Virus record (IMG/VR): IMGVR_UViG_3300049048_000052
Coordinates: 1 to 64,000 of that record
Reading direction: 5' to 3' (one strand)
DNA: 64,000 nucleotides
The notes under the pieces were generated by a model that was not told the DNA's origin, searched no databases, and saw only the letters and a list, made by a program, of their open reading frames with translations. How positions within the stretch are numbered: the stretch's first letter is position 1; each line of letters begins with the position of its first letter. The translations under genes were made by a program, and so were the position numbers. Below, in pieces: positions 1-64,000 of this stretch.

Positions 1-639
1 GAATGGAGCATCACTCGTTGGAGCTGAGGATAGTACTCTCTCGATATTGGGGTTCTGTAGGTTGTTCTTGAAGGTTTGTAAGCTCTTAGGTACATAAGTA
101 ATACCTTCAGCAACACCTTCCCAACGTACAGCAGCAACCCTTCTACCAGGCATAATACCTAGGGAGACAGAGTCAACCTTACAACGCTGCAGTTCATACC
201 TGCCTTGAACCTGAGGGTTCTTGAGACCAGCCTGACCAGTCTGAGCTTGGGTAACAACGTTAGCATTACCGTAGTTAGCAAAGGGAGAGATCTGTCTAGA
301 ACCTAGTCTATACTTTTGGCCTTCGCTCTGAGCATAGTTAGTATCTAGGTCATTAGCATTCGCGTCGAATGCAATCTGAAACCTAGGACCTCGGGTAATC
401 ACCTGGTCCCTGGCAATCCTTCTAAGACCAAAGGTACGCATGACAAAGCTCATATCAACTAAGCCTTGTTCAAGCACCCAGGCAATCTGGATTTCACCGT
501 TTAGATAGATAGGAACTCTTTGTCCTAGTTCCAAGTAGGTTTCCGTAGCATCTCTAATAGAGAGGGTAAGAGACTGGAATCTACCGAAGAAGGCAACGTT
601 ACCCTCAACAGAATCTTGTGCCCATACTTCAAAGTCAAA
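1..639 (-). CDS. Tail tube protein, exon 2 (runs off window start)
   Basis: Not in the ORF track. Open frame of 213 codons, FDFEVWAQDSVEGNVAFFGRFQSLTLSIRDATETYLELGQRVPIYLNGEIQIAWVLEQGLVD.... Joined to exon 1 it gives DPLQG|FDFEVW, the DPxxxFxF start typical of gp19-like tubes. Lies downstream of the sheath gene. Confidence 0.8.
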
Positions 640-877
640 CTAGTTGTTAACGTAGAGGCTCTTTATCCTCTACTTCTCATAGTTTCCTATGAGTCCAGAC
701 TATATCATAGTAACCTAATGGTTACCGCCCCCGCTCGTGCCAACTTATCCTGTTCTAGGTATTGTTGGTAGTCGTTGAACCTTACTCCCATCCCGGAGAG
801 TCTTGGCTGCTGATTGCCATATCTATGTAGACTTAGGGTCCCAGCAGTTCAAGGGCTTTATACAGAGCCTTAACTTA
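640..877 (-). mobile_element. Group I intron (no internal ORF) in tail tube gene
   Basis: Minus strand has P (GAACTGCTGGGA), Q (AATCAGCAGCC), R (GTTCAACGACTA) and S (GATATAGTC) elements in order. Exon 1 ends in U and pairs with the guide GCTCTGTA (U.G at the splice site). The intron ends in G, and its removal restores the frame. Confidence 0.92.
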
Positions 878-937
878 ACCCTGTAGTGGATCGATACCCA
901 CGTTGTTGACCGGAGCCTTATACAGGTCTAAAGCCAT
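878..937 (-). CDS. Tail tube protein, exon 1 (MALDLYKAPVNNVGIDPLQG)
   Basis: ATG at 937 after AAGGAA SD-like sequence; 20 codons, then an in-frame TAA inside the intron. Confidence 0.85.
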
Positions 938-1031
938 TTTAAATGTTCCTTTTAATAAAGTTAACTATTATATACCAGGGGTATTAGGTATTAGTGTAGA
1001 TAGAACTAGACCTATAACTCTAAATCAATAA

Positions 1032-1841
1032 ATGACATATATACAATCTATAACAATAAGGGCATGCCCCTCCTGCAATAGCGAGGATACCGTATTAAAA
1101 GGTAGAACCCCTGATGATAGACAGATCTTTAAATGTAAAGCCTGTGGTAAGAAAACTACTGAGAATAAGAGAGTCAGAGGTAGTAGGGTATTCAATCTAT
1201 CAGAGTTGCTACCCTTACACCTTAAACTTCATACTAACCTGAATAATGGGGAGCTATATAGCTTAGGCGTCTTAATAGCTGATGGGTCTATATCCAAGAC
1301 AGGCCAAATGAGTATAACCCTCCAAGAAAGGGACCAGGATATATTAACTACTATAAGAAAATGTCTGTGTATAGATAACCAGGTTAGGAGTGTGGACTGT
1401 TACTACTCCTATAAAGGAAAGAAGATAACTAAGAGCTATAAGAGATTAACCTGGGCCAATAGATACTCCACTAAATTCTGGGAGTACTTTGGTCTCATAA
1501 ATGGTAAGACTGGTAATGAGCAGTGGTTACCTTATATGAATAACACACACTTTGTTAGAGGCTTTTTAGATGGGGATGGGGGTATGTGTATAAGTAGAGG
1601 GTATATAAGACTATACTTCTCATGCCCCTGCTTAAACTTTATAGGTAAGTTACGTCTATATATAAACGAGCTTATTAAGAATATGGGTAGTATGACCTTC
1701 TCTAAAGGCTGCTATAACCTTCAGTATCATGGTGAGCATGCTTTAAATTTAGCCTCAATCCTTTACAAAGGTAGTGAAGGTATTAGATCAGACCGTAAAT
1801 ATGAAATCTATTATGATTACCTCATAGGTAACTACAAATAA
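1032..1841 (+). CDS. Free-standing LAGLIDADG homing endonuclease with N-terminal Zn ribbon
   Basis: Two LAGLIDADG helices (YSLGVLIADGSI, FVRGFLDGDGGM) plus CPSC..CKAC InsA-like zinc ribbon. Confidence 0.88.
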   Translation: MTYIQSITIRACPSCNSEDTVLKGRTPDDRQIFKCKACGKKTTENKRVRGSRVFNLSELLPLHLKLHTNLNNGELYSLGVLIADGSISKTGQMSITLQERDQDILTTIRKCLCIDNQVRSVDCYYSYKGKKITKSYKRLTWANRYSTKFWEYFGLINGKTGNEQWLPYMNNTHFVRGFLDGDGGMCISRGYIRLYFSCPCLNFIGKLRLYINELIKNMGSMTFSKGCYNLQYHGEHALNLASILYKGSEGIRSDRKYEIYYDYLIGNYK

Positions 1842-1866
1842 AAAAGAGGGTCCATATGGACCCTCT
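1840..1866 (-). terminator. Intrinsic terminator after sheath gene
   Basis: AGAGGGTCC-ATAT-GGACCCTCT followed by a T run on the minus strand. Confidence 0.75.
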
Positions 1867-1888
1867 GTCTGATTAACTTAGTTAAGGA

Positions 1889-4384
1889 CTAGTCCCCGAT
1901 CTGTATACCGCCAGTACTATTACGTACTAGGGTGATATAGATATAATCTGCAGCATATACAGGTAGGAAGCTAATTTGCACATTCAGTCTACCTGCTAGG
2001 TAATCTTCCTGCGTATTGTTAGAACTATCAATAACAGCAGGTAGGTAATTGGCCAGCTGACCGCCTCTAGTTAGAGAGCTTAGATAAGCATTGATAGAGG
2101 TAGCAATCTGAGACCTTAGCAAGGGAGTATTGGTCTCACTCTTATATTGCTGTAGGTTCTGGAATAAGTCCTGACGGATCAGGTCATATATTCTTCTAAT
2201 AGCCACCTTCTCAAAAGCGGTACCTGAGGATAACGTTCTACCGTTAATAAAGTAGAAGCCAGCCTGAGTTTGATCAAGGGCAAGGATTTCTAGTCTTGCA
2301 TCCGTATACAGTTGGAGGCTCGCCTTAGAGTTAAAGCGGGTATCTACTTCAAATATAGACTGGACAGGACCTGCAGTGGTTCTAGCATTGGGACCTACTT
2401 GTACAGGTATAACTGCTAGCTTACCTGCGTATAGACCATCAGGGGCCATACCAAATCTAGTAGCGTTAACCTGACCTGCATAGGTAGACCAACCTGTAAT
2501 CATAACACCTCTCTTAGAGTCAAAGCCAGAGGTTTCTTGTCTAGCTACATTAGGTGACAATCCAGGTCTTGTATTAGTAATAGCAATCCTTAGACCTTCT
2601 AGTTCATGGGACTTATCTGCCTGATTTATAAGTCTCTGCTTGACAGCCCTAGACTTATACTGACCTGCAGCTAGTATGATATGAACTGGATACTCAGCCA
2701 TAGTGTCTATAGCTTTAATGTAATCAGCATCAGTAATATCTGGACCGTCAAATCCATTCTCAAGAGTTATCTCTCTTAGGTAATCAGGGCCGTAGTAGTT
2801 AGGATGTGCTGGATCTGTGGGATCCGTAATAGTGGTGTCAGGAGGCGCTATCCTTTGGGGCGAGCTGTATAGTAACTGAGCATTATAACCATCAGGGTTA
2901 AAGTACTTAGGTACAAATACGCCTCTTATTAGAACTGAAGTAGATAAAGCATTAATGAAACCATTTTCATCAATGGCCCTATCCTCAGCTAAATCTATAA
3001 CATAGTTCTCAGGTAGTTGAGCAGGGTTATACTTATCCCCATTAGTATCCTCAACAGTTAGACTGAAAGAGCTAGCAGTTAAAGGATATACACTAACCTT
3101 TAATGAGTTACCCCAACCTCCTACAGAGGCTGCGGCTAACCTAAGAATAGGTAGACCGTTCATATTATAGAACTCTCTAAAGGCAGTTCTAGGGCCATCC
3201 TCACCACCACTCATAAAAGTAGTGTTAGCGGATGTGAATGAGGTAACCGATAGACCTGAAGAATTAGAGAAACTGAATGTAGCTGTACCAGAGCCTGCGC
3301 CGCTATCAAGGGACTTATTAAGGGTGATAACCCCAGTGCTAGTATTAACAGACTGCACTAAAGTATTACTCTGTAGAACACCACTAATGTTAGTGGTTAC
3401 AATAGCACCTGGGCTAATGTAACCTGCATTACTAGTAGGTGTAACGGTTATAGTGGTAGTAGAATTAGAGTAGTTATAAGAAGCACTAGAGCCCACGGCC
3501 CCATCAGGAACCTGAAGCTCAAAGTAATATGAGAAGTTGTTACCAGCATTACCTACATAGGCTTCCTCAAGATAGAAGCTTATCCCAGTGTCGTCATCCC
3601 TTCTCACAATATCACCAAAGGGTGAATTGCCTGATAGAGTATTCATTAAGGCGGTACTAACTTGGCTAGTGGTAGCGTCCTTAAATATAGGCGTTTGGAA
3701 CAAGAAGCTCTGTACCCTAACGGACCACTCTTGATTTAACACTAAGGCTATATCAGATGTTTGTGTGATAGTACCGAAGATCAAGGATATACCCTGGGAT
3801 ATAGCCTTAGCCACACCCTTATCCGTGGATAAGCCTACACTAATAGAAGTGCTGACCGCAGACCAATCAATATTGGGATCTCCAAAGACATCAGGAATGT
3901 CTAGCAAGCTAATAAACTGATACTTAACAGTAGCAGTAGTAGAGTTTATAGCGGTAACCTTGAAGTAGTATCTACCTGCATCAGTACCAGTATAGCTGCC
4001 TGTGGTAAATATAGGGGTTTTAAGTACTGTACCGTATCTTGGGTAGGCCTGGCCAACATACTTGACATTGGTGGTTAGGTTGTTAGGCTTAGAGGCGACA
4101 CCTGCAAATACAACGGAGCCAAAAGCTTCCTTGGCTAAGCCCATAACTCTGACTATGCCAAAGTCTACTGCACCTTGATCAAAGGCTGCTTGGACTGCCA
4201 TGGATCCCTTAGCTAGATCGCTACCGAATCTATGGGCAAAATCCATAAAGTCGTTTACATAGTTGAATTGGTTAGCGGGCCCCTTAGTGAATTCTCCCAC
4301 CACCCCAATCCTATTCCTAAGTCCGAACCTGATTGGGTTGGTTCCGACATTCTGTTCGTTAAATATGATATCGGGGATTAACAT
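1889..4384 (-). CDS. Tail sheath protein
   Basis: N-terminal GVVGEFTKGP..DF..RFG and C-terminal IRRIYD..NTPLLR..IDSSNNT.ED..GRLNVQI sheath signatures. Confidence 0.93.
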   Translation of the reverse strand: MLIPDIIFNEQNVGTNPIRFGLRNRIGVVGEFTKGPANQFNYVNDFMDFAHRFGSDLAKGSMAVQAAFDQGAVDFGIVRVMGLAKEAFGSVVFAGVASKPNNLTTNVKYVGQAYPRYGTVLKTPIFTTGSYTGTDAGRYYFKVTAINSTTATVKYQFISLLDIPDVFGDPNIDWSAVSTSISVGLSTDKGVAKAISQGISLIFGTITQTSDIALVLNQEWSVRVQSFLFQTPIFKDATTSQVSTALMNTLSGNSPFGDIVRRDDDTGISFYLEEAYVGNAGNNFSYYFELQVPDGAVGSSASYNYSNSTTTITVTPTSNAGYISPGAIVTTNISGVLQSNTLVQSVNTSTGVITLNKSLDSGAGSGTATFSFSNSSGLSVTSFTSANTTFMSGGEDGPRTAFREFYNMNGLPILRLAAASVGGWGNSLKVSVYPLTASSFSLTVEDTNGDKYNPAQLPENYVIDLAEDRAIDENGFINALSTSVLIRGVFVPKYFNPDGYNAQLLYSSPQRIAPPDTTITDPTDPAHPNYYGPDYLREITLENGFDGPDITDADYIKAIDTMAEYPVHIILAAGQYKSRAVKQRLINQADKSHELEGLRIAITNTRPGLSPNVARQETSGFDSKRGVMITGWSTYAGQVNATRFGMAPDGLYAGKLAVIPVQVGPNARTTAGPVQSIFEVDTRFNSKASLQLYTDARLEILALDQTQAGFYFINGRTLSSGTAFEKVAIRRIYDLIRQDLFQNLQQYKSETNTPLLRSQIATSINAYLSSLTRGGQLANYLPAVIDSSNNTQEDYLAGRLNVQISFLPVYAADYIYITLVRNSTGGIQIGD

Positions 4385-4401
4385 TATTTCTCCGTAATTA
4401 C

Positions 4402-5121
4402 TTATTCATTAATGGTCAGGTTGGCTTCTATGTTGGTGACAGGAACATCAAACCTATCCCTCCAACCTCTACTGATATACCCATCTAGCCTTACCAGTAG
4501 CTCAGCCTCGTGGAAGTAGACATTCTTGTCCTTCTCCCATCTACCAGCTTTTAGGTTGGCATATAGGGCCTCAAAGGAGTTGCAGCGTATGGGCATAAAT
4601 CTCTTATAGACAGGATCGCTAACAACTAGTCTTAGTATCTCCAGATACTCGCCTAGTATGTTCACTGATGGATTAATGATTAATGGTACCTCTTTTCTTG
4701 CGTTGGATGTAAGCAAGACTTGTGAGTAATCAAGAGGGGCCTCGGCCCAAGTACTGACAGTTTTACCATCATCTACAGGTACCATAACACTATTATGCTG
4801 TAATCCTATGACTATGTTATAGACAACATGGTCCTCATTACGAGTCTGTCCTATATTGTAAACCTCATACATAGCACTGACCCTATTGGTACCAGGAGCT
4901 AAGGGGGCGCCATCTGAGGAGTAGTATCCAAAGACAGAACATAGAAGACCCTCATCAAAGTAAAGGCCTGGGAATGTCTTATACCTATCTATAAACACTT
5001 GTTCCCCAGTCTCTGGATGGTAGACTGGGGGGTTAATAATAAGAGGGTGGTTAGCTATATAATCAACCAATGCCCTACAGAGATAGGGTATGGACGGAAC
5101 TGGAGGTCCTATGTCTACCAA
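4402..5121 (-). CDS. Probable tail terminator/completion protein
   Basis: Position directly before sheath; size; no motif recognised. Confidence 0.45.
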   Translation of the reverse strand: MVDIGPPVPSIPYLCRALVDYIANHPLIINPPVYHPETGEQVFIDRYKTFPGLYFDEGLLCSVFGYYSSDGAPLAPGTNRVSAMYEVYNIGQTRNEDHVVYNIVIGLQHNSVMVPVDDGKTVSTWAEAPLDYSQVLLTSNARKEVPLIINPSVNILGEYLEILRLVVSDPVYKRFMPIRCNSFEALYANLKAGRWEKDKNVYFHEAELLVRLDGYISRGWRDRFDVPVTNIEANLTINE

Positions 5122-7196
5122 GGGGGTATCCTCCTCTTCTCTATAGTATTAAGGAAGTCCATCTTGTCATAAACATGTTGCAGTCCCGATGACTTCTTAT
5201 GTTTAGTTAAGGAGGCACTACCACTGAACTTAGTTAATAGTTCCTCAGTCTGGTCCGTAGGAGATTGAGTAGTAGTCCTGGCCACCTTAGCATCCACCGA
5301 TACCGATCTGGGCTTATTCTTATAGGGAGTCTTCTCTTCTATGGGGGTGCCAGTGGCTATCTCTAAACCAGCAGGTACTTGGGTAATATCTACTACCACC
5401 CTCACTTCCTCTTTAGTAGTCTGGAATGCGACTATCTCTACAGCATGAGGATAAACAAGGACACCTAAGGTATCACTAGCCTGACTTACTGTATACAAAG
5501 AGTTAAGGAATGCTAAGGCTACGTCCTCAGCAGAGGCATCAACTAGATCTATACTCCAAGGTGCAACCACTGTCGAATTACTAGAGGATACCCTAGCACT
5601 AAGAGTGCCTGTTACAGGTGCTCCTGTAAGTCTAAAGTAGAAGGTGTTAGGGATAGGTATATCCTTCTCCTTAACTGCAGGATCTGTAGTAGATCCTGAG
5701 CCAACCCTACTACCTGTTGTAGTCTTAACAGTACCCTTCTCTACCCCTATGATTAAAGAGTGAGGACCCCTCCTATCTAAGAAGGTATAGTTAGGTAATA
5801 GACCATATAAAATACCATCCACATAATCCTTACTAGTCGGTAGGGACCTATAGTTAATCAAGTCATTATGACTGTTATATAGAACCTTCCATACTGTGTT
5901 ATTAGTGTAGGGATTGGCGCCGCCAGAACTAACCGTATTAGCACAATAATAATCTAGGCCATCATAGGTAACTATAGATTTAGCTGCATAGGAGGTAGCT
6001 GAGCTCCATATACCCTGATAGCTACTACCCGTTGTATTAAATCTGCTATTAGCTATGGCAGTCTTACTAACAGTAAAGAATCTAACTATTATTAGCTCTG
6101 TACTGATAATGGCTGACATCCTCCTAGCATCAAAACGCAGGGAGCATAAGTTGGTCAGCATTCTGAAGCTAGCTACCTTCTTATCGTAGATACCTGTAGG
6201 ATCTGAACTATCAGAATCATACAGCTTCCTCTTAATCATAGAGATAGATGTTAAGCTAGTCGGCTCCACGTTAGGAGAGACTAATACATTAGAGTCATAA
6301 AATGTGACAGCCTCGTTAAGGGCATCTGAGAGGAGCTCTATGATGTCCTCAGCAGTTGAACCATCAGGTATACCGAAGGCTCCCTCAACAGGCTGCAGAA
6401 GCTCACTGGAACCTATCTGTGTGGATATATTAGTGGTGCTACCTGTAACTATAGTGTTAGTGGTGTCTAGTGTATTAGTAGTACTGGTAGTAGCCTTAAA
6501 TCCTCCCTCATCTGCATGGGTAACATAATACCAACAGAGAGCTATCTCACTGGGATCTATATTAAGACTATCTAATAACTTAACGTTAGAGTTAGGGTAT
6601 ACCTCCTCAATCCTAACTATTTGATCAGGAGGATTCAAATTAAAGTATGTAGCTGGTAAGCTAGTGGAGTCTATACCCAAGGATATATATAAGGTGGAGG
6701 CACTAGTACCACCTGCACTCAGTATAGCGGCAGCAGGCGCCTTGGTTTGTGTATATAACTTAGTTATCTCTGCTAAGTCATTAAGTGCTCCCTCTTCTAT
6801 CTGTTTAGCTGAGGTGACATTCTTAATATCATCGTCTAATGGTATAGATCTAATAAGTATAGCTGCGGTGAGTGCTGCCGCCACCCTAGTGATACCTTCA
6901 GAGAAAGGACTATCAGTTGATATCATCAACGTGATAACCCTCTGGTATAGGGCTACTATATCCGTAGGGTTAGTAGGATCTGAAAATAGATATGTGTTAT
7001 CCAGGTTCTTAGCCGCAGAAAGAATCAAGCCTATCCTAGGATAGGCTTGAGTTTGTGCTGTATTTATTATCTGGAGGTCCTTTGATGCTCTTAGTAGAAC
7101 ACTATAGGACCTAACCATATCAATGAAATCAGCCTGCTGCGCCTGGAGGAAGCTCTTAATATCAGGATTACTGCTGAACCCTCCAAAGCTATTCAT
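5115..7196 (-). CDS. Neck/head-tail adaptor-like protein with a carbohydrate-binding-like module
   Basis: N-terminal region resembles Mu gp36-like adaptors (ITRVAAALTAAILI..KQIEEGALNDLAEI). Internal WSSATSYAAKSIVTYDGLDYYC..NP..W resembles CBM5/12. Confidence 0.5.
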   Translation of the reverse strand: MNSFGGFSSNPDIKSFLQAQQADFIDMVRSYSVLLRASKDLQIINTAQTQAYPRIGLILSAAKNLDNTYLFSDPTNPTDIVALYQRVITLMISTDSPFSEGITRVAAALTAAILIRSIPLDDDIKNVTSAKQIEEGALNDLAEITKLYTQTKAPAAAILSAGGTSASTLYISLGIDSTSLPATYFNLNPPDQIVRIEEVYPNSNVKLLDSLNIDPSEIALCWYYVTHADEGGFKATTSTTNTLDTTNTIVTGSTTNISTQIGSSELLQPVEGAFGIPDGSTAEDIIELLSDALNEAVTFYDSNVLVSPNVEPTSLTSISMIKRKLYDSDSSDPTGIYDKKVASFRMLTNLCSLRFDARRMSAIISTELIIVRFFTVSKTAIANSRFNTTGSSYQGIWSSATSYAAKSIVTYDGLDYYCANTVSSGGANPYTNNTVWKVLYNSHNDLINYRSLPTSKDYVDGILYGLLPNYTFLDRRGPHSLIIGVEKGTVKTTTGSRVGSGSTTDPAVKEKDIPIPNTFYFRLTGAPVTGTLSARVSSSNSTVVAPWSIDLVDASAEDVALAFLNSLYTVSQASDTLGVLVYPHAVEIVAFQTTKEEVRVVVDITQVPAGLEIATGTPIEEKTPYKNKPRSVSVDAKVARTTTQSPTDQTEELLTKFSGSASLTKHKKSSGLQHVYDKMDFLNTIEKRRIPPW

Positions 7197-7199
7197 ATC

Positions 7200-7781
7200 T
7201 TAAAACTCCATGATAAGTATGGACTCGATAGTCTCTTCTTTATTGGTGTAATCAATACCGTATTCCTGGGCCAGGTCTTTTATCTTCCTCACAGAAAGAG
7301 CGGATAGTTCCTTGGCTCTCTTGGCTATAGCCTCAATCTTCTCATCAGCTACCTCTTCAAGCTTAACTTCCTCTACAGGCTCATCTGCAGGTAGTGCACG
7401 CTCAAGATCAGTAGCCTCGATCTTATCAGGTATGGATATCTCAACCCTATCAACAAAGGTATTGATAGGAGGATCCTGTGGAGGGACAATAAAGCTGTCC
7501 TCAGGCAGAGAAGTAGGATGTTCAATAACTTCTTCATATTGCTCCCCTACCGGAGTAAAACCATTCTCATCACTTACTTCTTTAAGCAAGGCGAGGCCTA
7601 CTTGGTCCTCATCTATGTAGATGAAATCTCGGTAGGGGAATAAGTTAGATAGTAAGTATTTGAGCTCCTCTCTTTCCTCAGACTTATTAATGTCTAGGTA
7701 GTAATCCTCATGGGCTGTAAGCCATATGTCCTTACTTCTAAACTGAAGTCTGAAAGGTGTTCCAACTTGTATTCTAATCAT
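7200..7781 (-). CDS. Virion-module protein with C-terminal HeH/Rho-N-like motif
   Basis: ELSALSVRKIKDLAQEYGIDYTNKEETIESIL after an acidic linker. Confidence 0.5.
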   Translation of the reverse strand: MIRIQVGTPFRLQFRSKDIWLTAHEDYYLDINKSEEREELKYLLSNLFPYRDFIYIDEDQVGLALLKEVSDENGFTPVGEQYEEVIEHPTSLPEDSFIVPPQDPPINTFVDRVEISIPDKIEATDLERALPADEPVEEVKLEEVADEKIEAIAKRAKELSALSVRKIKDLAQEYGIDYTNKEETIESILIMEF

Positions 7782-7818
7782 AATTCCCCTTGTTTGTGCT
7801 AAAGGTTAGTATAACCTA

Positions 7819-8970
7819 TTAACCACCGATCAGCATATCATAGACATCCGAGACCTTGGTCAGAGCTGAGACAGCACCACCACTTAGGGCAACGTTAACT
7901 CTAACTAGAGCAACTGGATCACCATACAGAGTTAAGGCTGGCTTAGGATTAGGAGACATTGCAGTCCTAGCTATATTGAATGGGTTATCCAAGTAGATAG
8001 GATTGATTCTACCTAGTGCAGAGCTCTGCTCTTTAGCCAGGAACTTATACTGACCCACTTCTCTACCAACATGACCCTCAGGCATAAAGGTTGGGAAGTA
8101 GTACTCGTTGACGGCAACATAGGAAGTACCAGAAGCATTGAAAGGAGCCCCGGTCAGAGGTACAACAACACCATTAAGATCTACTAGAGCATCTTGCTTA
8201 GCGGTGGAGTATCTCTTAGCGGACTGAACCTTCCACAGCTTGCTGTTATAAGCAGTAGCCGCAGCAGACTCTAACATGATCTTCCTTTGAACAGGAATCT
8301 CACCTTGGGTAGCCTTCAACAGGTTAAATGCAGTCTGATCAAAACCAGGCTTAGCCATAACATCAGGTACACCAGAGTTATCTTGGTCATACACTTCAGC
8401 TAGAACAAACTCATAACCAATAGGGGATAGGAGTTTACCAGTGAATCTAGGATCAGATAGCTTCTGGATTTCTTCACTGTAGTAGTTATACACAGTGATA
8501 TCAGAAGTGGTAGCAGTACCCATGAAGATTCTCTTCTGTAGTTCCTGTACACCACCTACGCCAGCAACAGCTGCTTCTACATCAGAAGGTAGGAAGTAGG
8601 ATAGAAGAGCCTCATTGGTGGAGCTCATACCAATCGTATAGTTAACAGGAGGTGTAAGAGCCTCAGCTGCACTTCTGGAAGTGGGTTCTAGATACTTAGG
8701 AACTAGAGATACGATGTAGTCTCTACCGCTTGTTAACAGAGTAACAACAGTAGCAAAATCAAAGGTGTTGGGCTTATGGCTGGTACCGTTGATGGCATAT
8801 TTGGTGCCTTCAATCTCAACGGATCCGCTGGTGCCTAGAGAGAGAACACTACCACTAACAGAGCTGGTAGGCTTGTCCAATAGACCAGCTAATGCATAAG
8901 TCTTAGAACCTACATAATTACCAGGCTTTCTAGCACCTGGTAGAATTTGATGTGAATTAAGTAATCCCAT
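7819..8970 (-). CDS. Probable capsid decoration/cement protein
   Basis: Follows the major capsid gene; biased high-expression codons; no motif recognised. Confidence 0.45.
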   Translation of the reverse strand: MGLLNSHQILPGARKPGNYVGSKTYALAGLLDKPTSSVSGSVLSLGTSGSVEIEGTKYAINGTSHKPNTFDFATVVTLLTSGRDYIVSLVPKYLEPTSRSAAEALTPPVNYTIGMSSTNEALLSYFLPSDVEAAVAGVGGVQELQKRIFMGTATTSDITVYNYYSEEIQKLSDPRFTGKLLSPIGYEFVLAEVYDQDNSGVPDVMAKPGFDQTAFNLLKATQGEIPVQRKIMLESAAATAYNSKLWKVQSAKRYSTAKQDALVDLNGVVVPLTGAPFNASGTSYVAVNEYYFPTFMPEGHVGREVGQYKFLAKEQSSALGRINPIYLDNPFNIARTAMSPNPKPALTLYGDPVALVRVNVALSGGAVSALTKVSDVYDMLIGG

Positions 8971-9157
8971 TATTATTTTCCTTATGGACTAATTGAGGTT
9001 GGTTATCTTCTACTTCAAGTACCCAGACCAACCAACGTAGGATACCCTCATCTACTTCCTGGACCTCATGGTCTCTTTAGTGGGAAGTTATATAAGTAAT
9101 ACTATAAACAGTAAAGTACATAGTAGGATGACCAGCACCCTACTATGTACTCACAGA

Positions 9158-10486
9158 TTAGAATGTGCCGAACTGGATATCACCCAGTACGCCCAGTCTG
9201 GTGTTGATGTCATCAACAGTAGCAACGGTCATATGAGCAACACGGTAAGGATACTTCAGGTAAGGCATACCTGCATTCCCCATCTGCATGTACATACCAG
9301 GAGCCGCAGGGATCTGAGTTTGATCTTGGGTTCTAGTCCATAGACCAGGTGCTCCACCAGATTCTTCAGATACGCAGAACTGCGTTCTACCGATAGGCTC
9401 AGAACCACCATTAACATCAGTGGTAGCAACGAACACGACCTTGTTCTTAGGCCATACTCTCTTATAGATACCATCAACTGGATCTCTGTACATCGTTTCA
9501 ACGGTGTAGATAGGAATACCAGCAAGGGCAATAACGCCATCAGGACCGATACCGATGGCACCAACCATCATACGATCTAGGACATTACCATCAACCATGT
9601 AGCCGCCCCCACCAAGGCCAGCTTCATAGACTTTCTTATCACCAGTAACAGCACCCATCTTAGCAATCAGACCACCCGTTTGTAGTTTGATTTCATTGTT
9701 GGTAGCAATTACTTCTCTAAGTTCAGGGGACATATACATGCCAGTGATCTTAGCTTTGTTGGTCTCTTTAAACCAACGAGCGAACTTCTGTACACAACCT
9801 ACGATATCAGCATCAGGATCCGTCCAGGGAATACCTGCGGTGCTAGGTTGAGGTGTGTTGTAATCAATCAAACCTCTAAACAGGTTAGATTCATTTCTAC
9901 CTCTATAGCCACTGGTAACACCATAATGCCATACGTTATGTGCAGGGATGTTAGCAGCTACTCTTGCGGGAACGCCTGTTCTAGGATCCGTATATTGGAT
10001 ACCACCCAACAGCATCATAGCCCTGAATACGTCCCAGGTAAGATTGTGCTCACGCACCATGCCTTGGGTGATCATAGCGATCTGTTCTTGGGGAGACCAC
10101 TTATCGTTCAGGGTACCTGGTTTCAGTTTGGTGTTGATTTCACCATAGCTAATGAAGGTAGATCTACGAATGTAGAGGGGCTGAACGAAGAAGCTTCTGG
10201 TCGTACCATAGTTGTGACCAAGCACAACGTCAGGCTTACCCATTTCAACCAAGGGAAATATCGTATCTCCGGCTTGGAACTTCTGTTCGATCTTTACAAT
10301 CCTCTCAGAGATTTCTTCATCAGGGAAGAGCTCAGATAGAGGGGTTCTGCCTTCTAGGGGCATGAATGACTTAGCTAGCTCAGTGTAGATAGGCTCACCT
10401 GGGTTAGCATCATTAGATGTGGTTAACCAGGGGCTTACATAGCCACCGAAGTTAGGATTAGGAAGGTCGTTTAATAGTCCTGGCAT
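9158..10486 (-). CDS. Major capsid protein (lambda gpE / Phage_cap_E-like)
   Basis: WDVFRAMMLLGGIQY motif and overall pattern of cap_E capsids; follows protease gene; terminator hairpin AGTACATAGTAGG..CCTACTATGTACT downstream. Confidence 0.85.
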   Translation of the reverse strand: MPGLLNDLPNPNFGGYVSPWLTTSNDANPGEPIYTELAKSFMPLEGRTPLSELFPDEEISERIVKIEQKFQAGDTIFPLVEMGKPDVVLGHNYGTTRSFFVQPLYIRRSTFISYGEINTKLKPGTLNDKWSPQEQIAMITQGMVREHNLTWDVFRAMMLLGGIQYTDPRTGVPARVAANIPAHNVWHYGVTSGYRGRNESNLFRGLIDYNTPQPSTAGIPWTDPDADIVGCVQKFARWFKETNKAKITGMYMSPELREVIATNNEIKLQTGGLIAKMGAVTGDKKVYEAGLGGGGYMVDGNVLDRMMVGAIGIGPDGVIALAGIPIYTVETMYRDPVDGIYKRVWPKNKVVFVATTDVNGGSEPIGRTQFCVSEESGGAPGLWTRTQDQTQIPAAPGMYMQMGNAGMPYLKYPYRVAHMTVATVDDINTRLGVLGDIQFGTF

Positions 10487-10524
10487 ATTTTATATCTCTT
10501 TGTATATTAGTAAATCAGCGAGTC

Positions 10525-11862
10525 TTACTTAACGACTCTCTTTTGAGCTTTCTCAGCATTCCTGCTTATAATCTCTTGGAGACCTGCAGTGACACTGTCA
10601 GTAGCAGCTCTACTGGAGGTCATGCCGAACTGTTGATTATAGGAGATAGCTTCACCCTTAACTAGGTCTACTACTAGATCTGCTAGAGCTTGCACTAGAT
10701 CAACACTGGACTCAGCACCTTCACTATTGGAAAGCTTAATAACAGTGTTAGATAGTTGGGCGGATTCCAGGGCAGTCTTAATCTGACTGAACTTCTGGAT
10801 CTGTACAGGGGCTACACCAGCTTCACTCATAGATCTGAATAAAGCGGTCTCGTTAGCCTTACTTACATTAGTAGAGAAAGCCTGAGCGACTACGTCATGC
10901 TCAGCTATCTTACTCTTTAAGGATTCCAACTCGGCGGTTAGAGTAGCAATAACAGACTGAGCACCCTCTAGCTTCTCTGCATATAGAGACTTTAGGGATT
11001 CAACTTGGTCCATTATAGCTTTCATTACTTCTGTCTGATTTGGTTCATTCATACTGGTTGTGACTGGTGTGGGGGTTTCTATTGCGGGTACCTGAGCGGT
11101 CTCGGCCTGTACAACGGAGGCTACTACTTCAGCTGGTGTTGCAGAGGCTTCAATAGTAGAAGATAGAGCTACCTCTACTTCTTCTACTTGAGGGGCTTCT
11201 GCTTCAACCACCGGAGACTCTACTACCTCTACTGGCTCAACTTCAGCAGGAGCTGCAGCCGTAGGCTCTAAGCCCTCAGTCACAGCATCTTTGTCTTCGT
11301 TTGGCATTTCTTCTAATTCCTGTTTAGGTGTTTCTATTACCGTTGCTGTAGATAAACTAATCACAAAAGGCACAACGTTTTGTGAGCAGTCCTCTACTGC
11401 GGTAGATAGGGCTTGGACTTTCTCACCAAAGGGTATAAAGGGGGCATTGGTAAGGGCTACCCTCAAGAAGGCAGTACCTCTAACCTCTCCTGTATCCTTG
11501 TCTTTGAAGTTACGTACAAATTCTCCACTGGAGTATTCATACTGTCCTTCACTTACCTTATGGTAGGTGTCGTCCTTAACCTCAAAGTCTCCATAAAGGG
11601 TATCACCCTCTACAAAGATATCTTTAGCATTACCTCTTTTACGATGAGAGTCCGTAGACTTGGGATCCTCATCTATATGACCATAAGTGATATAGGGTTC
11701 AAACCCTAACTTATTGTGCCGATGATTGTCAATAATAGTATTAAAGTCTGTGTCCGTAAATGAGACAGTACCATAGTGGTCATGGAACCAGGTACCTTTC
11801 TTAGCTAAGGGCACTCTAACTATATTACCCCCAATTAGCTGGGCACTGTTAGTATTATCCAT
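10525..11862 (-). CDS. Mu-like prohead protease fused to scaffold
   Basis: GTW..GTVSFT..YGH..YEYSSGEF..VALTNAPFI protease core, then Glu/Ala/Pro-rich linker and coiled coil. Confidence 0.85.
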   Translation of the reverse strand: MDNTNSAQLIGGNIVRVPLAKKGTWFHDHYGTVSFTDTDFNTIIDNHRHNKLGFEPYITYGHIDEDPKSTDSHRKRGNAKDIFVEGDTLYGDFEVKDDTYHKVSEGQYEYSSGEFVRNFKDKDTGEVRGTAFLRVALTNAPFIPFGEKVQALSTAVEDCSQNVVPFVISLSTATVIETPKQELEEMPNEDKDAVTEGLEPTAAAPAEVEPVEVVESPVVEAEAPQVEEVEVALSSTIEASATPAEVVASVVQAETAQVPAIETPTPVTTSMNEPNQTEVMKAIMDQVESLKSLYAEKLEGAQSVIATLTAELESLKSKIAEHDVVAQAFSTNVSKANETALFRSMSEAGVAPVQIQKFSQIKTALESAQLSNTVIKLSNSEGAESSVDLVQALADLVVDLVKGEAISYNQQFGMTSSRAATDSVTAGLQEIISRNAEKAQKRVVK

Positions 11863-11865
11863 CTT

Positions 11866-11988
11866 TTAATAGCCGGTTAATCCGTACTTACCAGTATCCT
11901 TATTCTGCATTCTAAGGGGATAGGCTTTCATAGCTTTCTTAGTTGAAGATGCCTTGGGTTTGGCCCTTCTCTTAGACTTTACCTTCAT
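11866..11988 (-). CDS. Small basic protein, 40 aa (MKVKSKRRAKPKASSTKKAMK...)
   Basis: Open frame below the ORF-track size cut-off; stop directly before the protease start. Confidence 0.5.
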   Translation of the reverse strand: MKVKSKRRAKPKASSTKKAMKAYPLRMQNKDTGKYGLTGY

Positions 11989-12117
11989 AGGTGTCTTAGG
12001 ATCTGATATTATTGAGTTCAAAATACAGCTTGCTGAGGCCTATAATGTAGGCTTTTTGCATACCTTTATTAGAGGGGTGGGCTGTATATACTTAGTGTAT
12101 CAGATGAAGGACTTAGC

Positions 12118-12693
12118 ATGATTCCATTAAATATAGGTAGAGACTCTAGAGGCTTACCAACATACCCTACTAGAGAGGGCACTAAACCAGAGGATAGGGC
12201 CAGAATAATAGAGGTTGTAAGACCTGACTTAGCTAGTTGCCTTGATATGGTTGGTATATCCAAGCAGGCTCATTGGAACGTTAAAGGTTATAACTTTATA
12301 GCAATACACAAACTATTTGATGAGATATATGACTATATTGCTGGCACCTCTGATGTATTGGCTGAGAGGATTACTGCATTAGGCGGTACTGCCCAAGGTG
12401 GTGCCCGTTTTGTGGTGGCTAATAGTTATATACCCATGTATCCCGATCAGGCTGTAGGATGCTGTGAACACCTAATGGCTATGGCGGATAGACTGGCTAT
12501 ACTCTCCAATACTATGGCCATGTCCATAGATAAACTAGATCAGATAGGATCAAAGGTTACTAGTAATATATATCAGGATATAGTCCATCAATTGGATAAG
12601 TATCTATGGTTCGTTGAGGCCCATATACAAGCTCCAGAACATAGTGAAGAAAGCTATGAATTGACTGATACTCTAAAATATGACCAGTCGTGA
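12118..12693 (+). CDS. dps: Dps / ferritin-like DNA protection protein
   Basis: KQAHWNVKGYNFIAIHKLFDEI...DVLAERITALGG and DKYLWFVEAH ferroxidase signatures. Confidence 0.93.
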   Translation: MIPLNIGRDSRGLPTYPTREGTKPEDRARIIEVVRPDLASCLDMVGISKQAHWNVKGYNFIAIHKLFDEIYDYIAGTSDVLAERITALGGTAQGGARFVVANSYIPMYPDQAVGCCEHLMAMADRLAILSNTMAMSIDKLDQIGSKVTSNIYQDIVHQLDKYLWFVEAHIQAPEHSEESYELTDTLKYDQS

Positions 12694-12902
12694 ATAAGTC
12701 ACATTCAAGGAAGACATATCCAGCTAATAAAGCTGTACCAGTCGAGGAACTAGAGAAGTATAGGAAAGAGATATTCCGTAGGGATGGGGATACATATATA
12801 AAAACATCTCCTACTCCTGAAATACGTAAATGGATTAAGAAGTTTCATATACGTAAGTCAAGGAGATATTATAGGTATGAAGAAGCCCAAGCTGAATATT
12901 AA
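12690..12902 (+). CDS. Small basic hypothetical protein
   Basis: ORF overlapping the dps stop by 4 nt. Confidence 0.55.
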   Translation: MNKSHSRKTYPANKAVPVEELEKYRKEIFRRDGDTYIKTSPTPEIRKWIKKFHIRKSRRYYRYEEAQAEY

Positions 12903-12910
12903 GAAGCTCT

Positions 12911-13558
12911 ATGATTGAACTTAGTTGTTGTATATGTGGGGCAGCTTATAAAGTTAAACCATACAGAGCTAATAACTCAAAGACCTGTTCCAAGATATGT
13001 AGAGATAAATACCTAGGGCTTATATTTAAGGGTTCTGGTGGGCCCTCCTGGAAGGGAGGTAGTTCTAATCGAACTAAAGAGCATAAACGTTGGTCTGCTG
13101 CAGTAATAGAAAGGGACGGCCGCTGTATAGAATGTGGTGCTAATTCCTTATTACAGGCGCATCATGTAGAACATTTCTCTAAATCTATATCGGCTAGAAC
13201 CGATATTAATAATGGCATAACTGTTTGTGTGAGGTGCCACGCTGATAAACACCCCGAATTACCTCGTGCCTTTGTGTTAAGGGAGGGTGGTAAGTCTATC
13301 AAACTATGCCCTCGGTGTGGAAAGCAGTTTGTAGGTGCAAAGGCTAAACAAGTGTATTGCAGTATCAATTGTAGAAGGGAATCTACAAAGACTGGCCATC
13401 TTATAAGATGTGTTATATGTAATAAAGAAGTCTATAAACAAGCTAGGCACAAAGACTTAGGCAAATGTTGCTCTAGAGTCTGTGCTGGGCAATTAGGTAG
13501 GCTTATCAGATATGGCAAGGAAAAAGAAGGAACTGAACATATCCAAAGCGATCCGTAG
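12911..13558 (+). CDS. HNH endonuclease with CxxC zinc-binding repeats
   Basis: RDGRCIECG..LQAHHVEH..DINNGITVCVRCHADKH, flanked by C..C..CS..C repeats. Confidence 0.85.
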   Translation: MIELSCCICGAAYKVKPYRANNSKTCSKICRDKYLGLIFKGSGGPSWKGGSSNRTKEHKRWSAAVIERDGRCIECGANSLLQAHHVEHFSKSISARTDINNGITVCVRCHADKHPELPRAFVLREGGKSIKLCPRCGKQFVGAKAKQVYCSINCRRESTKTGHLIRCVICNKEVYKQARHKDLGKCCSRVCAGQLGRLIRYGKEKEGTEHIQSDP

Positions 13559-13694
13559 GCCGGGGGCGCTAACTAGAAAGGCTAAGGCTGCTGGTATGTC
13601 TATATCAGAGTATGCCTCTAAACATAGAAAGGATAAAGGGTTGACAGGGCAACAAGCCAGATTCTACTTCACACTTAGAAAGATTAATAAATGA
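13512..13694 (+). CDS. Small very basic protein
   Basis: MARKKKELNISKAIRRPGALTRKAKAAG...; K/R-rich. Confidence 0.6.
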   Translation: MARKKKELNISKAIRRPGALTRKAKAAGMSISEYASKHRKDKGLTGQQARFYFTLRKINK

Positions 13695-13722
13695 CATTAG
13701 GGGCGTAGGCCCCTTTACTTTT

Positions 13723-14136
13723 ATGTATACCTTAGAAGAGTTTTTACTGTTAGATATAGTCAATAGGATAGAGTTGGCTAAGGTTATTAATATAGAGATA
13801 TTGGCTGATGATAAAAGCGAATTATATCTAACCTGGCAAGATAAGCAAGGTAAGGTATATAAGCATGCGATCAAAACTAAGATACTTGGTAATATCGTAC
13901 ATACCTTTGAGACATATGTAGCCACAGAGATGTTAAGACAGGGATATGTTCTAGTACCTATAGAGGGAGGCTTTGAGGTCTATGGAGGTACTGAGATATA
14001 TCAGGTTATGAAAGAAGAATGCACTTGCCCCTATTACATCTACAAGAGGAACAAGTGCATTCACTTGATATTTAAGGATTGGCATATGCAGTATAGACAG
14101 GAGGCCTCTGCATTAAAGAGGAAGTATCACGGCTAA
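13723..14136 (+). CDS. SWIM zinc-finger protein
   Basis: CTCPYYIYKRNKCIHL (CxC-x(n)-CxH). Confidence 0.7.
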   Translation: MYTLEEFLLLDIVNRIELAKVINIEILADDKSELYLTWQDKQGKVYKHAIKTKILGNIVHTFETYVATEMLRQGYVLVPIEGGFEVYGGTEIYQVMKEECTCPYYIYKRNKCIHLIFKDWHMQYRQEASALKRKYHG

Positions 14137-15629
14137 GCAGTCTCTTTAGACTTAGTAGGCCTGGACTTAGACTTAGCTTTAGGGGCAGCACTAACTGGCT
14201 TAGCCGTAGCCGCCTCTTTGATCTTTTTAATATTGGCCTTATCTGCAGCTGTCATTTCCCTTTGAGGTGCAGAGATGATATCTCTATAGTATTGATAATC
14301 TACTTCCTCTTCTAGGTTGAGGCCACCAACTGCTTCTGCTTGGGTTAACACACCTGAGATAGTGGCGACATCAGAGTATCTAAAGGGCTTAGCCGTTATA
14401 GTACCTGAGTCATAAGCTGAGAAGTTATCTCTAGCATCAAAGTTATACTGAATAAGTTGAGCTACGCACTGCTCTAGGAATGAATTGATAACTACCTCAA
14501 AGATAGAGTCAACAAACATATGGAACAGTTCTACTTGTCTTTCAGAGGCGCCCCCAGTACCTAGTCCTTGACTACCATCCTTCATAATGAGGTTGGGTAT
14601 GCTCATACCTCTCATCATATTCTCATCGCACAACTCAATAGCCTGTTGGAATGAGTCAGCGAAGTTATTACCAGTGGTAAGTGCTTCTAGTTTAACCGGG
14701 TGGTCCTTATCTATCTGAGTGAATACAATACCTGTCTCACTCCTCATGTTCTCTAGCTCACGGGCGGCCATCTCGTGTAGAGTGAGATACCTAGTGGTAC
14801 CGTCTAGGTCCTGCATTATCTCATCTGTATTCTGAGGAGGTACTACAGCCCATATAAGAGGCGTACCATATCTATCTAGTGCTATGGCCATCATATCTCT
14901 GAAGGCCTCCTTGAATAGATGATACTTAAGGATGGGAACAAGCACAGAGGTACCGTAAGGGTTATTACCCTCACCACCCAATGAGCAATGGATAACTTTA
15001 GACTTGGGTAGTCTAACCATAGAACCTGTAAAGTTAGGACCTACAGGCCTCTCCTTTGTATAGTAAAGAGGCACAGGTACCCACACACCAGTCAAGTAAT
15101 TGGATGTAGGGATAGCCTCGCCATGGGTTAACCTACCATGTAGATTAAGTTTAAGATCTACTTGACTAGGATGATAACTAATAACGTCCTCTATCCATGT
15201 TTGGTCTATACCATTAGGTCCCTTCTTCTTACCCCATATAATCTCTTGTGTAGAGAAGCCTGACCAGAGACAGTTAACTGTGGCATCATATATCCACTTA
15301 CTAACTCCCTTTAGATTAGCCTGTACAAACTTAGTTATATTCTTATCTGTATGAGAATACTTACCGATCTTAGCTTTAACGGATAGGGCTATCTTACGTA
15401 TCCCATCAAAGATGATAGGCTCGCTGCGTCTAGCATTATCCCAAGCTGCTAACTGATAATAGTGGGGTTTAACTACTGGAGTGAAATATTCACCAGTAGA
15501 GTTATATGCTGTAGCACGTCCCATCTGTCCGAACTCTGCAGGCCTTTTTCTATAGAGGGCTGAGGTTCTTATTGGAGGGGACGTGCTAATGTCTGATGTC
15601 TTTCCCAGGGTTGGGTGTAGGTCTACCAT
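14133..15629 (-). CDS. Portal protein (Mu gp29 / DUF935-like)
   Basis: LPKSKVIH..NPYGTSVL..KYHLFK..MAIALDRYGTP portal signature. Confidence 0.85.
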   Translation of the reverse strand: MVDLHPTLGKTSDISTSPPIRTSALYRKRPAEFGQMGRATAYNSTGEYFTPVVKPHYYQLAAWDNARRSEPIIFDGIRKIALSVKAKIGKYSHTDKNITKFVQANLKGVSKWIYDATVNCLWSGFSTQEIIWGKKKGPNGIDQTWIEDVISYHPSQVDLKLNLHGRLTHGEAIPTSNYLTGVWVPVPLYYTKERPVGPNFTGSMVRLPKSKVIHCSLGGEGNNPYGTSVLVPILKYHLFKEAFRDMMAIALDRYGTPLIWAVVPPQNTDEIMQDLDGTTRYLTLHEMAARELENMRSETGIVFTQIDKDHPVKLEALTTGNNFADSFQQAIELCDENMMRGMSIPNLIMKDGSQGLGTGGASERQVELFHMFVDSIFEVVINSFLEQCVAQLIQYNFDARDNFSAYDSGTITAKPFRYSDVATISGVLTQAEAVGGLNLEEEVDYQYYRDIISAPQREMTAADKANIKKIKEAATAKPVSAAPKAKSKSRPTKSKETA

Positions 15630-15631
15630 TT

Positions 15632-16141
15632 CTAGTACTGTGTGAAGGAAGGTCTAGGTGTACCAGCTAAGAGACTTTGGGCAGGCTTGAGTTCCTCTAT
15701 CTTTCTGTTCATGCCTTCCATGACCTCTTTCTGAGCATCGTTCTGATCCTTAACAAAGGAGTTGATAGCTTGGGTTAGTGCTTCCACCCAAAAGGGGTCC
15801 ATGCTTAAATAGTCCATACCTAAAGGTATATGAGACACATGTGCAGCCCTAACCCAATCGTCTAACCTTGCTTCCTCTCTAAGGTTGGTAGCAACACTCT
15901 CTACCCATTGTCTATATAAAAGAGGAAGATCAGGATCTATAGGTTGTTTAATAAATCTATAGTCAACGAACTCAGTTCTGTTCTCCCAATAGGAGATTAC
16001 ATCTCGGTAATATACAGGAGTGGCAGTCCTACCTTGTAGGAGAAATAAACAACTAGCTAGACACCAGTCCCTTAGTTCTGCACTTGCTTCCCAGATCTCT
16101 TCACTTGTGCAGGCCCGGTAGGTGTTTCTCCCATCATCAGC
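15632..16141 (-). CDS. -1 frameshift extension of tail assembly chaperone (GT-like product)
   Basis: The -1 frame is open from the slippery A AAA AAG (16147-16141) to 15632 and includes ORF 15632-15838. Confidence 0.8.
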   Translation of the reverse strand, partial: ADDGRNTYRACTSEEIWEASAELRDWCLASCLFLLQGRTATPVYYRDVISYWENRTEFVDYRFIKQPIDPDLPLLYRQWVESVATNLREEARLDDWVRAAHVSHIPLGMDYLSMDPFWVEALTQAINSFVKDQNDAQKEVMEGMNRKIEELKPAQSLLAGTPRPSFTQY

Positions 16142-16452
16142 TTTTTTGCTGCTGCCTGTGCGGCTTCCTTAACCTTGTCATCAGGGAAGAAAGCAGACAT
16201 GAAGAACTCAATGAAGTATTGGGTGTCCGTGGTAGACCAATCAGCCATACGCATAATAGGTTCCATTTCCCAATCTCCAGGTACTGGTGCCCCATCAACT
16301 GCGACTAAAGCCTTAGCTGCCATTAGTTCCTCAATAGCATAACCTACTTCTCTTTGTACGGATCTGAATTCTTTAACAGCATTCATTCTATCCATAAAGG
16401 TAGGAGGCTGTACCGCAATGGTTCTACCGGAGGGTAAGGTAACTTCAAACAT
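16072..16452 (-). CDS. Tail assembly chaperone (G-like)
   Basis: Size, acidic-helical pattern (VTLPSG..PPTFMD) and an internal slippery heptamer with an open -1 frame. Confidence 0.75.
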   Translation of the reverse strand: MFEVTLPSGRTIAVQPPTFMDRMNAVKEFRSVQREVGYAIEELMAAKALVAVDGAPVPGDWEMEPIMRMADWSTTDTQYFIEFFMSAFFPDDKVKEAAQAAAKKLMMGETPTGPAQVKRSGKQVQN

Positions 16453-16632
16453 AAATGTTAATCTGTAATGTTCTATATGATTAGTTTAGCCTGTTTGGCT
16501 ATTTATAAGCATAGACGTAAAGTGCTTATGTGAAAAGGGGGTAACTTAGGCATTAATAGTTATTAGCACACAATATAGAATGAAACTATTGTCTTAATGG
16601 TACAAAGAGCAGGATAAGAGGGGAAACCTACT

Positions 16633-19600
16633 TTGTTTTCTGAAGAAGAAGAGAAGCGATCTAGTTTAGAGTTATTGATGGGTAGGCTTAGAGGGGAGGA
16701 ATCATCTGATGATGCCCTAAGTCTAGCGGTAAGGCACCACATCTATTATGGAGGTGGTAGTGATAGCTTCATGGCTAGATACAATAGAATGGCGGATGAG
16801 AACCCCTCAGATGAGCCTAGACTCTTTGGAGATCTAAGCACACTTAGCGGTGAATTTGAACTAGATGAGAACTCTCTGAATCAGAGTATAAGAGAAGTAA
16901 CAGCGTACTCTGCATTCTCATCCTTTGATAAGGATATGCAGAATGTATTAGGTAATGGTGCTAATGCTTTAAAGAGATTACATGGTAGGTTCTACTTTGG
17001 TAGTAAGACCCAGGATGCCACCTTTGCATCTAAGAATGTCTACGACACGATATATCGTCCATTCTCTATAGATGCAGATAAAGAAGGATGGACTATAGCC
17101 CCTGAGAGTCCCTTGCATGGTATGCGGGAACATGTCCTCCAAACTATAGTTGATGCTGATGTTAATAGCGGTAGGGGTAACTTCGTTAATATAAGAAGTG
17201 AACTCAATCGTATGGTCCGGGGTAATCTATCTATTAATAAGAAGAACCTGGCACTTATAGATAAAAATACAGACGAAAGAATAGCAGGTATGATAGGTCA
17301 AAAGACCTATGTTAATAGACCCGGCATAGCGCCCTTCTTATCTATGATTCAGGGTGCTGATACTGAGATTGTTATAGATACTTACCAGTTCCAGAATAAA
17401 GCTATATCAGACTATTTATATAACTGGGTAACTAGAAAGGCCTTAGCAGGTGAGACCCCTAGACTGACGATCAGATTAGCTATGCCTAGGGATAAAGGTG
17501 TTGATAGCGCTACTAGCTATGACATTCTTGGACCTAACCTAATACAAATACTCAAGTTCAAACAATTAAAAGAGCAGTTAAATAATGACTTCCCTGATAG
17601 GGATTGGGATGACCTTATTAAGGTAGAGGTTGAGTCTGATGTACACCACTCTAAAATGTACTTCACTGATAGGGCTGCAGCTATAGGCTCCATCAACCTT
17701 ACTAGTCCTGTAGGATATAATCCTAATCAGGCAGGCTCCAACTATGAAATGATGAGAATATTTCATAGTGTAGCCCCTCAAGCTAGTATGGGGGACCTTA
17801 GGTCTGCTCTTACGGATCTTAAGATAAGACATACCTTAGGACTTAATAAGGAACAGTTAAGAGAAGAGTTCCTTTATAGACAGGTAAAAGATCTTAGGGA
17901 GCAAATGGAGAACCGTGTGAGAGGTTCCTCTATGAACTTCACTAATAGGAGAGGCCAACTAGGAATGGGTGGCGACATCTTTGAGCATCTAGAGAAGACA
18001 GTAGAGATGCTGGATGATCCTAGATTTATTGGTAGTAGATTAGGAGACATAATAGCAGGGGGCACTAAGTCTGATAAGTCTAGGGCTCGGTTTGCTAATA
18101 GGTCTGGTAGACTTGAACTCCATATGATACTAGACCAAGTAATGCTATTGCAGCATGCGGATGGTCTATTCAACACTATGGTGGAAGGTGAATTTGGTAG
18201 GTTCTCAGATGATCAGCTATCTAGGATGGATAGTACTGGAGCTAGGAGGGCAAGATATAAGAGGGTACAAAGTAAAGTATTACGTGCCCTTGCTGATAAT
18301 AGAGCGTTTATTGTAGCTGATGCTAGAAATCTAAGAGAGGGTGTTATAGATCCTCTTATGTTTGGTGCCTATGATGAGAGAACTGGTACTAATAGAGGAC
18401 CCCTAATAGCTAGAGAGGTATGGGAGCAGCACGACTATGACATAGCTAAGCTAGCTAGGAAGGCTACAGGATCAAGTGTTGATGAGAGGGTGTTATCCCT
18501 TAGTAACCAGTTCGGATTCTCTAATGAGACTTCACTCCAAGTACTGGCATTGGCTAGTGGAAATATTAGGGCTGCAGGTGTTCCTAGACAGCACGTTAAA
18601 GCTTATAGCCTGATGGCTAGATTGGATGATAGGAAGGGGGCCCCTAATCTAGTAGCACTAAGCTCCTATATGGGTAGCTCCAACTTGGGTCTATATTCAT
18701 CCCCTATGAGGGGTATTGATGACCTAGGCTCCTCTATGGACTCTGATCATCTTAGCCATGAAATTGGTCTAACTATGATGATGGGTCAGGTTAGATCCAT
18801 GATGGACTTCAATACTACTAGTGAGTATGCACTCAGCAGTAGTCAAGAATATGTTGAGATGCAGAGGTACTTCCTACCTAATTGGAGCTTAGCTATGAGT
18901 CAATTAGGGGTGTCAGCTATAGAGAATAAGAACTTCATGGAGGTCCGTAGCAGGAGTCTATGGGAGGGTAACGTTGATAGTAAATCTCTAGTAGGACTGA
19001 GAGATGGCATCCATAATATGATGCGCTCTATGAAGATAGACGAATCTGTATACAGTATAGGTACTGTAACAGATGGATCTAGCCAAAAGGTTATAGGTCT
19101 AGAACTTAGTTTAGATGCTAGGGCCTTAGCTGGCTTTGGTAAAGGCTTTGAAGGTCTACATGGTGAGAGCCGTAGGATAAGTTATAGATTCACTACCCTT
19201 AAAGGGGCGGGTGCTGATCCTATGGTCTATGCAATAGATCAAGGTAAGATTATTGGCAGATCTTTATTTGTTAATAATAGTGATGTAGAACTACCTATTC
19301 TAGATAGGACTATACAAAGTAAGTCCAGTACAGTACTTAACTCTATAGATAATACTTTAGCCTTCATAGCTACCCTAGCTGCGGAGGTAACACATAGAGC
19401 GCTTATAGATAAACCTCGTAAGACATTTGAATCCTTAGATGGCAAGGCGCAGAGAGTAGCCATAGGAGATTACCTAGCTCGTCTTGCGGGTATTAGAGGC
19501 GGTCAATTAGAGGGTCTTTATAATACTGATGTCCTAACTGATGAACATGCTCTCAAGTTAGCGGAGGAGATTAATAAACGTCTGCTCTATGGTAATGAGA

Positions 19601-22600
19601 GTATGAAGCGTGCAGCAGCATTGGCTGGTATAGATTATTCTCAGCAGGCTAGAGCAAAAGATGTTAATACATTAGTTGCTAGTATACAAAGTCTAGCTAA
19701 GGAAGCTGAAGCTATTGCAGTACACAGGAAATTAGATAAGAGTGGATATCGTAGGGCACAGCTGATAGGTTCAGGTGGTACCTCAATCATAGATCAGATG
19801 ATGTCCATGATTACAGAGAAGGGATATGCTGATCTACTCTTAGACGTAGTTAGTCATACTAATGGTATGGACTATTACAGTTCTATGTCTGCTGATATAG
19901 AAAAGGTTAAGAAAATGCTTATGGAGCCTTTTCTTACTTTTGGTCAGCATAATATATATGGTTCCTCTCAGTCTTACTTTAGATTGGGAGTAAGGGGTGT
20001 GTCTAATGCACCTCAATATAGGGATGCTATAAGTATGGCTAGGGAGGGTAATCCTATGGCCGCCTATGCACTACCTTCCTTAGCACTAACTTATGGACCT
20101 ACTACCAATCTAAGGGCTAATGGGCTTATTAGAAGTATTGCTGATAAGTCATCTATTAACTTTGGAGTGGGAGAGGGCCTAAGCTTCTTTAACACTCCTA
20201 CTCAAGTCGTGGGTGATGTAACCAGTGCTGAGATATTATCGTTCCTCTCTGTAGGTAGTCTTGTAAGAAGAGAGGAAATAGAGAACTATATTAAGTCTGT
20301 AGATCCTAAGGCTAATACTCAGGCTCTACTTAGTAAGGCATTTGGGGATAGTCAGGAGATGTTCTCCTTCACCTTTGATACGGTTAAGAAGGTAGCACAG
20401 GTACCTCAGAGACTTAAGAATGCTGTAGGTGCTAGACCCTTATACGATATAAGTGAGAATGCTCAGAGGGTATTAGAAGATCCTATGAGTGGTGAGGCAG
20501 CTACCTTAGGTAGAGATTATGTATGGAAGCTAAGGGAAGAGCTAAAGCTTCACTTCCGTAGACAGATAAATATAGACCTTGTAACTGATGAGGTAACTAG
20601 AGCAGCCCTTGAGAGGGAGATGGAAAACAAGATAGATGCTCTAGTACAACCTGATATGGATATCGGGGCTTACTTTGGTGGTCAGATAAGAAGGATACTG
20701 TCTCAACCTTTAGCTGAACTCGTTAAGAGGGAGAGAGATGAGATAGAACAGCTCTTAGGTACTGAGGTTAATACTAGTACTATAGGATCTGAATTACTTA
20801 GAGTAAGAATGCTAAGGGCTGATATGTATGGCAGCTCTTATAGAGGTGTTATAGGAGGATCTAGAAGGCATGGTGCCCCAGTGGCCCTCGTACAGCTAAC
20901 AGGCGGTTACTCTGATTACTTCTATGCTAACCCCATGTTTGGGGGGTCCCAAGGTATGAGACAAGGTCTCTTAGAGAGAGCAGAGAAGAGAGTCAAGGCT
21001 TCTATGTTATCTACTGATTGGCAGGAGAAGACAGGTGTTCTTATTCAGCCTGGTTATACTATTAGACTAGATAAGAAGACTGGTACTGCATCAGTATTTG
21101 ATGAGAGGGGTAATTGGGTAAGGGCTATAGATAGCAGGGATCAGATGGATGCTATTGAGAAAGTAGTAGAGAATACTGATATTAATGGCTTACCCTCCTT
21201 TGCCAACGTACAGGCTACATCTAGTAACAGATTGGGTGAGGATAGTGTTGAACTAATATTAAGATTCGAACAACAGAGTCCTGCCTCTGTTGATAAATAT
21301 CAGATGAACTTCGAAGCCACCTATGTAAGAAGTATTAAACCTGGGGGTGGTCGAAGGGTTGAAGGTAACTGGGCCGGTGCGCTGGTTAAGGGCGTAGCTG
21401 TCTTTACTAGACATGATAATGAGTACTCCTTCTTTGGTGGAATACTGGATCAATTGAATCAAATGCCTACCACAACGTTTGGTGGTCAGTTGGACATAAG
21501 GAATGTATTCGGTCTACTTAGCCCTGCTAACCTTAAGTCCTTTGTTTATGGACATGGTGCTGAACTGCTAACTGATAACCGTAAGAGAACTGGCTTGCTT
21601 AATGCCTATAATGATGCTGCGGTTACCAGTGGGAGTGCTGAAGCTGAGAGAGTAAGTAAGAGATTAGCAGCTGCTATACTCTTAGGTTTTGGTACCTCTA
21701 TGATAGAGAGTAGTGCCGAGGCCAATGCTATTAAGCAGAATCTATATAGGGCCGCAGCTCAGGGGGAATTGGGTGAGTACTTCCAAGGTGTGGCAGCAGC
21801 TACGGGACTGCTAGAGTTTAAGGATGAACGTGGTCAGGTTATGGATGCGGCTAGTGTATTTACTAGTGAGGCGTCCTTCAAGGTTGCTCAGACACCTCTA
21901 CTAGCTGCCATTACATCTGAGGATATAATGCAGGCCATTAATGGATCTGGGGGTAGACTGTTTGATAAGTTAAGCACTGCTATTACTAATGCAGCTAAGG
22001 AGGCTGAGGGTACTGGCTATATGGTAGCTGGAGACTTCAGACATCAACAAGCAGGCATATTACTTACAGCGTTAGATATATTTGATCAGCTATCCGTACA
22101 GGTTGATAGGAAGAGAGGACGTAACCTTGTTACTCTGCCTACTGACTTTAATGTTAAGAATGCATCTGTTAGAGCTCAGCTAGCGGCTATAGTAGGTATG
22201 GGCCTTAATGATATGGAGGATGAGACTAAGGTAGAGAATATACTGGGTAGTATGCTTAGTAAGGCACCAGTGTTAAGACTATTCATGGATCTATCTTTCT
22301 CTCACTCTAAGGAACCTGTAAGTACTAAGATGACCGGTAAGCTTGAAATGCAGCACCTCATTAAGCCCCTACAGATGTTAGCGGGTGAGTTTGCTGATAA
22401 TAAGAGCTTGGATAAGATGAGGGTCACCATAGCCAACATGTTCGCTGCTATTAGCCACGGCTCTCTGTATCAATATGTAGCCGCAGGGGACTTACCTAGT
22501 AAGAATACAATTGTAGATATAACTGATCCCTTTGTCAGGACTCCAATGTTCAAACAGAGAATGTTGGGTATATATGGCACAGGGCTACATACGGATAAGT

Positions 22601-25600
22601 TCGAGCAGCTTAGGAAGGAGTACGGACAATATACTGAGGAACTACAAGTCCTCATAAGAGATAAGACAGTATCAGCTGATAGACATGAGGTCAAGGTCAT
22701 AATGACTAAGCTGGCTACTGTACAGGGTCAACTTTTAGAGCTGGCTAGATATTACCAACTGTTTGAGGATAAACCTGCCTCGGTTGGTATATCTAATGCA
22801 GTAGTAGGGGCCATGAATAATCCTAGATTTGGATTCTTTGTGCCCTACATGGAACCTATCATGTCTGAACATGGCGTCATCCTTAAGGTAGATAAGACTA
22901 GAGGTTTCTATAGCTTTATGCCATCTGGAGATGACATAAGACTAATGGGGGCCCAGTTTGGTAATTATATAGACCGTATAGTTCAAGCAACTATAGTGCT
23001 GCAATCAGGCTTTGCTCCTGGAGGACCCCTAGATGATATGTTTACTCGCATGTCTAAGATTAGGGGAAGTACCCATATAGCTATGAGTAATGAAGAATGG
23101 CAGCATCTGGATAGATTCTATAAGACAGCCCTTGAGATGCCTGCCCTATTAGCTGATGCTGCCTCAGGTACTAGGTTACAAAGAGCAACTGGTGCTGCCA
23201 TACCCTTTAGAGGTGGAGTGAGTACCCCTGCGGCCTCTGGTTTAGTACCTCCTGAAATGGTGGTGCTTGCTAGTGAGACATTAGCTAAACATGGCCTTAG
23301 AGTATCTGAGACTAAATGGAGAATGTTAGAGGATACTGATGCAGAGATGTCCAGAACTCATAGCACTCTCCAGAGTCTTGCTTATGAGTCTATGTCTCAG
23401 GCCGATAAGAACATAATAGAGAATAAGAGAAAGTTCCTAACAGGTCAGAGATTCGCATTAACTGAGGGTTTATCTGAACAGGGTACCAAGGGTCTACTAG
23501 ATAGGGCCCTAAAGGAAAGCCGTGAGCTAGCAGAAGACTATAGCAATGCGATGACCTTTACTGACCTGAAAGAAAGACAGAGACATCTAGGTAAGGTCTT
23601 TGGTAGGGCCGATCGTATGGCTAGACGTTTCAGCACTACTGTCTATGATCTGAATAAGAGAGGGGACTCCTTCGCTCAGCTGGCCGCCATCAGTGAGATG
23701 GAAATATGGAAGTCGCAGGCTAGAATATCTAGTCTAGAGGCACAGAACCAGGTAACTCCATTATCAAGTAAGGCTGCTGAAATACTAGATGCTGAAAGGA
23801 ATCAGCTCCGTATGTTTAAGGAGCTACCCTTCTATGTAACCAACTTTACCTTGGGTAGTGCTAACTCTGCCAGGAAAACTATGGAGGTTAGCCACCTAGC
23901 ACTTGAGGGTAAGCTAAGAGGTAATATTGTTAGAAGCATAATGTCTGCTGATATTACTAAGGAGATATTCGAGCTGGATGCAGATCACAGGACAGACTTC
24001 CTTGATTATAAGTTAACTACTCTAATAGATCATCTGGAGACTGCTAATGCTAAGAGGGATAATCCTGGTCCTCATGTGAAAGAAAGTGTTAGAGCTATGA
24101 GGAGTAGCCGTCTAGGAGGTGAGGCGGATTATAATAATCGTTTAGCTAGTAGGCTCGTAGATATTAGGGATAGGGTTAGAAGGGGTGGTACTAAGACGGC
24201 TGATGTCCTGGCTGAGATCAATGCTGCTTATGCTATGTATGACGTAAGTGGCGTATCATCTGCTATAGGCTTCCGTTCTCCTCCCTTTGGTTCTACTGAG
24301 CCCCAATTACAGATACTAGATGTCCTAAGGGATATAGCGGTAGTGAATGAGTATGCCCAAGGTATTGATGGGGGTAGTGGTAGATTAATCCAATACAGTG
24401 GGGCTGATGAGAGAAATGCATCATTGACCCTACTAAGTCCTATATCTATCCTAACTATGAACTTGGGTGACTTTGATGGTGACCCTTATACATTCATATT
24501 CTCTGAGCTACAAGGGTTAGAGCATAAGGTGATGGAGAAGAAGGATAATATTAAGATGCTCCAGTTTAGAAGGTCTAAGTGGAGTAAGGAACTATCACGC
24601 TTAGAACCAGATACCTTGGATTACGAAGATCTGAAGACTAGGGTTGATAATACTGAGAAACAGATCCTAAAGAATGAGGAGGAGATACCAAGGATCAGAT
24701 TAAAGATTAAGGAGATGGATGAACATCTACAAAGAGATATTATAGATAAGGGTGTGGCCCATAAACAGGTCGCGGCCTATATGGGTATCAATGCTAAATA
24801 CTTATTAACTGAGAGTCAGGGTGGTTATCTGGCTGACTCTGATAAATTAGATGCTAATGTCTTGTTCACCTTTATTGAACAGGGTAGAGGTTTGTATCCT
24901 GGTATAGATGATAAATATAAGAGTATCGATACACTCTACAAAGCCTTAGATCGACTCATAGAACCTACCTCCATGAGTGGGCCTATGAACCTTAATATGC
25001 ACCTATCTAGTATAGAAGCCCTAAAGAGTAGGGCCGCTGAGCTAGCTCAGGATATGAGTGATAACAGTGGTGGGGTATACGAACGTATTATCAATAACAA
25101 TGAGGTAGCTAGCGCGGTATTTGCGGAGTTACAGAACTTTGTTAATACTTATGAGGATTCAACCTCAGTTGAGATTGAGGACTACAAGTCAGGCTTAGCA
25201 GATCAGACTGTCAGCATGTACTATAAGATGCTTGGCACTAATGAGTTCCAGAAGATGATGAAGAGGGCTGGGGGAACTCAGATGGAGCTCTCCACGTATG
25301 ACATGCTAACAAAGGTCTTGGGTAAGGCGGGTGGTGATATCCTTGGTAAGACCTATAACTCTATAGTAGGTACTCTATTCGCTGATAGTCCTATGTTGGC
25401 AGTGGGTCATGTACTGACTAGGAGTGATGAGGTTAGCTCTGGGGTTGAGCAATATATAGATAATCTTATAAATACAGGTAAGTTAAGCGGAGATGAATGG
25501 TCTACCGGGGCCGACTTTATAGAGAATATAAAGACTAGTATGTCTAATGCAGAGCAGCTACAGGGATTCATGAAAGATATCCAGCAGCTACTCAGAGATA

Positions 25601-27786
25601 GTATTAAGTTAAAGGGTGGTACTAATATTCTTAGTGCTTTGAGAGATAAGGCTCAACAATATGAGGATCCCAACCTAGACGATGCAGGTAGAACAAGGGT
25701 TCTAAATGACATTGTTAAGGATATAGGTCCAGGACCTGGTCTCAAGTCATTAATGAGGCTTGATAGCTTTGTTAATAATATTAATGGTAGTATCTCTGAC
25801 TTTGAGTTAGCAGATGAGTTTGGAGTGTCCAAACTCGGGGATGAGTACGCATATATAACAGGAACTCTACAGGCAGCTGATCTTATTAATGAATCAGACC
25901 CCACTAAGGCTTATAGGACTAATAAAATGGTAGCCGCCTATAAGACTGTTAGAGATATCCAGCATATGGTTACTGCTTTTAACTTCGAGAGAGGTAGCAG
26001 TAGCAAGCAGTTCATGGATAACTTTATAAGGGTAGAGGAGAGAAGGGGCCAAAAGGATGTAATACTAGATAAGTTTAGAAATAGGAGTAATGCTGAGTTT
26101 GGTGAGTATAGTAGAGCATTAGCATCTTACAACGATGATGATCTTACTCCTAAGCCTAATGATAGCTATGATGATAGATTAACTGCTTTTGAGCAGAAGT
26201 ATGGAGAGTCTGGGCTGCTATTGTTCGCACATATGTATGAACAAAGCAAGGCTGGAACTAGAGGAGTCTTTGGAGAGTTCGGTCAGAACTTACTAGCCTT
26301 TGCACATAAGGATAGTATCAGGAAGACTCTAACTAATGTTATGGAAGGAAGATCAGAGACTATAGCAATGCCTGCCACTATGGATCAGGATATATTCACC
26401 TCTGATATAACCTTAACCCTAATGAACCTGGCCTCTACTAATAAGCTGGATCCTTCAGCCGCAGCCTTATTCTATCAGAGTATGGAAGGTCTCCTTAAGG
26501 TAGGGGGTATAGCATCAGATCCTAAAGATGTGTTGATGAATATCCTATCCTCTACCACTAGGAACAATAATGGTAATGAGGCTGCTACTAAAATAAGTGC
26601 TCAGATAGGGGCTCTTAATATGTTAGAACAAGAGGGCAGTGAGTTTAGACTTACCTTTAGTCAAGGTGGGCAGGAACATACTGCTATCTATAGCAGCCTC
26701 TTGGATTATCTACAGCAGTCCCTTACTGAAACAAGGGCAGGTCTAGAGAGTAAGATGATCCAAAGCTTCGTGAAGACTATTATTAATGATGGAGTATCTA
26801 GTGGTAGAAAGCCTAAGAATGCTAGAGAGTTCGCTACCTATATTCTTAAACCTAAGGGTTCGGATTCAGATACTGAGCCTGATGAGGCTATGATTACTAA
26901 GATAGTTGAGAATATAGAATCTATGTCCGAAGTAGATTCTATATTTAAGGAGAATGTTAGTACTAAACCTGTTCTAGAAGGCAAATATGCTGAGGTAGCC
27001 CGTAAGAGTATTAGTCGTATGGCTAGTGAGGATAAAGCCAATACTATGGACCTAATACTACCGGCATTCTTAAGTATTATGGGTCAAGCCATTGCTAGTG
27101 GATCTGTTGAACCTGAGGCTTTTCAAGATGTTGTTGGTTCTACGTTAGTGGCCGCAGCATACAGTAGACCTAACTTTGGTTCTAGGACTGCTACTGGTTT
27201 TATGGCTAATGTAGGTATAGGAAGTGCATTCAAATTCAGGATGGCAATTAATGAGGCGGGTGGGGATCCTGGTGAAGGCATAACCAGACTTATAGCTAGA
27301 GAACTAACCTTTAACGCAATAAGCGCTTGGGCTGCACCTAAGCTCACTAACCTAATGACTCAAAAGCTATTCGGAGCTAGACCTCAAACCCTAGATAGGG
27401 ATTACCATGAGGGTAGTAGGAACGTAGCAGGTATGATGAGTGGTGCAGTACTATCAGCCGCACTAGGAGTACTAGGAGGTAACGTAGCCTCTGGTGTTGT
27501 AGGAATGATGAGCACTGTACCTACTGCTAATCTAGTGGATACTGCGCTTGATTATATAGCAGTTAAAGCCAGAGCTATAGGAGCTCAAACGTTCCTAGAG
27601 GAATCTGATGCTATTAATATATTTAATGAGGAAGATGGAGAGTCTGTAGATGCAATATACTCAGATGAACCTATATCTTTCTATGGATCTAATCCTCAAT
27701 CCTTAGCAGAGGCTGTATATACGGATAACACTATGGATACTATTGTGGTGGAGCCCGTCAATTTGTTTGAGGATTATGATTCTTAG
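16633..27786 (+). CDS. Giant 3717-aa protein: tandem PLD domains plus two-barrel RNA polymerase centre (candidate virion RNAP)
   Basis: H339xK341xxxxD346..GSIN and H654xK656..GSSN PLD motifs; FRSPP about 65 aa before MNLGDFDGDP (D2613-D2617, nt 24469-24483); TTG start with GAGGGG SD. Confidence 0.75.
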   Translation: MFSEEEEKRSSLELLMGRLRGEESSDDALSLAVRHHIYYGGGSDSFMARYNRMADENPSDEPRLFGDLSTLSGEFELDENSLNQSIREVTAYSAFSSFDKDMQNVLGNGANALKRLHGRFYFGSKTQDATFASKNVYDTIYRPFSIDADKEGWTIAPESPLHGMREHVLQTIVDADVNSGRGNFVNIRSELNRMVRGNLSINKKNLALIDKNTDERIAGMIGQKTYVNRPGIAPFLSMIQGADTEIVIDTYQFQNKAISDYLYNWVTRKALAGETPRLTIRLAMPRDKGVDSATSYDILGPNLIQILKFKQLKEQLNNDFPDRDWDDLIKVEVESDVHHSKMYFTDRAAAIGSINLTSPVGYNPNQAGSNYEMMRIFHSVAPQASMGDLRSALTDLKIRHTLGLNKEQLREEFLYRQVKDLREQMENRVRGSSMNFTNRRGQLGMGGDIFEHLEKTVEMLDDPRFIGSRLGDIIAGGTKSDKSRARFANRSGRLELHMILDQVMLLQHADGLFNTMVEGEFGRFSDDQLSRMDSTGARRARYKRVQSKVLRALADNRAFIVADARNLREGVIDPLMFGAYDERTGTNRGPLIAREVWEQHDYDIAKLARKATGSSVDERVLSLSNQFGFSNETSLQVLALASGNIRAAGVPRQHVKAYSLMARLDDRKGAPNLVALSSYMGSSNLGLYSSPMRGIDDLGSSMDSDHLSHEIGLTMMMGQVRSMMDFNTTSEYALSSSQEYVEMQRYFLPNWSLAMSQLGVSAIENKNFMEVRSRSLWEGNVDSKSLVGLRDGIHNMMRSMKIDESVYSIGTVTDGSSQKVIGLELSLDARALAGFGKGFEGLHGESRRISYRFTTLKGAGADPMVYAIDQGKIIGRSLFVNNSDVELPILDRTIQSKSSTVLNSIDNTLAFIATLAAEVTHRALIDKPRKTFESLDGKAQRVAIGDYLARLAGIRGGQLEGLYNTDVLTDEHALKLAEEINKRLLYGNESMKRAAALAGIDYSQQARAKDVNTLVASIQSLAKEAEAIAVHRKLDKSGYRRAQLIGSGGTSIIDQMMSMITEKGYADLLLDVVSHTNGMDYYSSMSADIEKVKKMLMEPFLTFGQHNIYGSSQSYFRLGVRGVSNAPQYRDAISMAREGNPMAAYALPSLALTYGPTTNLRANGLIRSIADKSSINFGVGEGLSFFNTPTQVVGDVTSAEILSFLSVGSLVRREEIENYIKSVDPKANTQALLSKAFGDSQEMFSFTFDTVKKVAQVPQRLKNAVGARPLYDISENAQRVLEDPMSGEAATLGRDYVWKLREELKLHFRRQINIDLVTDEVTRAALEREMENKIDALVQPDMDIGAYFGGQIRRILSQPLAELVKRERDEIEQLLGTEVNTSTIGSELLRVRMLRADMYGSSYRGVIGGSRRHGAPVALVQLTGGYSDYFYANPMFGGSQGMRQGLLERAEKRVKASMLSTDWQEKTGVLIQPGYTIRLDKKTGTASVFDERGNWVRAIDSRDQMDAIEKVVENTDINGLPSFANVQATSSNRLGEDSVELILRFEQQSPASVDKYQMNFEATYVRSIKPGGGRRVEGNWAGALVKGVAVFTRHDNEYSFFGGILDQLNQMPTTTFGGQLDIRNVFGLLSPANLKSFVYGHGAELLTDNRKRTGLLNAYNDAAVTSGSAEAERVSKRLAAAILLGFGTSMIESSAEANAIKQNLYRAAAQGELGEYFQGVAAATGLLEFKDERGQVMDAASVFTSEASFKVAQTPLLAAITSEDIMQAINGSGGRLFDKLSTAITNAAKEAEGTGYMVAGDFRHQQAGILLTALDIFDQLSVQVDRKRGRNLVTLPTDFNVKNASVRAQLAAIVGMGLNDMEDETKVENILGSMLSKAPVLRLFMDLSFSHSKEPVSTKMTGKLEMQHLIKPLQMLAGEFADNKSLDKMRVTIANMFAAISHGSLYQYVAAGDLPSKNTIVDITDPFVRTPMFKQRMLGIYGTGLHTDKFEQLRKEYGQYTEELQVLIRDKTVSADRHEVKVIMTKLATVQGQLLELARYYQLFEDKPASVGISNAVVGAMNNPRFGFFVPYMEPIMSEHGVILKVDKTRGFYSFMPSGDDIRLMGAQFGNYIDRIVQATIVLQSGFAPGGPLDDMFTRMSKIRGSTHIAMSNEEWQHLDRFYKTALEMPALLADAASGTRLQRATGAAIPFRGGVSTPAASGLVPPEMVVLASETLAKHGLRVSETKWRMLEDTDAEMSRTHSTLQSLAYESMSQADKNIIENKRKFLTGQRFALTEGLSEQGTKGLLDRALKESRELAEDYSNAMTFTDLKERQRHLGKVFGRADRMARRFSTTVYDLNKRGDSFAQLAAISEMEIWKSQARISSLEAQNQVTPLSSKAAEILDAERNQLRMFKELPFYVTNFTLGSANSARKTMEVSHLALEGKLRGNIVRSIMSADITKEIFELDADHRTDFLDYKLTTLIDHLETANAKRDNPGPHVKESVRAMRSSRLGGEADYNNRLASRLVDIRDRVRRGGTKTADVLAEINAAYAMYDVSGVSSAIGFRSPPFGSTEPQLQILDVLRDIAVVNEYAQGIDGGSGRLIQYSGADERNASLTLLSPISILTMNLGDFDGDPYTFIFSELQGLEHKVMEKKDNIKMLQFRRSKWSKELSRLEPDTLDYEDLKTRVDNTEKQILKNEEEIPRIRLKIKEMDEHLQRDIIDKGVAHKQVAAYMGINAKYLLTESQGGYLADSDKLDANVLFTFIEQGRGLYPGIDDKYKSIDTLYKALDRLIEPTSMSGPMNLNMHLSSIEALKSRAAELAQDMSDNSGGVYERIINNNEVASAVFAELQNFVNTYEDSTSVEIEDYKSGLADQTVSMYYKMLGTNEFQKMMKRAGGTQMELSTYDMLTKVLGKAGGDILGKTYNSIVGTLFADSPMLAVGHVLTRSDEVSSGVEQYIDNLINTGKLSGDEWSTGADFIENIKTSMSNAEQLQGFMKDIQQLLRDSIKLKGGTNILSALRDKAQQYEDPNLDDAGRTRVLNDIVKDIGPGPGLKSLMRLDSFVNNINGSISDFELADEFGVSKLGDEYAYITGTLQAADLINESDPTKAYRTNKMVAAYKTVRDIQHMVTAFNFERGSSSKQFMDNFIRVEERRGQKDVILDKFRNRSNAEFGEYSRALASYNDDDLTPKPNDSYDDRLTAFEQKYGESGLLLFAHMYEQSKAGTRGVFGEFGQNLLAFAHKDSIRKTLTNVMEGRSETIAMPATMDQDIFTSDITLTLMNLASTNKLDPSAAALFYQSMEGLLKVGGIASDPKDVLMNILSSTTRNNNGNEAATKISAQIGALNMLEQEGSEFRLTFSQGGQEHTAIYSSLLDYLQQSLTETRAGLESKMIQSFVKTIINDGVSSGRKPKNAREFATYILKPKGSDSDTEPDEAMITKIVENIESMSEVDSIFKENVSTKPVLEGKYAEVARKSISRMASEDKANTMDLILPAFLSIMGQAIASGSVEPEAFQDVVGSTLVAAAYSRPNFGSRTATGFMANVGIGSAFKFRMAINEAGGDPGEGITRLIARELTFNAISAWAAPKLTNLMTQKLFGARPQTLDRDYHEGSRNVAGMMSGAVLSAALGVLGGNVASGVVGMMSTVPTANLVDTALDYIAVKARAIGAQTFLEESDAINIFNEEDGESVDAIYSDEPISFYGSNPQSLAEAVYTDNTMDTIVVEPVNLFEDYDS

Positions 27787-28082
27787 AGCTTTAACTTAGT
27801 CAATAAAGTCTTTATCATCTTGAGGGGTACTATATTAAGACTGGCTACTATAGTAGAAGGATAACCCGGTACCGTGTTTGAGCTTAATTCAAGTAGCTTA
27901 CCTTCCTTGTCATATAGAGAGAATCTGCATTCTACTGTACTCCCTATAGTCTCTTGGGGGAGTTCAAAGTCCTTGAACTCTAGAGGCTCGTTTGCCTTAA
28001 CTAATTGTGCAAACAGTATAGTAGGTAAAATGGTAACTTCGTAGATTAGAATGTAATCTTCTAAGGGATTGGGCCTACTCAT
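27783..28082 (-). CDS. Hypothetical protein
   Basis: Overlapping-operon ORF. Confidence 0.55.
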   Translation of the reverse strand: MSRPNPLEDYILIYEVTILPTILFAQLVKANEPLEFKDFELPQETIGSTVECRFSLYDKEGKLLELSSNTVPGYPSTIVASLNIVPLKMIKTLLTKLKL

Positions 28083-28350
28083 ATATTGACTGACTATCCT
28101 TGTATGTAAAAGAGAATGAGGTTATACCTTTCTGTAATAGTATAGAGGATATTATCGAGGCTATGTCCAAAACATCATGCCAGTCCTCATACTCTATGAG
28201 TAGAACAAAGTACTCCTCATAGTTCTCTTTTACCTCTACTGCTATGTAGGTATCTATATTATTTAGTACCTCTTCTAAAGCAATGGGTAGATCACCAGTA
28301 GACTGAATGTCCTCTACTGTGATATAGGCTTTATCAAATAAATTACTCAT
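28075..28350 (-). CDS. Hypothetical acidic protein
   Basis: Overlapping-operon ORF. Confidence 0.55.
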   Translation of the reverse strand: MSNLFDKAYITVEDIQSTGDLPIALEEVLNNIDTYIAVEVKENYEEYFVLLIEYEDWHDVLDIASIISSILLQKGITSFSFTYKDSQSIYE

Positions 28351-28373
28351 TGTGTATTCGTTTGGTTGTTGTG

Positions 28374-28637
28374 TTATTTGGTGTACCCAATCTTCTTTAG
28401 AATGGAACCTATTAATAATTGTAGTACATATAAGTTAGCGGCCCAGTTATAGCCCACGCCTTTCCTAGTTCTACGTATAAGGGATGTGCGAAAGGTTCTA
28501 AGGTGTATAGATTCCTCTAGATAGAAGAGATCTATAAGGAATTGTATTGTCTCCCTAGGGGTCATTCCTAGTTCACTGGATATACTATCTAGTTTGTCCT
28601 TATATGTATCGGTAAGTGAGATTCTTGTTCTATACAT
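28374..28637 (-). CDS. Possible ribbon-helix-helix (CopG-like) DNA-binding protein
   Basis: RTRISLTDTYKDKLDSISSELGMTPRETIQFLI pattern. Confidence 0.5.
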   Translation of the reverse strand: MYRTRISLTDTYKDKLDSISSELGMTPRETIQFLIDLFYLEESIHLRTFRTSLIRRTRKGVGYNWAANLYVLQLLIGSILKKIGYTK

Positions 28638-28639
28638 AT

Positions 28640-29734
28640 TTATGTGAGGGAGAAGTTTTGACCTTCCCTACCATTATAGTTTTCCATGTACTTAGGAGGT
28701 ACTCCTGTATTCCAGAAGTTGGACATGAGACCTGATTGACCTGGAGGTAACCATAGGGCACTCCCTGTTACCGTAGCAGGATGAACTAATATCTCAGGCT
28801 CTTGATCCATTTCTGCAGGTTGCACTACCCTAGAGACTTCCTTACCAAAGAATTCTACCTTTGCATTGGTAGGGGCAGTAGAAGTAGGTCCGGGCCAGGT
28901 GATTTGTAGGTAGGGCTTATGTAGAGTTATTAGGCCACTAACAGGAACCCCATTAGTGTCAGTTGGGGAGGACTTCATTAGTATGGTAAATGGGTGATCA
29001 GATGTCACCTGGGCCGCTACCGCTTTACCGCCAAATACTTGTATGGAATAGGGCACAGGTAAATTACCCCATTGTTTACATGTAATAGTAAGGGTGTCAT
29101 TAGCAGGGTTACGATTGAAACCTCCAGGAGGTGGTGGACCCGGTGGATCAGCCTCTGGTGTAACTACAGTACTTCCTACTTGAAACCCAGGAGGTCTACC
29201 TGTAGTAAGAGGATCAATACCAGGATCCACGGCTGGCATAGCTATAGGGCAACTAGGATTAGTAGAACGTAATCCGCTAACTTGAAGGATATCATAAGGC
29301 CTGTCCCATCTGACCTCCCCTATCTTCTCACCTGTAAATGAGATGGCTAAGTAGAAACGATTACGGCTATACTCCCACTTGCGGAAGTAGTCATGCGTCT
29401 CAGTATTACTAGAGTAGAACTCATGTTCAGTAAACTTAGTCAGCAGTTGGTAATAATTCGTACCAGCATACTCCTCTTCAAACCTACCTAGATCAACTAG
29501 ATCTAAACGATCGTCATCGTTATTGGTAAACTCAAGGGATGAGAATGTACGTGCATAAGGCGTACCGTCCTGTAGGGCTAATTGGCTGGATACTTCCCAG
29601 TCTGACTTTAGCTGTCCTACATGCACATTAAAGGCGGCCCTGGTCATAGTACTGGGACCACTAGAACTAAAGGAAGGCATCCCAGGTAAACTGGGTTCGT
29701 CTACCTGGGGTAAGCTGAATTTATCTAAGGTCAT
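28640..29734 (-). CDS. Probable baseplate-associated protein
   Basis: Follows PAAR gene; Pro-rich linker and beta-rich C-terminus. Confidence 0.4.
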   Translation of the reverse strand: MTLDKFSLPQVDEPSLPGMPSFSSSGPSTMTRAAFNVHVGQLKSDWEVSSQLALQDGTPYARTFSSLEFTNNDDDRLDLVDLGRFEEEYAGTNYYQLLTKFTEHEFYSSNTETHDYFRKWEYSRNRFYLAISFTGEKIGEVRWDRPYDILQVSGLRSTNPSCPIAMPAVDPGIDPLTTGRPPGFQVGSTVVTPEADPPGPPPPGGFNRNPANDTLTITCKQWGNLPVPYSIQVFGGKAVAAQVTSDHPFTILMKSSPTDTNGVPVSGLITLHKPYLQITWPGPTSTAPTNAKVEFFGKEVSRVVQPAEMDQEPEILVHPATVTGSALWLPPGQSGLMSNFWNTGVPPKYMENYNGREGQNFSLT

Positions 29735-29736
29735 GA

Positions 29737-30006
29737 TTAATCATCTATAAATGTATCTTTTGAGGATGTCATTATCTTACCGCATACCACCTTATCCTTC
29801 CGACGTACTATTGGTCTGCTATCACAGAACCTCCTCTTACTCCCAGTTATAATGGGGCCTGGTACAGTCTTATCTAGAAGACGTGCTAGACCCCTGCTGT
29901 TAACAAAGGTAGTACGAGAGGCAGTGAGCACGGGACCTGATGGTACAAGGGGCTCACATATAGATTGCACCTTATCTAAGAGACGTACAGCACCTAAACC
30001 GAACAT
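29737..30006 (-). CDS. PAAR-repeat tail spike tip protein
   Basis: Three repeats AVRLLD / LARLLD / IVRRKD with GPVLTAS..VN, GPIITGS..CD, GKIMTSS..ID. Confidence 0.8.
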   Translation of the reverse strand: MFGLGAVRLLDKVQSICEPLVPSGPVLTASRTTFVNSRGLARLLDKTVPGPIITGSKRRFCDSRPIVRRKDKVVCGKIMTSSKDTFIDD

Positions 30007-30332
30007 GACTGATCTCCTCTAAGTATAGAGTCAGCCTGCTCCTGCATACTGAGTTGGTCTAGATATTGATCAAGGGTGCCCTCTTGTTTATGGAGGGTAC
30101 AGTCCTCGATGAAAGAAGGATCACAGTTATCAAAGGTAAGAGAACTGTCCATTACTAGGTTACGTGCAGCCTTTATATGGATGTCCCCATTAGCCATTAA
30201 TGAGATGCTGGAGCCCCCTGCCTTTAAGGTAAAGGATAGTTCTTCTGTCCCATCCACTAATATCATCCTCTCTATATGAATAAGCTTGCTTAATATAGTT
30301 AGTAAGTCTAACTGCTGTTGATCTTCTTTCAT
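29994..30332 (-). CDS. Spike/gp5 C-terminal-like beta protein
   Basis: LSFTLKAGGSSISLMANGDIHIKAA resembles VgrG/gp5 beta-helix strands; adjacent to PAAR. Confidence 0.55.
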   Translation of the reverse strand: MKEDQQQLDLLTILSKLIHIERMILVDGTEELSFTLKAGGSSISLMANGDIHIKAARNLVMDSSLTFDNCDPSFIEDCTLHKQEGTLDQYLDQLSMQEQADSILRGDQSCSV

Positions 30333-30376
30333 ATGTACGCTTAATCCCTTTGATGAATGCTTTCCTCTTGTCCATA

Positions 30377-30826
30377 CTAGCCTATGTTGACTATATCTCT
30401 ATGTAAATCGGTTAAGGTCTTATAAGAAGATATGGAGGCTCCCTTGAGGGTAAGACTAGACACACTAGGACTACTGTCGGCGCTAATGGTAAAGCTCTGG
30501 GTCATATTATGTAGCTTGATGACTACATACTTGTTATCCAGGGTTCCAATAAGGAAAGGCTTCTGGTGAGACTCAGGAACTACTAGGGAACCCTGATGAG
30601 GTCCAGGTCCCTTGTTGATAAGACCGTTGGTAAGGATGATAGTGAAGTCCTTAAGATCAAGGATATCTAATACTGAATCATAAGTACTATCCTCATGCTT
30701 AATTAGTAGTGAGGATATAGGTGCATCCCCTTCAAACTGAAAGGAGACAAGCGATATGGGATCCATGTAGAAATGGGGATTCAACATGGGAAATACAGAT
30801 AGGCTTAGGTCAAATGTTTGAGTCAT
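30377..30826 (-). CDS. Hypothetical protein (baseplate module)
   Basis: First ORF of the minus-strand operon. Confidence 0.55.
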   Translation of the reverse strand: MTQTFDLSLSVFPMLNPHFYMDPISLVSFQFEGDAPISSLLIKHEDSTYDSVLDILDLKDFTIILTNGLINKGPGPHQGSLVVPESHQKPFLIGTLDNKYVVIKLHNMTQSFTISADSSPSVSSLTLKGASISSYKTLTDLHRDIVNIG

Positions 30827-31241
30827 AAGATTAAGTGTCTTATATAAAAGGTTTATACTTATTAGATAATATGGATAGAGGGGTATATGTTGGGCCCTTC
30901 TAGCTTCATATTACTGTAAAAATTATATGGTATTTTTATAGATCGTTATTGAGAGGTTTTCTCTATTGGTATAGCCAATAGGGATATAAGGTTTAGCTCT
31001 TGTTTATCTAGGGTAAGTCTTATGTATACCTGAGCTTCTAAAAAGGGGAATTTTTGTTAGGATTCTCTTAGGTATTATGTGGGGGTAGGTACTCCCCCCT
31101 GGGGGGTCGGCCTGATTCATTTATTAGGATAGAGGAATTCGATGGATTCCTTGTATATCCTGATTAATGATTGGGTCAGCATATGAGTAATGGGTCCTCA
31201 CGGGCCCTTTACTTGTAGTGTAACCCTAGGAGGGTACGAAC

Positions 31242-31661
31242 ATGAAGCGTTACCAAGTGACACAAGCACAACTACTCAACCAAGTCTCCCAAGACCTGGC
31301 TGACTGGTGTTGGCTTGAGCCTGGTGCCGACTACCACCAAGGTGAGATCGTCTGGCTGCCAGACACTCACCCTCTGGTAGGTACTGTGGGTAGCTGTCTC
31401 ACTGAAGTTGCTGACCGGGAGCCTGTCTCCTGTGACAGCTTCAGTGACAAGGTGTTCTACTTCGGCATGACCGGAGTAGCACTGGCAGTGGCTGTGCTTG
31501 GTGGTGTAGTTGTACTACACGGCTTGCTCTCCTCTGTACCTACTAACGTAGGGCAGAGCCTGGGCAAGCGTAGCCACTTCTACGCCTCCTTCGTTGACGG
31601 TCAACCAGCCTGTGAGCTGCTTGATCTCAACGGGGATAATATCCCTGACATCTGCGACTAG
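31242..31661 (+). CDS. Membrane protein with C-terminal DxDGD-type calcium-binding loop
   Basis: Hydrophobic GVALAVAVLGGVVVLHGLL segment; DLNGDNIPDICD terminus. Confidence 0.55.
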   Translation: MKRYQVTQAQLLNQVSQDLADWCWLEPGADYHQGEIVWLPDTHPLVGTVGSCLTEVADREPVSCDSFSDKVFYFGMTGVALAVAVLGGVVVLHGLLSSVPTNVGQSLGKRSHFYASFVDGQPACELLDLNGDNIPDICD

Positions 31662-31721
31662 TAGGTGTCATAAGAAAAGGCCTATATGGCCCTTTTCTTA
31701 TGTTTATAGAGGAATACTCTC

Positions 31722-31877
31722 ATGGCTACTCACATCCGTTTCTGCCTGTACGCATTGGTGATTGTGTATAGTACACCTGTGGCTCTGGTCCGTGTGTACT
31801 ATACACACACCTGCTTGGTACAGGTCCAAGTACAAGAATACATCTGCCAAGAGGTAGATGAAGATATGCCTTATTAA
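31722..31877 (+). CDS. Small hydrophobic protein, 51 aa
   Basis: MATHIRFCLYALVIVYSTPVALVRV... with GAGGA SD, between two modules. Confidence 0.55.
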   Translation: MATHIRFCLYALVIVYSTPVALVRVYYTHTCLVQVQVQEYICQEVDEDMPY

Positions 31878-31946
31878 CCCCTCCTAGGACAAAGGGCTCT
31901 CCACAGGGCCCTTTTCTTGTACCTTTTGTCCTAGGAGGGCAAGAAT

Positions 31947-32162
31947 ATGTTTAAGTTTCCTGGTAAGTCTGATAAGTCTTCTCAGTTCAAAGAGGACATG
32001 GTCAAGGTGACCATGGCTGCCGAATTGGCCAACTTAGAGGGGCAGGCAGGGGAGGATTACCTCTTGTTCTGTACTCCAGAGCCTGAGGTTACCTCCGCTG
32101 ATCACCTGCTTGATGCAGGTGCTCCGCCTGCTAAACCTACCGGGTGGAATCCCATAGTCTAG
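31947..32162 (+). CDS. Hypothetical early protein
   Basis: AGGAGG SD, module-flanked. Confidence 0.65.
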   Translation: MFKFPGKSDKSSQFKEDMVKVTMAAELANLEGQAGEDYLLFCTPEPEVTSADHLLDAGAPPAKPTGWNPIV

Positions 32163-32225
32163 GTTAAGTAACAAAAGGGTCAGCAATGGCCCTTTTGTTA
32201 TCTTTAGTCCTAGGAGGACATCACA

Positions 32226-32504
32226 ATGGGTTACATTATCTCTTTGTTCCTTGGTGCTCTGTTGGGTGGTGGGTCTGCTGCTAGCGTTCTCATCATCCGT
32301 CATCGTGCTTCTATGGAACGTATGGGTCTTATGGTAGCGGATACCCGTGCTCAGCTCCGCGCTGAGATCAAATACCGGGGTCTCCTGGTAGAAGAGTCTC
32401 GACACTATAAGCAGTTGGAATACCTTGTGGATAAGCATCTAAATGATGCTGACTCCACTAAGGAGGACCTACATGATGCTTATCGTGAGCGTCTGGGTCT
32501 CTAA
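32226..32504 (+). CDS. N-terminally anchored coiled-coil protein
   Basis: MGYIISLFLGALLGGG.. hydrophobic start, similar to the start of 33057. Confidence 0.65.
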   Translation: MGYIISLFLGALLGGGSAASVLIIRHRASMERMGLMVADTRAQLRAEIKYRGLLVEESRHYKQLEYLVDKHLNDADSTKEDLHDAYRERLGL

Positions 32505-32654
32505 TTAAACTAAAAGGGCCTTCATTGGCCCTTTCTTTATCTTAAATAGCAACAATAAGGGGCTTGTTCCCTTTGAGCTATTCCCTAGGAACATTAACAC
32601 AAAGATAGGCCTAATGGCCTTTTTCTTAGTTGTTAGTCCTAGGAGGACACAGTT

Positions 32655-32993
32655 ATGCCTACGACCTACCTGACCGTAGCTCGCCTTTGCTCTTGGTATC
32701 ATCTCGCCTACCTCCTTGAGGAGCGGGAACAGATCAAGAGTGAGATTGATACAATCAATGGACTCTATAAGAGTCTACATTGTGTTAATGCCCGTAAGGC
32801 GGGTAAGCGATATCAGAGGGAAGTACACCATACTCTGCGCATTGTGGATCGTAAGATCCGCCGTGAGTTAGAAGAATTGGAGTGCTTCTTACTCCACGGT
32901 CGGCTACCAGCACCGCCACCAAAAGGTGTGAATGTGCTGGGTGCTATGAGATTATATATGGATCAGTGTGTAAGCACCTCCGTTAATCCATAG
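32655..32993 (+). CDS. Hypothetical early protein
   Basis: SD, module-flanked. Confidence 0.65.
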   Translation: MPTTYLTVARLCSWYHLAYLLEEREQIKSEIDTINGLYKSLHCVNARKAGKRYQREVHHTLRIVDRKIRRELEELECFLLHGRLPAPPPKGVNVLGAMRLYMDQCVSTSVNP

Positions 32994-33056
32994 TAGATAA
33001 CAAGAGAGGGCCTTCATCGGCCCTTTTCTTGTTCTATAGCCTAGGAGGCTAAGTAT

Positions 33057-33440
33057 ATGATCGGCTACATCATCTCCGCTCTATTGTCCGCTGGCACGGT
33101 GTTAGGGGTAACCCTAACAGTAATCCAGGCTAAGGATGATAAGATTGAGCAGCTACAAAGCATGCTCAATCATGAGGTAAAGATGAAAACCCTAGCTGAC
33201 CAGTTTGCTGAGGTTTGTCTCGATGGTCGAGATCAGGCCCAGCAATGCTCTGATAAGTACTGGGAAGATCTTCAGAGAGCTAACACTCTCCTGAAGAAGT
33301 ACCAGGAGCTTAACGGTGCTAATGGTCGGTTAGAGTCAGCCCTAAGAGAGCGTATTGCTCTCTTGGAGGAACAGCTAGAAACACTAAAGAGTATTCATGA
33401 ATTGGATACTCTCCATGTGAGAAGGCTGGACCTGAACTAA
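33057..33440 (+). CDS. N-terminally anchored coiled-coil protein
   Basis: MIGYIISALLSAG.. TM segment then heptads. Confidence 0.65.
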   Translation: MIGYIISALLSAGTVLGVTLTVIQAKDDKIEQLQSMLNHEVKMKTLADQFAEVCLDGRDQAQQCSDKYWEDLQRANTLLKKYQELNGANGRLESALRERIALLEEQLETLKSIHELDTLHVRRLDLN

Positions 33441-33541
33441 CACAATAAAAGGATTGTTGAGGTGGATCGCTACAGGCTATTCCACTCTCTACAGGAATAG
33501 GACCTCAATGGTCCTTTTATTGTTCTATTGGAGATACTCCT

Positions 33542-33733
33542 ATGTCTATTATTCACCATCCGCCGACTAACACTTTCTTTCTACATGCAAATGGACAGCT
33601 AACTCCACTAACATATCAGGATCTAATCCTGCTCTGTGTTATGTATGGGGTTAGTTGGATTCGGTTGCTCTCTATATATAAGTTGGCAGATGGATTAACT
33701 AATACTAGGTTGCGGTCCAAATACGGACTGTAA
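33542..33733 (+). CDS. Hypothetical early protein
   Basis: GGAG SD, module-flanked. Confidence 0.55.
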   Translation: MSIIHHPPTNTFFLHANGQLTPLTYQDLILLCVMYGVSWIRLLSIYKLADGLTNTRLRSKYGL

Positions 33734-33786
33734 TCTAGATGAGGGCCTAAGGGCCCTCTTATTAGTTGTTAGTCCTAGGAGGACCT

Positions 33787-34086
33787 ATGCAATATAAGAT
33801 CGCCAACATCGACCTGTTCCGCTCCATGACCTCTTGGATGTGCCTGCAGCATCCTTGGGATGGTGGTGAACTGGTGGAGCTGACTGGAGACGAGTTTGAT
33901 CTACTGGTCTACTCTCTAGATCTCACATGGGGTCTAAAAGAGGAGGATGATACCTTCGCTATCTTCCTGGAGGAGATAGATGAGATGATTGCATCTCAAG
34001 AGAAGTATCGCTCTTGTCCTAAGATGCGTGACCATATCCCAGAGCCTATCGACTGGGATGACCTGGATAGCTTGTTAGACTTCTAG
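33787..34086 (+). CDS. Acidic hypothetical early protein
   Basis: ATG after AGGAGG; ends DWDDLDSLLDF. Confidence 0.65.
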   Translation: MQYKIANIDLFRSMTSWMCLQHPWDGGELVELTGDEFDLLVYSLDLTWGLKEEDDTFAIFLEEIDEMIASQEKYRSCPKMRDHIPEPIDWDDLDSLLDF

Positions 34087-34147
34087 GTAGACTAATAATA
34101 GGGCTAGCAATGGCCCTATTATTAGTTGTTAACCCTAGGAGGGTAGT

Positions 34148-34321
34148 ATGGATTACGTTATGATCTGTGATGCTAACGGCATGGTAGATTCTATCCCGGA
34201 TGATGAGACACTTGATAAGACAGTTGATGCCTTGATCAACCCTCTCGAATGGGGTGAGGAGTCTGCCATTAACCGCAACACCATTGCGGCATACCCTCTA
34301 GTTATCAATACTGCTAACTAG
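34148..34321 (+). CDS. Small acidic protein, 57 aa (MDYVMICDANG...)
   Basis: Below the ORF-track cut-off; AGGAGG SD, module-flanked. Confidence 0.6.
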   Translation: MDYVMICDANGMVDSIPDDETLDKTVDALINPLEWGEESAINRNTIAAYPLVINTAN

Positions 34322-34382
34322 GATAAGACATAAGGAGGGCTTTGGCCCTTTTTATGTTCTATTGTCCTAGGAGGACTTCGAT

Positions 34383-34829
34383 ATGTCTACCAAACTCGCT
34401 AAGCTTTACAATGTACAAGCCAAGCTGATGGAGGAACTCAATGAGCTGCAAGGCTTCTTGGGTTGCTTCCATAGCGTGGCTATGCTGCGTAGGCTAGATG
34501 AGCGTGAGGATCTTCTTATAAGTCTGCTCAGGTTAGTCGAGGATAATATCCAGACTGAACTGAACATATTAGATAATATAGATAACCTTGCGGGTATCGG
34601 TGGCAAGGGCGGTAGGATCCACTTCTACGTTAAAGCAGAGGTGGATACTAACGTTGGTGAGATTGAGTATGATGGAGGATTCTTCGGAGACCTCTCTCAG
34701 GATCGTACTCAGTGGTCCCGCTCTAAGCAGGCTAGGCTTCATGGAGGACACAAGTGCCTCAAGAAGTGGAAGCGCTCAGGGCGCTATGCTCGCCGTATGA
34801 CTAACCGTATTGACAAGTACGCCTGTTAG
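34383..34829 (+). CDS. Hypothetical early protein
   Basis: SD, module-flanked. Confidence 0.65.
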   Translation: MSTKLAKLYNVQAKLMEELNELQGFLGCFHSVAMLRRLDEREDLLISLLRLVEDNIQTELNILDNIDNLAGIGGKGGRIHFYVKAEVDTNVGEIEYDGGFFGDLSQDRTQWSRSKQARLHGGHKCLKKWKRSGRYARRMTNRIDKYAC

Positions 34830-34943
34830 TCAACACTAATAAAAGGGTTGTAGTGATCACCACTACAGACTAAGTCCAATTCACCTCAGGACTAGGGCCA
34901 ACTATGGCCCTTTTATTAGTTTACAGTCTAGGAGAGTACTAGT

Positions 34944-35201
34944 ATGCATTGCGATATCCGGAGCTACCAGCAATTACTTTGGGAGAAATCCTATTGTCAT
35001 CGTAAGGCACTGCTATTTTTAAACCTCTGGCACTTTAGGCGTTATGAGGAGGATAGAATAGCGGCAATGAATTACTGCATAATGTGGGGTGAGACACTTT
35101 CTCATATGCAGGAGAAGGGTATGTTAGTAGAACCAACTGACATTGCGATTGATAGTTATAGTATCGATTGCCTGCTCCAATATTGGAGGGAGGAGCAATA
35201 A
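34944..35201 (+). CDS. Hypothetical early protein
   Basis: Module-flanked. Confidence 0.55.
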   Translation: MHCDIRSYQQLLWEKSYCHRKALLFLNLWHFRRYEEDRIAAMNYCIMWGETLSHMQEKGMLVEPTDIAIDSYSIDCLLQYWREEQ

Positions 35202-35281
35202 CTTAATAAAAGGGCTCTATCAGGGGCCCTTTTATTAAGGAGATAGCCCAATACACTACATTCAATGGGCTCAATCATGCC

Positions 35282-35899
35282 ATGTCTATTTCTACTTCTT
35301 TGACTATCAAAGGTGCAGTTGTCGTGGGTAGCGGTGCCCAAGCAGTAACCTTCCTACATCCTAAGACAGGATACCTAGTTAAGGTAGCTAGACCAATTGA
35401 GTGGATGGAGGATCAAGACATCCTAAGGGAGGCCTTACTACAGCTATTAGCCTCTGTAGATGGTATAGCACCTAAGGTATATACTTGGAACAATGATGCC
35501 TTAGAGATAGAGATGGAGTATGTACCCTATAAGTTCATTGAGACAGTGGACAGCTACCTGGCTAATGATAACTGGGGTGCCGTACGCTCTCTATATTATT
35601 GGGCAGGTGTACAACTAGGTAAACTCCATAAGTTGGGGCTAGTCCACCTAGATAGCCATCCTAAGAACTGGATGGTCAACGAGGAAGGTATGCCTATTCT
35701 CATTGACTATGGGTTTGCCCAGGAGACAGATGATGCAACTCTGAGGGTTGTAGATTACACTACCTGTCTCTATGGGGATACCACCAGAGGTAAAGCCTAT
35801 GTAGGTCTACTAGGTATAGTTAATGATTTGGACCAAGAGGATAAGGATGACCTAGAGCAATGTTTTGCTAAGGGTTACCTCTTAGGTAAGGAGGGTTAA
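35282..35899 (+). CDS. Protein kinase-like (Bud32/RIO-type minimal kinase)
   Basis: VGSGAQA Gly loop, VKV lysine, EMEYV hinge, HLDSHPKN catalytic loop, IDYG. Confidence 0.88.
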   Translation: MSISTSLTIKGAVVVGSGAQAVTFLHPKTGYLVKVARPIEWMEDQDILREALLQLLASVDGIAPKVYTWNNDALEIEMEYVPYKFIETVDSYLANDNWGAVRSLYYWAGVQLGKLHKLGLVHLDSHPKNWMVNEEGMPILIDYGFAQETDDATLRVVDYTTCLYGDTTRGKAYVGLLGIVNDLDQEDKDDLEQCFAKGYLLGKEG

Positions 35900-35988
35900 T
35901 GTAAGGGCCTTTGCATGTTACCGTAGGACACATGCTTAATGCCTGACCCTTTTATAATTAATCGTATATATACGAATGGAATGACCAT

Positions 35989-36168
35989 ATGAAGATAAGC
36001 AGACAGGTGTTGGCCTTCCTTAGGATCATTGAGGATCTAAGAGCTAAGGGTATGCCCAGCGAGACTCTAATCGGATATTGCCAACATAAACTGGATAATG
36101 GTGCCCTAACTGAATTAGAGGTAGCTGAGATAAAAGCAAAGATGAGGATGTTAAAAGTAGAGGCCTAA
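35989..36168 (+). CDS. Small hypothetical protein, 59 aa
   Basis: Open frame MKISRQVLAFLRIIEDLRAKG... ending in the next module hairpin. Confidence 0.45.
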   Translation: MKISRQVLAFLRIIEDLRAKGMPSETLIGYCQHKLDNGALTELEVAEIKAKMRMLKVEA

Positions 36169-36226
36169 GGGCCCTTTTCTTATCCTAGATGCAAACAATC
36201 ATCAGTTCTAGGGTAGGAGATGCACT

Positions 36227-37471
36227 ATGAAGACCCTCAAGCAAGCACTGCTCAATGTACTAAGCAATGGTGTTAGCACTCAACAGTGGCAGGCATTGGA
36301 GGACAGGGGTATGAAAGGTTACCAAGAATTTGACAATATCCAGGCCTTGTCTGATAAGGTATCGATCAAGCAGGTAGCAGACATGGTCAAGTTGATAGCC
36401 CAGTCCATTGCCCTAACTTACCTCGTTGAAGGTAAGGGACGTAACATAGTTATCCTGGGTAGAGATCTATGGCCAGTGTACCCACTCTTAAAGAAGAATC
36501 CTTATTGCAGAAATAAGGTGCAGTACTTCTTATTCTCCAGACTACAATTGGGGGATAAGGGTACTCGGGAGCAATGGCTTAAAGAGGTGCCCCCAAACTC
36601 CATTGTGATTGATACAGGGTATGCTGGCAGCATATTCAAGGCTATCAAAGAGTTTGATCCCACTATTGAAGGATGGCTTGTATCTAGTAGGTCCTCTGAG
36701 TTCAAACAAATTAATCTCTTCAAGGCTACGTTGGGTCACCAAGAGATAGTAGAGATTATTGAGAGGGCACCTAAGATCATTGGCCGCTGTGTGGCTATAG
36801 ATCAGGATGGTAAGGCTCGTTGTCCTCAGGATACTAGAGACAACGATGAAAATGGACAATTCTCTGTTAGAGAGGCAGCCCTATGGAATAGAGGGTTAAT
36901 GCTTCACTTAGGACTTGATGCTCGTTGGGGTACATTCAGTGGTATTGTGCCTGAGGATCGGGTGCCTAATAAGTTACATAGCCACTACCTTAAGGTTAGA
37001 TATCTAAGATCTAAGCTTACAGACGTTAATACTAGCCGGGCTCCATTCAGAGCTAAGCTAGATAAGAAATGGCTTGAGCAGTTCATCAGAGCATACCTTG
37101 TACCCTTAGGTATTAAGGACTGTAAGCTAGATGACAAAGCCCAAGCCTCCGTGGGTTATTACAGCTTCGTTGGTAATAATGGAGATGTATTCGACCTAGA
37201 CCTTTGCCCGATAGTAGGTTCCTGGCGACTAATGAAAGGGGGCCATACCACTATATTGAGGTGGAATGAGTTCGATGGTCTAGTGGTGAGGACTCGCCGC
37301 TTTGAAAGTAAGGGGTTCGCCAAAGCATGTGAAATGTTTGGATCCTTAGCTCAGTACACAAAGGAGCTCTACTATAATCCTGACTCCGCAGATGTATACG
37401 ATGATTATGGTCCATATGATGACACCTATGATTATAGTGAGGACTCGGGTGGTGGTAATCTAGAGTTCTAA
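36227..37471 (+). CDS. PRTase-like fold protein
   Basis: ILGRDLWP and IVIDTGYAGSI motifs resemble PRPP-binding-loop proteins. Confidence 0.45.
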   Translation: MKTLKQALLNVLSNGVSTQQWQALEDRGMKGYQEFDNIQALSDKVSIKQVADMVKLIAQSIALTYLVEGKGRNIVILGRDLWPVYPLLKKNPYCRNKVQYFLFSRLQLGDKGTREQWLKEVPPNSIVIDTGYAGSIFKAIKEFDPTIEGWLVSSRSSEFKQINLFKATLGHQEIVEIIERAPKIIGRCVAIDQDGKARCPQDTRDNDENGQFSVREAALWNRGLMLHLGLDARWGTFSGIVPEDRVPNKLHSHYLKVRYLRSKLTDVNTSRAPFRAKLDKKWLEQFIRAYLVPLGIKDCKLDDKAQASVGYYSFVGNNGDVFDLDLCPIVGSWRLMKGGHTTILRWNEFDGLVVRTRRFESKGFAKACEMFGSLAQYTKELYYNPDSADVYDDYGPYDDTYDYSEDSGGGNLEF

Positions 37472-37551
37472 GATGTGGTTAAGAGGGCCCAGTCGGGCCC
37501 TTTTCTTATCCTAGGTAATAATCTATCTGTCCTAGGTTAGGAGATACACTC

Positions 37552-38001
37552 ATGTCCGTATACTATATCATCAACCAAGACAACTCTATCGTTCTGTCTG
37601 TAGGCGACGATGCTCGTTGCGGTGCAATCTACGACCAACAACAAGCAGAAGAGATTGCTGAAGGTTGCTATGATTGGGAAGTTATCTCTTTCCCTGCCTC
37701 ACCTATTCAGGTAACAGAACGGAAGTGGAAGGTTAATATTGTCCTACAGTTTGTAGGCGGTACTGACCGCAAAGAGTTCTTTGTGATGGGTACTTCTGCT
37801 CTAACTGTAGCCGAGCAGTTCAAAACTATTATCTTGAGCCGCTACCATGATTACATCTGGGCTGAGCAAGCACGTACTGCTAAGCCCTACCTTATTGGGG
37901 ATACACATGCACATTTCGAATTGGATTCCAATCGTAAGACCATTACAGTCAATGAGTATAGGGAGCCAGAGTTTAAGTCTGTGCGTGATATCAACTTCTA
38001 G
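37552..38001 (+). CDS. Hypothetical early protein
   Basis: GGAGATACACT leader. Confidence 0.65.
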   Translation: MSVYYIINQDNSIVLSVGDDARCGAIYDQQQAEEIAEGCYDWEVISFPASPIQVTERKWKVNIVLQFVGGTDRKEFFVMGTSALTVAEQFKTIILSRYHDYIWAEQARTAKPYLIGDTHAHFELDSNRKTITVNEYREPEFKSVRDINF

Positions 38002-38083
38002 ATTTGAATGAGTAGATGAGGGCCAGATATCTGGCCCTTTTCTTGTCCTAACACTTACTTTACCTAGGACAAGGAGATACACT

Positions 38084-39277
38084 ATGTCTATTTGTCAGTC
38101 TTGCGTATTCTACTTCAATCAAGACAACCATGGAGTGAAAACAATGTTATGTTCAGGTGGTTTGACTCTAGGAGTAGACAGTTGCTCTGGCTACGATGAG
38201 GGGGAGCCTAATATTCAGGACTCTTACCTTAACAAAGAAGTGATGGCTACTCTCGTGAACCCTGAGCCATCTATCCCAATAAGAGTAGTATCGATATCTG
38301 AGTCTCAAGCTTATGAGCGCCTGCTCTTTAGTTATAATGAGAATGGTTATGAGTGGACACCTATAGATGTCTACAATAACCGCATCGTCATTATTACCAA
38401 CTGTGGTGCCTATGCATGGTACTACCGTAGAGGGGTGGATAATGTATGGACCTTCCAGAGTTATGATGGAGGGGACACATTTGATGCCGTAGGTGATACA
38501 CCTCTACTAGCCTATCTCAGATATGACGGCTTCTGGGACTTTGAGCATGTCAGCTTAGAAAGAGAAACCAATGCCATTGCTATCAGCAGTGAGTTTGCTA
38601 TTGTAGGGTCTCCAGTAGGTTATTTCATTGGGCACCTAGTATTACAAGAGAACCTTACGACCCGTATCTGGGGTCTCATGCCTAAGTGCTTCAGGACTGA
38701 AGATGATGCGTATCGATATCTCCTGGATGACGCGAACAATATTACTGTCAGCAAGATCGAACTGGGCAACTCCTGTGACTCAGACCTGGGTCACTGGGTT
38801 AGAGATCTCCAGTCAATGGAAGATATGGATGATGTAACCATATATCCTATGGGTGATCTATTGGTCGTAGCCAAATGCTTTGCGCCTGATATGGACTGGC
38901 ATGTCATGACTAAGGCCTTTCAGATCGTGTGGAGTATCTCTAACTTCTTCGAGGAGGGATACTACCTCAGCCTGGAGGAGGTAGTGACCATGTACAAACA
39001 AGAGTCCCTACTTATACCTTGTCCATCTGTAGATTGTCCAGAGTATATGAAGGAGTTAGGGACTCTGTTCCCTAACCTTGAGTTTACATTCGAGGATGTA
39101 ACTGGGGATGGTCAGATCTATGCTACTTACAGCACAGATGAGACTATATTCTCTATTACTTCTCATGAACCAGGGATGTACTATGCCAGATTACATACTC
39201 CTGACGGTAATGAGGATCTTGAGAGTGATAGTCTGACAACTATTGCTGAGCACTACCTTGCTTACTTTCTGAGTTAG
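38084..39277 (+). CDS. Acidic hypothetical protein with N-terminal Cys cluster
   Basis: MSICQSCVFY..C..C; GGAGATACACT leader. Confidence 0.65.
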   Translation: MSICQSCVFYFNQDNHGVKTMLCSGGLTLGVDSCSGYDEGEPNIQDSYLNKEVMATLVNPEPSIPIRVVSISESQAYERLLFSYNENGYEWTPIDVYNNRIVIITNCGAYAWYYRRGVDNVWTFQSYDGGDTFDAVGDTPLLAYLRYDGFWDFEHVSLERETNAIAISSEFAIVGSPVGYFIGHLVLQENLTTRIWGLMPKCFRTEDDAYRYLLDDANNITVSKIELGNSCDSDLGHWVRDLQSMEDMDDVTIYPMGDLLVVAKCFAPDMDWHVMTKAFQIVWSISNFFEEGYYLSLEEVVTMYKQESLLIPCPSVDCPEYMKELGTLFPNLEFTFEDVTGDGQIYATYSTDETIFSITSHEPGMYYARLHTPDGNEDLESDSLTTIAEHYLAYFLS

Positions 39278-39570
39278 CAAGGTGTCCTTAGTTAATCCCT
39301 GAGAACACAGGGCTAATGCCAACAGGGGGCCTTCGGGCCCTCTTATTATGTAATGAATATATACTTGCCCTTCTATTGAGTCATGGGGCTAATGGGGAGA
39401 TACATTCTCCCCTTCTTATTCTTATCTAAGTTATATATCTGTCCTTTGACTAGGGACATTATAGGGAGCACAACTCCCTTCCTTATTTTAATTGTTGTAT
39501 CTCCGTACGGCTCATAGGGCCCTTTTATTATCCTAGGCACTATTTCTAATCCTAGGTTAGGAGATACACT

Positions 39571-40122
39571 ATGTCTAACTGCATCAACTGTGTTCATTTC
39601 ATTGAGCGGGCTACTTCAACTGGTAATGTCTTAAGGATGTGTAGGGTTAATGCCACCTTACATGATATTAACTGCACTAAAAAGGTTACAGGACCAGTGA
39701 AACCCATAAAGGGCCCAAGTCAGAAAGCGCTAGCAGCTACTGTATTGGAGTCTCTTCTGGGTTGGAAGGGAAGTAGCCTAGCTGCCAATCCTGCATCTAC
39801 GGACTCTAAAGTTAAAAGTAGTAGTGAGGCTAGAGTCCTGGCTAAGAAGCAGTACTATGCTAGTAAGGCTATGACTTTTAATACCTTTGATAGTCTAGGC
39901 ACCTTTACCAAACTTCTAAAACCTATCTTCCGAAGTCTAGGTGGTGATTGGCAATGTGGCTGCAGCAAGGATGGTACTGGCTACTACGCTAGGGCTGGTA
40001 ATATAATCATCTCCTATACTATAGCTAGTTATCAACCATGGCTCTACCTAGTGGAGGGGAGCGGTATCGCTGAGTCTTTTGAGACTTTTATACAACTCAA
40101 GCAGCGTGTATTGGGTTACTAG
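39571..40122 (+). CDS. Hypothetical protein with N-terminal Cys cluster
   Basis: MSNCINCVHF..C..C, same pattern as 38084. Confidence 0.65.
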   Translation: MSNCINCVHFIERATSTGNVLRMCRVNATLHDINCTKKVTGPVKPIKGPSQKALAATVLESLLGWKGSSLAANPASTDSKVKSSSEARVLAKKQYYASKAMTFNTFDSLGTFTKLLKPIFRSLGGDWQCGCSKDGTGYYARAGNIIISYTIASYQPWLYLVEGSGIAESFETFIQLKQRVLGY

Positions 40123-40246
40123 TCCCTAAGTTGTAAGTGGGGCCCGAGAAGGCCCCACTTACAACTACTGTATCTCCTGGCCCATTGGCCCTTTTATTAT
40201 CCTAGGTAACACTTTACCTATCCTAGGTTAATGGAGATACACTATC

Positions 40247-40966
40247 ATGGCTAACAACTCTACCTCTTCCTCTATCGTTCGCGCATTCTCTGCTAAGTTG
40301 AACATCTGCCAACGTCGTGCTACGGGTGCTAAGGGCGGTAACCTGGGTACTGTTACCAAGGGCTACATCCGTACCTCTCCTGTTTCCACCTGGATTCAAT
40401 GGTCTCCTATGGAGGGCAACCTGTTCCTGGGTGAGCAAGAGGTAACCCCTCAGCAACTGCATGAACTGTTCCGTTTCCCTAATGGGGTACAGCTGATTTT
40501 CAAGCTTGATCTGAAGAATGTGACGCTCATGCAGGACGGGGCTGTTATCATGCCGCTTGGTTCTGATATTGAGGACCAGAAGGCCAATATGATTGATATG
40601 TTGGATGATACTAGCGTGCAGTCTATTACTGTGCGTTGGACATCTAAGCTTATCTTCAGCCGTAAGCAAGAGGCTTACATCGGGAGTGCTGGTGATCTCC
40701 GCTTGCCTCAGGTAGTTTACATTGAGCAGGCTACTATTGAGCTCAACTCTGAACGTGTAGAGATTGGAGGGGATGCTGTAGAGCATGTGGAACTCATTGA
40801 AGCTATCGCTGCCCTGCAATCTAAGAAGCCTACTCGTAAGGGTTTGGCACGTGTGCAGGAGCGTATGGTGAACATGGATCCAGGAGTTATTACTCCCTCT
40901 AACGTGAGCAGCTTTGCTGAAGGCATGCCTTCCGAATCCCCAGAGGACATCATGAATATGATGTAA
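40247..40966 (+). CDS. Hypothetical protein, paralogue A upstream of RNAP
   Basis: AKLNICQR..G.KGG..WIQW shared with 41030; ends EDIMNMM. Confidence 0.75.
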   Translation: MANNSTSSSIVRAFSAKLNICQRRATGAKGGNLGTVTKGYIRTSPVSTWIQWSPMEGNLFLGEQEVTPQQLHELFRFPNGVQLIFKLDLKNVTLMQDGAVIMPLGSDIEDQKANMIDMLDDTSVQSITVRWTSKLIFSRKQEAYIGSAGDLRLPQVVYIEQATIELNSERVEIGGDAVEHVELIEAIAALQSKKPTRKGLARVQERMVNMDPGVITPSNVSSFAEGMPSESPEDIMNMM

Positions 40967-41029
40967 TCCTTACTTAATAAAAGGGCCATATGGCCCTTTT
41001 ATTGTCCCGTACCTAGTTATTCAACGGGA

Positions 41030-41743
41030 TTGGAGATTCAAATGTACATTGCAACACTCAATATCTGTCAGCGTGGTAAATGGGGATTGAAGGGCGGCAA
41101 GCGTGCCGTCATCACTAATGGTGCCATTATGCGTGGTGAGCCTCGTTGGTGGATTCAGTTCATTCCCACTGATGGCTTCATCTATAAGGATGAGTATCTA
41201 ATCAGTCCTGTAACTGATTGGATGCATACGCTATTAGCTGATGATGAGCTGAGTCTTATGTTCCGGGTTGGTGCCGATAGCGCTGACTTTATTACCCCTG
41301 ATGGTAAGAAGCATATGCTATATAGTCGTGAGGACCAAGAGAACTTCATGCTTGAGGTTCTTGAGGATCCTAGCATCACGGCGATGCGTATCGAGTGGAA
41401 CTGTAAGCTGTTGTTCAATAGCAATACAGACATTACCACTAATGGTCATGAATCCATGGTGGCCGAGATCTGTGAGGCTACTGTATATCTTCTTGAGGCC
41501 ACTCGCTTTGAGAATGATAAGACTGAGGTAGCACCTGAGGAACTGGATGATGCGACTAAGCCATTCTTAGTTCCTAAGGGTGAATCCAAGGGTCTGTCTG
41601 GGGTACAGAATAATCTCAGTCGTGCTAAGCGTAAACGCGCCGAGAGAAAAGAGAGACACCGGGCAGTTAAGGCTGGTACGGTACTGGACGATGATATTGC
41701 TAGTGTAGCTGAGGCTGCAGAGAGCATCATCGATATGATGTAA
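41030..41743 (+). CDS. Hypothetical protein, paralogue B upstream of RNAP
   Basis: ATLNICQR..GLKGG..WIQF; ends ESIIDMM. Confidence 0.75.
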   Translation: MEIQMYIATLNICQRGKWGLKGGKRAVITNGAIMRGEPRWWIQFIPTDGFIYKDEYLISPVTDWMHTLLADDELSLMFRVGADSADFITPDGKKHMLYSREDQENFMLEVLEDPSITAMRIEWNCKLLFNSNTDITTNGHESMVAEICEATVYLLEATRFENDKTEVAPEELDDATKPFLVPKGESKGLSGVQNNLSRAKRKRAERKERHRAVKAGTVLDDDIASVAEAAESIIDMM

Positions 41744-41818
41744 TACCTATATACAAAATAGGACAATAAGGGGGCCATCGGCCCTTTTATTGTACACTCC
41801 CTTTATTGGAGAACCACT

Positions 41819-44800
41819 ATGTCTGCTATTGACTTCTCTCGTTTGACCGTGCCCGCTACTGCTAGCCAGGAACAGATCAGTGACCTGATCGATTGTCTGG
41901 GTGAGTTAGGTTACCAGGTGGTACCTGGACCTGACTTTAGAGTGGATGCGTCTGATGTCTTTATGCCCTTTAAGGGTGTGGAGACGGATGACGTAGCCTT
42001 GCTGGCTTACGCTCTAAGTACAGTGCTCAGCGGTCTCGGTATTGGTCTGCCTGAAACGGCAGCTGATGAATACGAGGCTGCCGCTGATGTTGATGGCCTG
42101 GTCCAGTATGTCCGGGCTATGTTCGATAACCCTAGTCAAGAGGAAACAATGGAAGAAGTCATTGAAGTTCAGGATCCAACTCCCTCCGTTAAGGTTGTTG
42201 GTTCTACTAAGGAAAACTTGCTCCCTCCAATTGTGTGGGAGAATCGCCCCATCGCTGAGATGAATGATATCATCTGTCGCTCTATGGGCACCAACTGGGA
42301 TAAACCTCTACCTTCTTGGGTACGCCTTGCTACTGCCTTTACGCATATTGGCCGTACTATTCTACCTACTGAATGGTTAGAAGGGGGCCGTATCGACCGC
42401 AGTCATAACTATGTCCGTACTGATGGCCGTTCCATTCTGAAGGCTATGTACAAGTTGGGTGTACCTCTCGTTGGTACCTCTACCAAGGTTAAGTTCTCTG
42501 AAGGTCAACCCATTGAGACTGTGGAACCCTGCCGTTTCAATGTTACCTTCACCACTCGGGATAACACCTACTTCGTTATCCCTGAGATTGAATCTGTTGT
42601 GGATGAAATGCCTCCACTCTTTGATGCAGAGCGTATGTCTCATGGCATGGTTAATTATGTCCATGAGGTAGTAAGTGCACTGGATGATGAGACCCTCCTG
42701 CAATTCTGGGCTAAGTTCATTCCTAACTCTAGTCTCAATGGTCGTGAGCTCACCTTCAGCCCTAGCGGTGTCTCTCAATACACCAATGTAATTGTTCGCT
42801 TGCCTGAGGCTGAGGACGAGCTGATTAGTGTTAGTACTGGTCGCACTCGCTATGTCAATCCTGTAATGGATGTTAGTGGTATTGTTGTATCTGGCCGCAC
42901 CATCCTGACCATGATGCTCATGAGTCTCGTAAATGAGGCCGAGTATTTGATTACTCAATCACGTGTAGATGGATACCTGAACCTGCTCTCTAATATGTGG
43001 GTACCCGCTGAGAATTATGGGGCCTTCAAGAAGAGTGGTGAGGCCATCCATAAAATCTACAACAATAGGGAGCTCCCAGTGGGCATGTATTGCACTCTGG
43101 GTATCCGTTATCCCTTCATTCACTTAGTGAATGTTAGTGCTGCCGCTAATAACGGTATCACTTCCTCTCGTCATATGGTAGAGGAATTCATCAAGAAGGG
43201 TATTGCTGCACTGCCTCACAAATATGGCACCTTTGGCAAGGCTGTCGTATTTGGTGCAGGGGTAAACGCCATGGGTATGGCGATCGCCCGTAATGAATAT
43301 GGCAACTATGTTGTCAATAACCTGGAGACTGATGAAGCATGGCAGCGCATGATCATGCGTACTGTCCTGGATGCATCTAAGCCTTCCAAGTTCTTCAACC
43401 GTCCCTGGACGTTCTTTGGTTCTGTCTTTGCTGATGGTACTGAGGACTTCCCGCTTGAGAAGTCTAAGCTCCATATGATGACCTATCATCCTGTGGATAA
43501 GGAAGGTACCGAGTTTATCAATGAGGCGGTCTATGTTCGCGGTGTGCGTCGTAAGATCTGTTATACCAATAGCCTCCTGACTCATGGCTCTGGTGTTGCT
43601 TCTGTTAACCCCAGCCGCCAAGCCATCCGTTATTCCGTTGGTAAGTCTGAGGCTGATATGATTAATGATTACAGCATCCCTCCTACATTCCGTAAGGTAT
43701 TTGAGAAGGATGCTGAGACTCGTAATGGGGCAGGTATGAACTCTGACTGGCTGCAGATTGTAGCTGAGAAGCTTCAAGAGAAGGCTGATCGTATTGTCGA
43801 TGAGGCCAAGGCCACCGGTAAGGTATTTCATGATGGGGATGTCGTAATGACTCTCTTTGCTGATCTGCCTGATTATAAGCGTGATCTGGTTGTGGTTACT
43901 GCACCTAACCAGGATATCTATCTGGAACGTGCTGAAGTAGTACGTGTGGCAACTACTAATGCTGTACGTGTGCGCTTCTTTACTCGCTTTGAGGGTGAGG
44001 ATTATATCCTTAAGCTGCGGGGTCCCGGTGTTAAGTTCACTACTCAGTTGGATGATATCACTTTCCTGAGTGGTTTCAGTGATTGGGATCTGTTCCTCAA
44101 CATGGAGTGCACTAAGGGCGAACTCGCTCAACTGTACATGTATGCTGAGGCCGTCGGTGAATGTATCTACTATCCTGATACCGGTTTATTGGAGCATGTT
44201 GCTACTGGTAAGGTAGAAGATTTGAAGGATGTTGGCGCTCCTTTCTACAAGTGGGTTGCAGACAATACCGCTAAGGAGGTTATTGAGCGTAAGGTATCCA
44301 AGGAGTACTTGGAATACATTGCCGAATGCCATCCTGGTCTGGTTGCCTTTACTGAGGACGATGTTACCAATAAGTCTGATATTGTTGTCAAGGCTGATCT
44401 GGGTCATGACTATCTTGTCCATGAGACCATCCAATGTCTTGTGGGTGATATGCTCTTCATGGTGGAGATCTCCACTCCTCGTGAGAATACTAGCCCTGCT
44501 GGTCTTACTCTGGAGCAGCTTGCCCTACTCGAGGGTGTCTATGCTGACTTGGCACTGGCATTCATTCACCTGTCTAAGGAGTTCCACTCCGGTATCCAAG
44601 GTATGGCTAAGCTGATCTTGGGTAAGTTGCCCTCTCAGGATCAAGTACCCTACCTTAACCTCATTGAGGCTGGGGATGTAGTAAACCGCGTCTCCCGGAC
44701 CGATAAGGGTATCCTCATGGGACGTCGCCTGATGCAGGCGCTTAAGAAGGAGTTTCCTAAGGGCTTTGTGCTCTTCAGCACTGACAGCTTTGGAGTCTAC

Positions 44801-46660
44801 TATGACTTTGATTCCATGTCCCGCTTTATGGCATTCTCTGGTGAGAGTGGTGCCTCTGGGGCTGCTGCTGATATCTCTCAGCTCTTTCATCAACTGGGTA
44901 TGCCTGCTGATAAGCGTTCTGCTCGTTACTGGCCTGCATCTATCCATGCACTTAACGTCAGTGCTCAGAATCTGATCACCGCTTGGGTTACCCAGATGGG
45001 TGGTGAGGAAGGTAAGGGCAGCAAGGTGCTCTCCCGTTTAGGCCGTACTGCTAAGATTGGCAGCAACCTGAAAGTTAAGACTGTCCATGTTATGGGGGGT
45101 GTTAGCGAAGGTAAGTTCATCACTCGTCCTGCTTATATGCAGGGACTTCCTGTGATGGGCTTGAATCCTAATTGTGCCAGTGTTAAGCGTCTGGGTATTA
45201 AGGCGGGTGATGTAGTCATGGCGGGTCGTACTCCTATGGGCTTCCCTGTCTTCTGCTATGCAGACGTACATCCTTGCTATGCTATTGCACATGGTTACCT
45301 CTTGGCTAACGTCTGGGCCTGGTGTAACGAGGGTGACGGTGATGGTGATCCTATGGCTATCTTCAATGTGACTGGTATCATTACTGAGGATAATCAGTGG
45401 CGTTACAATCGTAAGATTGAGCTGCGTGAGCTGAGCATCAAGGCGGCTGAGTCTGGTGACTTTACCAAGGCTAAGTCTTTAAGCACTCAAGCTGAATCTA
45501 TCAAGGCTCTGCCTCTGCCTACCTATGAGAAGATGGCTGCCCTGAATAAGGGTTATCTCTCTCTCGGTGGTTATGCTGCTATCTATGGTAGCCCTCGTAA
45601 GCATCCCTTTGCTGAGTTCTGTTCTCCTGCTGATAAGTGGTCTAAGAAGCTGCTTAATCTGGATGTGGATAAGATGATGCCTGGGCATTATCCTGCTGAC
45701 GAGAAGGCAATGAAGAAGGCTACTCGTAAGTCTCTGATCACTGATATCCCTGTGATGGACTATCTCAATGCCAATGATGCAGTAGCTAATCACTATCGTA
45801 TCAATGTTGGTATTGGCTACGGGGTTGCCTCTGCTCTGGCATTCCTGTTGGCGGATCGTCGTCGTAAGGCTATCATTGAAGCCAGTAAGAAGGCTATTGC
45901 TGAGGGCCATGATGTAGAGATCTACAATGGCGGTATGCAGCTGTATATTAATAGCGATGAGGCTGATAACTTCATCCGTCTTCAACTGGCTAAGAATGAG
46001 GAGCTGGTTAACCTTACCCGTGGTACGGTATTGGCCTGGCGTATGCTGTATGAAGGCTATGGTCTGGCTGGTGTCTCTGATGAGGCAACCATGGCATTCC
46101 GTATCCTCGATGTAGCGGCTCGTTCTAATGACCGGCGTATTGCTGTAGTTACTGTGGATGGTCAACCGCGCGTTGAGTATCCTAACTTCAAGCCTGAAGC
46201 AGGTACTGTGGCTACTCAGCCTGTGCTGAAGAATGGGGCTGCCTATCTAACTAGCTTCATCTTTGAGAAGTCTCCTGAGCTCCGTCATTCTATGCTCGGT
46301 GGGGTGAATGAGCTTATTCGTGCTCGCTCTCTGACGGTAGCCATCCGCGACATGGAACGTGGTCGTGAGCCTCGTACTATGCGCCATACCACCTTTTCTG
46401 ATGTGGTAATTGCAGGTGCGTCACGTCGTCTGGGTCAGGGTCAGTTTGGTGTGCAAGAGCAGACCGACTTCTCTGATGAGGGGGACAATGAAGCACACTC
46501 CATGTTTGAGCTGTTGGAAGGTATCCGTTGTGCTAATGGTGGTGCTTATCCCGTTCATAGCAACGTGGTTAAGTACTATCTGAGTATTGGTGCCTCCATC
46601 ATGTACAGCATGGAGATGCACGCTAAGACCAAGCGTGCTGAGATGAATCAGGGCTACTAA
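41819..46660 (+). CDS. Single-subunit two-barrel RNA polymerase (YonO/crAss-like, non-virion)
   Basis: GRTP (R1137), then CNEGDGDGDPMAIF (D1173-D1177) matching beta' RxP..NADFDGDQMAVH; K732..K739 in LKLRGPGVKF resembles the beta lysine pair. Confidence 0.85.
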   Translation: MSAIDFSRLTVPATASQEQISDLIDCLGELGYQVVPGPDFRVDASDVFMPFKGVETDDVALLAYALSTVLSGLGIGLPETAADEYEAAADVDGLVQYVRAMFDNPSQEETMEEVIEVQDPTPSVKVVGSTKENLLPPIVWENRPIAEMNDIICRSMGTNWDKPLPSWVRLATAFTHIGRTILPTEWLEGGRIDRSHNYVRTDGRSILKAMYKLGVPLVGTSTKVKFSEGQPIETVEPCRFNVTFTTRDNTYFVIPEIESVVDEMPPLFDAERMSHGMVNYVHEVVSALDDETLLQFWAKFIPNSSLNGRELTFSPSGVSQYTNVIVRLPEAEDELISVSTGRTRYVNPVMDVSGIVVSGRTILTMMLMSLVNEAEYLITQSRVDGYLNLLSNMWVPAENYGAFKKSGEAIHKIYNNRELPVGMYCTLGIRYPFIHLVNVSAAANNGITSSRHMVEEFIKKGIAALPHKYGTFGKAVVFGAGVNAMGMAIARNEYGNYVVNNLETDEAWQRMIMRTVLDASKPSKFFNRPWTFFGSVFADGTEDFPLEKSKLHMMTYHPVDKEGTEFINEAVYVRGVRRKICYTNSLLTHGSGVASVNPSRQAIRYSVGKSEADMINDYSIPPTFRKVFEKDAETRNGAGMNSDWLQIVAEKLQEKADRIVDEAKATGKVFHDGDVVMTLFADLPDYKRDLVVVTAPNQDIYLERAEVVRVATTNAVRVRFFTRFEGEDYILKLRGPGVKFTTQLDDITFLSGFSDWDLFLNMECTKGELAQLYMYAEAVGECIYYPDTGLLEHVATGKVEDLKDVGAPFYKWVADNTAKEVIERKVSKEYLEYIAECHPGLVAFTEDDVTNKSDIVVKADLGHDYLVHETIQCLVGDMLFMVEISTPRENTSPAGLTLEQLALLEGVYADLALAFIHLSKEFHSGIQGMAKLILGKLPSQDQVPYLNLIEAGDVVNRVSRTDKGILMGRRLMQALKKEFPKGFVLFSTDSFGVYYDFDSMSRFMAFSGESGASGAAADISQLFHQLGMPADKRSARYWPASIHALNVSAQNLITAWVTQMGGEEGKGSKVLSRLGRTAKIGSNLKVKTVHVMGGVSEGKFITRPAYMQGLPVMGLNPNCASVKRLGIKAGDVVMAGRTPMGFPVFCYADVHPCYAIAHGYLLANVWAWCNEGDGDGDPMAIFNVTGIITEDNQWRYNRKIELRELSIKAAESGDFTKAKSLSTQAESIKALPLPTYEKMAALNKGYLSLGGYAAIYGSPRKHPFAEFCSPADKWSKKLLNLDVDKMMPGHYPADEKAMKKATRKSLITDIPVMDYLNANDAVANHYRINVGIGYGVASALAFLLADRRRKAIIEASKKAIAEGHDVEIYNGGMQLYINSDEADNFIRLQLAKNEELVNLTRGTVLAWRMLYEGYGLAGVSDEATMAFRILDVAARSNDRRIAVVTVDGQPRVEYPNFKPEAGTVATQPVLKNGAAYLTSFIFEKSPELRHSMLGGVNELIRARSLTVAIRDMERGREPRTMRHTTFSDVVIAGASRRLGQGQFGVQEQTDFSDEGDNEAHSMFELLEGIRCANGGAYPVHSNVVKYYLSIGASIMYSMEMHAKTKRAEMNQGY

Positions 46661-46704
46661 TCTGATCTAGTAAGGGGGCCTACGGGCCCTTTTACTAGTG
46701 TTTG

Positions 46705-46881
46705 ATAGGGCAGCGAAAGCCATATAACATGAAGGAGCGGTAATCCTCTAGTGAGTGTCGGTTAAAGGTTATAGAACCGAAGGAGCGGTCCCGTAAGGGA
46801 TGCAGCGAAAGGTGACTAGGCTGAAGGAGCGGCTTACTATGATTATGCAGCGAAAGTGTTATAGGTGAAGGAGCGCCTATT
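46705..46881 (+). ncRNA. Candidate structured RNA with tandem bipartite motif GCAGCGAAAG..TGAAGGAGCG
   Basis: Motif A at 46710, 46802, 46847; motif B at 46730, 46779, 46822, 46866; GTAA tetraloop hairpin; ends can pair. Confidence 0.55.
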
Positions 46882-47014
46882 ATTCATTACTCCCTATCTT
46901 TTTGGCCAGCCGGTTTGATATGGTGTTATGGATTATCTTGTACTATCTACTTTCACCTACTTAGATGACTATCTAGGTCTATCCACTTTGACTAAGTAGG
47001 ATTGTAGGGGGTTT

Positions 47015-47299
47015 ATGCCTGAAGATAACTCACTTCTTAACCAGTGTGGCGTAGAATGGCGTTCATTCGTTATTGGATGCTATGCTAGCGATTCCTATGT
47101 TCTTGATATCTGTCTCTATCCTATAGGGGACATTATGATGATCCAGATTGATTATGACTTAGGTCTTATCTGGATAGTAATGGAGTCACCAACCACTTTT
47201 GTGTGGAAGGAGGTGGTGTATCAGGAGGATATAAGAGGGACATCCCCTTTGGTAGCCTATGAGCACTATCTAGAGTACAGATCTACTCTCACTAGATAA
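47015..47299 (+). CDS. Hypothetical protein
   Basis: ORF with GGGG SD-like sequence. Confidence 0.5.
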   Translation: MPEDNSLLNQCGVEWRSFVIGCYASDSYVLDICLYPIGDIMMIQIDYDLGLIWIVMESPTTFVWKEVVYQEDIRGTSPLVAYEHYLEYRSTLTR

Positions 47300-47429
47300 G
47301 TGAATCTCACACCTGGTTATCTGTTTATAGATGCCAGACTGGGAGATTCAGCTATCTCCTCAGCGTGGGTGGGGTCCAAACCCCTCACCTGTTCATGTTC
47401 CGATAACATTGTTTAGGACATTAATTACC

Positions 47430-48272
47430 ATGACTCAAGCACAAGAAAAGGCACCTACCTCTGCTAATGCGGCCCAAGAGGTCATTGGCATGTACGAAAA
47501 GATGATCGGTGAGATTAAGGATAAGCCTGAGGTGAAAGATCGGGGCATTATCATCTTAGAGCGCAACGTGTCGTCTCAAAGTCGCCTCTCCAACAGTGGC
47601 TCCGCTGCTCAGCGGAGCTTCATTTATCAGGCGGGTATGAACCGTCCTGGGGTAACCCCTGAAGATCAACGTCCCCAGATTATTGGGACGTGTATGGGCA
47701 ACAGCAAGTTGTATTTGTCCACTATGGATAAAGATTTCAACTTGGGCGATGACGTCGTTGAAGTAGATGAACTGCGGCCCCTATCTGTTTCTGTGGACCT
47801 GGCCCCTGAGCAGGCCGATAAGCTCAACGAGTATGTCGAAGAGCATAAAGGTGCTCGGGCCCTGCGCATCATCATGCACGTGAGCATGTATGCACGGATG
47901 GTAAGACTAACGCGGCAGCAACTGAGCATGTTCCTGTCTCAGTATGCACCCGATAGTGAGGCCTTCAAGAAGGCCAAGGGTGAGTTGGAAAACTTGGTGG
48001 TAAGTATCCCTGATGCTTATATTATCGACATCGAGCCAGCGCGGGGTTTCTCAGATACCTCCTTTGCTGGAGTCAGCAAAGCGGATATGCTGAAGCAAGC
48101 CCGTTCCTCTTGGGCAACTGGTCTGAATGCCTCTCGTGAGCGGACTAAGATCTTCGCCCAACAACAGAACGAAATGGCGCTGGCTCAGGGTAGCGATACC
48201 GACCAGGACAACCTGGGCACTGATGGTACCCCTGCTGTGCAGTCAGTTGAAGATGTTGCTAACATGATGTAA
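47430..48272 (+). CDS. Possible SSB/OB-fold-like protein with acidic tail
   Basis: Likely start at ATG 47430; high-expression codons; tail DTDQDNLG..VEDVANMM. Confidence 0.5.
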   Translation: MTQAQEKAPTSANAAQEVIGMYEKMIGEIKDKPEVKDRGIIILERNVSSQSRLSNSGSAAQRSFIYQAGMNRPGVTPEDQRPQIIGTCMGNSKLYLSTMDKDFNLGDDVVEVDELRPLSVSVDLAPEQADKLNEYVEEHKGARALRIIMHVSMYARMVRLTRQQLSMFLSQYAPDSEAFKKAKGELENLVVSIPDAYIIDIEPARGFSDTSFAGVSKADMLKQARSSWATGLNASRERTKIFAQQQNEMALAQGSDTDQDNLGTDGTPAVQSVEDVANMM

Positions 48273-48285
48273 TGGTCTGTTAGCT

Positions 48286-48807
48286 TTGAGGGCTCCTTTG
48301 GGGGCCCTCCCTCTCTTCATATTGATTGTATTAACAAGCAGGATCGCTATCATGTCTAATGGTTGGGGTAAATTGTTGAGTCTATCCACTGAACTGAAGG
48401 CTATAGAGCTAGACAGGAGGATAGTACTGTTCGGGGCCTACTTTGTTGCCATCCTTAAGGATGGAGGTAGAACAAAGGAGGAGGCTATGGAAGTTCTGGC
48501 TAAGTTCATGGTTGTAGCCAGAAGGGACGGTTTTATCAAGACAGTTCATAGATCTGTCGCCTATGAGATGGGCATCCTATATTTAACTTTAGATCACCCT
48601 CTATGGGAGGATCCTATTTGTAAAAAGGCTATGCGGATGTGCGCCCTGTTCATGTTGGACGGGAAGACAGCTATCCAACTACCTGAACTAGTATTGGTTC
48701 GGGCTCAGACTATAGCCAAGCAGAAGTATATGACCCGACTATGGGCACTCCTGCCGATTGTTGAACATCCCGTCTCATCTGAGAATGTTTTGACTGTGGA
48801 TGAATAG
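48286..48807 (+). CDS. Hypothetical protein (start may be 48352)
   Basis: ORF track; AGGA before ATG 48352. Confidence 0.55.
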   Translation: MRAPLGALPLFILIVLTSRIAIMSNGWGKLLSLSTELKAIELDRRIVLFGAYFVAILKDGGRTKEEAMEVLAKFMVVARRDGFIKTVHRSVAYEMGILYLTLDHPLWEDPICKKAMRMCALFMLDGKTAIQLPELVLVRAQTIAKQKYMTRLWALLPIVEHPVSSENVLTVDE

Positions 48808-48809
48808 AT

Positions 48810-49262
48810 TTGAATCTCCAGGGCTCAGCGGACATTAGATCTGTGGGAGCCCTTTCATATTTGTATAATAGCCCTGTCTCTGTTAAGGCAGGGCTATTCA
48901 TTTCATTATATTTGATCGTTATGTTAAATCTGATTGATAAACTCCAAGAGATTGATACCACCCAGGATAGGATGGATATCTTAAGGAGAGGTGCATTCTG
49001 GGTCCATTGGGCCAATAGTCTTAGTCTTGGTGAAACCGAGATAGTCACTATGATCATCGAGGGAGCGCAGGAAGAGGGTGTGGATATCCACAGGTACCTT
49101 ATTGAACATCCTGAACTCATTGATGAACAGAGGGACTCCTTCCTTATTAATGGAACACCAGGGATGGTGCCCATGCATGAGGTAGAGAAGATTGCTATAG
49201 AACACTTCGTAGTGAAGAGTCTATACAGAAGGTATCTTGATTACTTATATAGTAAAAGTTAG
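48810..49262 (+). CDS. Hypothetical protein (true start probably downstream)
   Basis: The 5' part overlaps a hairpin. Confidence 0.5.
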   Translation: MNLQGSADIRSVGALSYLYNSPVSVKAGLFISLYLIVMLNLIDKLQEIDTTQDRMDILRRGAFWVHWANSLSLGETEIVTMIIEGAQEEGVDIHRYLIEHPELIDEQRDSFLINGTPGMVPMHEVEKIAIEHFVVKSLYRRYLDYLYSKS

Positions 49263-49317
49263 AGATAATGGGGACCCTATGGTCCCCTATTCCATCTTCG
49301 TTAACCTAGGAGGGTTT

Positions 49318-50211
49318 ATGCCAAGATCCAAGAGCAGTGTTCAAAAAGCTAGCAGATCTAAAGTTGCCACAGAGAAGCACAATATTCTCTTTGGTAAGCC
49401 GCATAAGTATAAGCCGATATTCGTGGGTTTGGAGCGTAGGCTTATCAATGGCGTGGAATGTATGGTGGGATATCATGAGTCTGCTACTGGTAGACTTGTG
49501 TTGAACTACTGGGCAGTACATGCGGATCGAGGTATGAGGATGGAGCCTGGTTGGATTCCCTTACCTAATAAGGATGCCCGATGGTCTGACTTGAAGTATG
49601 AAGGGCGTACAAGGGTGCTACTGCAGATTGAACAATGGAAGACTGAGGGTGTGATAGAACCAGAAGAATGGTCTGATGGTCAATCTACAGTAGTCAGACG
49701 TGAGAAGGATGCCAGCGATAGAATTACCATCTGGGATCCCGCTGTTATGGTAGCTCTAGATAGTAGAGATCTATTGAATGAGTTCATCAAAAGCTGCAGC
49801 ATGTGTACCCTGGTAGAGGGAGCATATCTTATCTTTGCCGATTGGATGACTCAGAAGCAATTGAAAGAGTTTGATCTTAGAAGGATGTCCTGGCTGAAGG
49901 ATAACATGGACGGGATCAAAGAGGGCGTCTTTAGGTTTGCAGAGCAGTGTGCCTCTTATGTGGCAGAGGAAGGATATGGGGATAAGATCGTAGCCTCAGT
50001 AAGGGATACCTTTGCTGAGTACTTCCTTAGTCAACTGGAGACTTATCACTTACCTTATATTGAACCAAGTCTTGAAGAAGAAGGGTTCAATCAGGATGTG
50101 AAGAGTATCCTGCAAACTAAAGGACTGGATTACTTTGCTAGGTACTATCCAACCACTCTACACTTAGGCCCAGATATGACTCATATAGATTGTTCATCTA
50201 TGTACAAGTAG
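49318..50211 (+). CDS. Hypothetical protein
   Basis: ATG after CCTAGGAGGG. Confidence 0.65.
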   Translation: MPRSKSSVQKASRSKVATEKHNILFGKPHKYKPIFVGLERRLINGVECMVGYHESATGRLVLNYWAVHADRGMRMEPGWIPLPNKDARWSDLKYEGRTRVLLQIEQWKTEGVIEPEEWSDGQSTVVRREKDASDRITIWDPAVMVALDSRDLLNEFIKSCSMCTLVEGAYLIFADWMTQKQLKEFDLRRMSWLKDNMDGIKEGVFRFAEQCASYVAEEGYGDKIVASVRDTFAEYFLSQLETYHLPYIEPSLEEEGFNQDVKSILQTKGLDYFARYYPTTLHLGPDMTHIDCSSMYK

Positions 50212-50257
50212 TATCTCCCAACCGTCCCTTCTATTAATGGAGGGCGGCCTGAGGGAT

Positions 50258-50460
50258 ACAAGGGGAATGAATACTCTACGGAGGAAGTACCCTATATCCA
50301 CTGCTGGTAGACCAGGTATAGTCTACAAGGGATAAGGTGCGTATGGCACTAGCTATTATGTATAGCACTCTACGGAGGGTGCCGTAGGTAAGGTCCTGAT
50401 TCCCGCCAACTAACCATTGATACCTATGCTAGGTGGTTAGGGTAATGAGCATAGGAAAGG
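50258..50460 (+). ncRNA. Candidate structured RNA with H-type pseudoknot upstream of tRNA-like gene
   Basis: Two cTACGg tetraloop hairpins; 8-bp stems 50409-16/50432-39 and 50422-29/50447-54 cross. Confidence 0.55.
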
Positions 50461-50462
50461 TA

Positions 50463-50548
50463 GCAACCACGGTCCAAACGGTAGGGACACTTAGGGAGGT
50501 ACTATGTACTGACTCTAGGAGATCTGGGTTCGATTCCCAGTGGTTGCA
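50463..50548 (+). tRNA. tRNA-like gene with 20-nt expanded anticodon loop
   Basis: GCAACCA/TGGTTGC acceptor, GTCC/GGAC D stem, CTGGG-TTCGATT-CCCAG T arm; anticodon not assignable. Confidence 0.7.
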
Positions 50549-50569
50549 TTATTAAACCTAGGAGGGTTT

Positions 50570-50791
50570 ATGACATATCAGTTCAAGGATGTTCATGGTG
50601 GGGACATTGCACGTATTGGGTGCTTCAAGGGTTTGAAGCAGGTTGGTTACTACCGTCAGACTGTACTAGGTGATAAACCTTGGGTCGCAGTGTTGTACGG
50701 TCCCATAAGTAACCAATTCTCAGATAGTCAGGACTTCCTTACTGAGGAGGAAGCTCAGAATTGGTTGAAGGAACGGTCTAAGTATTACTAG
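50570..50791 (+). CDS. Hypothetical protein
   Basis: ATG after CCTAGGAGGG. Confidence 0.6.
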   Translation: MTYQFKDVHGGDIARIGCFKGLKQVGYYRQTVLGDKPWVAVLYGPISNQFSDSQDFLTEEEAQNWLKERSKYY

Positions 50792-50857
50792 GAGAGGGTA
50801 GATATTAGTTAGTATCTCCCAACTCTCCCTCTCTTAGTAGAGGGGAGCCTGGGGTAT

Positions 50858-50929
50858 ACAGGATTAGTTCAGTGTTAGCAGAACATCCCCTCTAAAGGGA
50901 CAAGATAGGTTCAATTCCTATGTTCTGTT
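50858..50929 (+). tRNA. tRNA with CUA (amber) anticodon, atypical
   Basis: TCCC-CTCTAAA-GGGA anticodon arm (4 bp), ATAGG-TTCAATT-CCTAT T arm; D loop lacks GG. Confidence 0.65.
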
Positions 50930-50940
50930 ATACCCTACTC

Positions 50941-51009
50941 ACAGACCTAACTCAAGTGGAAGAGTACCCACATTGTCGGGTAGTATGGGTTCGAATCCCA
51001 TGGTCTATA
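50941..51009 (+). tRNA. Degenerate tRNA-like gene
   Basis: ACTC/GAGT D arm and ATGGG-TTCGAAT-CCCAT T arm intact; anticodon arm irregular. Confidence 0.6.
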
Positions 51010-51042
51010 ATTGTCCACTTAAATTGATTAAAGGAGTCTGTC

Positions 51043-51501
51043 ATGGTTACTACTCAAGAATTAGAGGCCGCAGGAGTGCAGGTTCACACTGCAGAGGCTA
51101 AAGTCCTCAATACCTGCCCTCATAATATCAACATCTTCCCTGAAGATGCCTTCATTAACCTGAAGCAGATCAACCCAACAACCTGGGTGGCCGATGGGGT
51201 TAAGGAAGAAGCACCGCTGTTGGCTTTCTATCCTTCAAGTGGTTCCAGTCTGCGCATTGGAGTAGAGTCCAAACCTATCGGCTCCATTGCTGGTGTTCCC
51301 TGTTACCGGGCAGTATATGGTGAGCTCTCTGGTCTCCCTGAGGAAGAGTATGACGTGATTATCACATCTCTTCCTGCGGTCAGCAATGCTAAGCTCAAGG
51401 GTCTGGCGATCGCTGAGAAGCTATGCTCACCTCATCAAGTGGTGCGTCTCTCAACTGATACCAGTGTCATCCTCGGCTGTACTGGGTTACAGTTCCAGTA
51501 A
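51043..51501 (+). CDS. Conserved-looking phage protein (NTCPHNINI..GLP..VR..ILGCTGL)
   Basis: AGGAG SD; the pattern recalls a widespread uncharacterised phage family. Confidence 0.65.
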   Translation: MVTTQELEAAGVQVHTAEAKVLNTCPHNINIFPEDAFINLKQINPTTWVADGVKEEAPLLAFYPSSGSSLRIGVESKPIGSIAGVPCYRAVYGELSGLPEEEYDVIITSLPAVSNAKLKGLAIAEKLCSPHQVVRLSTDTSVILGCTGLQFQ

Positions 51502-51519
51502 TTAGCCCTTAAGTGGGTA

Positions 51520-51591
51520 GCAGATATAGCTCAAAGGTAGAGCATATGGACGTTTGTTCATAAGATGTAGGTTCGACCCCTACTATCTGCT
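51520..51591 (+). tRNA. tRNA-like gene with 8-nt anticodon loop (Asn GTT-derived?)
   Basis: GCAGATA/TATCTGC acceptor, GCTC-AAAGGTA-GAGC D arm, loop ACGTTTGT, GTAGG-TTCGACC-CCTAC T arm. Confidence 0.7.
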
Positions 51592-51623
51592 TTGTTAAAC
51601 ATATTGATTGAAGGGAGTCCGTT

Positions 51624-51941
51624 ATGAAGGTTGATTGTTTACCTGGGTTCACATTAAGGGATGCTGTAGCTGGAGAGGATCAGTCCTTTAGCGTAGAGCA
51701 AGCTATGAAGGTGCTACATCCTCGTATATTTGAGCTATTGGTACAGAGTGTAGAACACACAAGGAAGAGGGCCCTGGAGAATGAGGTGAACTGGGCAGGC
51801 CTAAGCCCGTATGTGAGAGTGGAGATGCTTAAGGGTTTCCTTGCCTCACGTATCTCTGTCCTATTAGATATGGGAGTGGATCCTAGTGGGGCCCTGCCTA
51901 TCATCTGCTTCGTTGTGGCCTGGGTTGAGGATGTGGAGTAA
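51624..51941 (+). CDS. Hypothetical protein
   Basis: GGGAG SD. Confidence 0.6.
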   Translation: MKVDCLPGFTLRDAVAGEDQSFSVEQAMKVLHPRIFELLVQSVEHTRKRALENEVNWAGLSPYVRVEMLKGFLASRISVLLDMGVDPSGALPIICFVVAWVEDVE

Positions 51942-51979
51942 TCCACCTATTGTTAATAGCTATATACAAGGAGATGACC

Positions 51980-52222
51980 ATGAACCTAGAAGCACGATAT
52001 CCACAACACTGCCCTCATGATGGGGCAGTGATTGATCCTGATGGATCAAAATGTTATCAGGGTGAGGAGATCTGGGATATCTTCCCAGCTGATAATCCTA
52101 TGGCTGACTCATTGTACCAAGCGTCCTCCGCCTGGTGTGTAAGGAATAATGTGGCCATGCTGGTGGCTGATGATTATTCAAGTCCTGAGGACTATGGGTA
52201 TCCTGATTCTGACCTTCGTTGA
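51980..52222 (+). CDS. Hypothetical acidic protein
   Basis: AGGAG SD. Confidence 0.6.
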   Translation: MNLEARYPQHCPHDGAVIDPDGSKCYQGEEIWDIFPADNPMADSLYQASSAWCVRNNVAMLVADDYSSPEDYGYPDSDLR

Positions 52223-52230
52223 GGTATAGT

Positions 52231-52422
52231 ATGCCAACGTTTGAGGAATTCAAAGCAATGGTGAGGGCCCACTTGAAACAGGAGGGTCTATGGTCTGAGG
52301 ATATGGAGGCTGGCTTCAGTGAAGATAGTCAGGATGTAGGCTACCGGTGCTACCAACTAAGGTGGGGTAATATCAATTTGGCCTATAACCAAGTCTCCGA
52401 TAAGATAGACTTTGTGGAGTAG
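52231..52422 (+). CDS. Small acidic protein, paralogue 1
   Basis: FEEFKAMVR..EGLWSEDME..FSE shared with 52425. Confidence 0.65.
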   Translation: MPTFEEFKAMVRAHLKQEGLWSEDMEAGFSEDSQDVGYRCYQLRWGNINLAYNQVSDKIDFVE

Positions 52423-52424
52423 CC

Positions 52425-52631
52425 ATGCTTAGCTACGAGGACTTTCAGTCTATTGTCCGTCAGGATATGATGGACCAGGGTAGATGGAGTGAGGATCTAG
52501 AGTCTTGTTTCAGCGATCTCAGTGATATGGTAGGGCATCCATCCTATCAGTTCTATGCGCCCAATGTAGCATCAGCTATGTATGGGTATGACCGAGGTAT
52601 ATGGTTGTATGGTGAACCTGGAGGAGATTGA
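52425..52631 (+). CDS. Small acidic protein, paralogue 2
   Basis: YEDFQSIVR..QGRWSEDLE..FSD. Confidence 0.65.
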   Translation: MLSYEDFQSIVRQDMMDQGRWSEDLESCFSDLSDMVGHPSYQFYAPNVASAMYGYDRGIWLYGEPGGD

Positions 52632-52996
52632 TTATGCGTTTGTTCCTTTGTTTAGTGTTGGGTGCCCTGTGTGCTCCTATGTTACCTGTTGCACCTACAT
52701 TAGCCGGTGCCTTCCCCTGTGAGACTAACAAGACCCTAAAGCAGTTCAACTATGTGTGGGTGGGTCTGGGTACTAGTAAATGGGAGAGGGTAGAGGCTGC
52801 GGTGATGAAGGCCTTTGATAGACGCTTCCCTGATGCCACTAACCGACCCAGTGTGGCCTACTGTTCTCGTACAGTAGACGGACTAGCATTCTATAACTTT
52901 GCCAGTGCAGCAGAGCGAGTAGAATGGGAGTCCATTGCTCATCGGGCTGCTAATAGTGTTGAGCAGGGTACACCTGTTCTCAACATTCGTCATTAG
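52628..52996 (+). CDS. Secreted/signal-peptide protein
   Basis: MRLFLCLVLGALCAPMLPVAPTLA signal-like N-terminus. Confidence 0.6.
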   Translation: MIMRLFLCLVLGALCAPMLPVAPTLAGAFPCETNKTLKQFNYVWVGLGTSKWERVEAAVMKAFDRRFPDATNRPSVAYCSRTVDGLAFYNFASAAERVEWESIAHRAANSVEQGTPVLNIRH

Positions 52997-53053
52997 TTTG
53001 GGGGGAGGCCCCTTGGTCTCCTTATTCATATTAGATATACATAGGGGAAACTA

Positions 53054-53350
53054 ATGGAAAGTCCAGCAAGTATTACTGTCTCTGCCTCCTGGCTCTTCAG
53101 GAGCAAAGCTGTCAGCATGTGGAGTACTGACTTCGAAGAGACTGCTGAGTATGTCATGCTTAGCTCTAGTAAGGGGGTATTCCAGTTACTCAAAGATGGT
53201 AAGATCTGCGATGTAGAAGAAGTATTCAATAGCCGTCCTGGAACTGCCCTGTATAAGGGTAGTGTCTATAAGATTAAGTCTGGGTACTTCTTTGTTGGAG
53301 TTGCAGAGGGGGAGGGTATTGAGACCCCTGTTCTATTGATTGTGGAGTAA
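53054..53350 (+). CDS. Hypothetical protein
   Basis: ORF with GGGG SD-like sequence. Confidence 0.55.
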   Translation: MESPASITVSASWLFRSKAVSMWSTDFEETAEYVMLSSSKGVFQLLKDGKICDVEEVFNSRPGTALYKGSVYKIKSGYFFVGVAEGEGIETPVLLIVE

Positions 53351-53357
53351 TCCACGG

Positions 53358-53432
53358 GCCCACCATGCATATATGGATAATGCACTACCTCTGAACAAGG
53401 TAGGTTTTCAGGTTCGAATCCTGAGGTGGGCA
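53358..53432 (+). tRNA. tRNA-Phe(GAA)-like, atypical (C37, 6-bp anticodon stem)
   Basis: GCCCACC/GGTGGGC acceptor, CTACCT-CTGAACA-AGGTAG, TCAGG-TTCGAAT-CCTGA. Confidence 0.75.
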
Positions 53433-53980
53433 TAGACTGATAGGGAGGAACGGGCCTTGAGCCAACGTATTCCTATTAGTTGAGGGTGGTAAGGACCCTA
53501 CGATGGTTCTTATTGCTCAAGCCTAGGTCGTAGTGACGTACTTCCTAGCTAGGCCCAGTAAAGTTTGCTAGGTTTGATAAATGGGTCGAAGTACAAACCT
53601 AACTGCAGGGATATGCCGCCCTGTTAGTCTTTGACGGGGGAAACCCGCATTGAGTAGTACAACCAAGTAGGGAGCACCACCCCCTAGGAGGAATAGGCAA
53701 GGTATACGTCTGCTCATATCTATTGTGGTGATAGGTATGGGCGCATGGTCCCTACGTTAAGGGGTACCACTCTCTTGATGAAGAGACGTTTCCTAGTTCG
53801 TAAACTAGGTGGTGGAGTGCCTTCCGTGGGGACGCTGTTCTCATTGGCTAGTGCCCCTCAGGTCTACTATGGGAAACCATAGGGTAGCTATAACCTTGAC
53901 GATACTCGAAAGAGTTGGGGCAGGGCTATGGACTTATTAGCTACAAGTACAGAGGGGAAGGGGTCATAGCCTTCCCCTAT
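53433..53980 (+). ncRNA. Candidate large structured ncRNA (about 550 nt) downstream of tRNA
   Basis: ORF-free, GC-richer; about a dozen hairpins including GAAA-capped stems and a terminal AGGGGAAGG/CCTTCCCCT stem. Confidence 0.65.
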
Positions 53981-54110
53981 AATTAAAACTTATAAATAAT
54001 TAGAAAGTCTTTGTCTTGACCCTATAGGAAAAAGTTGCCTTTATCTCTTAAATGAGGTAAATCATAGGTAACTATACCTAATAAATGAGCTCCATCAATA
54101 AGTAGAGCTT

Positions 54111-54467
54111 ATGGATATGAAGGATAGAGACAATGATAGGGTGAGTCAGGAATGGGCCACAAGGTTAGTACTATTGAGAGATGGTATTAGTATTAGGCCC
54201 ATAGATGTATTAACCGGACCCAATAGGGAATGGAATCCTGCTGTATGGAGAGCACTGGAGAATAGGATAGATGGTAGTGGTGTGGTCCTAATGGACTGTG
54301 TCGTATCGTTTATGGATGCCTGGTGTGAGAAGTATAGTGAGGATGAGGTGGCTAACCTAAGAGCTATGGGGACTGTGATGACCCCTACTTTAGGTGAAGG
54401 ATGGTATGAGTGCCAACTATGGTGCCATCTCATCTTGAAGGCGGGTGATGTATTTAAGTTCCTATAG
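54111..54467 (+). CDS. Hypothetical protein
   Basis: ORF track. Confidence 0.55.
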   Translation: MDMKDRDNDRVSQEWATRLVLLRDGISIRPIDVLTGPNREWNPAVWRALENRIDGSGVVLMDCVVSFMDAWCEKYSEDEVANLRAMGTVMTPTLGEGWYECQLWCHLILKAGDVFKFL

Positions 54468-54597
54468 ATAGAGAGGGATTGGTTGAGATAGTGTATCTTA
54501 TTTAGGATGATGGGGTGTATCCCTCCACTTCATCATCCTAATTCTTCTTTAAATTGAACTTTACCCTTTTAACCTATTGATTGATGGAGAAGTACGT

Positions 54598-54855
54598 ATG
54601 AGCAGTAAGACTCAGAGTGCAAAACTAGACGCTAGTAACTATGAGCTAGTAATGAACTCTTGGGTGCCAGGGCAGCCTGCCACTCGTGTATGGAAGGGAC
54701 CCGATGGTACTGAGGTAGAGATTCAGCAACAACTGAATCAGGTCCAGGTGAAAGTTAATGGTAATAAACTCAGTATCCCTACTCGTGTGACGACTGAGTT
54801 ACCAGAGCTTATGAGATCTTACAAAGCAGCATTTGAGAATGCCCTGGGGGATTAA
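54598..54855 (+). CDS. Hypothetical protein
   Basis: ATG after GGAG. Confidence 0.55.
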   Translation: MSSKTQSAKLDASNYELVMNSWVPGQPATRVWKGPDGTEVEIQQQLNQVQVKVNGNKLSIPTRVTTELPELMRSYKAAFENALGD

Positions 54856-54941
54856 TGGTGGTAGCAAGACCAGTTCTAAGGGGGCGGCCCCCTGATCATA
54901 CTCCTGAGCCCCCTCGTATTTTACAGGGGTTCAGTAGAGAT

Positions 54942-55451
54942 ATGAACCTATTTACTAGTATCTTCATTGATGCTGGTAATATGTTTCATGCTCAGCAGAA
55001 GCAGGGATGGTTCTTCGATCCTAAGAAGATCATTAAGTACGCTGTACCTGACGAACATTATCTAGTGAATGCTTGGTGGCATACTGCCATTAAGGATGAA
55101 CAGGATAACATTCTGTTCAGGGATGCTTTAACCTCCATGGGTTATAGTGTTATGACTAGACCCCTTAAGGAGTACTATGACCCTCGTCGTGGTATCACTA
55201 CCCAACACGGCAATTGCGATGTGGATATCGTAATTGATATGGTGAATACATGGGGGCAATATCAACATGCGGTGGTCTTTACAGGTGATGGTGACTTCCT
55301 TTATGCATTTGAGCAGATGCATGAGAGGAACATAAAGGTAACGGTGGTAGGTGCAGAGGGTATGATATCTAGGGACCTACGGAGTGTGCCCTGGATTAAC
55401 ATTGTATACCTGGACCAAATAAAGGAGCATATTATCAAGATTCGGTACTAA
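54942..55451 (+). CDS. NYN-domain (LabA/DUF88-like) protein
   Basis: IFIDAGNM, CDVDIVIDM, VVFTGDGDF, VTVVGAEGMISRDLR motifs; WFFDP..LKEYYD is typical of cyanobacterial LabA-family proteins. Confidence 0.88.
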   Translation: MNLFTSIFIDAGNMFHAQQKQGWFFDPKKIIKYAVPDEHYLVNAWWHTAIKDEQDNILFRDALTSMGYSVMTRPLKEYYDPRRGITTQHGNCDVDIVIDMVNTWGQYQHAVVFTGDGDFLYAFEQMHERNIKVTVVGAEGMISRDLRSVPWINIVYLDQIKEHIIKIRY

Positions 55452-55659
55452 GGCTGGAGGGGGTAGTTACCCCCTTCATACTTGTTGTCTACTTAATTGA
55501 ATAACCATGGTGGTAGGTAAACCACCTAAGAGAAAGCTTCCTGGGGGTCTCTGCCTCATTAGTGGTGATCATAGTCACCATAAGCTCTTAGCCGGTGTGT
55601 TGAGAGGTTAACAGAGGGCAACTCAAACAAACCCTAGTCAATTAAAAGAGGACAAGACA

Positions 55660-56289
55660 ATGACGAACCAAATGCCTGCACAACAAGCTGTACAGAACGT
55701 TGGCTACACCAACGAGTTCGATAGCCTGGACAACTATGCCCCCGGTCAGATCTTCCGTGTGGATGCCTATCTGATTGATACCAAAGGTGATGCTGCGAGC
55801 AACAGTATCCTGCGGATGTATCCTGTGGCTCCCTCGCACATCGATCCCCGGTTGGTCCTGTCCGTTGTGCCTATCTACATCACCTGCACCGTTGAAGAAT
55901 GGCGTCAACGCAATAACTATGAGGACGGGGATACTATCTCCCTCTTCGTACGTAAGGGCACCATCAATGCCCGTGTTGACCTGGCTTCTCCTGCTGCCGT
56001 CCAGAAGGAAATGAAGCGTCTGGGTTACACCGACGTCAATCAGTTCCCCTACTACCCCGTGCGTATCAAACCTCAGAATGAGGAGACCAAAGGCATGACC
56101 GAGGAAGAACTGAAGGTCCGTGCTTACACTGCGGTGAACGGTAACACTGTTCGTACTGCTCAGCGGCAGGGTCTGAAGGGTGAACAACTGGTGGCTGCGG
56201 TGGCTCAGCGGGATACTGTGGCTGCCCAAGAGAAGGGTGTCAAGGCTGCACTGCTTGGTGTGATGAACCTCGCTAAGTCGATGTTCTAA
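55660..56289 (+). CDS. Highly expressed hypothetical protein, possibly OB-fold
   Basis: Extreme host-like codon bias; beta-rich core; GAGGA SD. Confidence 0.7.
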   Translation: MTNQMPAQQAVQNVGYTNEFDSLDNYAPGQIFRVDAYLIDTKGDAASNSILRMYPVAPSHIDPRLVLSVVPIYITCTVEEWRQRNNYEDGDTISLFVRKGTINARVDLASPAAVQKEMKRLGYTDVNQFPYYPVRIKPQNEETKGMTEEELKVRAYTAVNGNTVRTAQRQGLKGEQLVAAVAQRDTVAAQEKGVKAALLGVMNLAKSMF

Positions 56290-56354
56290 CGGTTAGGTAA
56301 ATAGATGGGGGCCCTTCAGCCTCCATCTATTTATTCTAATTAACTGGATTGACA

Positions 56355-56723
56355 ACAATGATTGACGTAAGAAACGTAGAGACCACTGGCACGATTAAAG
56401 AAGAGTATGAGTACTACGTAAGATGTAGACTCTTATTTCCTGTACTCAGGTCAATGGTTGAGGATTGGGAGGCCCTACAGGATGAGATGGTAATCATCAT
56501 GGAGAGCCAGGGTATATATGGATTAATTATAGAAATGAGTAGGCCCACTAGGGCTGAGATCTCCAAACACAGGGAGGTATGTAAGTTATTAGTAAATTAT
56601 ATACAAGCTGGTGACCCTACCTTAGAGGTCCTATTAGATGATGATCTAGTAGAAGAGGCAGAATCATTTGCCTCCACTCTAATGGTAGATCGTTTGGAGA
56701 GACTCCTACAAAAGAACATATAG
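56355..56723 (+). CDS. Hypothetical protein
   Basis: ORF track. Confidence 0.55.
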   Translation, partial: TMIDVRNVETTGTIKEEYEYYVRCRLLFPVLRSMVEDWEALQDEMVIIMESQGIYGLIIEMSRPTRAEISKHREVCKLLVNYIQAGDPTLEVLLDDDLVEEAESFASTLMVDRLERLLQKNI

Positions 56724-56755
56724 TTCAAAACTGCATTGAAGGGAGTTCCTGTACT

Positions 56756-57475
56756 ATGAACGAGATACCATTGGGTACGGATGCTAAGGGGGTGTATTAC
56801 TGGTTAGTTCAGACTAAACAGGGTGTTAAGGTTATGGCTAGAGACCGTAAGGGTAATGTGAAGGGGGCTGAGCATGTGCCCACTGAGTTACTCAGTGGAG
56901 GCTTAAGGCTACAGGATCTAACTACTAGGGCACAAACTCTGTGTGACTCTCTCTATGAGAGTGACGACTTCTATAGCATGGCCAAGGAGGTCCTAAAACT
57001 AGATACAGCAATCCGTGCTGAGCTAGGGTTAGATCGTGCACCTAATATCAGGGATACCTATAAAGCGGCCCTTGAGAAGGTACGAACTGTAGCCATGCAC
57101 CTTCTGGGTATTGCTATCACTAAGGGTATTGCTAATGAGACGGGCTGCGGGGATATGGAGAAGATGCTGAGGTGTCATAAGAGTCTATTGGCACTCACAG
57201 ATAATCTAAAGGGCTTCTCTCCTCCCTTAGACCCAGATTTGATTCAAAAGTATCTGGCATTCTTATCCGGTATTCGGGATAAGATTATCGACTGGGTTGA
57301 CATACCTCTGTCCCCAGATGAGAAAGTACAGATAAGGGAGATACTGAAGCAGTACATCAGACTGGTAGGTGTCCTTGCCCAAAGGAACAATGCGGTGAAT
57401 CAACACCAGGTTGAGTACCGTTGGGTTAAGGAATACATAGAGAACGGTGGGGATATTAACCAGATCCCCTTGTAA
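56756..57475 (+). CDS. Hypothetical helical protein
   Basis: GGGAG SD. Confidence 0.6.
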   Translation: MNEIPLGTDAKGVYYWLVQTKQGVKVMARDRKGNVKGAEHVPTELLSGGLRLQDLTTRAQTLCDSLYESDDFYSMAKEVLKLDTAIRAELGLDRAPNIRDTYKAALEKVRTVAMHLLGIAITKGIANETGCGDMEKMLRCHKSLLALTDNLKGFSPPLDPDLIQKYLAFLSGIRDKIIDWVDIPLSPDEKVQIREILKQYIRLVGVLAQRNNAVNQHQVEYRWVKEYIENGGDINQIPL

Positions 57476-57587
57476 TCAGAATAGTGGAGCTTTAAGGAGC
57501 CCTTGGTATGAGAAGTGATGCTCTTATACCATAAAGTGAGTAGAAGGGTTTAGCATCAACTCTTCTTCTACCTCTTAATGAGGTATA

Positions 57588-57661
57588 GCTATAGTGGTGT
57601 TTGGAGAACACATGGGTCCGAATGTGGACTCAGGAAGCGGGTGCGACTCCCGTCTATGGTT
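57588..57661 (+). tRNA. tRNA-like gene with 7-bp anticodon stem and 6-nt loop
   Basis: GCTATAG/CTATGGT acceptor, TGGGTCC-GAATGT-GGACTCA, GCGGG-TGCGACT-CCCGT. Confidence 0.55.
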
Positions 57662-57751
57662 ATTGACCCAAACGTACCCTCCTAGGACTAAAGGCCAGGG
57701 TCCCTTCGGGGACCTAATATTTATCTGTGGTTTAATTGATTAAGGGAGTTA

Positions 57752-57946
57752 GTGATGGCACTAGATAAGATTGCTGAGGCTGAGAGTCTATTAGCACGGG
57801 CTAATGAATTGCAGGTACATGCTAATGCTTTACCTGATAGAGTGAGAAACCTGAAGGCGCATGCTTTAAAGATTCTAGAGACGGAGTATGTAGCTCTGGG
57901 TTTACAGATTGAAGCTCTGAGAAAGCAGTTGGGTAAGGATGGGTAA
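57752..57946 (+). CDS. Small coiled-coil protein
   Basis: GGGAG SD. Confidence 0.55.
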   Translation: MMALDKIAEAESLLARANELQVHANALPDRVRNLKAHALKILETEYVALGLQIEALRKQLGKDG

Positions 57947-57970
57947 CACCGTTCTAACTGATTGATACAA

Positions 57971-58043
57971 CCAAGGTTGGCCGAGCGGTTGAGGCAGCAA
58001 ACTCATAATTTGCCCTAGGCAGGTTCAACTCCTGCACCTTGGA
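57971..58043 (+). tRNA. tRNA-CAU (Ile2 or Met), canonical
   Basis: CCAAGGT/ACCTTGG, GCAAA-CTCATAA-TTTGC, GCAGG-TTCAACT-CCTGC; no encoded CCA. Confidence 0.92.
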
Positions 58044-58071
58044 TTCATTGATTGTCTAGTAAGGTAGATAA

Positions 58072-58464
58072 ATGGATACGAATGAGTTAAGGGTGGGCCT
58101 CATTGGGGCCCTTAATAGGTTAAATAAGCAGGAACTATATAGAAGGTTAGCTATCTTCTATGGCGTTTTTGTAAGAACAGCAGAGGATATGAGAGGGGCC
58201 TATCTAGCGGTCTCTGAGATTGAGGAGATGGCCTATAGTATCAATGATCCTACCTTAGGAATCATGGTACTAATAGGTATCATGGATGGCACTATGCCCA
58301 TACCAAGCTACATGAAGGATAACAAGGATGCCCTATTAGAGGGTATTGTCTATATCGTATATGGGGACCCTCTATATGAGGCATTAGTCCCTGAGGACGA
58401 CAGAGAGAGAGCCAAGATTAAATCTATGGAGCTCTTCATGGATGACATGAATGCTAAGCTATAG
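58072..58464 (+). CDS. Hypothetical protein
   Basis: ORF track. Confidence 0.6.
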   Translation: MDTNELRVGLIGALNRLNKQELYRRLAIFYGVFVRTAEDMRGAYLAVSEIEEMAYSINDPTLGIMVLIGIMDGTMPIPSYMKDNKDALLEGIVYIVYGDPLYEALVPEDDRERAKIKSMELFMDDMNAKL

Positions 58465-58580
58465 CACATTATACTAAAGTCTTATTTCTTATTTATATAC
58501 ATTGGTTCGATTGGTTGGTTATATATATAGTTAATTAATATACAAACTACTAGTAATGCAGCACTTTAGGGATAAAGGAA

Positions 58581-59153
58581 ATGAAAGGACGCTGGTTACT
58601 GGGCTCGTGTGTCTTACTGGGGTTACTATGGGCTAGTCCTAAACCCCAGGCAAAGACATTGAAGGATTACTGTGGTCCTAAGAATGGGGCCTATCTGGTC
58701 AAGGGTGAAGTACGAGAGGTTAAGGTAGGTAGCAGTAATAGGGCACAGGTTACGGTCGTTAACAAGGATCAGACCAGGTGCCCTATTACTGTGTTCCTGA
58801 GGATAGATGATGTTAAGTTCAGGGTTGGTGATGTAGTCCAATTCCAAGTGGATAAGTCTGGCCTTAACTGGACTAACATAAGGGGCCTCAAGGTTAATCC
58901 TGTAGGTGGTACCGGGCTAGATGGTAAGGATAGCGGTAATTGGCTTACCTCCCGTATGAGTACTAGGGACCTAGTTGATTCCTTGGATCCTGAGTACTAT
59001 ATGGTGGATATGACCTGGGATGCCTATGGCTACCGTTACACCACCTTACTTATACCTAAGGGCATGGCATGGAAGATGGAGAAGGAGGCAGTCTATAAAC
59101 TCTACTTTGGTGGAGATAAGATTGTCACTACTATTGAGAAGGAGGGGAGCTAA
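58581..59153 (+). CDS. Signal-peptide protein with OB-fold-like beta core
   Basis: MKGRWLLGSCVLLGLLWA leader; coupled (TAATG) to the next gene. Confidence 0.6.
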   Translation: MKGRWLLGSCVLLGLLWASPKPQAKTLKDYCGPKNGAYLVKGEVREVKVGSSNRAQVTVVNKDQTRCPITVFLRIDDVKFRVGDVVQFQVDKSGLNWTNIRGLKVNPVGGTGLDGKDSGNWLTSRMSTRDLVDSLDPEYYMVDMTWDAYGYRYTTLLIPKGMAWKMEKEAVYKLYFGGDKIVTTIEKEGS

Positions 59154-60334
59154 TGTTTACTATTGGTTTATTAGTAGGGGCGGCCATGGGTGTTATCCAT
59201 GGTTACTTCCCTACTATTGGTGTTACCTTTACCCTAGTAGGTCTCTACATTGGTACCATGAATCTAGATATGGGTCTAGGTTACCTGGTAGCTGAGAGTA
59301 CAGTCTCTGGTATTGGGAAGGTAATTGGAGAAGGAGTGGGTGGCCTCAATGCTGTCCATAATCCATACTTTGCTAGTAGGGGACTCCAAGGTTCACTAGA
59401 GCAAAGAGTAGAGGGTGCCAAGGATGGTCTCTATCAGTACATGATTAGTAAGGGTGTTGCCGTAATGGGTGGTATCGGGCTTGTCATGTTTGGTCTACCT
59501 TATATGACAGTAAAACCAGGGGAGGCCATTGTGCTCTGCTCAGGTGGTGTAGGAGTACTCCTCATTAGCTGGCTAGTCTTCACGGTTAAGGATAAGCTGG
59601 CCTTCTTTGTAATCGTAGGTAGTACGGTGGGTGCCGCCATTATCACTATTAAGGCTGGTGGTATTGCCCCTATGTATTCCTTATTCACTGCCATCTTTAG
59701 TATTGGTGGCCTCCTAGTAGATAGGAGTAAGACAATAGTAAAGGGTAAGAAGTGGGTTATGGTTACTAAGGAGAAGGAGCCCCTTGATGCTAGTTGGGCT
59801 ATGTTCGCTGGCGCCTGTTCTGCATTCCTCATTGGTATACCCAATACTATTATGCTGAGCCTTAGTGCTACTGATGAAGTAGCTAAGACAGAGAGGACAC
59901 TCTATGTTGAGGGCTGTATTAGTGCGGGGGTAAGTGAGGGTATGGGCCTCGTACTCTTCTTAGTAGCATTTGGTAGTAGAGATGCACTCTCTTCTACTAT
60001 GAGTCTACTAGTGGACGGTCTTGATGTTGGTCAGAGTCTGGTAATTCTGGCTGCCTCATTGATCCTCATGTGGTTCACCTTCATGAACCTAAGTGAGAAA
60101 TGGATATACCATCATCTACTAGGTAAGATGACAGGTGAGAATAAGTGGGTCAAGAGGATAAGCATAGCGGTAAGCTTTGCCACTATGGTCCTCATCAGTG
60201 GTCCCTGGCTTAGCATACTATTGGTAATCATGGGTGTATTCCTACAGAAGGCGGTGATACGTCACTATGTACCTGAGGAGACTATCCTTGCTATGCTCTG
60301 TGTCCTACCCTTCATTCTATTCTGGATGGGGTAA
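59153..60334 (+). CDS. Multi-pass membrane protein (possibly TctA/DUF112-like)
   Basis: Roughly ten hydrophobic segments; GAAMGVIHGYFPTIG and FLIGIP resemble TctA GxxPG loops (weak). Confidence 0.55.
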   Translation: MFTIGLLVGAAMGVIHGYFPTIGVTFTLVGLYIGTMNLDMGLGYLVAESTVSGIGKVIGEGVGGLNAVHNPYFASRGLQGSLEQRVEGAKDGLYQYMISKGVAVMGGIGLVMFGLPYMTVKPGEAIVLCSGGVGVLLISWLVFTVKDKLAFFVIVGSTVGAAIITIKAGGIAPMYSLFTAIFSIGGLLVDRSKTIVKGKKWVMVTKEKEPLDASWAMFAGACSAFLIGIPNTIMLSLSATDEVAKTERTLYVEGCISAGVSEGMGLVLFLVAFGSRDALSSTMSLLVDGLDVGQSLVILAASLILMWFTFMNLSEKWIYHHLLGKMTGENKWVKRISIAVSFATMVLISGPWLSILLVIMGVFLQKAVIRHYVPEETILAMLCVLPFILFWMG

Positions 60335-61100
60335 TTTGGTAGTACATCTGCTCTATCTGGAGACTAACAATAGTAACTTTGGTAGTACATTTGTACAATG
60401 TGGAGACAACTATTTGTTTAACAGGGGGAACCCTGTTTTATTTGAAAGGGGGTTTTAATAGGACAGCATATACTCAGACAGCCCCAGGGATCCCTAGGAT
60501 TCCTTTTATTAGATAGACAGCATACTTTTAAACACATAGGACAGCATACAGTATATAAGGGTATACTTTTGGACCCATACGAAGACAAGGGTTGTACAAA
60601 AGGGGGACCAAGGGGTTTACATTTGTTTACAAAAGGAGTCCTTTTGGCCAATTATTAAGGAAATATTAAATGCTCTGAATTGGCCCTAAAATGAGCTACA
60701 ACGAACGAAGGGTATTCCACGTATGATTCCTCATACATAGGGTATACAAAGGTGTTCCAAGGGCAAACAAGGCCTCCAAACAGGTGACCAAAAAGGAGCC
60801 TTTTGGGGCTCTTTTTTCACATTATAGATATGGACTTCCATTTCTTACACTCTCATATACGAAGGGGAATCCTTATGTATACAGGGGGGGGCATACATAT
60901 ATACGTACCTCTTATAATTAATTAGTAAGTAAGACAGTAGGGCTTAAGCTGAGCAAGGATAATCCTTACCCCATACTTACTAAGGCATGATTAATAATTA
61001 TCTTAACTACTTAATAGGGGCGGCCCTACTATGGATGTTAGCCTCATTATTCGTCATCATCTTTTTATTGATTGGTCTTGACTTATCAAATTAAACAAGG
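60335..61100. repeat. Non-coding region with direct repeats (possible origin or packaging/terminus region)
   Basis: TTTGGTAGTACAT at 60335 and 60378; GACAGCATA at 60462, 60516, 60540; several inverted repeats. Confidence 0.5.
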
Positions 61101-61103
61101 ACT

Positions 61104-61781
61104 GTGAGTTCAATGACTGCATGTATATTGTATGGACGGCAAGTATCTAGAATTATATGTGTACAAGAGATAGAGAGTAGGGCGGCCCGTGAGGGGGTTC
61201 CTGCTTCCTCTTTGCTTCCTCGGTTTGGCAGTATTCACTTCATTGTGAACTACGTACAAATTGGGGGCACCATATATAGTCTAGACAAGTTTAGTGGTGC
61301 GCCTTTAGCCTCCCAACTAAGAGGCGAGAGCATCAGTTCTGAGCGTCTTATCCTAGAGGTATCTACCATTATAGATACGGATAAGGTTACTGTCCGAGGA
61401 CTTAAGTCCTATAATGTTGACACCTGTCCTCTTATTGAGGCGCACCAACATATCAATGGTCTTAACTCTAATGGGACTCTATATGCCCTTACCTTATCTG
61501 AGATGCCTATTCTACGTAGGGGTCATATCAGCAAGGTAGTGAGCCAGGTGAATGATGAAACTAATAAGAGGGAGCGTATCCTTTCTTATTTCATTAAGAC
61601 CATAGCTGATAATGTAAGTGTAGAGGCCATGGATGGGGCCGATGAGTTAGATATCAGCCAAAGTGTTAAAGAAGGTTATATACCTTCTAGGGTGGTGCGC
61701 CTTCTTGCTTCTCCTTTCTCTCGTCTATTAGATGAGGTAACTGGGGAGACAACAAAGTCTATATCTTTAACTTCTAACTAA
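61104..61781 (+). CDS. Hypothetical protein
   Basis: ORF track. Confidence 0.55.
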   Translation: MSSMTACILYGRQVSRIICVQEIESRAAREGVPASSLLPRFGSIHFIVNYVQIGGTIYSLDKFSGAPLASQLRGESISSERLILEVSTIIDTDKVTVRGLKSYNVDTCPLIEAHQHINGLNSNGTLYALTLSEMPILRRGHISKVVSQVNDETNKRERILSYFIKTIADNVSVEAMDGADELDISQSVKEGYIPSRVVRLLASPFSRLLDEVTGETTKSISLTSN

Positions 61782-61842
61782 TTTCATAAGTCAATATTCT
61801 CTATGTAATATGGGGGCGCCCTTGGCCCCCTTGAGGTAATCA

Positions 61843-62193
61843 ATGGACATAATGAGAGCAGTCTCTCAAATGGTTAAAGTAGATGACATAACCAGAGTAA
61901 TGAGACTGAATGGCTACAAGGACTATGAAATAATGCGCTACCTAATAGTAGATAGGGGGCTCCTTAGGGGGTCCTATGGTCTAATAGAGGGTAGCATATA
62001 CCACTACTACCTATCAGATAGGGAGCCTGAATTCATCTACATAGTAAATGAGAAGAACAAGAGTAGCGTTGGTCTACATATACCTACGCTATCTAGAATC
62101 ATGGGTTCCTTATCTGAATTCTATTGCTTAGATTACATGGAATCTTCCATAGAACCACTACTAAAAAGGTGGCAAGCAATGATCAAAAAGTAG
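61843..62193 (+). CDS. Hypothetical protein
   Basis: GAGG SD. Confidence 0.6.
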   Translation: MDIMRAVSQMVKVDDITRVMRLNGYKDYEIMRYLIVDRGLLRGSYGLIEGSIYHYYLSDREPEFIYIVNEKNKSSVGLHIPTLSRIMGSLSEFYCLDYMESSIEPLLKRWQAMIKK

Positions 62194-62243
62194 AATTGCA
62201 GGGTTGGACATTAGGGTTGCATTAAATAGGCACAGAATGACAT

Positions 62244-62534
62244 ATGAAATGGCGGCAGGATAGGGAGGGTGAGTGGAGGGCAGACCTAATGTCTGGTACT
62301 CTAAGTCAGATCCTACAATGTAAATCTATTACCATTAAAGTAAGGAGAAAGTCTCCCTTATTACATGGGACAGCATATTGGGTTGGTCTGTATGCTCATG
62401 AGCTTATATATGGTTATGAGTATATAGATGGCAATGATATGAATGCTAGGGTTACTGCGGTGGACCTTGTTAGACGTTATGTTAAACACTTGCTCACTAG
62501 TGTTGAGCAACTAATATCTGTAGTAGAGGATTAA
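62244..62534 (+). CDS. Hypothetical protein
   Basis: ORF track. Confidence 0.55.
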   Translation: MKWRQDREGEWRADLMSGTLSQILQCKSITIKVRRKSPLLHGTAYWVGLYAHELIYGYEYIDGNDMNARVTAVDLVRRYVKHLLTSVEQLISVVED

Positions 62535-62576
62535 ACAAGGGGCCAATAGGCCCCACTCAAAACAAAGGAGGGAGTT

Positions 62577-63338
62577 ATGAGTGACTTCGGTATAGGGCCA
62601 GCTAGCCTTATAAAGGATGTCGATTGGTGCAAGAATATACTGGCTATGCCAGGGATAGACTTTGATCTATGGGCCAAGTGGAACGGGGCGGAGGCATCAA
62701 TAGATGGCCAAGGTAGAACAGTAACCACTGAGAGTTATATGCCTACTCTAACCGTCAAGACCTCGCCCTTTAGTATTGCCTATGAGGCCCATCCTAACCA
62801 TTACCGGAAGCTGAACGTACTATCTGTGACCAGTGAGGTTATAGGTCTAGTAGATTATCAGCTACAGCCGAGGGGCGGTATTGAGAAAAAGTATAAGAGG
62901 AGTAAAGTTTACTACCTTATCACACCAGCTGGTGTCATTGCTTACTTGTTATGTTTACCAGGCCCTAAGGGAGATACTCTAAGGAGTATGCTTAGCCCTA
63001 AGGGTAATCTTACCTCTGATGAGAGGTGGGAGTTATTGGGTATAAGTGCGGAGCCTCCAGTTGTGAGGACTACGCCTAAGAAAGAGAAGCCGACACAGGC
63101 TAAGGCTGCATTAGTTGAGACCGCACCCCTTAAACCTCACAGTAATCCTATTATCGCAGGGTTAATGGCGGAGAGACAAAGGATCGTTGAGTTGGAAGCA
63201 GGTCTGAATCATCAGGTTGGTTTATTAGAGGACAGACTGACCCTATTAAAGAGTCAGGTTGCCCATGCAGCAGAGAAGAAAGAGGCCTTAGATAATCAAA
63301 TAACTGAGGCACTCATAATGTTGGGTGAGCTTACTTAG
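62577..63338 (+). CDS. Antirepressor/Bro-like DNA-binding protein with C-terminal coiled coil
   Basis: YYLITPAGVIAYLLCLPGPKGDTLR resembles the Bro-N/Ant terminal helix pattern. Confidence 0.45.
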   Translation: MSDFGIGPASLIKDVDWCKNILAMPGIDFDLWAKWNGAEASIDGQGRTVTTESYMPTLTVKTSPFSIAYEAHPNHYRKLNVLSVTSEVIGLVDYQLQPRGGIEKKYKRSKVYYLITPAGVIAYLLCLPGPKGDTLRSMLSPKGNLTSDERWELLGISAEPPVVRTTPKKEKPTQAKAALVETAPLKPHSNPIIAGLMAERQRIVELEAGLNHQVGLLEDRLTLLKSQVAHAAEKKEALDNQITEALIMLGELT

Positions 63339-63532
63339 GTAAGATGGGGTATCCACTACTGGTTACACCCTTAATCTTAGGGATGCCAGGTGTAGTCCTA
63401 GCAGGATCCCCCTTCTTACCTTTATTGCTCTTACGGGGCATGCCCGAGTAACCACCTATGTATGACATGACGACTTATTAATGTAGATATCGTCTACACA
63501 CTAACACACCTAGGAAGGGAAGGAATAGGATC

Positions 63533-64000
63533 ATGAACGCAGTAAGAAATCCTCTGTCAGAGATCATCAAGAATCAACAGAGCTGCATGCAGATGTTGGC
63601 AGCCATTAACTTCACCGCATGGGTGGGGTGGGATGGTAAGAAGGTAGTAACTATGCGGGAGGCAGAGGCGGTCACCAGTGGCACCTACCTCAATGTGTTG
63701 GCAGAAATAAAGATGCCCTCTGTCTACACTAGGAAGACCATTGCCTACTATGCAAATCACTATAAGGAAGTGGGTCTGATCTATGTGAACCTAGAGGTAG
63801 CTAAGCAGGTCTATAATCAGACCAAGCCCAAAGATGCTGAGGCTAGACCGCTTCGGTCTGACCACAACCATTTCATTCTGAGGCCCTCGGCCCTAATAGC
63901 CTTTATGCTATCGGCGCCGGGTAGTAAGGCTGATGCACTCAGAAAGTCCTTGGGTATCGCAGAGAAACTAGAGTCTGCAGATAAGTGGGATATGTTGGGG
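63533..64000 (+). CDS. Paralogue of 62577 (truncated by window end)
   Basis: NHYKEVGLIYV..FILRPSALIAFMLSAPGSKADALR..DKWDMLG aligns with NHYRKLNVLSV..YLITPAGVIAYLLCLPGPKGDTLR..ERWELLG. Confidence 0.7.
   Translation, partial: MNAVRNPLSEIIKNQQSCMQMLAAINFTAWVGWDGKKVVTMREAEAVTSGTYLNVLAEIKMPSVYTRKTIAYYANHYKEVGLIYVNLEVAKQVYNQTKPKDAEARPLRSDHNHFILRPSALIAFMLSAPGSKADALRKSLGIAEKLESADKWDMLG

What the first reader, a model, noticed from the sequence alone, without database searches (positions are those of the whole stretch)
640..877. Self-splicing group I intron interrupts the tail tube gene
Seen: P/Q/R/S elements, a U.G splice-site pair, a terminal G, and frame restoration to DPLQG|FDFEVW; the ORF track misses the tube gene entirely. 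Established: phage group I introns mostly sit in DNA-metabolism genes and less often in virion genes. Inference: tail assembly depends on splicing of a minimal 238-nt intron.
Basis: partly seen in the sequence, partly recalled or inferred. Interest (0 to 1): 0.7.

Follow-up and report, generated by a model that had tools for sequence, protein, structure and literature searches.

The report
Group I intron in tail-tube gene
A 238-base group I intron, of the kind that usually splices itself, does split the tail-tube gene of this uncultured 252-kb cyanophage-like virus, right beside a stand-alone homing-endonuclease gene. It is a new example of a known kind of element, but sister phages carry 33-56-base remnants of such introns that keep only the guide sequence.

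Summary
Confirmed. On the minus strand, window 877..640 is a 238-nt group I intron with no ORF (Rfam RF00028, 71.8 bits against a cut-off of 50). It follows codon 20 of the gene just downstream of the tail sheath gene. Removing it joins ...DPLQG to FDFEVW..., as in uninterrupted homologues. The closest relative (77% aa identity) has an empty site whose gap is exactly these 238 bases. The last exon base is U, paired with G, and the intron ends in G. Intron nt 4-17 pair with 14 consecutive bases of the ligated exons (P1 plus P10). P3-P9.1 are kept in eight related introns through compensatory changes. The protein has a tail-tube fold.

Unspliced mRNA stops at a UAA at intron nt 1-3, so making the tube protein needs splicing. 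Splicing itself is not shown, because no RNA data hold this phage.

A LAGLIDADG endonuclease gene (1032..1841, opposite strand) lies 155 nt from the insertion site. A homologue accompanies every intron-bearing tube gene examined.

There is precedent: phage Twort's tail-tube gene (orf142) has three group I introns. The verdict is therefore a new member of a known kind.

In sister phages the same 100 bases of the gene hold up to five interruptions. Some are 33-56-nt mini-introns with no catalytic core.

The parts
878..937 (-). Exon 1 of the tail-tube gene: ATG at 937 and 20 codons (MALDLYKAPVNNVGIDPLQG). Its last 8 nt (885..878, UACAGGGU) form the exon strand of P1, and U878 is the 5' splice-site U.
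   Evidence: translation; homologues begin MALDLY..PVNN.GIDP.QGFDFE. (pairing).
640..877 (-). Group I intron, 238 nt, with no ORF. It starts UAA (an in-frame stop) and ends in G at 640.
   Evidence: RF00028, 71.8 bits. (the empty-site alignment gap equals these bases)..
861..874 (-). Internal guide sequence, intron nt 4-17. Nt 10-17 (GCUCUGUA) pair with the end of exon 1 (P1, with U.G at the splice site). Nt 4-9 (GUUAAG) pair with the first six bases of exon 2 (P10).
   Evidence: 14 contiguous pairs, reached by 1 of 2000 shuffles; the same register in L073.
850..856 (-). P3 5' strand (GCCCUUG). It pairs with 733..727. Only 4 nt separate it from P1, so there is no P2.
   Evidence: P3 is kept in 9 introns with seven different sequence pairs..
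808..846 (-). The P4-P5 domain: P4 5' strand 846..841 (element P), P5 hairpin 838..817, P4 3' strand 813..808 (element Q).
780..806 (-). P6/P6a hairpin.
769..779 (-). J6/7 and the P7 5' strand (element R, UUCAACGACUA). GACUA at 773..769 pairs with UAGUC at 702..698 to form the guanosine-binding helix.
   Evidence: matches the Rfam consensus; invariant in the 9-intron alignment.
740..768 (-). Hairpin between P7 and P3' (P7.1/7.2-type extension, with a conserved CUAGAACAG inner loop). This extension is the mark of subgroup IA.
727..733 (-). P3 3' strand (CGGGGGC).
709..726 (-). P8 hairpin.
   Evidence: eight different stem sequences among the relatives.
697..708 (-). J8/7 and the P7 3' strand (element S, AUGAUAUAGUCU).
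653..693 (-). P9 hairpin with a GAAA loop (693..676) and P9.1 hairpin with the conserved loop AUAAAGAG (672..653).
1..639 (-). Exon 2 of the tail-tube gene (213 codons, FDFEVWAQDS...). It runs off the contig start. Its first six bases (639..634, UUUGAC) form the exon strand of P10.
   Evidence: phrog_34837, E 1e-72, profile positions 24-220..
1032..1841 (+). Free-standing homing-endonuclease gene on the opposite strand: 269 aa with an N-terminal zinc ribbon and two LAGLIDADG motifs (..LIADGS.., ..FLDGDGG..). It fills most of the 951-bp gap between the sheath and tube genes.
   Evidence: Zn ribbon, weak LAGLIDADG_3. (phrog_4645 endonuclease, 1e-20); homologues at the same place in all intron-bearing loci.
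1845..1866 (-). Palindromic hairpin followed by a T-run on the minus strand: a terminator-like site after the sheath gene. It suggests the tube gene is transcribed separately here.
1889..4384 (-). Tail sheath gene (831 aa), the upstream neighbour. It supports the tube assignment by synteny.
   Evidence: Phage_sheath_1C, Phage_sheath_1. (phrog_30392). (Ma-LMM01 gp091/gp092).

Best explanation
Window 877..640 (minus strand) is an intact 238-nt group I intron with no ORF. It is of subgroup IA type: it has a P7.1/7.2-like hairpin and no P2. It lies after codon 20 of the tail-tube gene of an uncultured 252-kb phage related to the Ma-LMM01 group of cyanophages.

Inferred mechanism. In the pre-mRNA, intron nt 10-17 pair with the last eight exon-1 bases, placing U878 opposite G. 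A free guanosine bound in P7 attacks after U878. Intron nt 4-9 hold the start of exon 2 (P10), the terminal G640 takes the guanosine site, and the exons are ligated to GGU|UUU, restoring ...DPLQG-FDFEVW.... Ribosomes on unspliced RNA stop at the UAA formed by intron nt 1-3. Tube protein, and hence tail assembly, therefore requires splicing.

The intron has no endonuclease of its own. It is inherited together with the free-standing LAGLIDADG endonuclease gene 155 nt away (1032..1841, opposite strand). That enzyme most likely cuts tube genes that lack the insertion, while the intron both interrupts the site in its own genome and is copied along during repair (collaborative homing).

Shown: the anatomy, the exact insertion, conservation and covariation of the helices, the tube fold, and the co-occurrence with the endonuclease gene. 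Inferred: catalysis, timing, and the endonuclease's target.
For: RF00028 scores 71.8 bits against a cut-off of 50. Exons 1 and 2 join to the sequence of uninterrupted homologues. The empty site in the closest relative, L081, has an alignment gap that equals 877..640. There is a 14-bp P1+P10 guide, a U.G pair and a terminal G. An orthologous intron with the same guide sits at the same site in L073, a phage whose tube protein is only 62% identical. P3, P5, P6, P7.1, P8, P9 and P9.1 are kept with different sequences in 9 related introns. The fold z-score is -3.6. UAA falls at intron nt 1-3. For the tube fold and synteny. LAGLIDADG homologues (30-47% identity) lie upstream on the opposite strand in all 9 intron-bearing lineages, against 1 of 40 intron-free IMG/VR loci; Fisher p = 5e-9, with biased sampling. 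Precedents: Twort orf142 (PMC11878797); F-CphI with the psbA intron, and T4 mobE (PMC6083498, PMC2790892).
Against: There is no RNA evidence. Only two DNA runs hold this phage. Runs holding a relative gave no spliced joint. No experiment has been done. Two loci have the endonuclease homologue but an uninterrupted tube gene: L033, and L081 where the catalytic motifs are lost. The pairing is therefore not obligatory. The endonuclease gene's opposite orientation is unusual for phage free-standing endonucleases (from my own knowledge). No Pfam or PHROG tube family matches the protein by sequence.
Confidence: 0.88

Rival explanations
1. The intron is genuine but does not splice by itself. It needs a protein cofactor or active translation of exon 1 to fold, so 'self-splicing' would fail in vitro.
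For: The intron is small and lacks P2, with few peripheral stabilising domains. T4 introns need translation for efficient splicing in vivo (Sandegren & Sjoberg 2007, cited in PMC8541194).
Against: All core helices and the J6/7, J8/7 and P7 consensus are intact. Group I introns of similar size are known to self-splice (from my own knowledge; not checked here).
Confidence: 0.2
2. The LAGLIDADG gene and the intron are independent selfish elements that happen to sit in the same hot spot. The endonuclease then neither targets the tube gene nor mobilises the intron.
For: L033 and L081 have the endonuclease homologue without an intron. Intron positions differ between lineages while the endonuclease gene's position is constant.
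Against: Co-occurrence is 9 of 9 against 1 of 40. The closest endonuclease (47%, L073) accompanies the only intron at the same site as the window's. The many different interruptions within 100 bases next to the endonuclease gene are what repeated selection to destroy a cleavage site would produce.
Confidence: 0.3
3. The interrupted gene is not the major tail-tube protein but another tube-fold tail component, such as a tube initiator or baseplate-proximal paralogue.
For: At about 235-270 aa the protein is larger than typical 140-170-aa tube proteins, and it has no sequence match to named tube families. L036 carries two paralogues in tandem.
Against: The gene lies directly after the sheath gene in more than 40 loci, with no other tube candidate in between. 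The best fold hits are major tube proteins.
Confidence: 0.12
4. The intron is a dead relic and the tube gene a pseudogene in a defective or misassembled genome.
For: It is a metagenomic contig, and the gene runs off the contig start.
Against: The core is intact and the exon reading frames are conserved. The same arrangement occurs in an independent assembly, L073/L074. CheckV completeness is 100%. The tube is an essential virion protein (established knowledge of tailed phages).
Confidence: 0.03

Closest known systems
Staphylococcus phage Twort orf142 introns (Landthaler & Shub 1999). orf142 was later recognised as the tail-tube gene (PMC11878797).
   Same: Small subgroup-IA-type group I introns without ORFs, in a myovirus tail-tube gene. 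In sister loci of the window there are several introns in one short gene, as in orf142.
   Different: The phage lineage is unrelated (a cyanophage-like jumbo phage) and so is the tube protein family. The window has a single intron, flanked by a free-standing LAGLIDADG gene. Splicing has not been tested.
Cyanophage S-PM2 psbA intron with the free-standing endonuclease F-CphI, and T4 mobE/I-TevIII (collaborative or trans homing; PMC6083498, PMC2790892)
   Same: An intron without an ORF next to a stand-alone homing-endonuclease gene. The intron would disrupt the enzyme's target and be co-converted with it.
   Different: The enzyme here is LAGLIDADG-type with a zinc ribbon, not EndoVII-like or HNH. 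It is encoded on the opposite strand, upstream of the target gene. Cleavage has not been shown.
[quoted passage not shown]
   Same: A phage group I intron of subgroup IA in a protein-coding gene, with the same conserved P4, P6 and P7 sequence blocks. The 20-mer GGCAATCAGCAGCCAAGACT is shared with 22 IMG/VR contigs.
   Different: Those introns sit in nucleotide or DNA metabolism genes and carry their own endonuclease ORF. This one is in a virion gene and has no ORF.
Small degenerate group I introns (56-81 nt) of fungal nuclear SSU rDNA, in Phialophora and lichen fungi (PMC3160393). Relevant to the mini-introns of the sister loci only.
   Same: Very short insertions that keep P1, P10 and the terminal G but lack most of the core.
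   Different: The fungal ones keep a P7 and sit in rRNA. The phage ones are 33-56 nt, sit in a protein-coding gene, show no P7, and always lie within about 150 nt of a full-length intron.
T4 gene 60 50-nt coding gap with the mobA endonuclease (from my own knowledge, not retrieved here)
   Same: A short untranslated insert in an essential phage gene next to a free-standing homing endonuclease. It is thought to protect the site.
   Different: In gene 60 the gap is bypassed by the ribosome between matched codons. The phage mini-inserts have no matched take-off and landing codons, one splits a codon, and all have group I-type boundaries and guides.

Membership tests
Group I catalytic intron (Rfam RF00028) | Covariance-model score above the curated gathering threshold | tested here: met
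   71.8 bits against a threshold of 50, E 2.9e-16. Repeated in the whole-genome search.
Group I catalytic intron (Rfam RF00028) | P1 helix between the 5' exon end and an internal guide, with a U.G wobble at the splice site | tested here: met
   UACAGGGU pairs with GCUCUGUA, 8 bp, with U878 opposite G.
Group I catalytic intron (Rfam RF00028) | Terminal G at the 3' end, and P10 pairing with the 3' exon | tested here: met
   G at 640. UUUGAC pairs with GUUAAG directly 5' of the P1 guide.
Group I catalytic intron (Rfam RF00028) | Conserved core P3-P9 with the P7 guanosine-binding helix, supported by covariation | tested here: met
   All helices are found. P3, P5, P6, P8, P9 and P9.1 keep their pairing with different sequences in 9 relatives. 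The J6/7-P7 and J8/7-P7 blocks are invariant.
Group I catalytic intron (Rfam RF00028) | Guanosine-initiated self-splicing | not testable with these tools
   No RNA run holds this phage. Reads laid on a relative were inconclusive.
Subgroup IA | Extra helices P7.1/P7.2 between P7 and the 3' strand of P3 | tested here: met
   A 29-nt composite hairpin at 768..740, conserved in the relatives. The finer subgroup (IA1, IA2 or IA3) was not resolved, and P2 is absent.
Mobile intron with an intron-encoded homing endonuclease | An endonuclease ORF inside the intron | tested here: not met
   The 238 nt hold no plausible ORF. The only one listed is a 51-aa TTG ORF on the other strand.
Collaborative homing pair (ORF-less intron plus free-standing endonuclease) | An endonuclease gene adjacent to the intron-bearing gene, co-occurring with the intron across lineages | tested here: met
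   The gene lies 155 nt from the insertion site. Co-occurrence is 9 of 9 intron-bearing lineages against 1 of 40 intron-free loci. Exceptions: L033 and L081.
Collaborative homing pair (ORF-less intron plus free-standing endonuclease) | The enzyme cleaves the intron-less allele at or near the insertion site and spares the intron-bearing one | not testable with these tools
   This needs a cleavage assay.
LAGLIDADG homing endonuclease (for ORF 1032..1841) | Two LAGLIDADG motifs with their acidic residues; family profile match | tested here: inconclusive
   Both motifs are visible, with D retained. Pfam LAGLIDADG_3 is below its cut-off (17.5 against 22.5 bits). PHROG endonuclease matches at 1.4e-20. 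Homologues in other loci carry precomputed LAGLIDADG_1/_3 hits.
Phage tail tube protein | Tube fold (beta-sandwich with a long hairpin) and a gene position directly after the sheath gene | tested here: met
   The model (pLDDT 75) gives 54 PDB hits with E <= 1e-3, almost all tube proteins, with TM by target 0.55-0.67. Synteny.
Phage tail tube protein | Sequence match to a named tube family | tested here: not met
   No Pfam family matches, and phrog_34837 has 'unknown function'. There is no PDB sequence hit.

The most novel reading that the evidence does not exclude
The window's intron may be the catalytically complete member of an intron family that repeatedly lost its ribozyme core in sister phages. 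What remains there are 33-56-nt mini-introns in the same 100 bases of the tube gene. They keep only the 5' U, a 10-14-nt guide that pairs with both exon ends, and the 3' G. If they are removed by group I chemistry, the catalytic core must be lent by a full-length intron of this family, on the same pre-mRNA or in trans. That would be a natural shared-ribozyme splicing system in a virus, and a group I parallel to the proposed path from group II introns to the spliceosome. No mini-intron was detected in the window's own genome.
Probability: 0.4. Interest if true: 0.9.

Novelty: new member of a known kind. Interest (0 to 1): 0.6.

Why it matters
For annotation: gene callers miss or truncate this essential virion gene. 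About one in six database homologues is called without its N-terminus for the same reason.

For biology: it adds a second, unrelated phage lineage in which the tail-tube gene holds group I introns. It also ties them to a conserved free-standing LAGLIDADG endonuclease, giving a testable case of collaborative homing in cyanophage-like jumbo phages.

The family context is the more valuable part. The first 34 codons of this gene are a hot spot with seven distinct insertion sites. Full introns and core-less derivatives occupy the same sites in different phages. This allows direct tests of how introns decay, and of whether one ribozyme can serve several guide-only introns.

Tried and rejected
- **Megablast against phage records:** no match.
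- **PDB sequence search with the family profile:** no hit.
- **Pfam and PHROGs on distant homologues, to obtain a 'tube' name:** nothing beyond phrog_34837, function unknown.
- **First structure model (36 sequences):** too poor, pLDDT 56, with mixed hits. It was replaced by an 83-sequence alignment.
- **RNA evidence:** only two soil-metagenome DNA runs hold the window. Four runs were probably DNA. Two true metatranscriptomes held unspliced pieces and no reported spliced joint. The exons between the interruptions are only 25-50 nt, so joints could be missed. The result is inconclusive.
- **Ribosomal bypass (T4 gene 60 type) for the short inserts of sister loci:** rejected. There are no matched take-off and landing codons, one insert splits a codon, and all have U...G boundaries with covarying guides.
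- **Scan of the window's whole genome for guide-only mini-introns** (U...G, 28-65 nt, guide run of 10 or more, ORF restored): no excess over a parallel-pairing control, 98 against 87 hits.
- **One covariance model of the full-length intron:** not attempted, because calibration would probably exceed the time limit. I compared helices directly instead.
- **ARAGORN on the two weaker own-genome intron hits:** it did not find interrupted tRNA genes.

Full report
**1. What is at 640..877**

The gene is on the minus strand. An ATG at 937 opens 20 codons (MALDLYKAPVNNVGIDPLQG, 937..878). From 639 downwards a 213-codon frame begins FDFEVWAQDS and runs off the contig start; the window is bases 1-64000 of a single 251,780-bp contig.

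Rfam's group I intron model matches the minus strand at 71.8 bits (gathering score 50, E 2.9e-16). It is one of five RF00028 hits in the genome. The reported span (968..676) is shifted. The model's P1/P2 part is spread with low confidence over the 5' exon and leader, and the model ends at P9, upstream of a P9.1 hairpin and the 3' tail.

The true boundaries come from comparison. 192 homologues were found. The uninterrupted ones read MALDLY..PVNN.GIDP.QGFDFE.W.QD without a break. In the closest one (P0001, 77% identity, locus L081) the DNA alignment has one gap, exactly 877..640.

**2. Anatomy (for coordinates)**

Intron nt 10-17 (GCUCUGUA) pair with the last eight exon bases (UACAGGGU), and the splice-site U878 lies opposite G. 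Nt 4-9 (GUUAAG) pair with the first six bases of exon 2. Together these are 14 contiguous pairs across the ligated junction, reached by 1 of 2000 shuffles.

Four nucleotides later P3 begins, so there is no P2. The following elements come next:
- P4/P5/P4' at 846..808
- P6/P6a at 806..780
- the R block and P7 5' strand at 779..769
- a 29-nt hairpin between P7 and P3' at 768..740, the subgroup-IA hallmark
- P3' at 733..727
- P8 at 726..709
- the S block and P7 3' strand at 708..697
- P9 with a GAAA loop at 693..676
- P9.1 at 672..653
- a 13-nt tail ending in G640

The strand folds better than shuffles (z = -3.6). There is no endonuclease ORF inside.

**3. Comparative support**

I collected eight related full-length introns, 63-72% identical to this one. 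They come from tube genes of other phage contigs and from another phage gene.

Compared helix by helix, P3, P5, P6a, P7.1, P8, P9 and P9.1 are present in all, with different sequences. P3, for example, is GCCCUUG/CGGGGGC here, UCCUGUG/CGCAGGA in L073, CUAUGUG/UGCAUAG in L007 and UUGGGUG/CGCCCAA in L076. The J6/7-P7 and J8/7-P7 blocks are invariant.

L073, from an NCBI assembly and also seen in an independent run, has an intron at the same site (QG|FDFE) with the same P1 guide. Its tube protein is only 62% identical.

**4. The host gene**

The upstream gene (1889..4384) is the tail sheath. In Ma-LMM01 the homologue gp092 starts 4 bp after the sheath gene gp091.

No Pfam, PHROG-named or PDB sequence match exists. 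A model built on 83 diverse homologues (pLDDT 75) gives 54 PDB matches with E <= 1e-3. Almost all are tail-tube, contractile-injection-system tube or pyocin/diffocin tube chains. The nearest named Atlas clusters are tube families.

I take it to be the major tube protein, with a probability of about 0.85.

**5. Consequence of the intron**

The first three intron bases are UAA, in frame. Unspliced mRNA therefore yields a 20-residue peptide. Exon 2 has no start codon near its beginning, and the N-terminal residues are nearly invariant in the family. Tube synthesis therefore depends on splicing. This is inference from sequence.

No RNA data hold this phage. Reads laid on a relative were uninformative.

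**6. The neighbour**

Between sheath and tube there are 951 bp here, instead of about 4-150 bp in most relatives. They hold an opposite-strand ORF (1032..1841, 269 aa) with a zinc ribbon and two LAGLIDADG motifs. A terminator-like palindrome follows the sheath gene.

Homologues of this ORF (30-47% identity) occupy the same place and orientation in every intron-bearing tube locus that has enough upstream sequence. That is nine lineages, counting the window. Among 40 intron-free IMG/VR loci only L033 has one. Fisher p = 5e-9, but the intron-bearing loci were found by a separate route and the lineages are related.

The endonuclease closest to the window's (L073) goes with the only intron at the same site. 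L081, the intron-free closest relative, keeps a homologue that has lost both acidic motifs.

This fits the collaborative-homing arrangement known from S-PM2 psbA/F-CphI and T4 mobE (PMC6083498, PMC2790892). Cleavage has not been tested.

**7. Comparison with what is known**

Phage group I introns are common in nucleotide-metabolism, polymerase and terminase genes. This genome itself has one in thyX, with an HNH ORF.

In virion genes they are rarer, but there is a direct precedent. [quoted passage not shown]

The window's feature is therefore a new member of a known kind, in a new lineage and with a LAGLIDADG partner.

**8. What the relatives show (outside the window)**

About 20 of 120 database homologues are called without their N-terminus. 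In the seven independent loci I could read (L007, L009, L064, L075-L078), the first 34 codons are interrupted at up to five places per gene. Seven distinct sites are used across the set, counting the window's.

Thirteen interruptions are full introns of 225-783 nt. Fifteen are only 33-56 nt long, contain stop codons, and have no core helices. All 28 follow a U and end in G. Removing them restores the conserved peptide, as checked against the empty-site twin L033.

Each short insert contains, near its 5' end, a 10-14-nt guide complementary to the ligated exons, in the same P10-P1 register as the full introns. For most, at most 5 of 2000 shuffles reach the observed run; two have 8-nt guides that are not significant.

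Eight guide positions show two-sided compensatory changes. These usually track synonymous changes in the exon. For example, the third base of the Ile codon is A, U or C, opposite U, A or G in the guide. The U.G pair at the splice site never varies.

At two of the three mini-intron sites, another phage has a full intron at the same position with a similar guide (L075, L076). The minis therefore look like core-deleted derivatives. Every gene with a mini also has at least one full intron within about 150 nt.

Ribosomal bypass does not fit (see Tried and rejected). The nearest precedent is the 56-81-nt degenerate group I introns of fungal rDNA, which keep P1, P7 and P10 (PMC3160393). I found nothing similar for phages or for protein-coding genes in the searchable literature.

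My reading is that a neighbouring full intron's core excises them. This is unproven. A scan of the window's own genome found no such inserts above background.

**9. Verdict**

The observation and the interpretation are both upheld, apart from the untested word 'self-splicing'. The intron is an ordinary kind of element in an unusual but not unprecedented gene. The family around it is the interesting part.

Noticed in passing
L007:3584-3748; L009:3283-3450; L064:2673-2724; L075:2355-2390; L076:2902-2952; L077:2499-2662; L078:1737-1900: Fifteen 33-56-nt inserts in the 5' end of tube genes of sister phages. Each follows a U and ends in G, carries stop codons, and lacks all core helices. Each keeps a guide that pairs with both exon ends, with compensatory changes at eight positions. 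They look like core-deleted group I introns that would need a ribozyme supplied by a neighbouring full intron.
   Followed up: partly
L077:2206-3010 (also L009:3023-3985, L064:2352-2995): The first 34 codons of the tube gene are an insertion hot spot. L077 has five interruptions (MALD | MYGA | PVNNAG | IDPLQGF | DFECWA | QDTHTG). Across loci seven distinct sites are used, by full introns in some phages and by mini-inserts in others.
   Followed up: partly
Own genome, outside the window: G000:C1:164510-164742 (+), locus L002: A stronger group I intron hit (92 bits) lies in a thyX gene. Pfam Thy1 matches both exon ORFs, and an HNH_3 endonuclease ORF runs into the intron core.
   Followed up: partly
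Own genome: G000:C1:179772-180031 (+), locus L005: A sub-threshold RF00028 hit (29 bits) follows a 222-aa HNH-like ORF. It appears to interrupt a dUTPase-like gene (exon ORF L005:484-912 ends ...SVGVIDFEQQ). The family assignment is by eye only.
   Followed up: no
Own genome: G000:C1:130487-130728 (+) and 120925-121155 (+), loci L004 and L006: Two more RF00028 hits (67 and 27 bits) are followed by tRNA T-arm-like sequence (GGTTCGAATC). This suggests intron-containing tRNA genes. ARAGORN did not call them, and I could not find the 5' halves.
   Followed up: partly
window 1..12 and the contig end (G000:C1:251700-251780): The tube gene runs off the contig start. Joining the contig ends as a circle extends the frame 27 codons through a terminator-like hairpin (ACTGTCC..GGACAGT followed by a T-run). 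A few bases are therefore probably missing or extra at the junction, and the true C-terminus is uncertain.
   Followed up: partly
L081:2210-2908 (-): The closest intron-free relative keeps a homologue of the endonuclease gene (31% identity). Both LAGLIDADG acidic motifs are replaced (..LARAV.., ..YEASVN..). This looks like a decaying endonuclease next to an empty site.
   Followed up: partly
L033:2074-2865 (-) and L033:3001-3726 (+): An apparently intact LAGLIDADG homologue sits next to an uninterrupted tube gene. It is a near twin of L064, which has three interruptions. This is a useful natural empty-site control, and a question: how does L033 avoid cutting itself?
   Followed up: partly
L015:192-431 and L026:884-1121: A closely related intron (64% identical to the window's) interrupts another phage gene. 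Its exon peptides (...ETYQAIGNREDLANTI | YNISPSD...) resemble a major-capsid-protein motif. This is from memory and was not tested.
   Followed up: no
L076:2101-2883 and L009:3470-3982: Two enlarged full introns in tube genes. L076's holds a 179-aa ORF on the antisense strand. L009's has an AT-rich insertion of about 280 nt after P7 that splits the Rfam hit in two.
   Followed up: no
L078:1845-1865: The exon between mini-inserts 2 and 3 has one extra base (ATCGATGCCCATG, where ATCGATCCCATG is expected). This shifts the frame. It is either an assembly error or a real +1 shift.
   Followed up: no
L036:2146-2844 and 2968-3789; L037:2088-2906 (-): Other fillings of the sheath-tube gap. L036 has a divergent tandem paralogue of the tube gene. 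L037 has an unrelated 272-aa opposite-strand ORF, part of which resembles the C-terminal extension of the L073 endonuclease ORF.
   Followed up: no
window 50858-50929, 51520-51591, 57971-58043 (+): Three tRNA genes found by Rfam elsewhere in the window.
   Followed up: no

What the first reader, a model, noticed from the sequence alone, without database searches (positions are those of the whole stretch)
640..1841. ORF-less intron beside an antisense free-standing LAGLIDADG nuclease: candidate collaborative homing pair
Seen: the endonuclease lies about 150 nt from the intron, outside it and on the opposite strand, between the sheath terminator and tube start. Established: collaborative homing between an ORF-less intron and a neighbouring free-standing nuclease is known (cyanophage S-PM2 psbA intron with F-CphI). 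Inference: this Zn-ribbon-LAGLIDADG cuts the intron-less tube allele and the intron confers immunity, which would be a structural-gene, LAGLIDADG version.
Basis: partly seen in the sequence, partly recalled or inferred. Interest (0 to 1): 0.65.

Follow-up and report, generated by a model that had tools for sequence, protein, structure and literature searches.

The report
Intron and nuclease travel together
A large soil phage related to Microcystis phage Ma-LMM01 has a self-splicing intron without a gene of its own in its tail-tube gene, next to a separate DNA-cutting enzyme gene, and related phages show that the two belong to one fast-changing mobile block, a rare kind of partnership between selfish elements.

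Summary
Window 640-877 (minus strand) is a 238-nt ORF-less group I intron. It has a canonical P1 with a U.G pair, a P10 and a terminal G, and it splits the tail-tube gene after 20 codons plus one base. Window 1032-1841 (plus strand) encodes a 269-aa zinc-ribbon plus single-chain LAGLIDADG endonuclease. It lies antisense, outside the intron, between the sheath terminator and the tube start.

The collaborative-homing reading is partly supported.
- In 15 related phage contigs the nuclease always sits in this slot.
- 13 of those 15 have at least one interruption in the tube gene: 12 within the first 29 codons and one at about codon 63.
- None of 17 nuclease-free relatives has an interruption.
- Two phages with 97% identical flanks carry nucleases only 39% identical and wholly different intron sets. 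Their similarity breaks exactly at an intron site in tube.

Points against or still open:
- Two relatives have the nuclease with an uninterrupted tube gene.
- One relative has, at the same site, an intron with its own endonuclease.
- The intron sites differ among relatives.
- Nuclease carriers need only one or two gains on the sheath tree.
- Cleavage specificity and immunity are untested.

The relatives also carry 35-56-nt inserts that keep only the guide sequence and terminal G of a group I intron. They may be core-less mini-introns.

The parts
1..639 (-). Tail-tube gene, exon 2. It covers 213 codons. Its 3' end is cut off by the start of the virus record.
   Evidence: It is in frame with exon 1. 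It matches PHROG 34837 at 1.2e-72. It is 58% identical to Ma-LMM01 gp092, the gene directly after the sheath gene. The nearest ESM Atlas clusters are tail-tube families such as Phi812_tail_tube, T4 gp19 and Hcp; this is a lead only. The closest relative, L112, runs about 13 codons further.
640..877 (-). ORF-less group I intron of 238 nt.
   Evidence: Rfam RF00028 scores 71.8 bits. P1 is 8 bp with a U.G pair at the splice site, P10 is 8 bp, and the last base is G. In an alignment with 11 related tube-gene introns, 34 of 49 predicted pairs show compensatory changes. It is 77.5% identical to the L112 intron at the same site, while third codon positions of the exon are only 46% identical.
878..937 (-). 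Tail-tube gene, exon 1 (20 codons, ATG at 937..935).
   Evidence: Translation. It is 85% identical to the first 20 residues of the uninterrupted L003 tube gene.
938..1031 (.). 94-nt spacer between the divergent tube and nuclease starts.
   Evidence: Sequence. One sigma-70-like site lies on the minus strand at 964..936. This is fewer sites than the shuffled sequences gave, so it is not evidence of a promoter.
1032..1841 (+). Free-standing homing-endonuclease gene. The N-terminal zinc ribbon spans about residues 10-43 and the single-chain double-LAGLIDADG core spans about residues 70-265.
   Evidence: It is a single copy in the 251,780-bp genome.
1845..1866 (-). Intrinsic terminator hairpin of the sheath gene. 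It also closes the nuclease gene from the other side.
   Evidence: 9-bp stem, 6 G-C pairs, T-run on the minus strand.
1889..4384 (-). Tail-sheath gene (831 aa), the upstream neighbour.
   Evidence: Pfam Phage_sheath_1C at 1.3e-9. PHROG 30392 'tail sheath' at 1.3e-162.

Best explanation
The intron and the nuclease gene are two parts of one mobile, fast-changing block that sits between the sheath gene and about codon 30 of the tail-tube gene.

Proposed mechanism, all inferred: during mixed infection the zinc-ribbon LAGLIDADG enzyme makes a double-strand break in the conserved first 30 or so codons of tube in a phage that lacks the block or carries another version. Repair from the carrier's DNA then copies the nuclease gene together with the adjoining, interrupted 5' end of tube. 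The ORF-less intron is spread in this way without a nuclease gene of its own (trans or collaborative homing). The interruption of the coding sequence keeps the carrier's own tube gene from being recognised and cut.

Shown here: the intron is a structurally intact group I ribozyme with correct splice-site pairings; the protein has a LAGLIDADG endonuclease fold with both catalytic acids; the two are linked in relatives; the block is exchanged as a unit.

Inferred: where the enzyme cuts, that the intron blocks cutting, and that homing still occurs.
For: 1. Intron and nuclease are verified.
2. The nuclease family has 21 close homologues. Every one of the 15 loci with context has it antisense between sheath and tube.
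3. 13 of 15 carriers have one to five interruptions in tube: 12 within the first 29 codons and one (L158) at codon 63. None of 17 non-carriers has any. Fisher p is 3e-7, or 7e-5 after collapsing close relatives.
4. L146 and L148 are 99% (sheath) and 98% (tube) identical in protein and 97% in flanking DNA, yet their nucleases are 39% identical and their intron sets differ completely. DNA similarity stops exactly at the 3' splice site of the L146 intron, at tube codon 28, and resumes downstream of the nuclease gene, about 130 nt before the sheath stop. This is the shape expected of a conversion tract running from a break in the 5' end of tube across the nuclease gene.
5. Intron-free relatives carry near-cognate junction sequences.
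6. Precedents exist. F-CphI and the S-PM2 psbA intron (PMC6083498), T3/T7-like phages (PMC3984707, bioRxiv 10.1101/2023.03.23.533998) and T4 mobE with the I-TevIII intron (PMC2790892) are cases of trans or collaborative homing. The T4 gene 60 insert shields the phage from MobA (bioRxiv 10.1101/2022.08.31.505936).
Against: - L003 and L156 have the nuclease and an uninterrupted tube gene, so an intron is not required for self-immunity.
- L116 has, at the same site as the window, a different intron with its own LAGLIDADG_2 gene.
- Intron sites in relatives span codons 4 to 29, plus codon 63. That is wider than one 20-22-bp LAGLIDADG site, and nuclease type does not map one-to-one onto intron site.
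- On the sheath tree the carriers form one clade plus the window in an unresolved polytomy, so the association could rest on one or two gains.
- The window's intron looks old and vertically inherited: 77.5% identity to the L112 intron while synonymous sites are saturated.
- The intron's tail motif occurs in more than 115 other viral contigs, so this is a generalist phage intron family.
- No RNA data and no intron-free allele were found in public runs.
Confidence: 0.55

Rival explanations
1. Hitch-hiking only. The nuclease is an ordinary free-standing homing endonuclease whose target lies elsewhere, for example at the sheath-tube junction that its own insertion splits, or at a tube sequence that carriers have changed by substitution. 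The introns give no immunity. They pile up beside it only because DNA next to a homing endonuclease is copied along with it and recombines often.
For: Two carriers have no interruption at all. Intron sites are scattered over codons 4-29 and 63 and do not track nuclease type cleanly. Co-conversion of flanking markers is a general property of homing (PMC3984707). Nuclease genes mark the boundaries of exchange in other phages (bioRxiv 10.1101/2023.03.23.533998).
Against: The L146/L148 exchange leaves the whole sheath gene untouched but reaches into the first 18 to 28 codons of tube. Up to five interruptions, including 35-56-nt inserts, are packed into 27 codons in L142 and L146. That is hard to explain without selection for breaking up this stretch.
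Confidence: 0.25
2. Nuclease turnover. The intron once carried its own endonuclease gene, as the L116 intron at the same site still does, and lost it. The free-standing nuclease arrived separately and has no working relation to the intron.
For: L116 has an 843-nt intron at exactly the window's site with a LAGLIDADG_2 ORF. This alternative has been proposed for such loci (bioRxiv 10.1101/2023.03.23.533998).
Against: The window and L116 introns share only the guide region that must match the common exons, not the core. The window's intron belongs instead to the ORF-less family found at six other sites of this gene. The two LAGLIDADG proteins are unrelated at profile level.
Confidence: 0.08
3. 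The protein is a maturase-like splicing helper for the tube introns rather than, or as well as, a nuclease.
For: The second-ranked and the fourth- and sixth-ranked structural matches are LAGLIDADG maturases, bI3 and I-AniI. Carriers nearly always have introns.
Against: Both catalytic acids are invariant in 25 homologues. L003 and L156 keep an intact gene without any intron. The gene is antisense to, and outside, the transcript it would have to help.
Confidence: 0.05

Closest known systems
Cyanophage S-PM2 psbA intron with F-CphI (collaborative homing; Zeng et al. 2009, as described in PMC6083498 and PMC3984707)
   Same: [quoted passage not shown] In both cases the phage is a cyanophage or a relative of one.
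   Different: F-CphI uses an Endo VII-type catalytic motif, whereas this enzyme is a zinc-ribbon LAGLIDADG. The host gene here is a virion structural gene and the nuclease gene is antisense. For S-PM2, cleavage at the intron site and protection by the intron were shown experimentally. Here neither is tested.
[quoted passage not shown]
   Same: The nuclease gene lies outside the intron and beside it, and the arrangement was called collaborative homing.
   Different: The host gene and phage group differ. Those systems show no multi-site intron hot spot.
T4 mobE and the nrdB intron with defunct I-TevIII (trans homing, PMC2790892)
   Same: A free-standing nuclease mobilises a neighbouring intron that cannot move itself, through co-conversion.
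   Different: mobE is an HNH enzyme. The T4 intron still holds a dead endonuclease gene, whereas the window's intron has no ORF at all.
T4 MobA and the 50-nt gene 60 bypass insert (bioRxiv 10.1101/2022.08.31.505936)
   Same: A short non-coding insert in an essential gene next to a free-standing endonuclease protects the carrier from that enzyme, and the two move as one cassette. This is the best analogue for the 35-56-nt inserts in the relatives.
   Different: The gene 60 insert is skipped by the ribosome using matched take-off and landing codons. The inserts here lack matched codons and instead have group I splice-site features.
Intron-encoded LAGLIDADG enzymes of Twort-like Staphylococcus phages (for example I-MsaII)
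   Same: These are the closest named sequence relatives of the nuclease core: about 28% identity over residues 76-260.
   Different: They are encoded inside introns and, over the matched region, show no counterpart of the N-terminal zinc ribbon. The window's enzyme is free-standing.

Membership tests
Group I intron (Rfam RF00028) | Score at or above the curated cut-off of the covariance model | tested here: met
   71.8 bits against a cut-off of 50, E 2.9e-16.
Group I intron (Rfam RF00028) | 5' exon ends in U paired with G in P1; the guide sequence also pairs with the 3' exon (P10); the last intron base is G | tested here: met
   P1 is 8 bp, P10 is 8 bp and directly adjacent, and the intron ends in G. 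Removing the intron restores the conserved reading frame.
Group I intron (Rfam RF00028) | Conserved core helices kept by compensatory changes | tested here: met
   34 of 49 predicted pairs have changes on both sides in 12 related tube introns. P7 switches between two fully complementary versions (read by eye).
Group I intron (Rfam RF00028) | Self-splicing with guanosine in vitro, or spliced mRNA in vivo | not testable with these tools
   No RNA run holds the window.
LAGLIDADG homing endonuclease | Two LAGLIDADG helices, each with a conserved acidic residue | tested here: met
   D84 and D182 are invariant or nearly so in 25 homologues.
LAGLIDADG homing endonuclease | Curated Pfam cut-off reached | tested here: not met
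   The window protein scores 17.5 bits on LAGLIDADG_3 against a cut-off of 22.5. Its homologues at 34-44% identity pass with 23.6-47.9 bits.
LAGLIDADG homing endonuclease | Alpha-beta-beta-alpha-beta-beta-alpha double-domain fold | tested here: met
   The model has pLDDT 92.8. Foldseek probability is 1.00 to I-Tsp061I, I-AniI, I-WcaI and the I-OnuI family.
LAGLIDADG homing endonuclease | Site-specific DNA cleavage | not testable with these tools
   Needs an enzyme assay.
Collaborative (trans) homing pair | The intron has no endonuclease ORF, and a free-standing endonuclease gene lies beside the interrupted gene | tested here: met
   The gap between them is 154 nt.
Collaborative (trans) homing pair | The enzyme cuts the intron-free allele at or near the intron insertion site | not testable with these tools
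   The only indirect evidence is that the exchange boundary in L146/L148 lies at an intron site in tube.
Collaborative (trans) homing pair | The intron prevents cleavage of the carrier's own gene | not testable with these tools
   Two carriers without any interruption (L003, L156) show it cannot be the only route to immunity.
Collaborative (trans) homing pair | Intron and nuclease are inherited together | tested here: inconclusive
   13 of 15 against 0 of 17, and a cassette swap was seen. However, one or two gains suffice on the sheath tree, and the intron sites vary.
Phage tail tube protein | Recognisable tube family or fold | tested here: inconclusive
   There is no Pfam hit, and the PHROG match has unknown function. 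The AlphaFold model of exon 2 failed, with pLDDT 35. The PDB profile search gave nothing. The assignment rests on the gene's position right after the sheath gene and on Atlas neighbours from tube families.

The most novel reading that the evidence does not exclude
In related phages the same stretch of the tube gene carries 35-56-nt inserts that are core-less group I mini-introns. There are 11 instances in 7 loci, and up to three per gene. Each follows a U and ends in G. Each holds a guide sequence whose two adjacent halves pair with the upstream and downstream exons. Removing each one restores the conserved reading frame. None has a catalytic core. The proposed reading is that they are spliced by the core of a full-length intron of the same family, which lies downstream in the same transcript (directly after the next short exon, 18-25 nt, in L004, L114 and L149, and further downstream in the others). 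They would persist because each break in the DNA shields the gene from one of a diversifying set of neighbouring LAGLIDADG nucleases. That would be an arms race written into the first 30 codons of a structural gene.
Probability: 0.45. Interest if true: 0.9.

Novelty: new variant of a known kind. Interest (0 to 1): 0.68.

Why it matters
Collaborative or trans homing is the favoured route by which mobile introns are thought to arise, but it rests on very few cases. The cases met in the papers read here involve Endo VII-type, HNH-type and T5orf172-type enzymes.

This locus adds a LAGLIDADG example in a virion structural gene. More usefully, it comes with a natural series of at least 15 related cassettes in which nuclease type and intron pattern vary on similar backbones. 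That makes two questions directly testable with a handful of synthetic substrates: does each nuclease cut where the introns sit, and does each interruption protect?

If the short inserts in the relatives are indeed spliced by a neighbour's catalytic core, they would be, as far as I know, the first natural non-autonomous group I introns. They would be the RNA counterpart of miniature transposons. They would also be a natural case of excision by a ribozyme acting on a separate substrate helix, which so far is known from engineered ribozymes (PMC2532722, PMC4094466).

Tried and rejected
- **Phage collection, DNA search:** a megablast of window 1-6000 against the phage collection found nothing.
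- **Nuclease relatives in viral contigs:** the single nuclease sequence found no relatives. An alignment found only the two already known.
- **Public sequencing runs:** two soil metagenome DNA runs hold the window and no RNA run does. Laying their contigs showed no intron-free or nuclease-free allele. Splicing and expression therefore could not be checked.
- **L116 intron ORF:** it is not related to the free-standing enzyme (hhalign probability 0.4). I therefore dropped the idea that the free-standing gene had moved into the intron.
- **Ribosome hop:** I considered a gene-60-like hop for the short inserts. I rejected it because no insert has a landing codon matching its take-off codon directly before the resumed frame (read).
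- **One long intron:** I considered a single intron spanning all short exons in L146. I think it unlikely because the short exons keep the most conserved residues of the protein through synonymous changes.
- **Tube fold:** the AlphaFold model of tube exon 2 was useless, with pLDDT 35. The PDB profile search gave nothing.
- **Intron motifs:** the two intron motifs I searched are generic to phage group I introns, with more than 95 and more than 115 contigs. They say nothing specific about this locus.
- **Spliced protein not searched:** I did not search or fold the joined tube protein.
- I redid it with coordinates only.
- **Large profile search:** the search over protein representatives was not used.

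Full report
**What the window is.** The window is the first 64 kb of a 251,780-bp virus record from IMG/VR. Public runs place it in soil metagenomes. Its tail genes are distant relatives of those of Microcystis phage Ma-LMM01 (Fukuivirus) and of a Microcoleus phage. The structural genes near the start of the window are on the minus strand.
- The tail-sheath gene is at 4384..1889.
- The homologue of Ma-LMM01 gp092 follows it, as it does in Ma-LMM01.
- I call that second gene the tube gene because of its position and because its nearest ESM Atlas clusters are tail-tube families.
- No curated family or solved structure confirms the tube assignment.

**The observation.** It is correct at the stated coordinates.

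The intron:
- Rfam's group I model matches 676-968 on the minus strand at 71.8 bits.
- The exact intron is 877..640, 238 nt.
- Exon 1 (937..878, 20 codons) ends in a U that pairs with G at the end of an 8-bp P1.
- The 8 bases directly 5' of that guide pair with the start of exon 2 (P10), and the intron ends in G.
- Exon 2 (639..1) continues the frame. Both exons align with the uninterrupted tube gene of relative L003.
- The intron has no ORF on its own strand.
- An alignment with eleven related introns from the same gene in other phages shows compensatory changes in 34 of 49 predicted pairs, so this is a working ribozyme family.
- Against its closest relative, L112, the intron is 77.5% identical while third codon positions of the exon are 46% identical. 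It is therefore old in this lineage and under constraint.

The nuclease:
- The ORF at 1032-1841 on the plus strand encodes 269 residues with a four-cysteine zinc ribbon followed by two LAGLIDADG motifs.
- The two catalytic acids, D84 and D182, are conserved in 25 homologues.
- The window protein itself misses Pfam's cut-off (17.5 against 22.5 bits), but its homologues pass it.
- It matches PHROG 4645 at 1.4e-20. Its core is about 28% identical to the intron-encoded enzymes of Twort-like Staphylococcus phages.
- A confident model (pLDDT 92.8) matches solved LAGLIDADG enzymes and maturases.
- The gene is a single copy in the genome.
- It starts 154 nt from the intron, outside it and antisense. 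It ends at a hairpin that is a strong terminator for the sheath gene on the other strand.

**Relatives.** In Ma-LMM01 and 16 other distinct relatives the sheath stop is followed within about 4 to 230 nt by an uninterrupted tube gene. These relatives have no nuclease and no intron.

The nuclease family has 21 close members in the large protein collection. I could see the surroundings of 15 loci, counting the window. In all 15 the gene lies antisense between sheath and tube.

Using L003 codon numbers, the tube genes of these 15 loci read as follows.

| Locus | Interruptions in the tube gene |
|---|---|
| Window | One intron after codon 20 plus one base |
| L116 | An unrelated 843-nt intron at the same site, with its own LAGLIDADG_2 ORF |
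| L003, L156 | None |
| L143, L148 | One intron after codon 4 |
| L115 | Introns after codons 4 and 27 |
| L114 | A 36-nt insert after codon 8 and an intron after codon 14 |
| L004, L149 | An intron after codon 4, a 52-56-nt insert after codon 20 plus two bases, and an intron after codon 29 |
| L141, L154 | An intron after codon 4, a 37-43-nt insert after codon 8, and an intron after codon 29 |
| L146 | Three short inserts (after codons 8, 14 and 20 plus two bases) and an intron after codon 27 |
| L142 | The same four as L146, plus an intron after codon 4, and two tandem nuclease genes |
| L158 | One intron at codon 63 |

So 13 of 15 carriers are interrupted against 0 of 17 non-carriers. Fisher p is 3e-7, or 7e-5 after collapsing close relatives. 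No intron was seen without the nuclease, but the contigs L112, L126 and L127 are too short to tell.

**How far the association can be trusted.**
- On a sheath tree the carriers form one fully supported clade of nine. The window sits apart in an unresolved polytomy. One or two gains of the nuclease suffice, so the raw count overstates independence.
- The stronger evidence lies inside that clade. L146 and L148 have 99% identical sheath and 98% identical tube proteins and 97% identical flanking DNA. Their nucleases are only 39% identical and their interruptions share no site.
- DNA similarity ends exactly at the 3' splice site of the L146 intron after codon 27. It resumes downstream of the nuclease gene, about 130 nt before the sheath stop. 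A short 91%-identical stretch lies at the nucleases' 3' ends.
- The exchanged unit is therefore the nuclease gene plus the first 18 to 28 codons of tube with their introns. The sheath gene is untouched.
- This asymmetry is what a break in the 5' end of tube, repaired across the nuclease gene, would leave. It is an inference, not a demonstration.

**Most likely mechanism.** I take the intron and nuclease to be parts of one mobile block. The nuclease provides the break and the ride. The interruption protects the carrier. The established parallels are:
- F-CphI with the S-PM2 psbA intron (PMC6083498);
- T3/T7-like phages (PMC3984707; bioRxiv 10.1101/2023.03.23.533998);
- T4 mobE with the nrdB intron (PMC2790892);
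- T4 MobA with the gene 60 insert, which protects against MobA (bioRxiv 10.1101/2022.08.31.505936).

Intron-free relatives have junction sequences close to the window's, so targets exist. My confidence is 0.55 that the two are functionally linked in this way. It is lower, about 0.35, for the exact claim that this enzyme cuts at the junction and that the intron is what protects.

The evidence against is real:
- two carriers have no interruption;
- one carrier's intron at the same site has its own nuclease;
- the sites are spread over more DNA than one LAGLIDADG site covers;
- nuclease types do not map cleanly onto sites;
- the intron family is a generalist in phages.

The main rival (0.25) is plain hitch-hiking beside a nuclease that cuts elsewhere. 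Nuclease turnover (0.08) and a maturase role (0.05) are less likely, for the reasons given under the rival explanations.

**The short inserts.** Eleven inserts of 35-56 nt lie in seven related loci, none in the window. They all share these features:
- each follows a U and ends in G;
- each contains stop codons or shifts the frame;
- removing each one restores the conserved protein sequence;
- in each, a 6-8-bp complement to the upstream exon, ending in a U.G pair, is directly preceded by a 4-8-bp complement to the downstream exon. This is the order found in the guide sequence of group I introns.

In nine of the eleven, the automatic scan found this arrangement and shuffled inserts reached both pairings in 0 to 5 of 3000 trials. 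In the other two (L114, with one mismatch in P1, and L146 site F, where the scan picked a different site) the shuffle figures were 16 and 184 of 3000, and I found the pairing by eye.

The pairings co-vary. At the site after codon 8, L141's guide and its downstream exon both differ from those of L114 and L154 in a way that keeps the pairing. In L004 and L149 a second helix, between the insert's 3' part and the following short exon, is kept through a matched change.

The inserts have no catalytic core. Every locus that has them also has a full-length intron of the Rfam-recognised family further downstream in the same gene. I therefore propose that they are non-autonomous mini-introns served by a neighbour's core. 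Engineered ribozymes do comparable reactions (PMC2532722, PMC4094466). I did not find a natural precedent, but I did not run a literature search aimed at one. This rests on sequence only, and I put it at 0.45.

**Limits.**
- No RNA evidence exists for splicing or for expression of the nuclease.
- The window's own sub-lineage is poorly sampled.
- The tube assignment is by position and weak similarity.
- The spliced protein was not searched as a joined sequence. The exons were used separately by reference.

**Verdict.** For the window itself this is a new variant of a known kind. The relatives hold something that may be new in kind.

Noticed in passing
Related loci, none in the window: L114:3704-3739:+; L141:2794-2836:-; L154:2234-2270:-; L146:3289-3330:-, 3221-3270:-, 3166-3200:-; L142:268-309:-, 202-249:-, 146-181:-; L004:2798-2849:+; L149:2828-2883:-: Eleven 35-56-nt inserts lie in the tube gene. 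Each has group I splice-site features: a U before it, a G at its end, and adjacent P10 and P1 guide pairings. None has a catalytic core, and they are separated by exons of 18-63 nt. They may be core-less mini-introns spliced by a neighbouring intron.
   Followed up: partly
L004:2489-2747:+, L143:3092-3357:-, L148:3096-3364:-, L141:2849-3167:-, L142:322-591:-: A second kind of intron sits after tube codon 4. It shares its first 25 or so bases and its last 30 or so bases with the Rfam-type introns at that site, but its middle differs and Rfam does not recognise it (no match at E up to 1 in L004). It is structured: 23 of 58 predicted pairs show compensatory changes.
   Followed up: partly
G000:C1 outside the window: 164510-164742 (+), 179772-180031 (+), about 120479-121155 (+), 130487-130728 (+): The genome has four more group I intron matches. 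One is in a thyX-like gene and one in a dUTPase-like gene, each with a sense HNH_3 ORF just upstream. A third match, when scanned with looser filters, spans a 677-nt stretch that takes in an antisense HNH ORF. The fourth has an antisense ORF of unknown family ending at its 5' edge, with a PD-(D/E)XK endonuclease gene and a tRNA close by.
   Followed up: partly
L149:4286-4942, L151:1050-1874, L156:1834-3095, L146:4297-5176, L004:1326-1568, L114:1654-2772: In many relatives one to six small genes lie between the nuclease gene and the sheath gene, on the nuclease's strand. Most encode 58-93 aa, with one of 108 aa in L114. The ten I aligned are very divergent but share a short motif (S/V)-(I/L)-Y-x-P-F. 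They have no Pfam match. The window has none.
   Followed up: partly
L142:749-2363: Two LAGLIDADG nuclease genes stand in tandem, 39% identical to each other. They lie next to the most fragmented tube gene seen, with five interruptions.
   Followed up: no
L141 (tube strand, about 4442-4453 of the reverse complement) and L115:3348-3359: The 12-nt first exon of tube seems to begin with ATA or ATC instead of ATG in these two loci. This could be an unusual start codon or a further unseen exon.
   Followed up: no
L006/L120 (5158-5772 and after 6869) and L010/L134 (6725-7339): Nuclease-free relatives carry extra diverged copies of the tube-like gene, before or after the main one.
   Followed up: no
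Window 1 and the far end of G000:C1 (about 251,700-251,780): The record starts inside the tube gene, about 13 codons short of its end by comparison with L112. A terminator-like hairpin for the minus strand lies at the very end of the record. The genome is probably circularly permuted or cut at this point, and a few bases may be missing.
   Followed up: partly
Window 50858-50929, 51520-51591, 57971-58043: Three tRNA genes lie on the plus strand.
   Followed up: no
L149:3501-4127: The nuclease gene call here is only 208 aa and starts after the zinc ribbon. The upstream DNA still resembles the missing part (the tblastn match begins at residue 23). The gene may be damaged at its 5' end or have been miscalled.
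   Followed up: no

What the first reader, a model, noticed from the sequence alone, without database searches (positions are those of the whole stretch)
16633..27786. 3717-aa virion-module protein with a cellular-type RNA polymerase active site (candidate injected vRNAP)
Seen: FRSPP..MNLGDFDGDP (aa about 2547-2618), a possible beta-like RVEGNWAGALVKGV segment (aa about 1575-1588), and a location among structural genes. Established: crAss-like phi14:2 gp66 and Thermus P23-45 gp96 are huge virion-delivered two-barrel RNAPs, and N4 injects a roughly 3500-aa RNAP of another family. Inference: this protein is injected and transcribes the 31-41 kb early cassettes.
Basis: partly seen in the sequence, partly recalled or inferred. 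Interest (0 to 1): 0.9.

Follow-up and report, generated by a model that had tools for sequence, protein, structure and literature searches.

The report
Giant cyanophage virion RNA polymerase candidate
A 3717-residue, cysteine-free protein encoded beside the portal gene of a Microcystis-phage-like virus contains a module that folds like the second-largest subunit of cellular RNA polymerases, followed by the polymerase metal-binding motif, so this phage group, described in the literature as lacking an RNA polymerase, probably carries its own and injects it.

Summary
It is the homologue of Ma-LMM01 gp080, an unannotated 3562-aa protein, and belongs to a closed family of about 100 giant proteins. 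An AlphaFold model of aa 1101-2300 (pLDDT 76) matches only second-largest RNA polymerase subunits, in both the PDB and a viral structure library. The DFDGD half is supported by motifs only. DxDGD is invariant and R-x-(x)-P lies 65 aa upstream, but the model of aa 2500-3300 did not fold a barrel there and matched nothing, and no sequence or profile search reached any polymerase. New evidence bears on injection. The protein has no cysteine, and 100 of 102 relatives have none either, which is the published signature of N4-type ejected polymerases. It has two conserved C-terminal hydrophobic segments. It is linked to the portal gene in about 20 loci, and gp080 is silent at 1 h when early genes are already transcribed. 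An N-terminal two-HKD PLD domain is also present. Verdict: a two-barrel polymerase module is very likely, and delivery by the virion for early transcription is plausible but untested. It is a new variant of a known kind.

The parts
16633..27786 (+). Giant gene, 3717 aa. Alternative ATG start at 16678. Homologue of Ma-LMM01 gp080.
17320..18762 (+). N-terminal PLD-superfamily domain (aa about 230-710) with two HKD motifs
   Evidence: PLDc_2 matches 8 of 11 family members, best E 4.5e-8. H339, K341, N355, H654, K656 and N684 are conserved in at least 90% of the family. UniProt names the Ma-LMM01 homologue a PLD phosphodiesterase domain protein.
17647..17703 (+). HKD motif 1 (H339-x-K341-x4-D346-x5-G-S-x-N355)
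18592..18684 (+). HKD motif 2 (H654-x-K656 ... G-S-S-N684)
19933..23532 (+). Fragment aa 1101-2300, modelled with AlphaFold (pLDDT 75.7, pTM 0.68). It matches second-largest RNA polymerase subunits.
20875..21567 (+). Core of the beta-like barrel (aa 1415-1645). It contains G-x-Y-S-D1428, a beta-rich insert of about 145 aa, R1575 ... K1586-G-V, and N-P-x-N-L-K1635-S.
   Evidence: invariant columns; strands of the model; mapped onto the eight invariant residues listed in PMC2919709
23266..24165 (+). Poorly conserved, helical, coiled-coil-like linker (aa 2212-2511) between the two conserved halves
   Evidence: conservation profile; only coiled-coil noise in the PDB; long helices in both models
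24250..24507 (+). Beta'-like motif block (aa 2540-2625): F-R2548-S-P-P-x-G, then 65 aa, then N-L-G-D2613-F-D2615-G-D2617-P-Y-T
   Evidence: The fold is not confirmed.
24469..24483 (+). DFDGD codons, the candidate Mg-binding aspartate triad
   Evidence: invariant
25288..25419 (+). Conserved 44-residue helix (aa 2886-2929; G2897, A2899, G2900, L2904, G2905, K2906, Y2908, N2909). Candidate bridge helix by position and pattern only.
   Evidence: Pairwise and profile comparisons with E. coli beta' are not significant.
25564..25626 (+). Invariant block Q-x-L-R2988-D-x-I-K2992-x-K2994, function unassigned
27052..27108 (+). C-terminal hydrophobic segment 1 (aa 3474-3492), at 93-94% of protein length across the family
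27424..27504 (+). C-terminal Gly/Ala-rich hydrophobic segment 2 (aa 3598-3624), at 97-98% of protein length across the family
14133..15629 (-). Mu-type portal gene, linked to the giant gene in about 20 related loci
16072..16452 (-). Small conserved gene (phrog_32670, no cysteine) that always lies between the portal and the giant gene
27783..30006 (-). Block of small genes (27783-28082, 28640-29734, 29737-30006 and others) conserved downstream of the giant gene in relatives

Best explanation
The gene encodes a single-chain, two-barrel (cellular-type) nucleotide polymerase embedded in a multi-domain virion protein. The domains, from N to C terminus, are a two-HKD PLD phosphodiesterase, a beta-like module (aa about 1100-2200, barrel at 1415-1645), a long coiled-coil connector, a beta'-like block carrying R-x-(x)-P and the DFDGD aspartate triad (aa about 2540-2640) followed by conserved helices, and a tail with two membrane-type hydrophobic segments. 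The proposed mechanism is inferred, not shown. The protein is made in the middle or late phase and packaged in the head near the portal. It is expelled through the tail with the DNA, passing the periplasm unfolded, which would explain why it has no cysteine. It is then anchored at the membrane by its C-terminus and transcribes the first phage genes independently of host RNA polymerase. The PLD domain would act on nucleic acid or lipid during entry.
For: Fold: the model of aa 1101-2300 (pLDDT 75.7) gives 464 PDB matches at E<=10. The top 50 are all Rpb2/beta/Rpo132 subunits (best E 1.1e-3, probability up to 1.00, 255-371 aligned columns). In BFVD, after the self-family hit, about 20 viral RNA polymerase second subunits follow. 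The control model of aa 2500-3300 gave only noise, so the signal is specific. Motifs: candidates for all eight residues invariant in two-barrel polymerases (PMC2919709) are present and conserved. They are D1428, R1575, K1586, R2548, P2550/2551, D2613, D2615 and D2617. The D1428-to-R1575 spacing is 147 aa, against 142 aa in Rpb2. Ejection: there are 0 Cys in 3717 aa, against 0.85% Cys in the neighbouring genes (P about 2e-14), and 100 of 102 relatives also have none. The same suppression is published for the ejected polymerases N4 gp50 and DEV gp71 (PMC11445570). Two C-terminal hydrophobic segments are conserved. Linkage to the portal gene is conserved in either orientation. Ma-LMM01 gp080 shows no reads at 0 and 1 h and rises together with the portal gene, while early gene gp063 is already high at 1 h.
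Against: No barrel fold was obtained around DFDGD (pLDDT below 50). The helical region downstream matches no beta' or any other polymerase. No sequence or profile method links either half to RNA polymerases. Foldseek E-values are only about 1e-3, and the aligned residues were not shown. The conserved proline sits at +3 from the arginine in the family, not at +2. Morimoto et al. 2018 (PMC5780444) found sigma-70-like sequences upstream of Ma-LMM01 early genes and concluded that host RNA polymerase is used. No virion proteomics or rifampicin data exist for this phage group.
Confidence: 0.55

Rival explanations
1. It is a phage-encoded two-barrel RNA polymerase that works only inside the cell, as a non-virion enzyme for middle or late genes like phiKZ nvRNAP or P23-45 gp64, and is not injected.
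For: gp080 belongs to the large middle class B5 in Ma-LMM01. There is no direct evidence that it is in virions.
Against: Family-wide loss of cysteine, C-terminal membrane-type segments, a size of 3000-5400 aa and portal linkage are unexplained for a cytoplasmic enzyme, but match ejected N4-type polymerases.
Confidence: 0.12
2. It is an ejected multi-enzyme ('polyvalent') protein whose two-barrel module has a different nucleotidyl-transfer role: priming, RNA-templated synthesis as in QDE-1/RdRPs, DNA synthesis as in archaeal PolD, or pulling DNA into the cell. It would not be promoter-specific early transcription.
For: Two-barrel enzymes include RdRPs and PolD (PMC2919709; PMC10770324). Sigma-70-like early promoters are reported in Ma-LMM01. 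A PLD nuclease-type domain is fused to it.
Against: All structural neighbours are DNA-dependent RNA polymerase subunits with the long insert typical of beta/Rpb2. Every characterised virion-borne two-barrel enzyme transcribes early genes.
Confidence: 0.15
3. It is a structural or ejection protein without polymerase activity. The beta-like fold would be a relic, and DFDGD would bind metal for another purpose.
For: The beta' half could not be folded or matched. The DFDGD pentapeptide occurs by chance elsewhere.
Against: All candidate catalytic residues in both halves are (nearly) invariant across about 100 proteins that share only 15-30% identity. This points to purifying selection on an active site.
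Confidence: 0.1
4. It is a tail tape-measure protein fused to a polymerase, as in P23-45 gp96.
For: Giant size, C-terminal hydrophobic segments and a coiled-coil stretch.
Against: The gene sits beside the portal and head genes, not in a tail module. Most of the protein is globular alpha/beta in the models. At 0.15 nm per residue, 3700 aa would measure about 550 nm, against the 260 nm tail reported for MaMV-DH01. The 0.15 nm per residue figure comes from my general knowledge.
Confidence: 0.05

Closest known systems
Microcystis phage Ma-LMM01 gp080 (and MaMV-DC/DH01 and Microcoleus phage My-WqHQDG homologues); PHROG 31006
   Same: It is a true homologue over its full length (24-26% identity in two long blocks; PHROG hit E 1.7e-147) with the same neighbours. 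It has the same NLGDFDGD block.
   Different: Those proteins are annotated as hypothetical. The papers on these phages state that they lack an RNA polymerase. The present contig is larger (251,780 bp against 162-182 kb).
Virion RNA polymerases of phiKZ/AR9-type jumbo myoviruses (split beta/beta'-like subunits)
   Same: Both are contractile-tailed phages with multisubunit-type beta-like architecture. A phiKZ-like RNA polymerase subunit (phage Noxifer) is among the structural hits. These enzymes are injected for early transcription, according to the papers listed.
   Different: Here both halves lie in one 3717-aa chain with PLD and membrane-type domains. No sequence similarity was detected.
Single-chain two-barrel vRNAPs: crAss-like phi14:2 gp66 and Thermus phage P23-45 gp96
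   Same: Each is a giant virion protein with the beta-like barrel before the DxDxD barrel, recognisable by motif but not by sequence.
   Different: Those two are QDE-1-like or minimal enzymes. Here the 50 best structural neighbours listed are multisubunit beta/Rpb2 subunits, and neither of those entries is among them. gp96 is a tape measure, whereas this gene is portal-linked. The connector between the barrels is about 900 aa here.
N4 gp50 / DEV gp71 (Schitoviridae vRNAP)
   Same: About 3400-3500 aa, ejected, membrane-associated, with transmembrane helices and essentially no cysteine. This is the same design for delivery.
   Different: The N4 enzyme is a T7-like single-subunit polymerase. No T7-type family, fold or motif C aspartate is found here.
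PLD superfamily nucleases (poxvirus nicking-joining enzyme, PLD3/4 exonucleases, Nuc)
   Same: Two HKD motifs. There are weak profile hits to exactly these proteins, and Pfam PLDc_2 matches.
   Different: E-values are weak for the window protein itself (0.011 as part of the whole protein, 3.9e-4 as an isolated fragment). The substrate is unknown. Fusion of a PLD domain to a polymerase was not found in the papers searched.

Membership tests
Two-barrel (double-psi beta-barrel) RNA polymerase superfamily | Beta/Rpb2-type barrel module recognisable by fold | tested here: met
   The model of aa 1101-2300 has pLDDT 75.7. The top 50 PDB hits are all second-largest RNA polymerase subunits, with probability up to 1.0. 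BFVD gives the same kind of hits.
Two-barrel (double-psi beta-barrel) RNA polymerase superfamily | Beta'/Rpb1-type barrel presenting the DxDxD loop | tested here: inconclusive
   The model of aa 2500-3300 has pLDDT below 50 over aa 2533-2625 and no fold match. The fragment may have cut the barrel.
Two-barrel (double-psi beta-barrel) RNA polymerase superfamily | Eight invariant residues (Rpb2 D837, K979, K987; Rpb1 R446, P448, D481, D483, D485; PMC2919709) | tested here: met
   Candidates D1428, R1575, K1586, R2548, P2550/P2551, D2613, D2615 and D2617 are all conserved in at least 90% of the family or invariant. The assignment is by pattern and spacing, not by structural superposition. The family-wide proline is at +3.
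Two-barrel (double-psi beta-barrel) RNA polymerase superfamily | Detectable sequence or profile similarity to RNA polymerase families (Pfam Rpb1/Rpb2 domains, PDB chains) | tested here: not met
   Pfam, PDB phmmer/hmmsearch and hhalign against E. coli RpoB/RpoC were all negative. The 1.84-billion-protein profile search returned only the family itself.
Two-barrel (double-psi beta-barrel) RNA polymerase superfamily | Bridge helix and trigger loop after the catalytic barrel | tested here: inconclusive
   A conserved 44-residue helix at aa 2886-2929 has a K-x3-D-x3-K-T-x-N-S pattern like E. coli beta' 781-793, but the alignment score equals that of shuffled sequence.
Two-barrel (double-psi beta-barrel) RNA polymerase superfamily | Template-dependent NTP polymerisation | not testable with these tools
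   Requires biochemistry.
Single-chain virion RNAPs of the gp66 (crAss-like) / gp96 (P23-45) type | Both barrels in one polypeptide, with the beta-like barrel first | tested here: met
   The beta-like core lies at aa 1415-1645 and DFDGD at aa 2613.
Single-chain virion RNAPs of the gp66 (crAss-like) / gp96 (P23-45) type | Homology or closest structural similarity to gp66, gp96 or QDE-1 | tested here: not met
   None of these entries is among the 50 listed PDB hits, which are all multisubunit enzymes. There is no PHROG or sequence link.
Single-chain virion RNAPs of the gp66 (crAss-like) / gp96 (P23-45) type | Presence in virions and rifampicin-resistant early transcription | not testable with these tools
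   Only indirect indicators are available.
N4-type virion RNAP (T7-like single-subunit polymerase) | T7-like palm and fingers with motifs A, B and C | tested here: not met
   There is no Pfam or PDB match. No invariant aspartate lies downstream of aa 2989 that could serve as motif C. The model of aa 2500-3300 is all-helical and matches no polymerase.
N4-type virion RNAP (T7-like single-subunit polymerase) | Ejection-protein signature: suppression of cysteine plus membrane-type helices | tested here: met
   0 Cys in 3717 aa and 0 Cys in 100 of 102 relatives. Hydrophobic segments lie at aa 3474-3492 and 3598-3624. This is a shared property, not homology.
PLD (HKD) phosphodiesterase superfamily | Two HxK(x)4D(x)nG(S/T)xN motifs | tested here: met
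   aa 339-355 and 654-684. The key residues are invariant or nearly so. PLDc_2 matches 8 of 11 members.
Tail tape-measure proteins | Gene located in the tail module; length proportional to tail length | tested here: not met
   The gene is flanked by the portal and a conserved small gene, in either orientation. Its length far exceeds what a 260 nm tail would need (plus the general rule of 0.15 nm per residue).

The most novel reading that the evidence does not exclude
A whole lineage of contractile-tailed cyanophages (Ma-LMM01-like phages and jumbo relatives, about 100 protein clusters) injects a previously unrecognised kind of RNA polymerase. It would be a beta-beta' fusion of multisubunit type in one cysteine-free chain of 3000-5400 aa, tethered to a PLD enzyme and a membrane anchor. 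That would make early transcription independent of the host and would explain why Ma-LMM01 infection leaves the host transcriptome almost unchanged.
Probability: 0.45. Interest if true: 0.85.

Novelty: new variant of a known kind. Interest (0 to 1): 0.75.

Why it matters
Ma-LMM01 and its relatives are the cultured model phages of the bloom-forming, toxin-producing Microcystis. Their biology has been interpreted on the premise that they have no RNA polymerase and depend on host sigma-70 transcription. An injected polymerase would change how their early programme, their host takeover and their escape from host defences are understood. For polymerase evolution, this would be a fourth independent design of virion-borne RNA polymerase, after the N4 type, the phiKZ split type and the crAss/P23-45 single-chain type. 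It is the only one that keeps a beta/Rpb2-like module with its long insert inside a single chain. The convergent loss of cysteine with N4-type enzymes supports a general rule for proteins that travel through the tail and the periplasm. The hypothesis can be tested directly in an existing phage-host pair.

Tried and rejected
1. Near-identity DNA search in phage genomes found nothing.

2. Pfam on the whole protein and on 14 fragments around DFDGD gave no polymerase family, even at E<=10.

3. PDB sequence searches with the whole protein and with four profiles (A2, A4, A9, A10) returned only coiled-coil noise, antibody CDRs with DFDGD/DYDGD, and a dehydrogenase.

4. hhalign of the family profiles against E. 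coli RpoB and RpoC gave probabilities of at most 17%. Only the DFDGD letters aligned, at P = 1.4e-3.

5. I tried to obtain a diverse beta' alignment with the search for homologous proteins. It returned only 97-100% identical gamma-proteobacterial sequences, so that search was wasted.

6. Smith-Waterman alignment of the bridge-helix-like helix against RpoC scored the same as shuffled sequence.

8. The model of aa 2500-3300 was probably cut badly. It starts inside or just after the coiled-coil linker, so the first half of a barrel may be missing. No prediction jobs remained to repeat it.

9. The T7/N4-like polymerase reading was rejected (see membership test).

10. The tape-measure reading was rejected because of gene position.

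11. PHROG scans of the most distant relatives (P0119, P0125, P0128) gave nothing, so no bridge to crAss-type vRNAPs was found.
Full report
**1. The observation**

The window holds one uninterrupted ORF at 16633-27786 on the + strand. It is 3717 aa long with a TTG start, and an in-frame ATG lies at 16678.

The window is the first 64 kb of a 251,780-bp IMG/VR contig. Upstream, on the opposite strand, lie a tail sheath gene (1889-4384), a major head protein gene (9158-10486) and a Mu-type portal gene (14133-15629).

**2. What the protein is related to**

There is no close DNA relative among sequenced phages. At the protein level it matches PHROG 31006, a family of unknown function (E 1.7e-147). 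It also matches the giant hypothetical proteins of Microcystis phages Ma-LMM01 (gp080, 3562 aa), MaMV-DC, MaMV-DH01 and others, and of Microcoleus phage My-WqHQDG.

A word-indexed search found 39 relatives of 2622-5384 aa. A full HMMER profile scan of 1.84 billion representatives found 104 clusters. Nearly all are 3000-5400 aa long, and none is a known polymerase. The family is therefore closed, giant and unannotated.

The published genome papers on this phage group state that they encode no RNA polymerase and rely on the host enzyme (PMC5780444; PMC9927357). My literature searches found no description of this protein as a polymerase.

**3. Conservation map**

A full-length alignment shows conservation over almost the whole protein. 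It has sharply invariant positions in five regions:
- two HKD motifs (aa 339-355 and 654-684);
- a block at aa 1253-1266;
- a block at aa 1421-1641 containing G-x-Y-S-D1428, R1575, K1586-G-V and N-P-x-N-L-K1635-S;
- a block at aa 2548-2617 containing R-S-P-P-x-G and G-D-F-D-G-D;
- helices at aa 2897-2909 and 2981-2994.

A poorly conserved coiled-coil-like stretch (aa 2212-2511) separates the two central halves. DxDGD is invariant in 56 of 56 sequences, and it is present even in the most distant relatives. K1586 is invariant in 55 of 55 sequences.

**4. Structural test of the beta-like half**

An AlphaFold2 model of aa 1101-2300, built with 33 sequences, reached pLDDT 75.7 and pTM 0.68. It has a beta-rich core at aa about 1400-1630.

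Foldseek against the PDB gave 464 matches at E<=10. All 50 listed are second-largest RNA polymerase subunits: vaccinia Rpo132; Pol I, II, III, IV and V Rpb2-type subunits; archaeal subunit B; and M. tuberculosis and T. thermophilus beta. The best E is 1.1e-3, probabilities reach 1.00, and 255-371 columns are aligned.

Against BFVD, the first hit is the Ma-LMM01 homologue itself. It is followed by about twenty viral RNA polymerase second subunits from poxviruses, mimiviruses, pithoviruses, baculovirus, nudivirus and a phiKZ-like phage. The other model, treated the same way, gave only unrelated helical proteins. The signal is therefore specific to this fragment.

**5. Mapping onto the polymerase signature**

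Ruprich-Robert and Thuriaux list eight residues that are invariant in all two-barrel polymerases (PMC2919709):
- one Asp and two basic residues in the beta-type barrel (Rpb2 D837, K979, K987; QDE-1 D709, R738, K743);
- R-x-P plus three Asp in the beta'-type barrel.

Here D1428 follows a strand and a G-x-Y-S motif, much as G-Y-N-x-E-D does in beta. R1575 and K1586 flank a loop between two strands of the model. The D-to-R spacing is 147 aa, against 142 aa in Rpb2, and is filled with beta structure. This resembles the insert of multisubunit beta rather than the roughly 30 aa in QDE-1. K1635 in N-P-x-N-L-K-S resembles the N-P-x-x-x-P-S-R motif that carries Rpb2 R1020.

In the second half, R2548, P2550/2551, D2613, D2615 and D2617 complete the set. 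All of these assignments are by pattern and spacing (inference), because the tools do not print the structural alignment.

**6. The beta'-like half is not demonstrated**

The model of aa 2500-3300 reached pLDDT 67 overall, but below 50 across aa 2533-2625. The rest is helical and has no structural neighbour (best E 0.03, a catenin).

Every sequence-based comparison was negative: Pfam, four PDB profiles, and hhalign against RpoB and RpoC. The one exception is an alignment of the DFDGD letters themselves at P = 1.4e-3. The profile of the DFDGD block hits antibody CDR loops equally well, so the pentapeptide is not evidence by itself.

The fragment probably began too late. A segment just before the linker (aa about 2185-2200, consensus G-x-K-x4-G-x-V-x-T) may belong to the same barrel.

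**7. Evidence bearing on injection**

- The protein has no cysteine in 3717 residues. Its neighbours have 0.85% Cys, which gives P about 2e-14. Of 102 relatives of 3000-5400 aa, 100 have none and two have one.
- The same suppression is documented for the ejected N4 gp50 and DEV gp71 polymerases and their ejection partners. There it is attributed to passage through the periplasm (PMC11445570).
- Two hydrophobic Gly/Ala-rich segments sit at 93-94% and 97-98% of the protein length throughout the family.
- The order portal, small gene (16072-16452), giant gene, three small genes is conserved in about 20 loci. In three loci the giant gene is inverted but still adjoins the same small gene and the portal.
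- In the Ma-LMM01 transcriptome, gp080 has no signal at 0 and 1 h and rises at 3-6 h together with the portal gene. The early gene gp063 is already high at 1 h. If gp080 acts on early genes, it must therefore arrive with the virion.

None of this is direct proof.

**8. Other domains**

The N-terminal region is a two-HKD PLD-superfamily domain. PLDc_2 matches 8 of 11 members, with a best E of 4.5e-8. There are weak profile hits to the poxvirus nicking-joining enzyme and the PLD4 exonuclease. UniProt names the Ma-LMM01 homologue accordingly. Its substrate is unknown. The most distant relatives lack a recognisable HKD motif.

**9. Against the interpretation**

[quoted passage not shown] Their early genes (gp054-063) lie beyond the gp064 homologue.

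The cassette region is rich in terminator-like hairpins (35 found against 10.7 +/- 3.9 expected) and is not enriched in sigma-70-like sites (22 against 29.5). This is compatible with several models and identifies no promoter.

**10. Comparison with known systems, and verdict**

Functionally, the closest systems are the virion RNA polymerases of phiKZ/AR9 phages, crAss-like phi14:2 gp66, P23-45 gp96 and N4 gp50. The protein is not a sequence member of any of them.
- Its beta-like module looks like that of the multisubunit enzymes.
- Its single-chain layout is like gp66 and gp96.
- Its delivery signature is like N4 gp50.

I rate a two-barrel polymerase module at about 0.85 probability, virion delivery at about 0.65, and the full chain (injected enzyme transcribing early genes) at about 0.5-0.55. 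It is a new variant of a known kind. It is interesting because it occurs in a cultured, ecologically important phage group believed to lack a polymerase, and because simple experiments can settle the question.

Noticed in passing
window 31200-41800 (+), also 46667-46698: About 20 small genes are arranged as repeated cassettes. Each ATG is preceded by a GC hairpin (GGGCC-N3-6-GGCCC) with a T-run, then about 10 nt, then (G)TCCTAGGAGGAC. That last element is itself an inverted repeat containing the Shine-Dalgarno sequence. A second variant is TTATCCTAGG...TCCTAGGTTAGGAGATACACT. Terminator-like hairpins number 35 against 10.7 expected, and sigma-70-like sites are not enriched. There is no room for a classical promoter between the hairpin and the start codon.
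   Followed up: partly
window 50858-50929 (+); also 50941-51009, 51519-51592, 53358-53432, 57971-58043: A tRNA cluster. One tRNA has anticodon CUA (amber-suppressor type; ARAGORN labels it Pyl). Two tRNA-like genes have irregular anticodon loops. tRNA-Phe and tRNA-Met are also present. This may hint at TAG recoding somewhere in this 252-kb phage. The giant ORF itself contains no in-frame stop.
   Followed up: no
window 41819-46660 (+): A second very large ORF (1613 aa, 15 Cys) matches PHROG 30979 (unknown function), the family of Ma-LMM01 gp064, which lies next to that phage's early genes. It has no Pfam domain.
   Followed up: partly
window 12118-13558 (+): A DNA-binding protein gene and a cysteine-rich HNH endonuclease gene (18 Cys in 215 aa) sit on the opposite strand between the head genes and the portal gene. 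No counterpart of either was detected in the related loci, so this may be a mobile insertion.
   Followed up: no
L006, L019, L027 (related loci): In these relatives the giant gene is inverted relative to the portal and head module and lies upstream of it on the same strand. It still directly adjoins the homologue of the small gene 16072-16452.
   Followed up: partly
window 1889-4384 (-) and 16072-16452 (-): The 831-aa tail sheath protein and the small portal-adjacent protein also contain no cysteine. I did not check whether this holds in their homologues.
   Followed up: no
window 18000-28000: GC skew is strongly positive (0.14-0.23) along the giant gene, compared with about 0 in the upstream minus-strand structural genes.
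   Followed up: no
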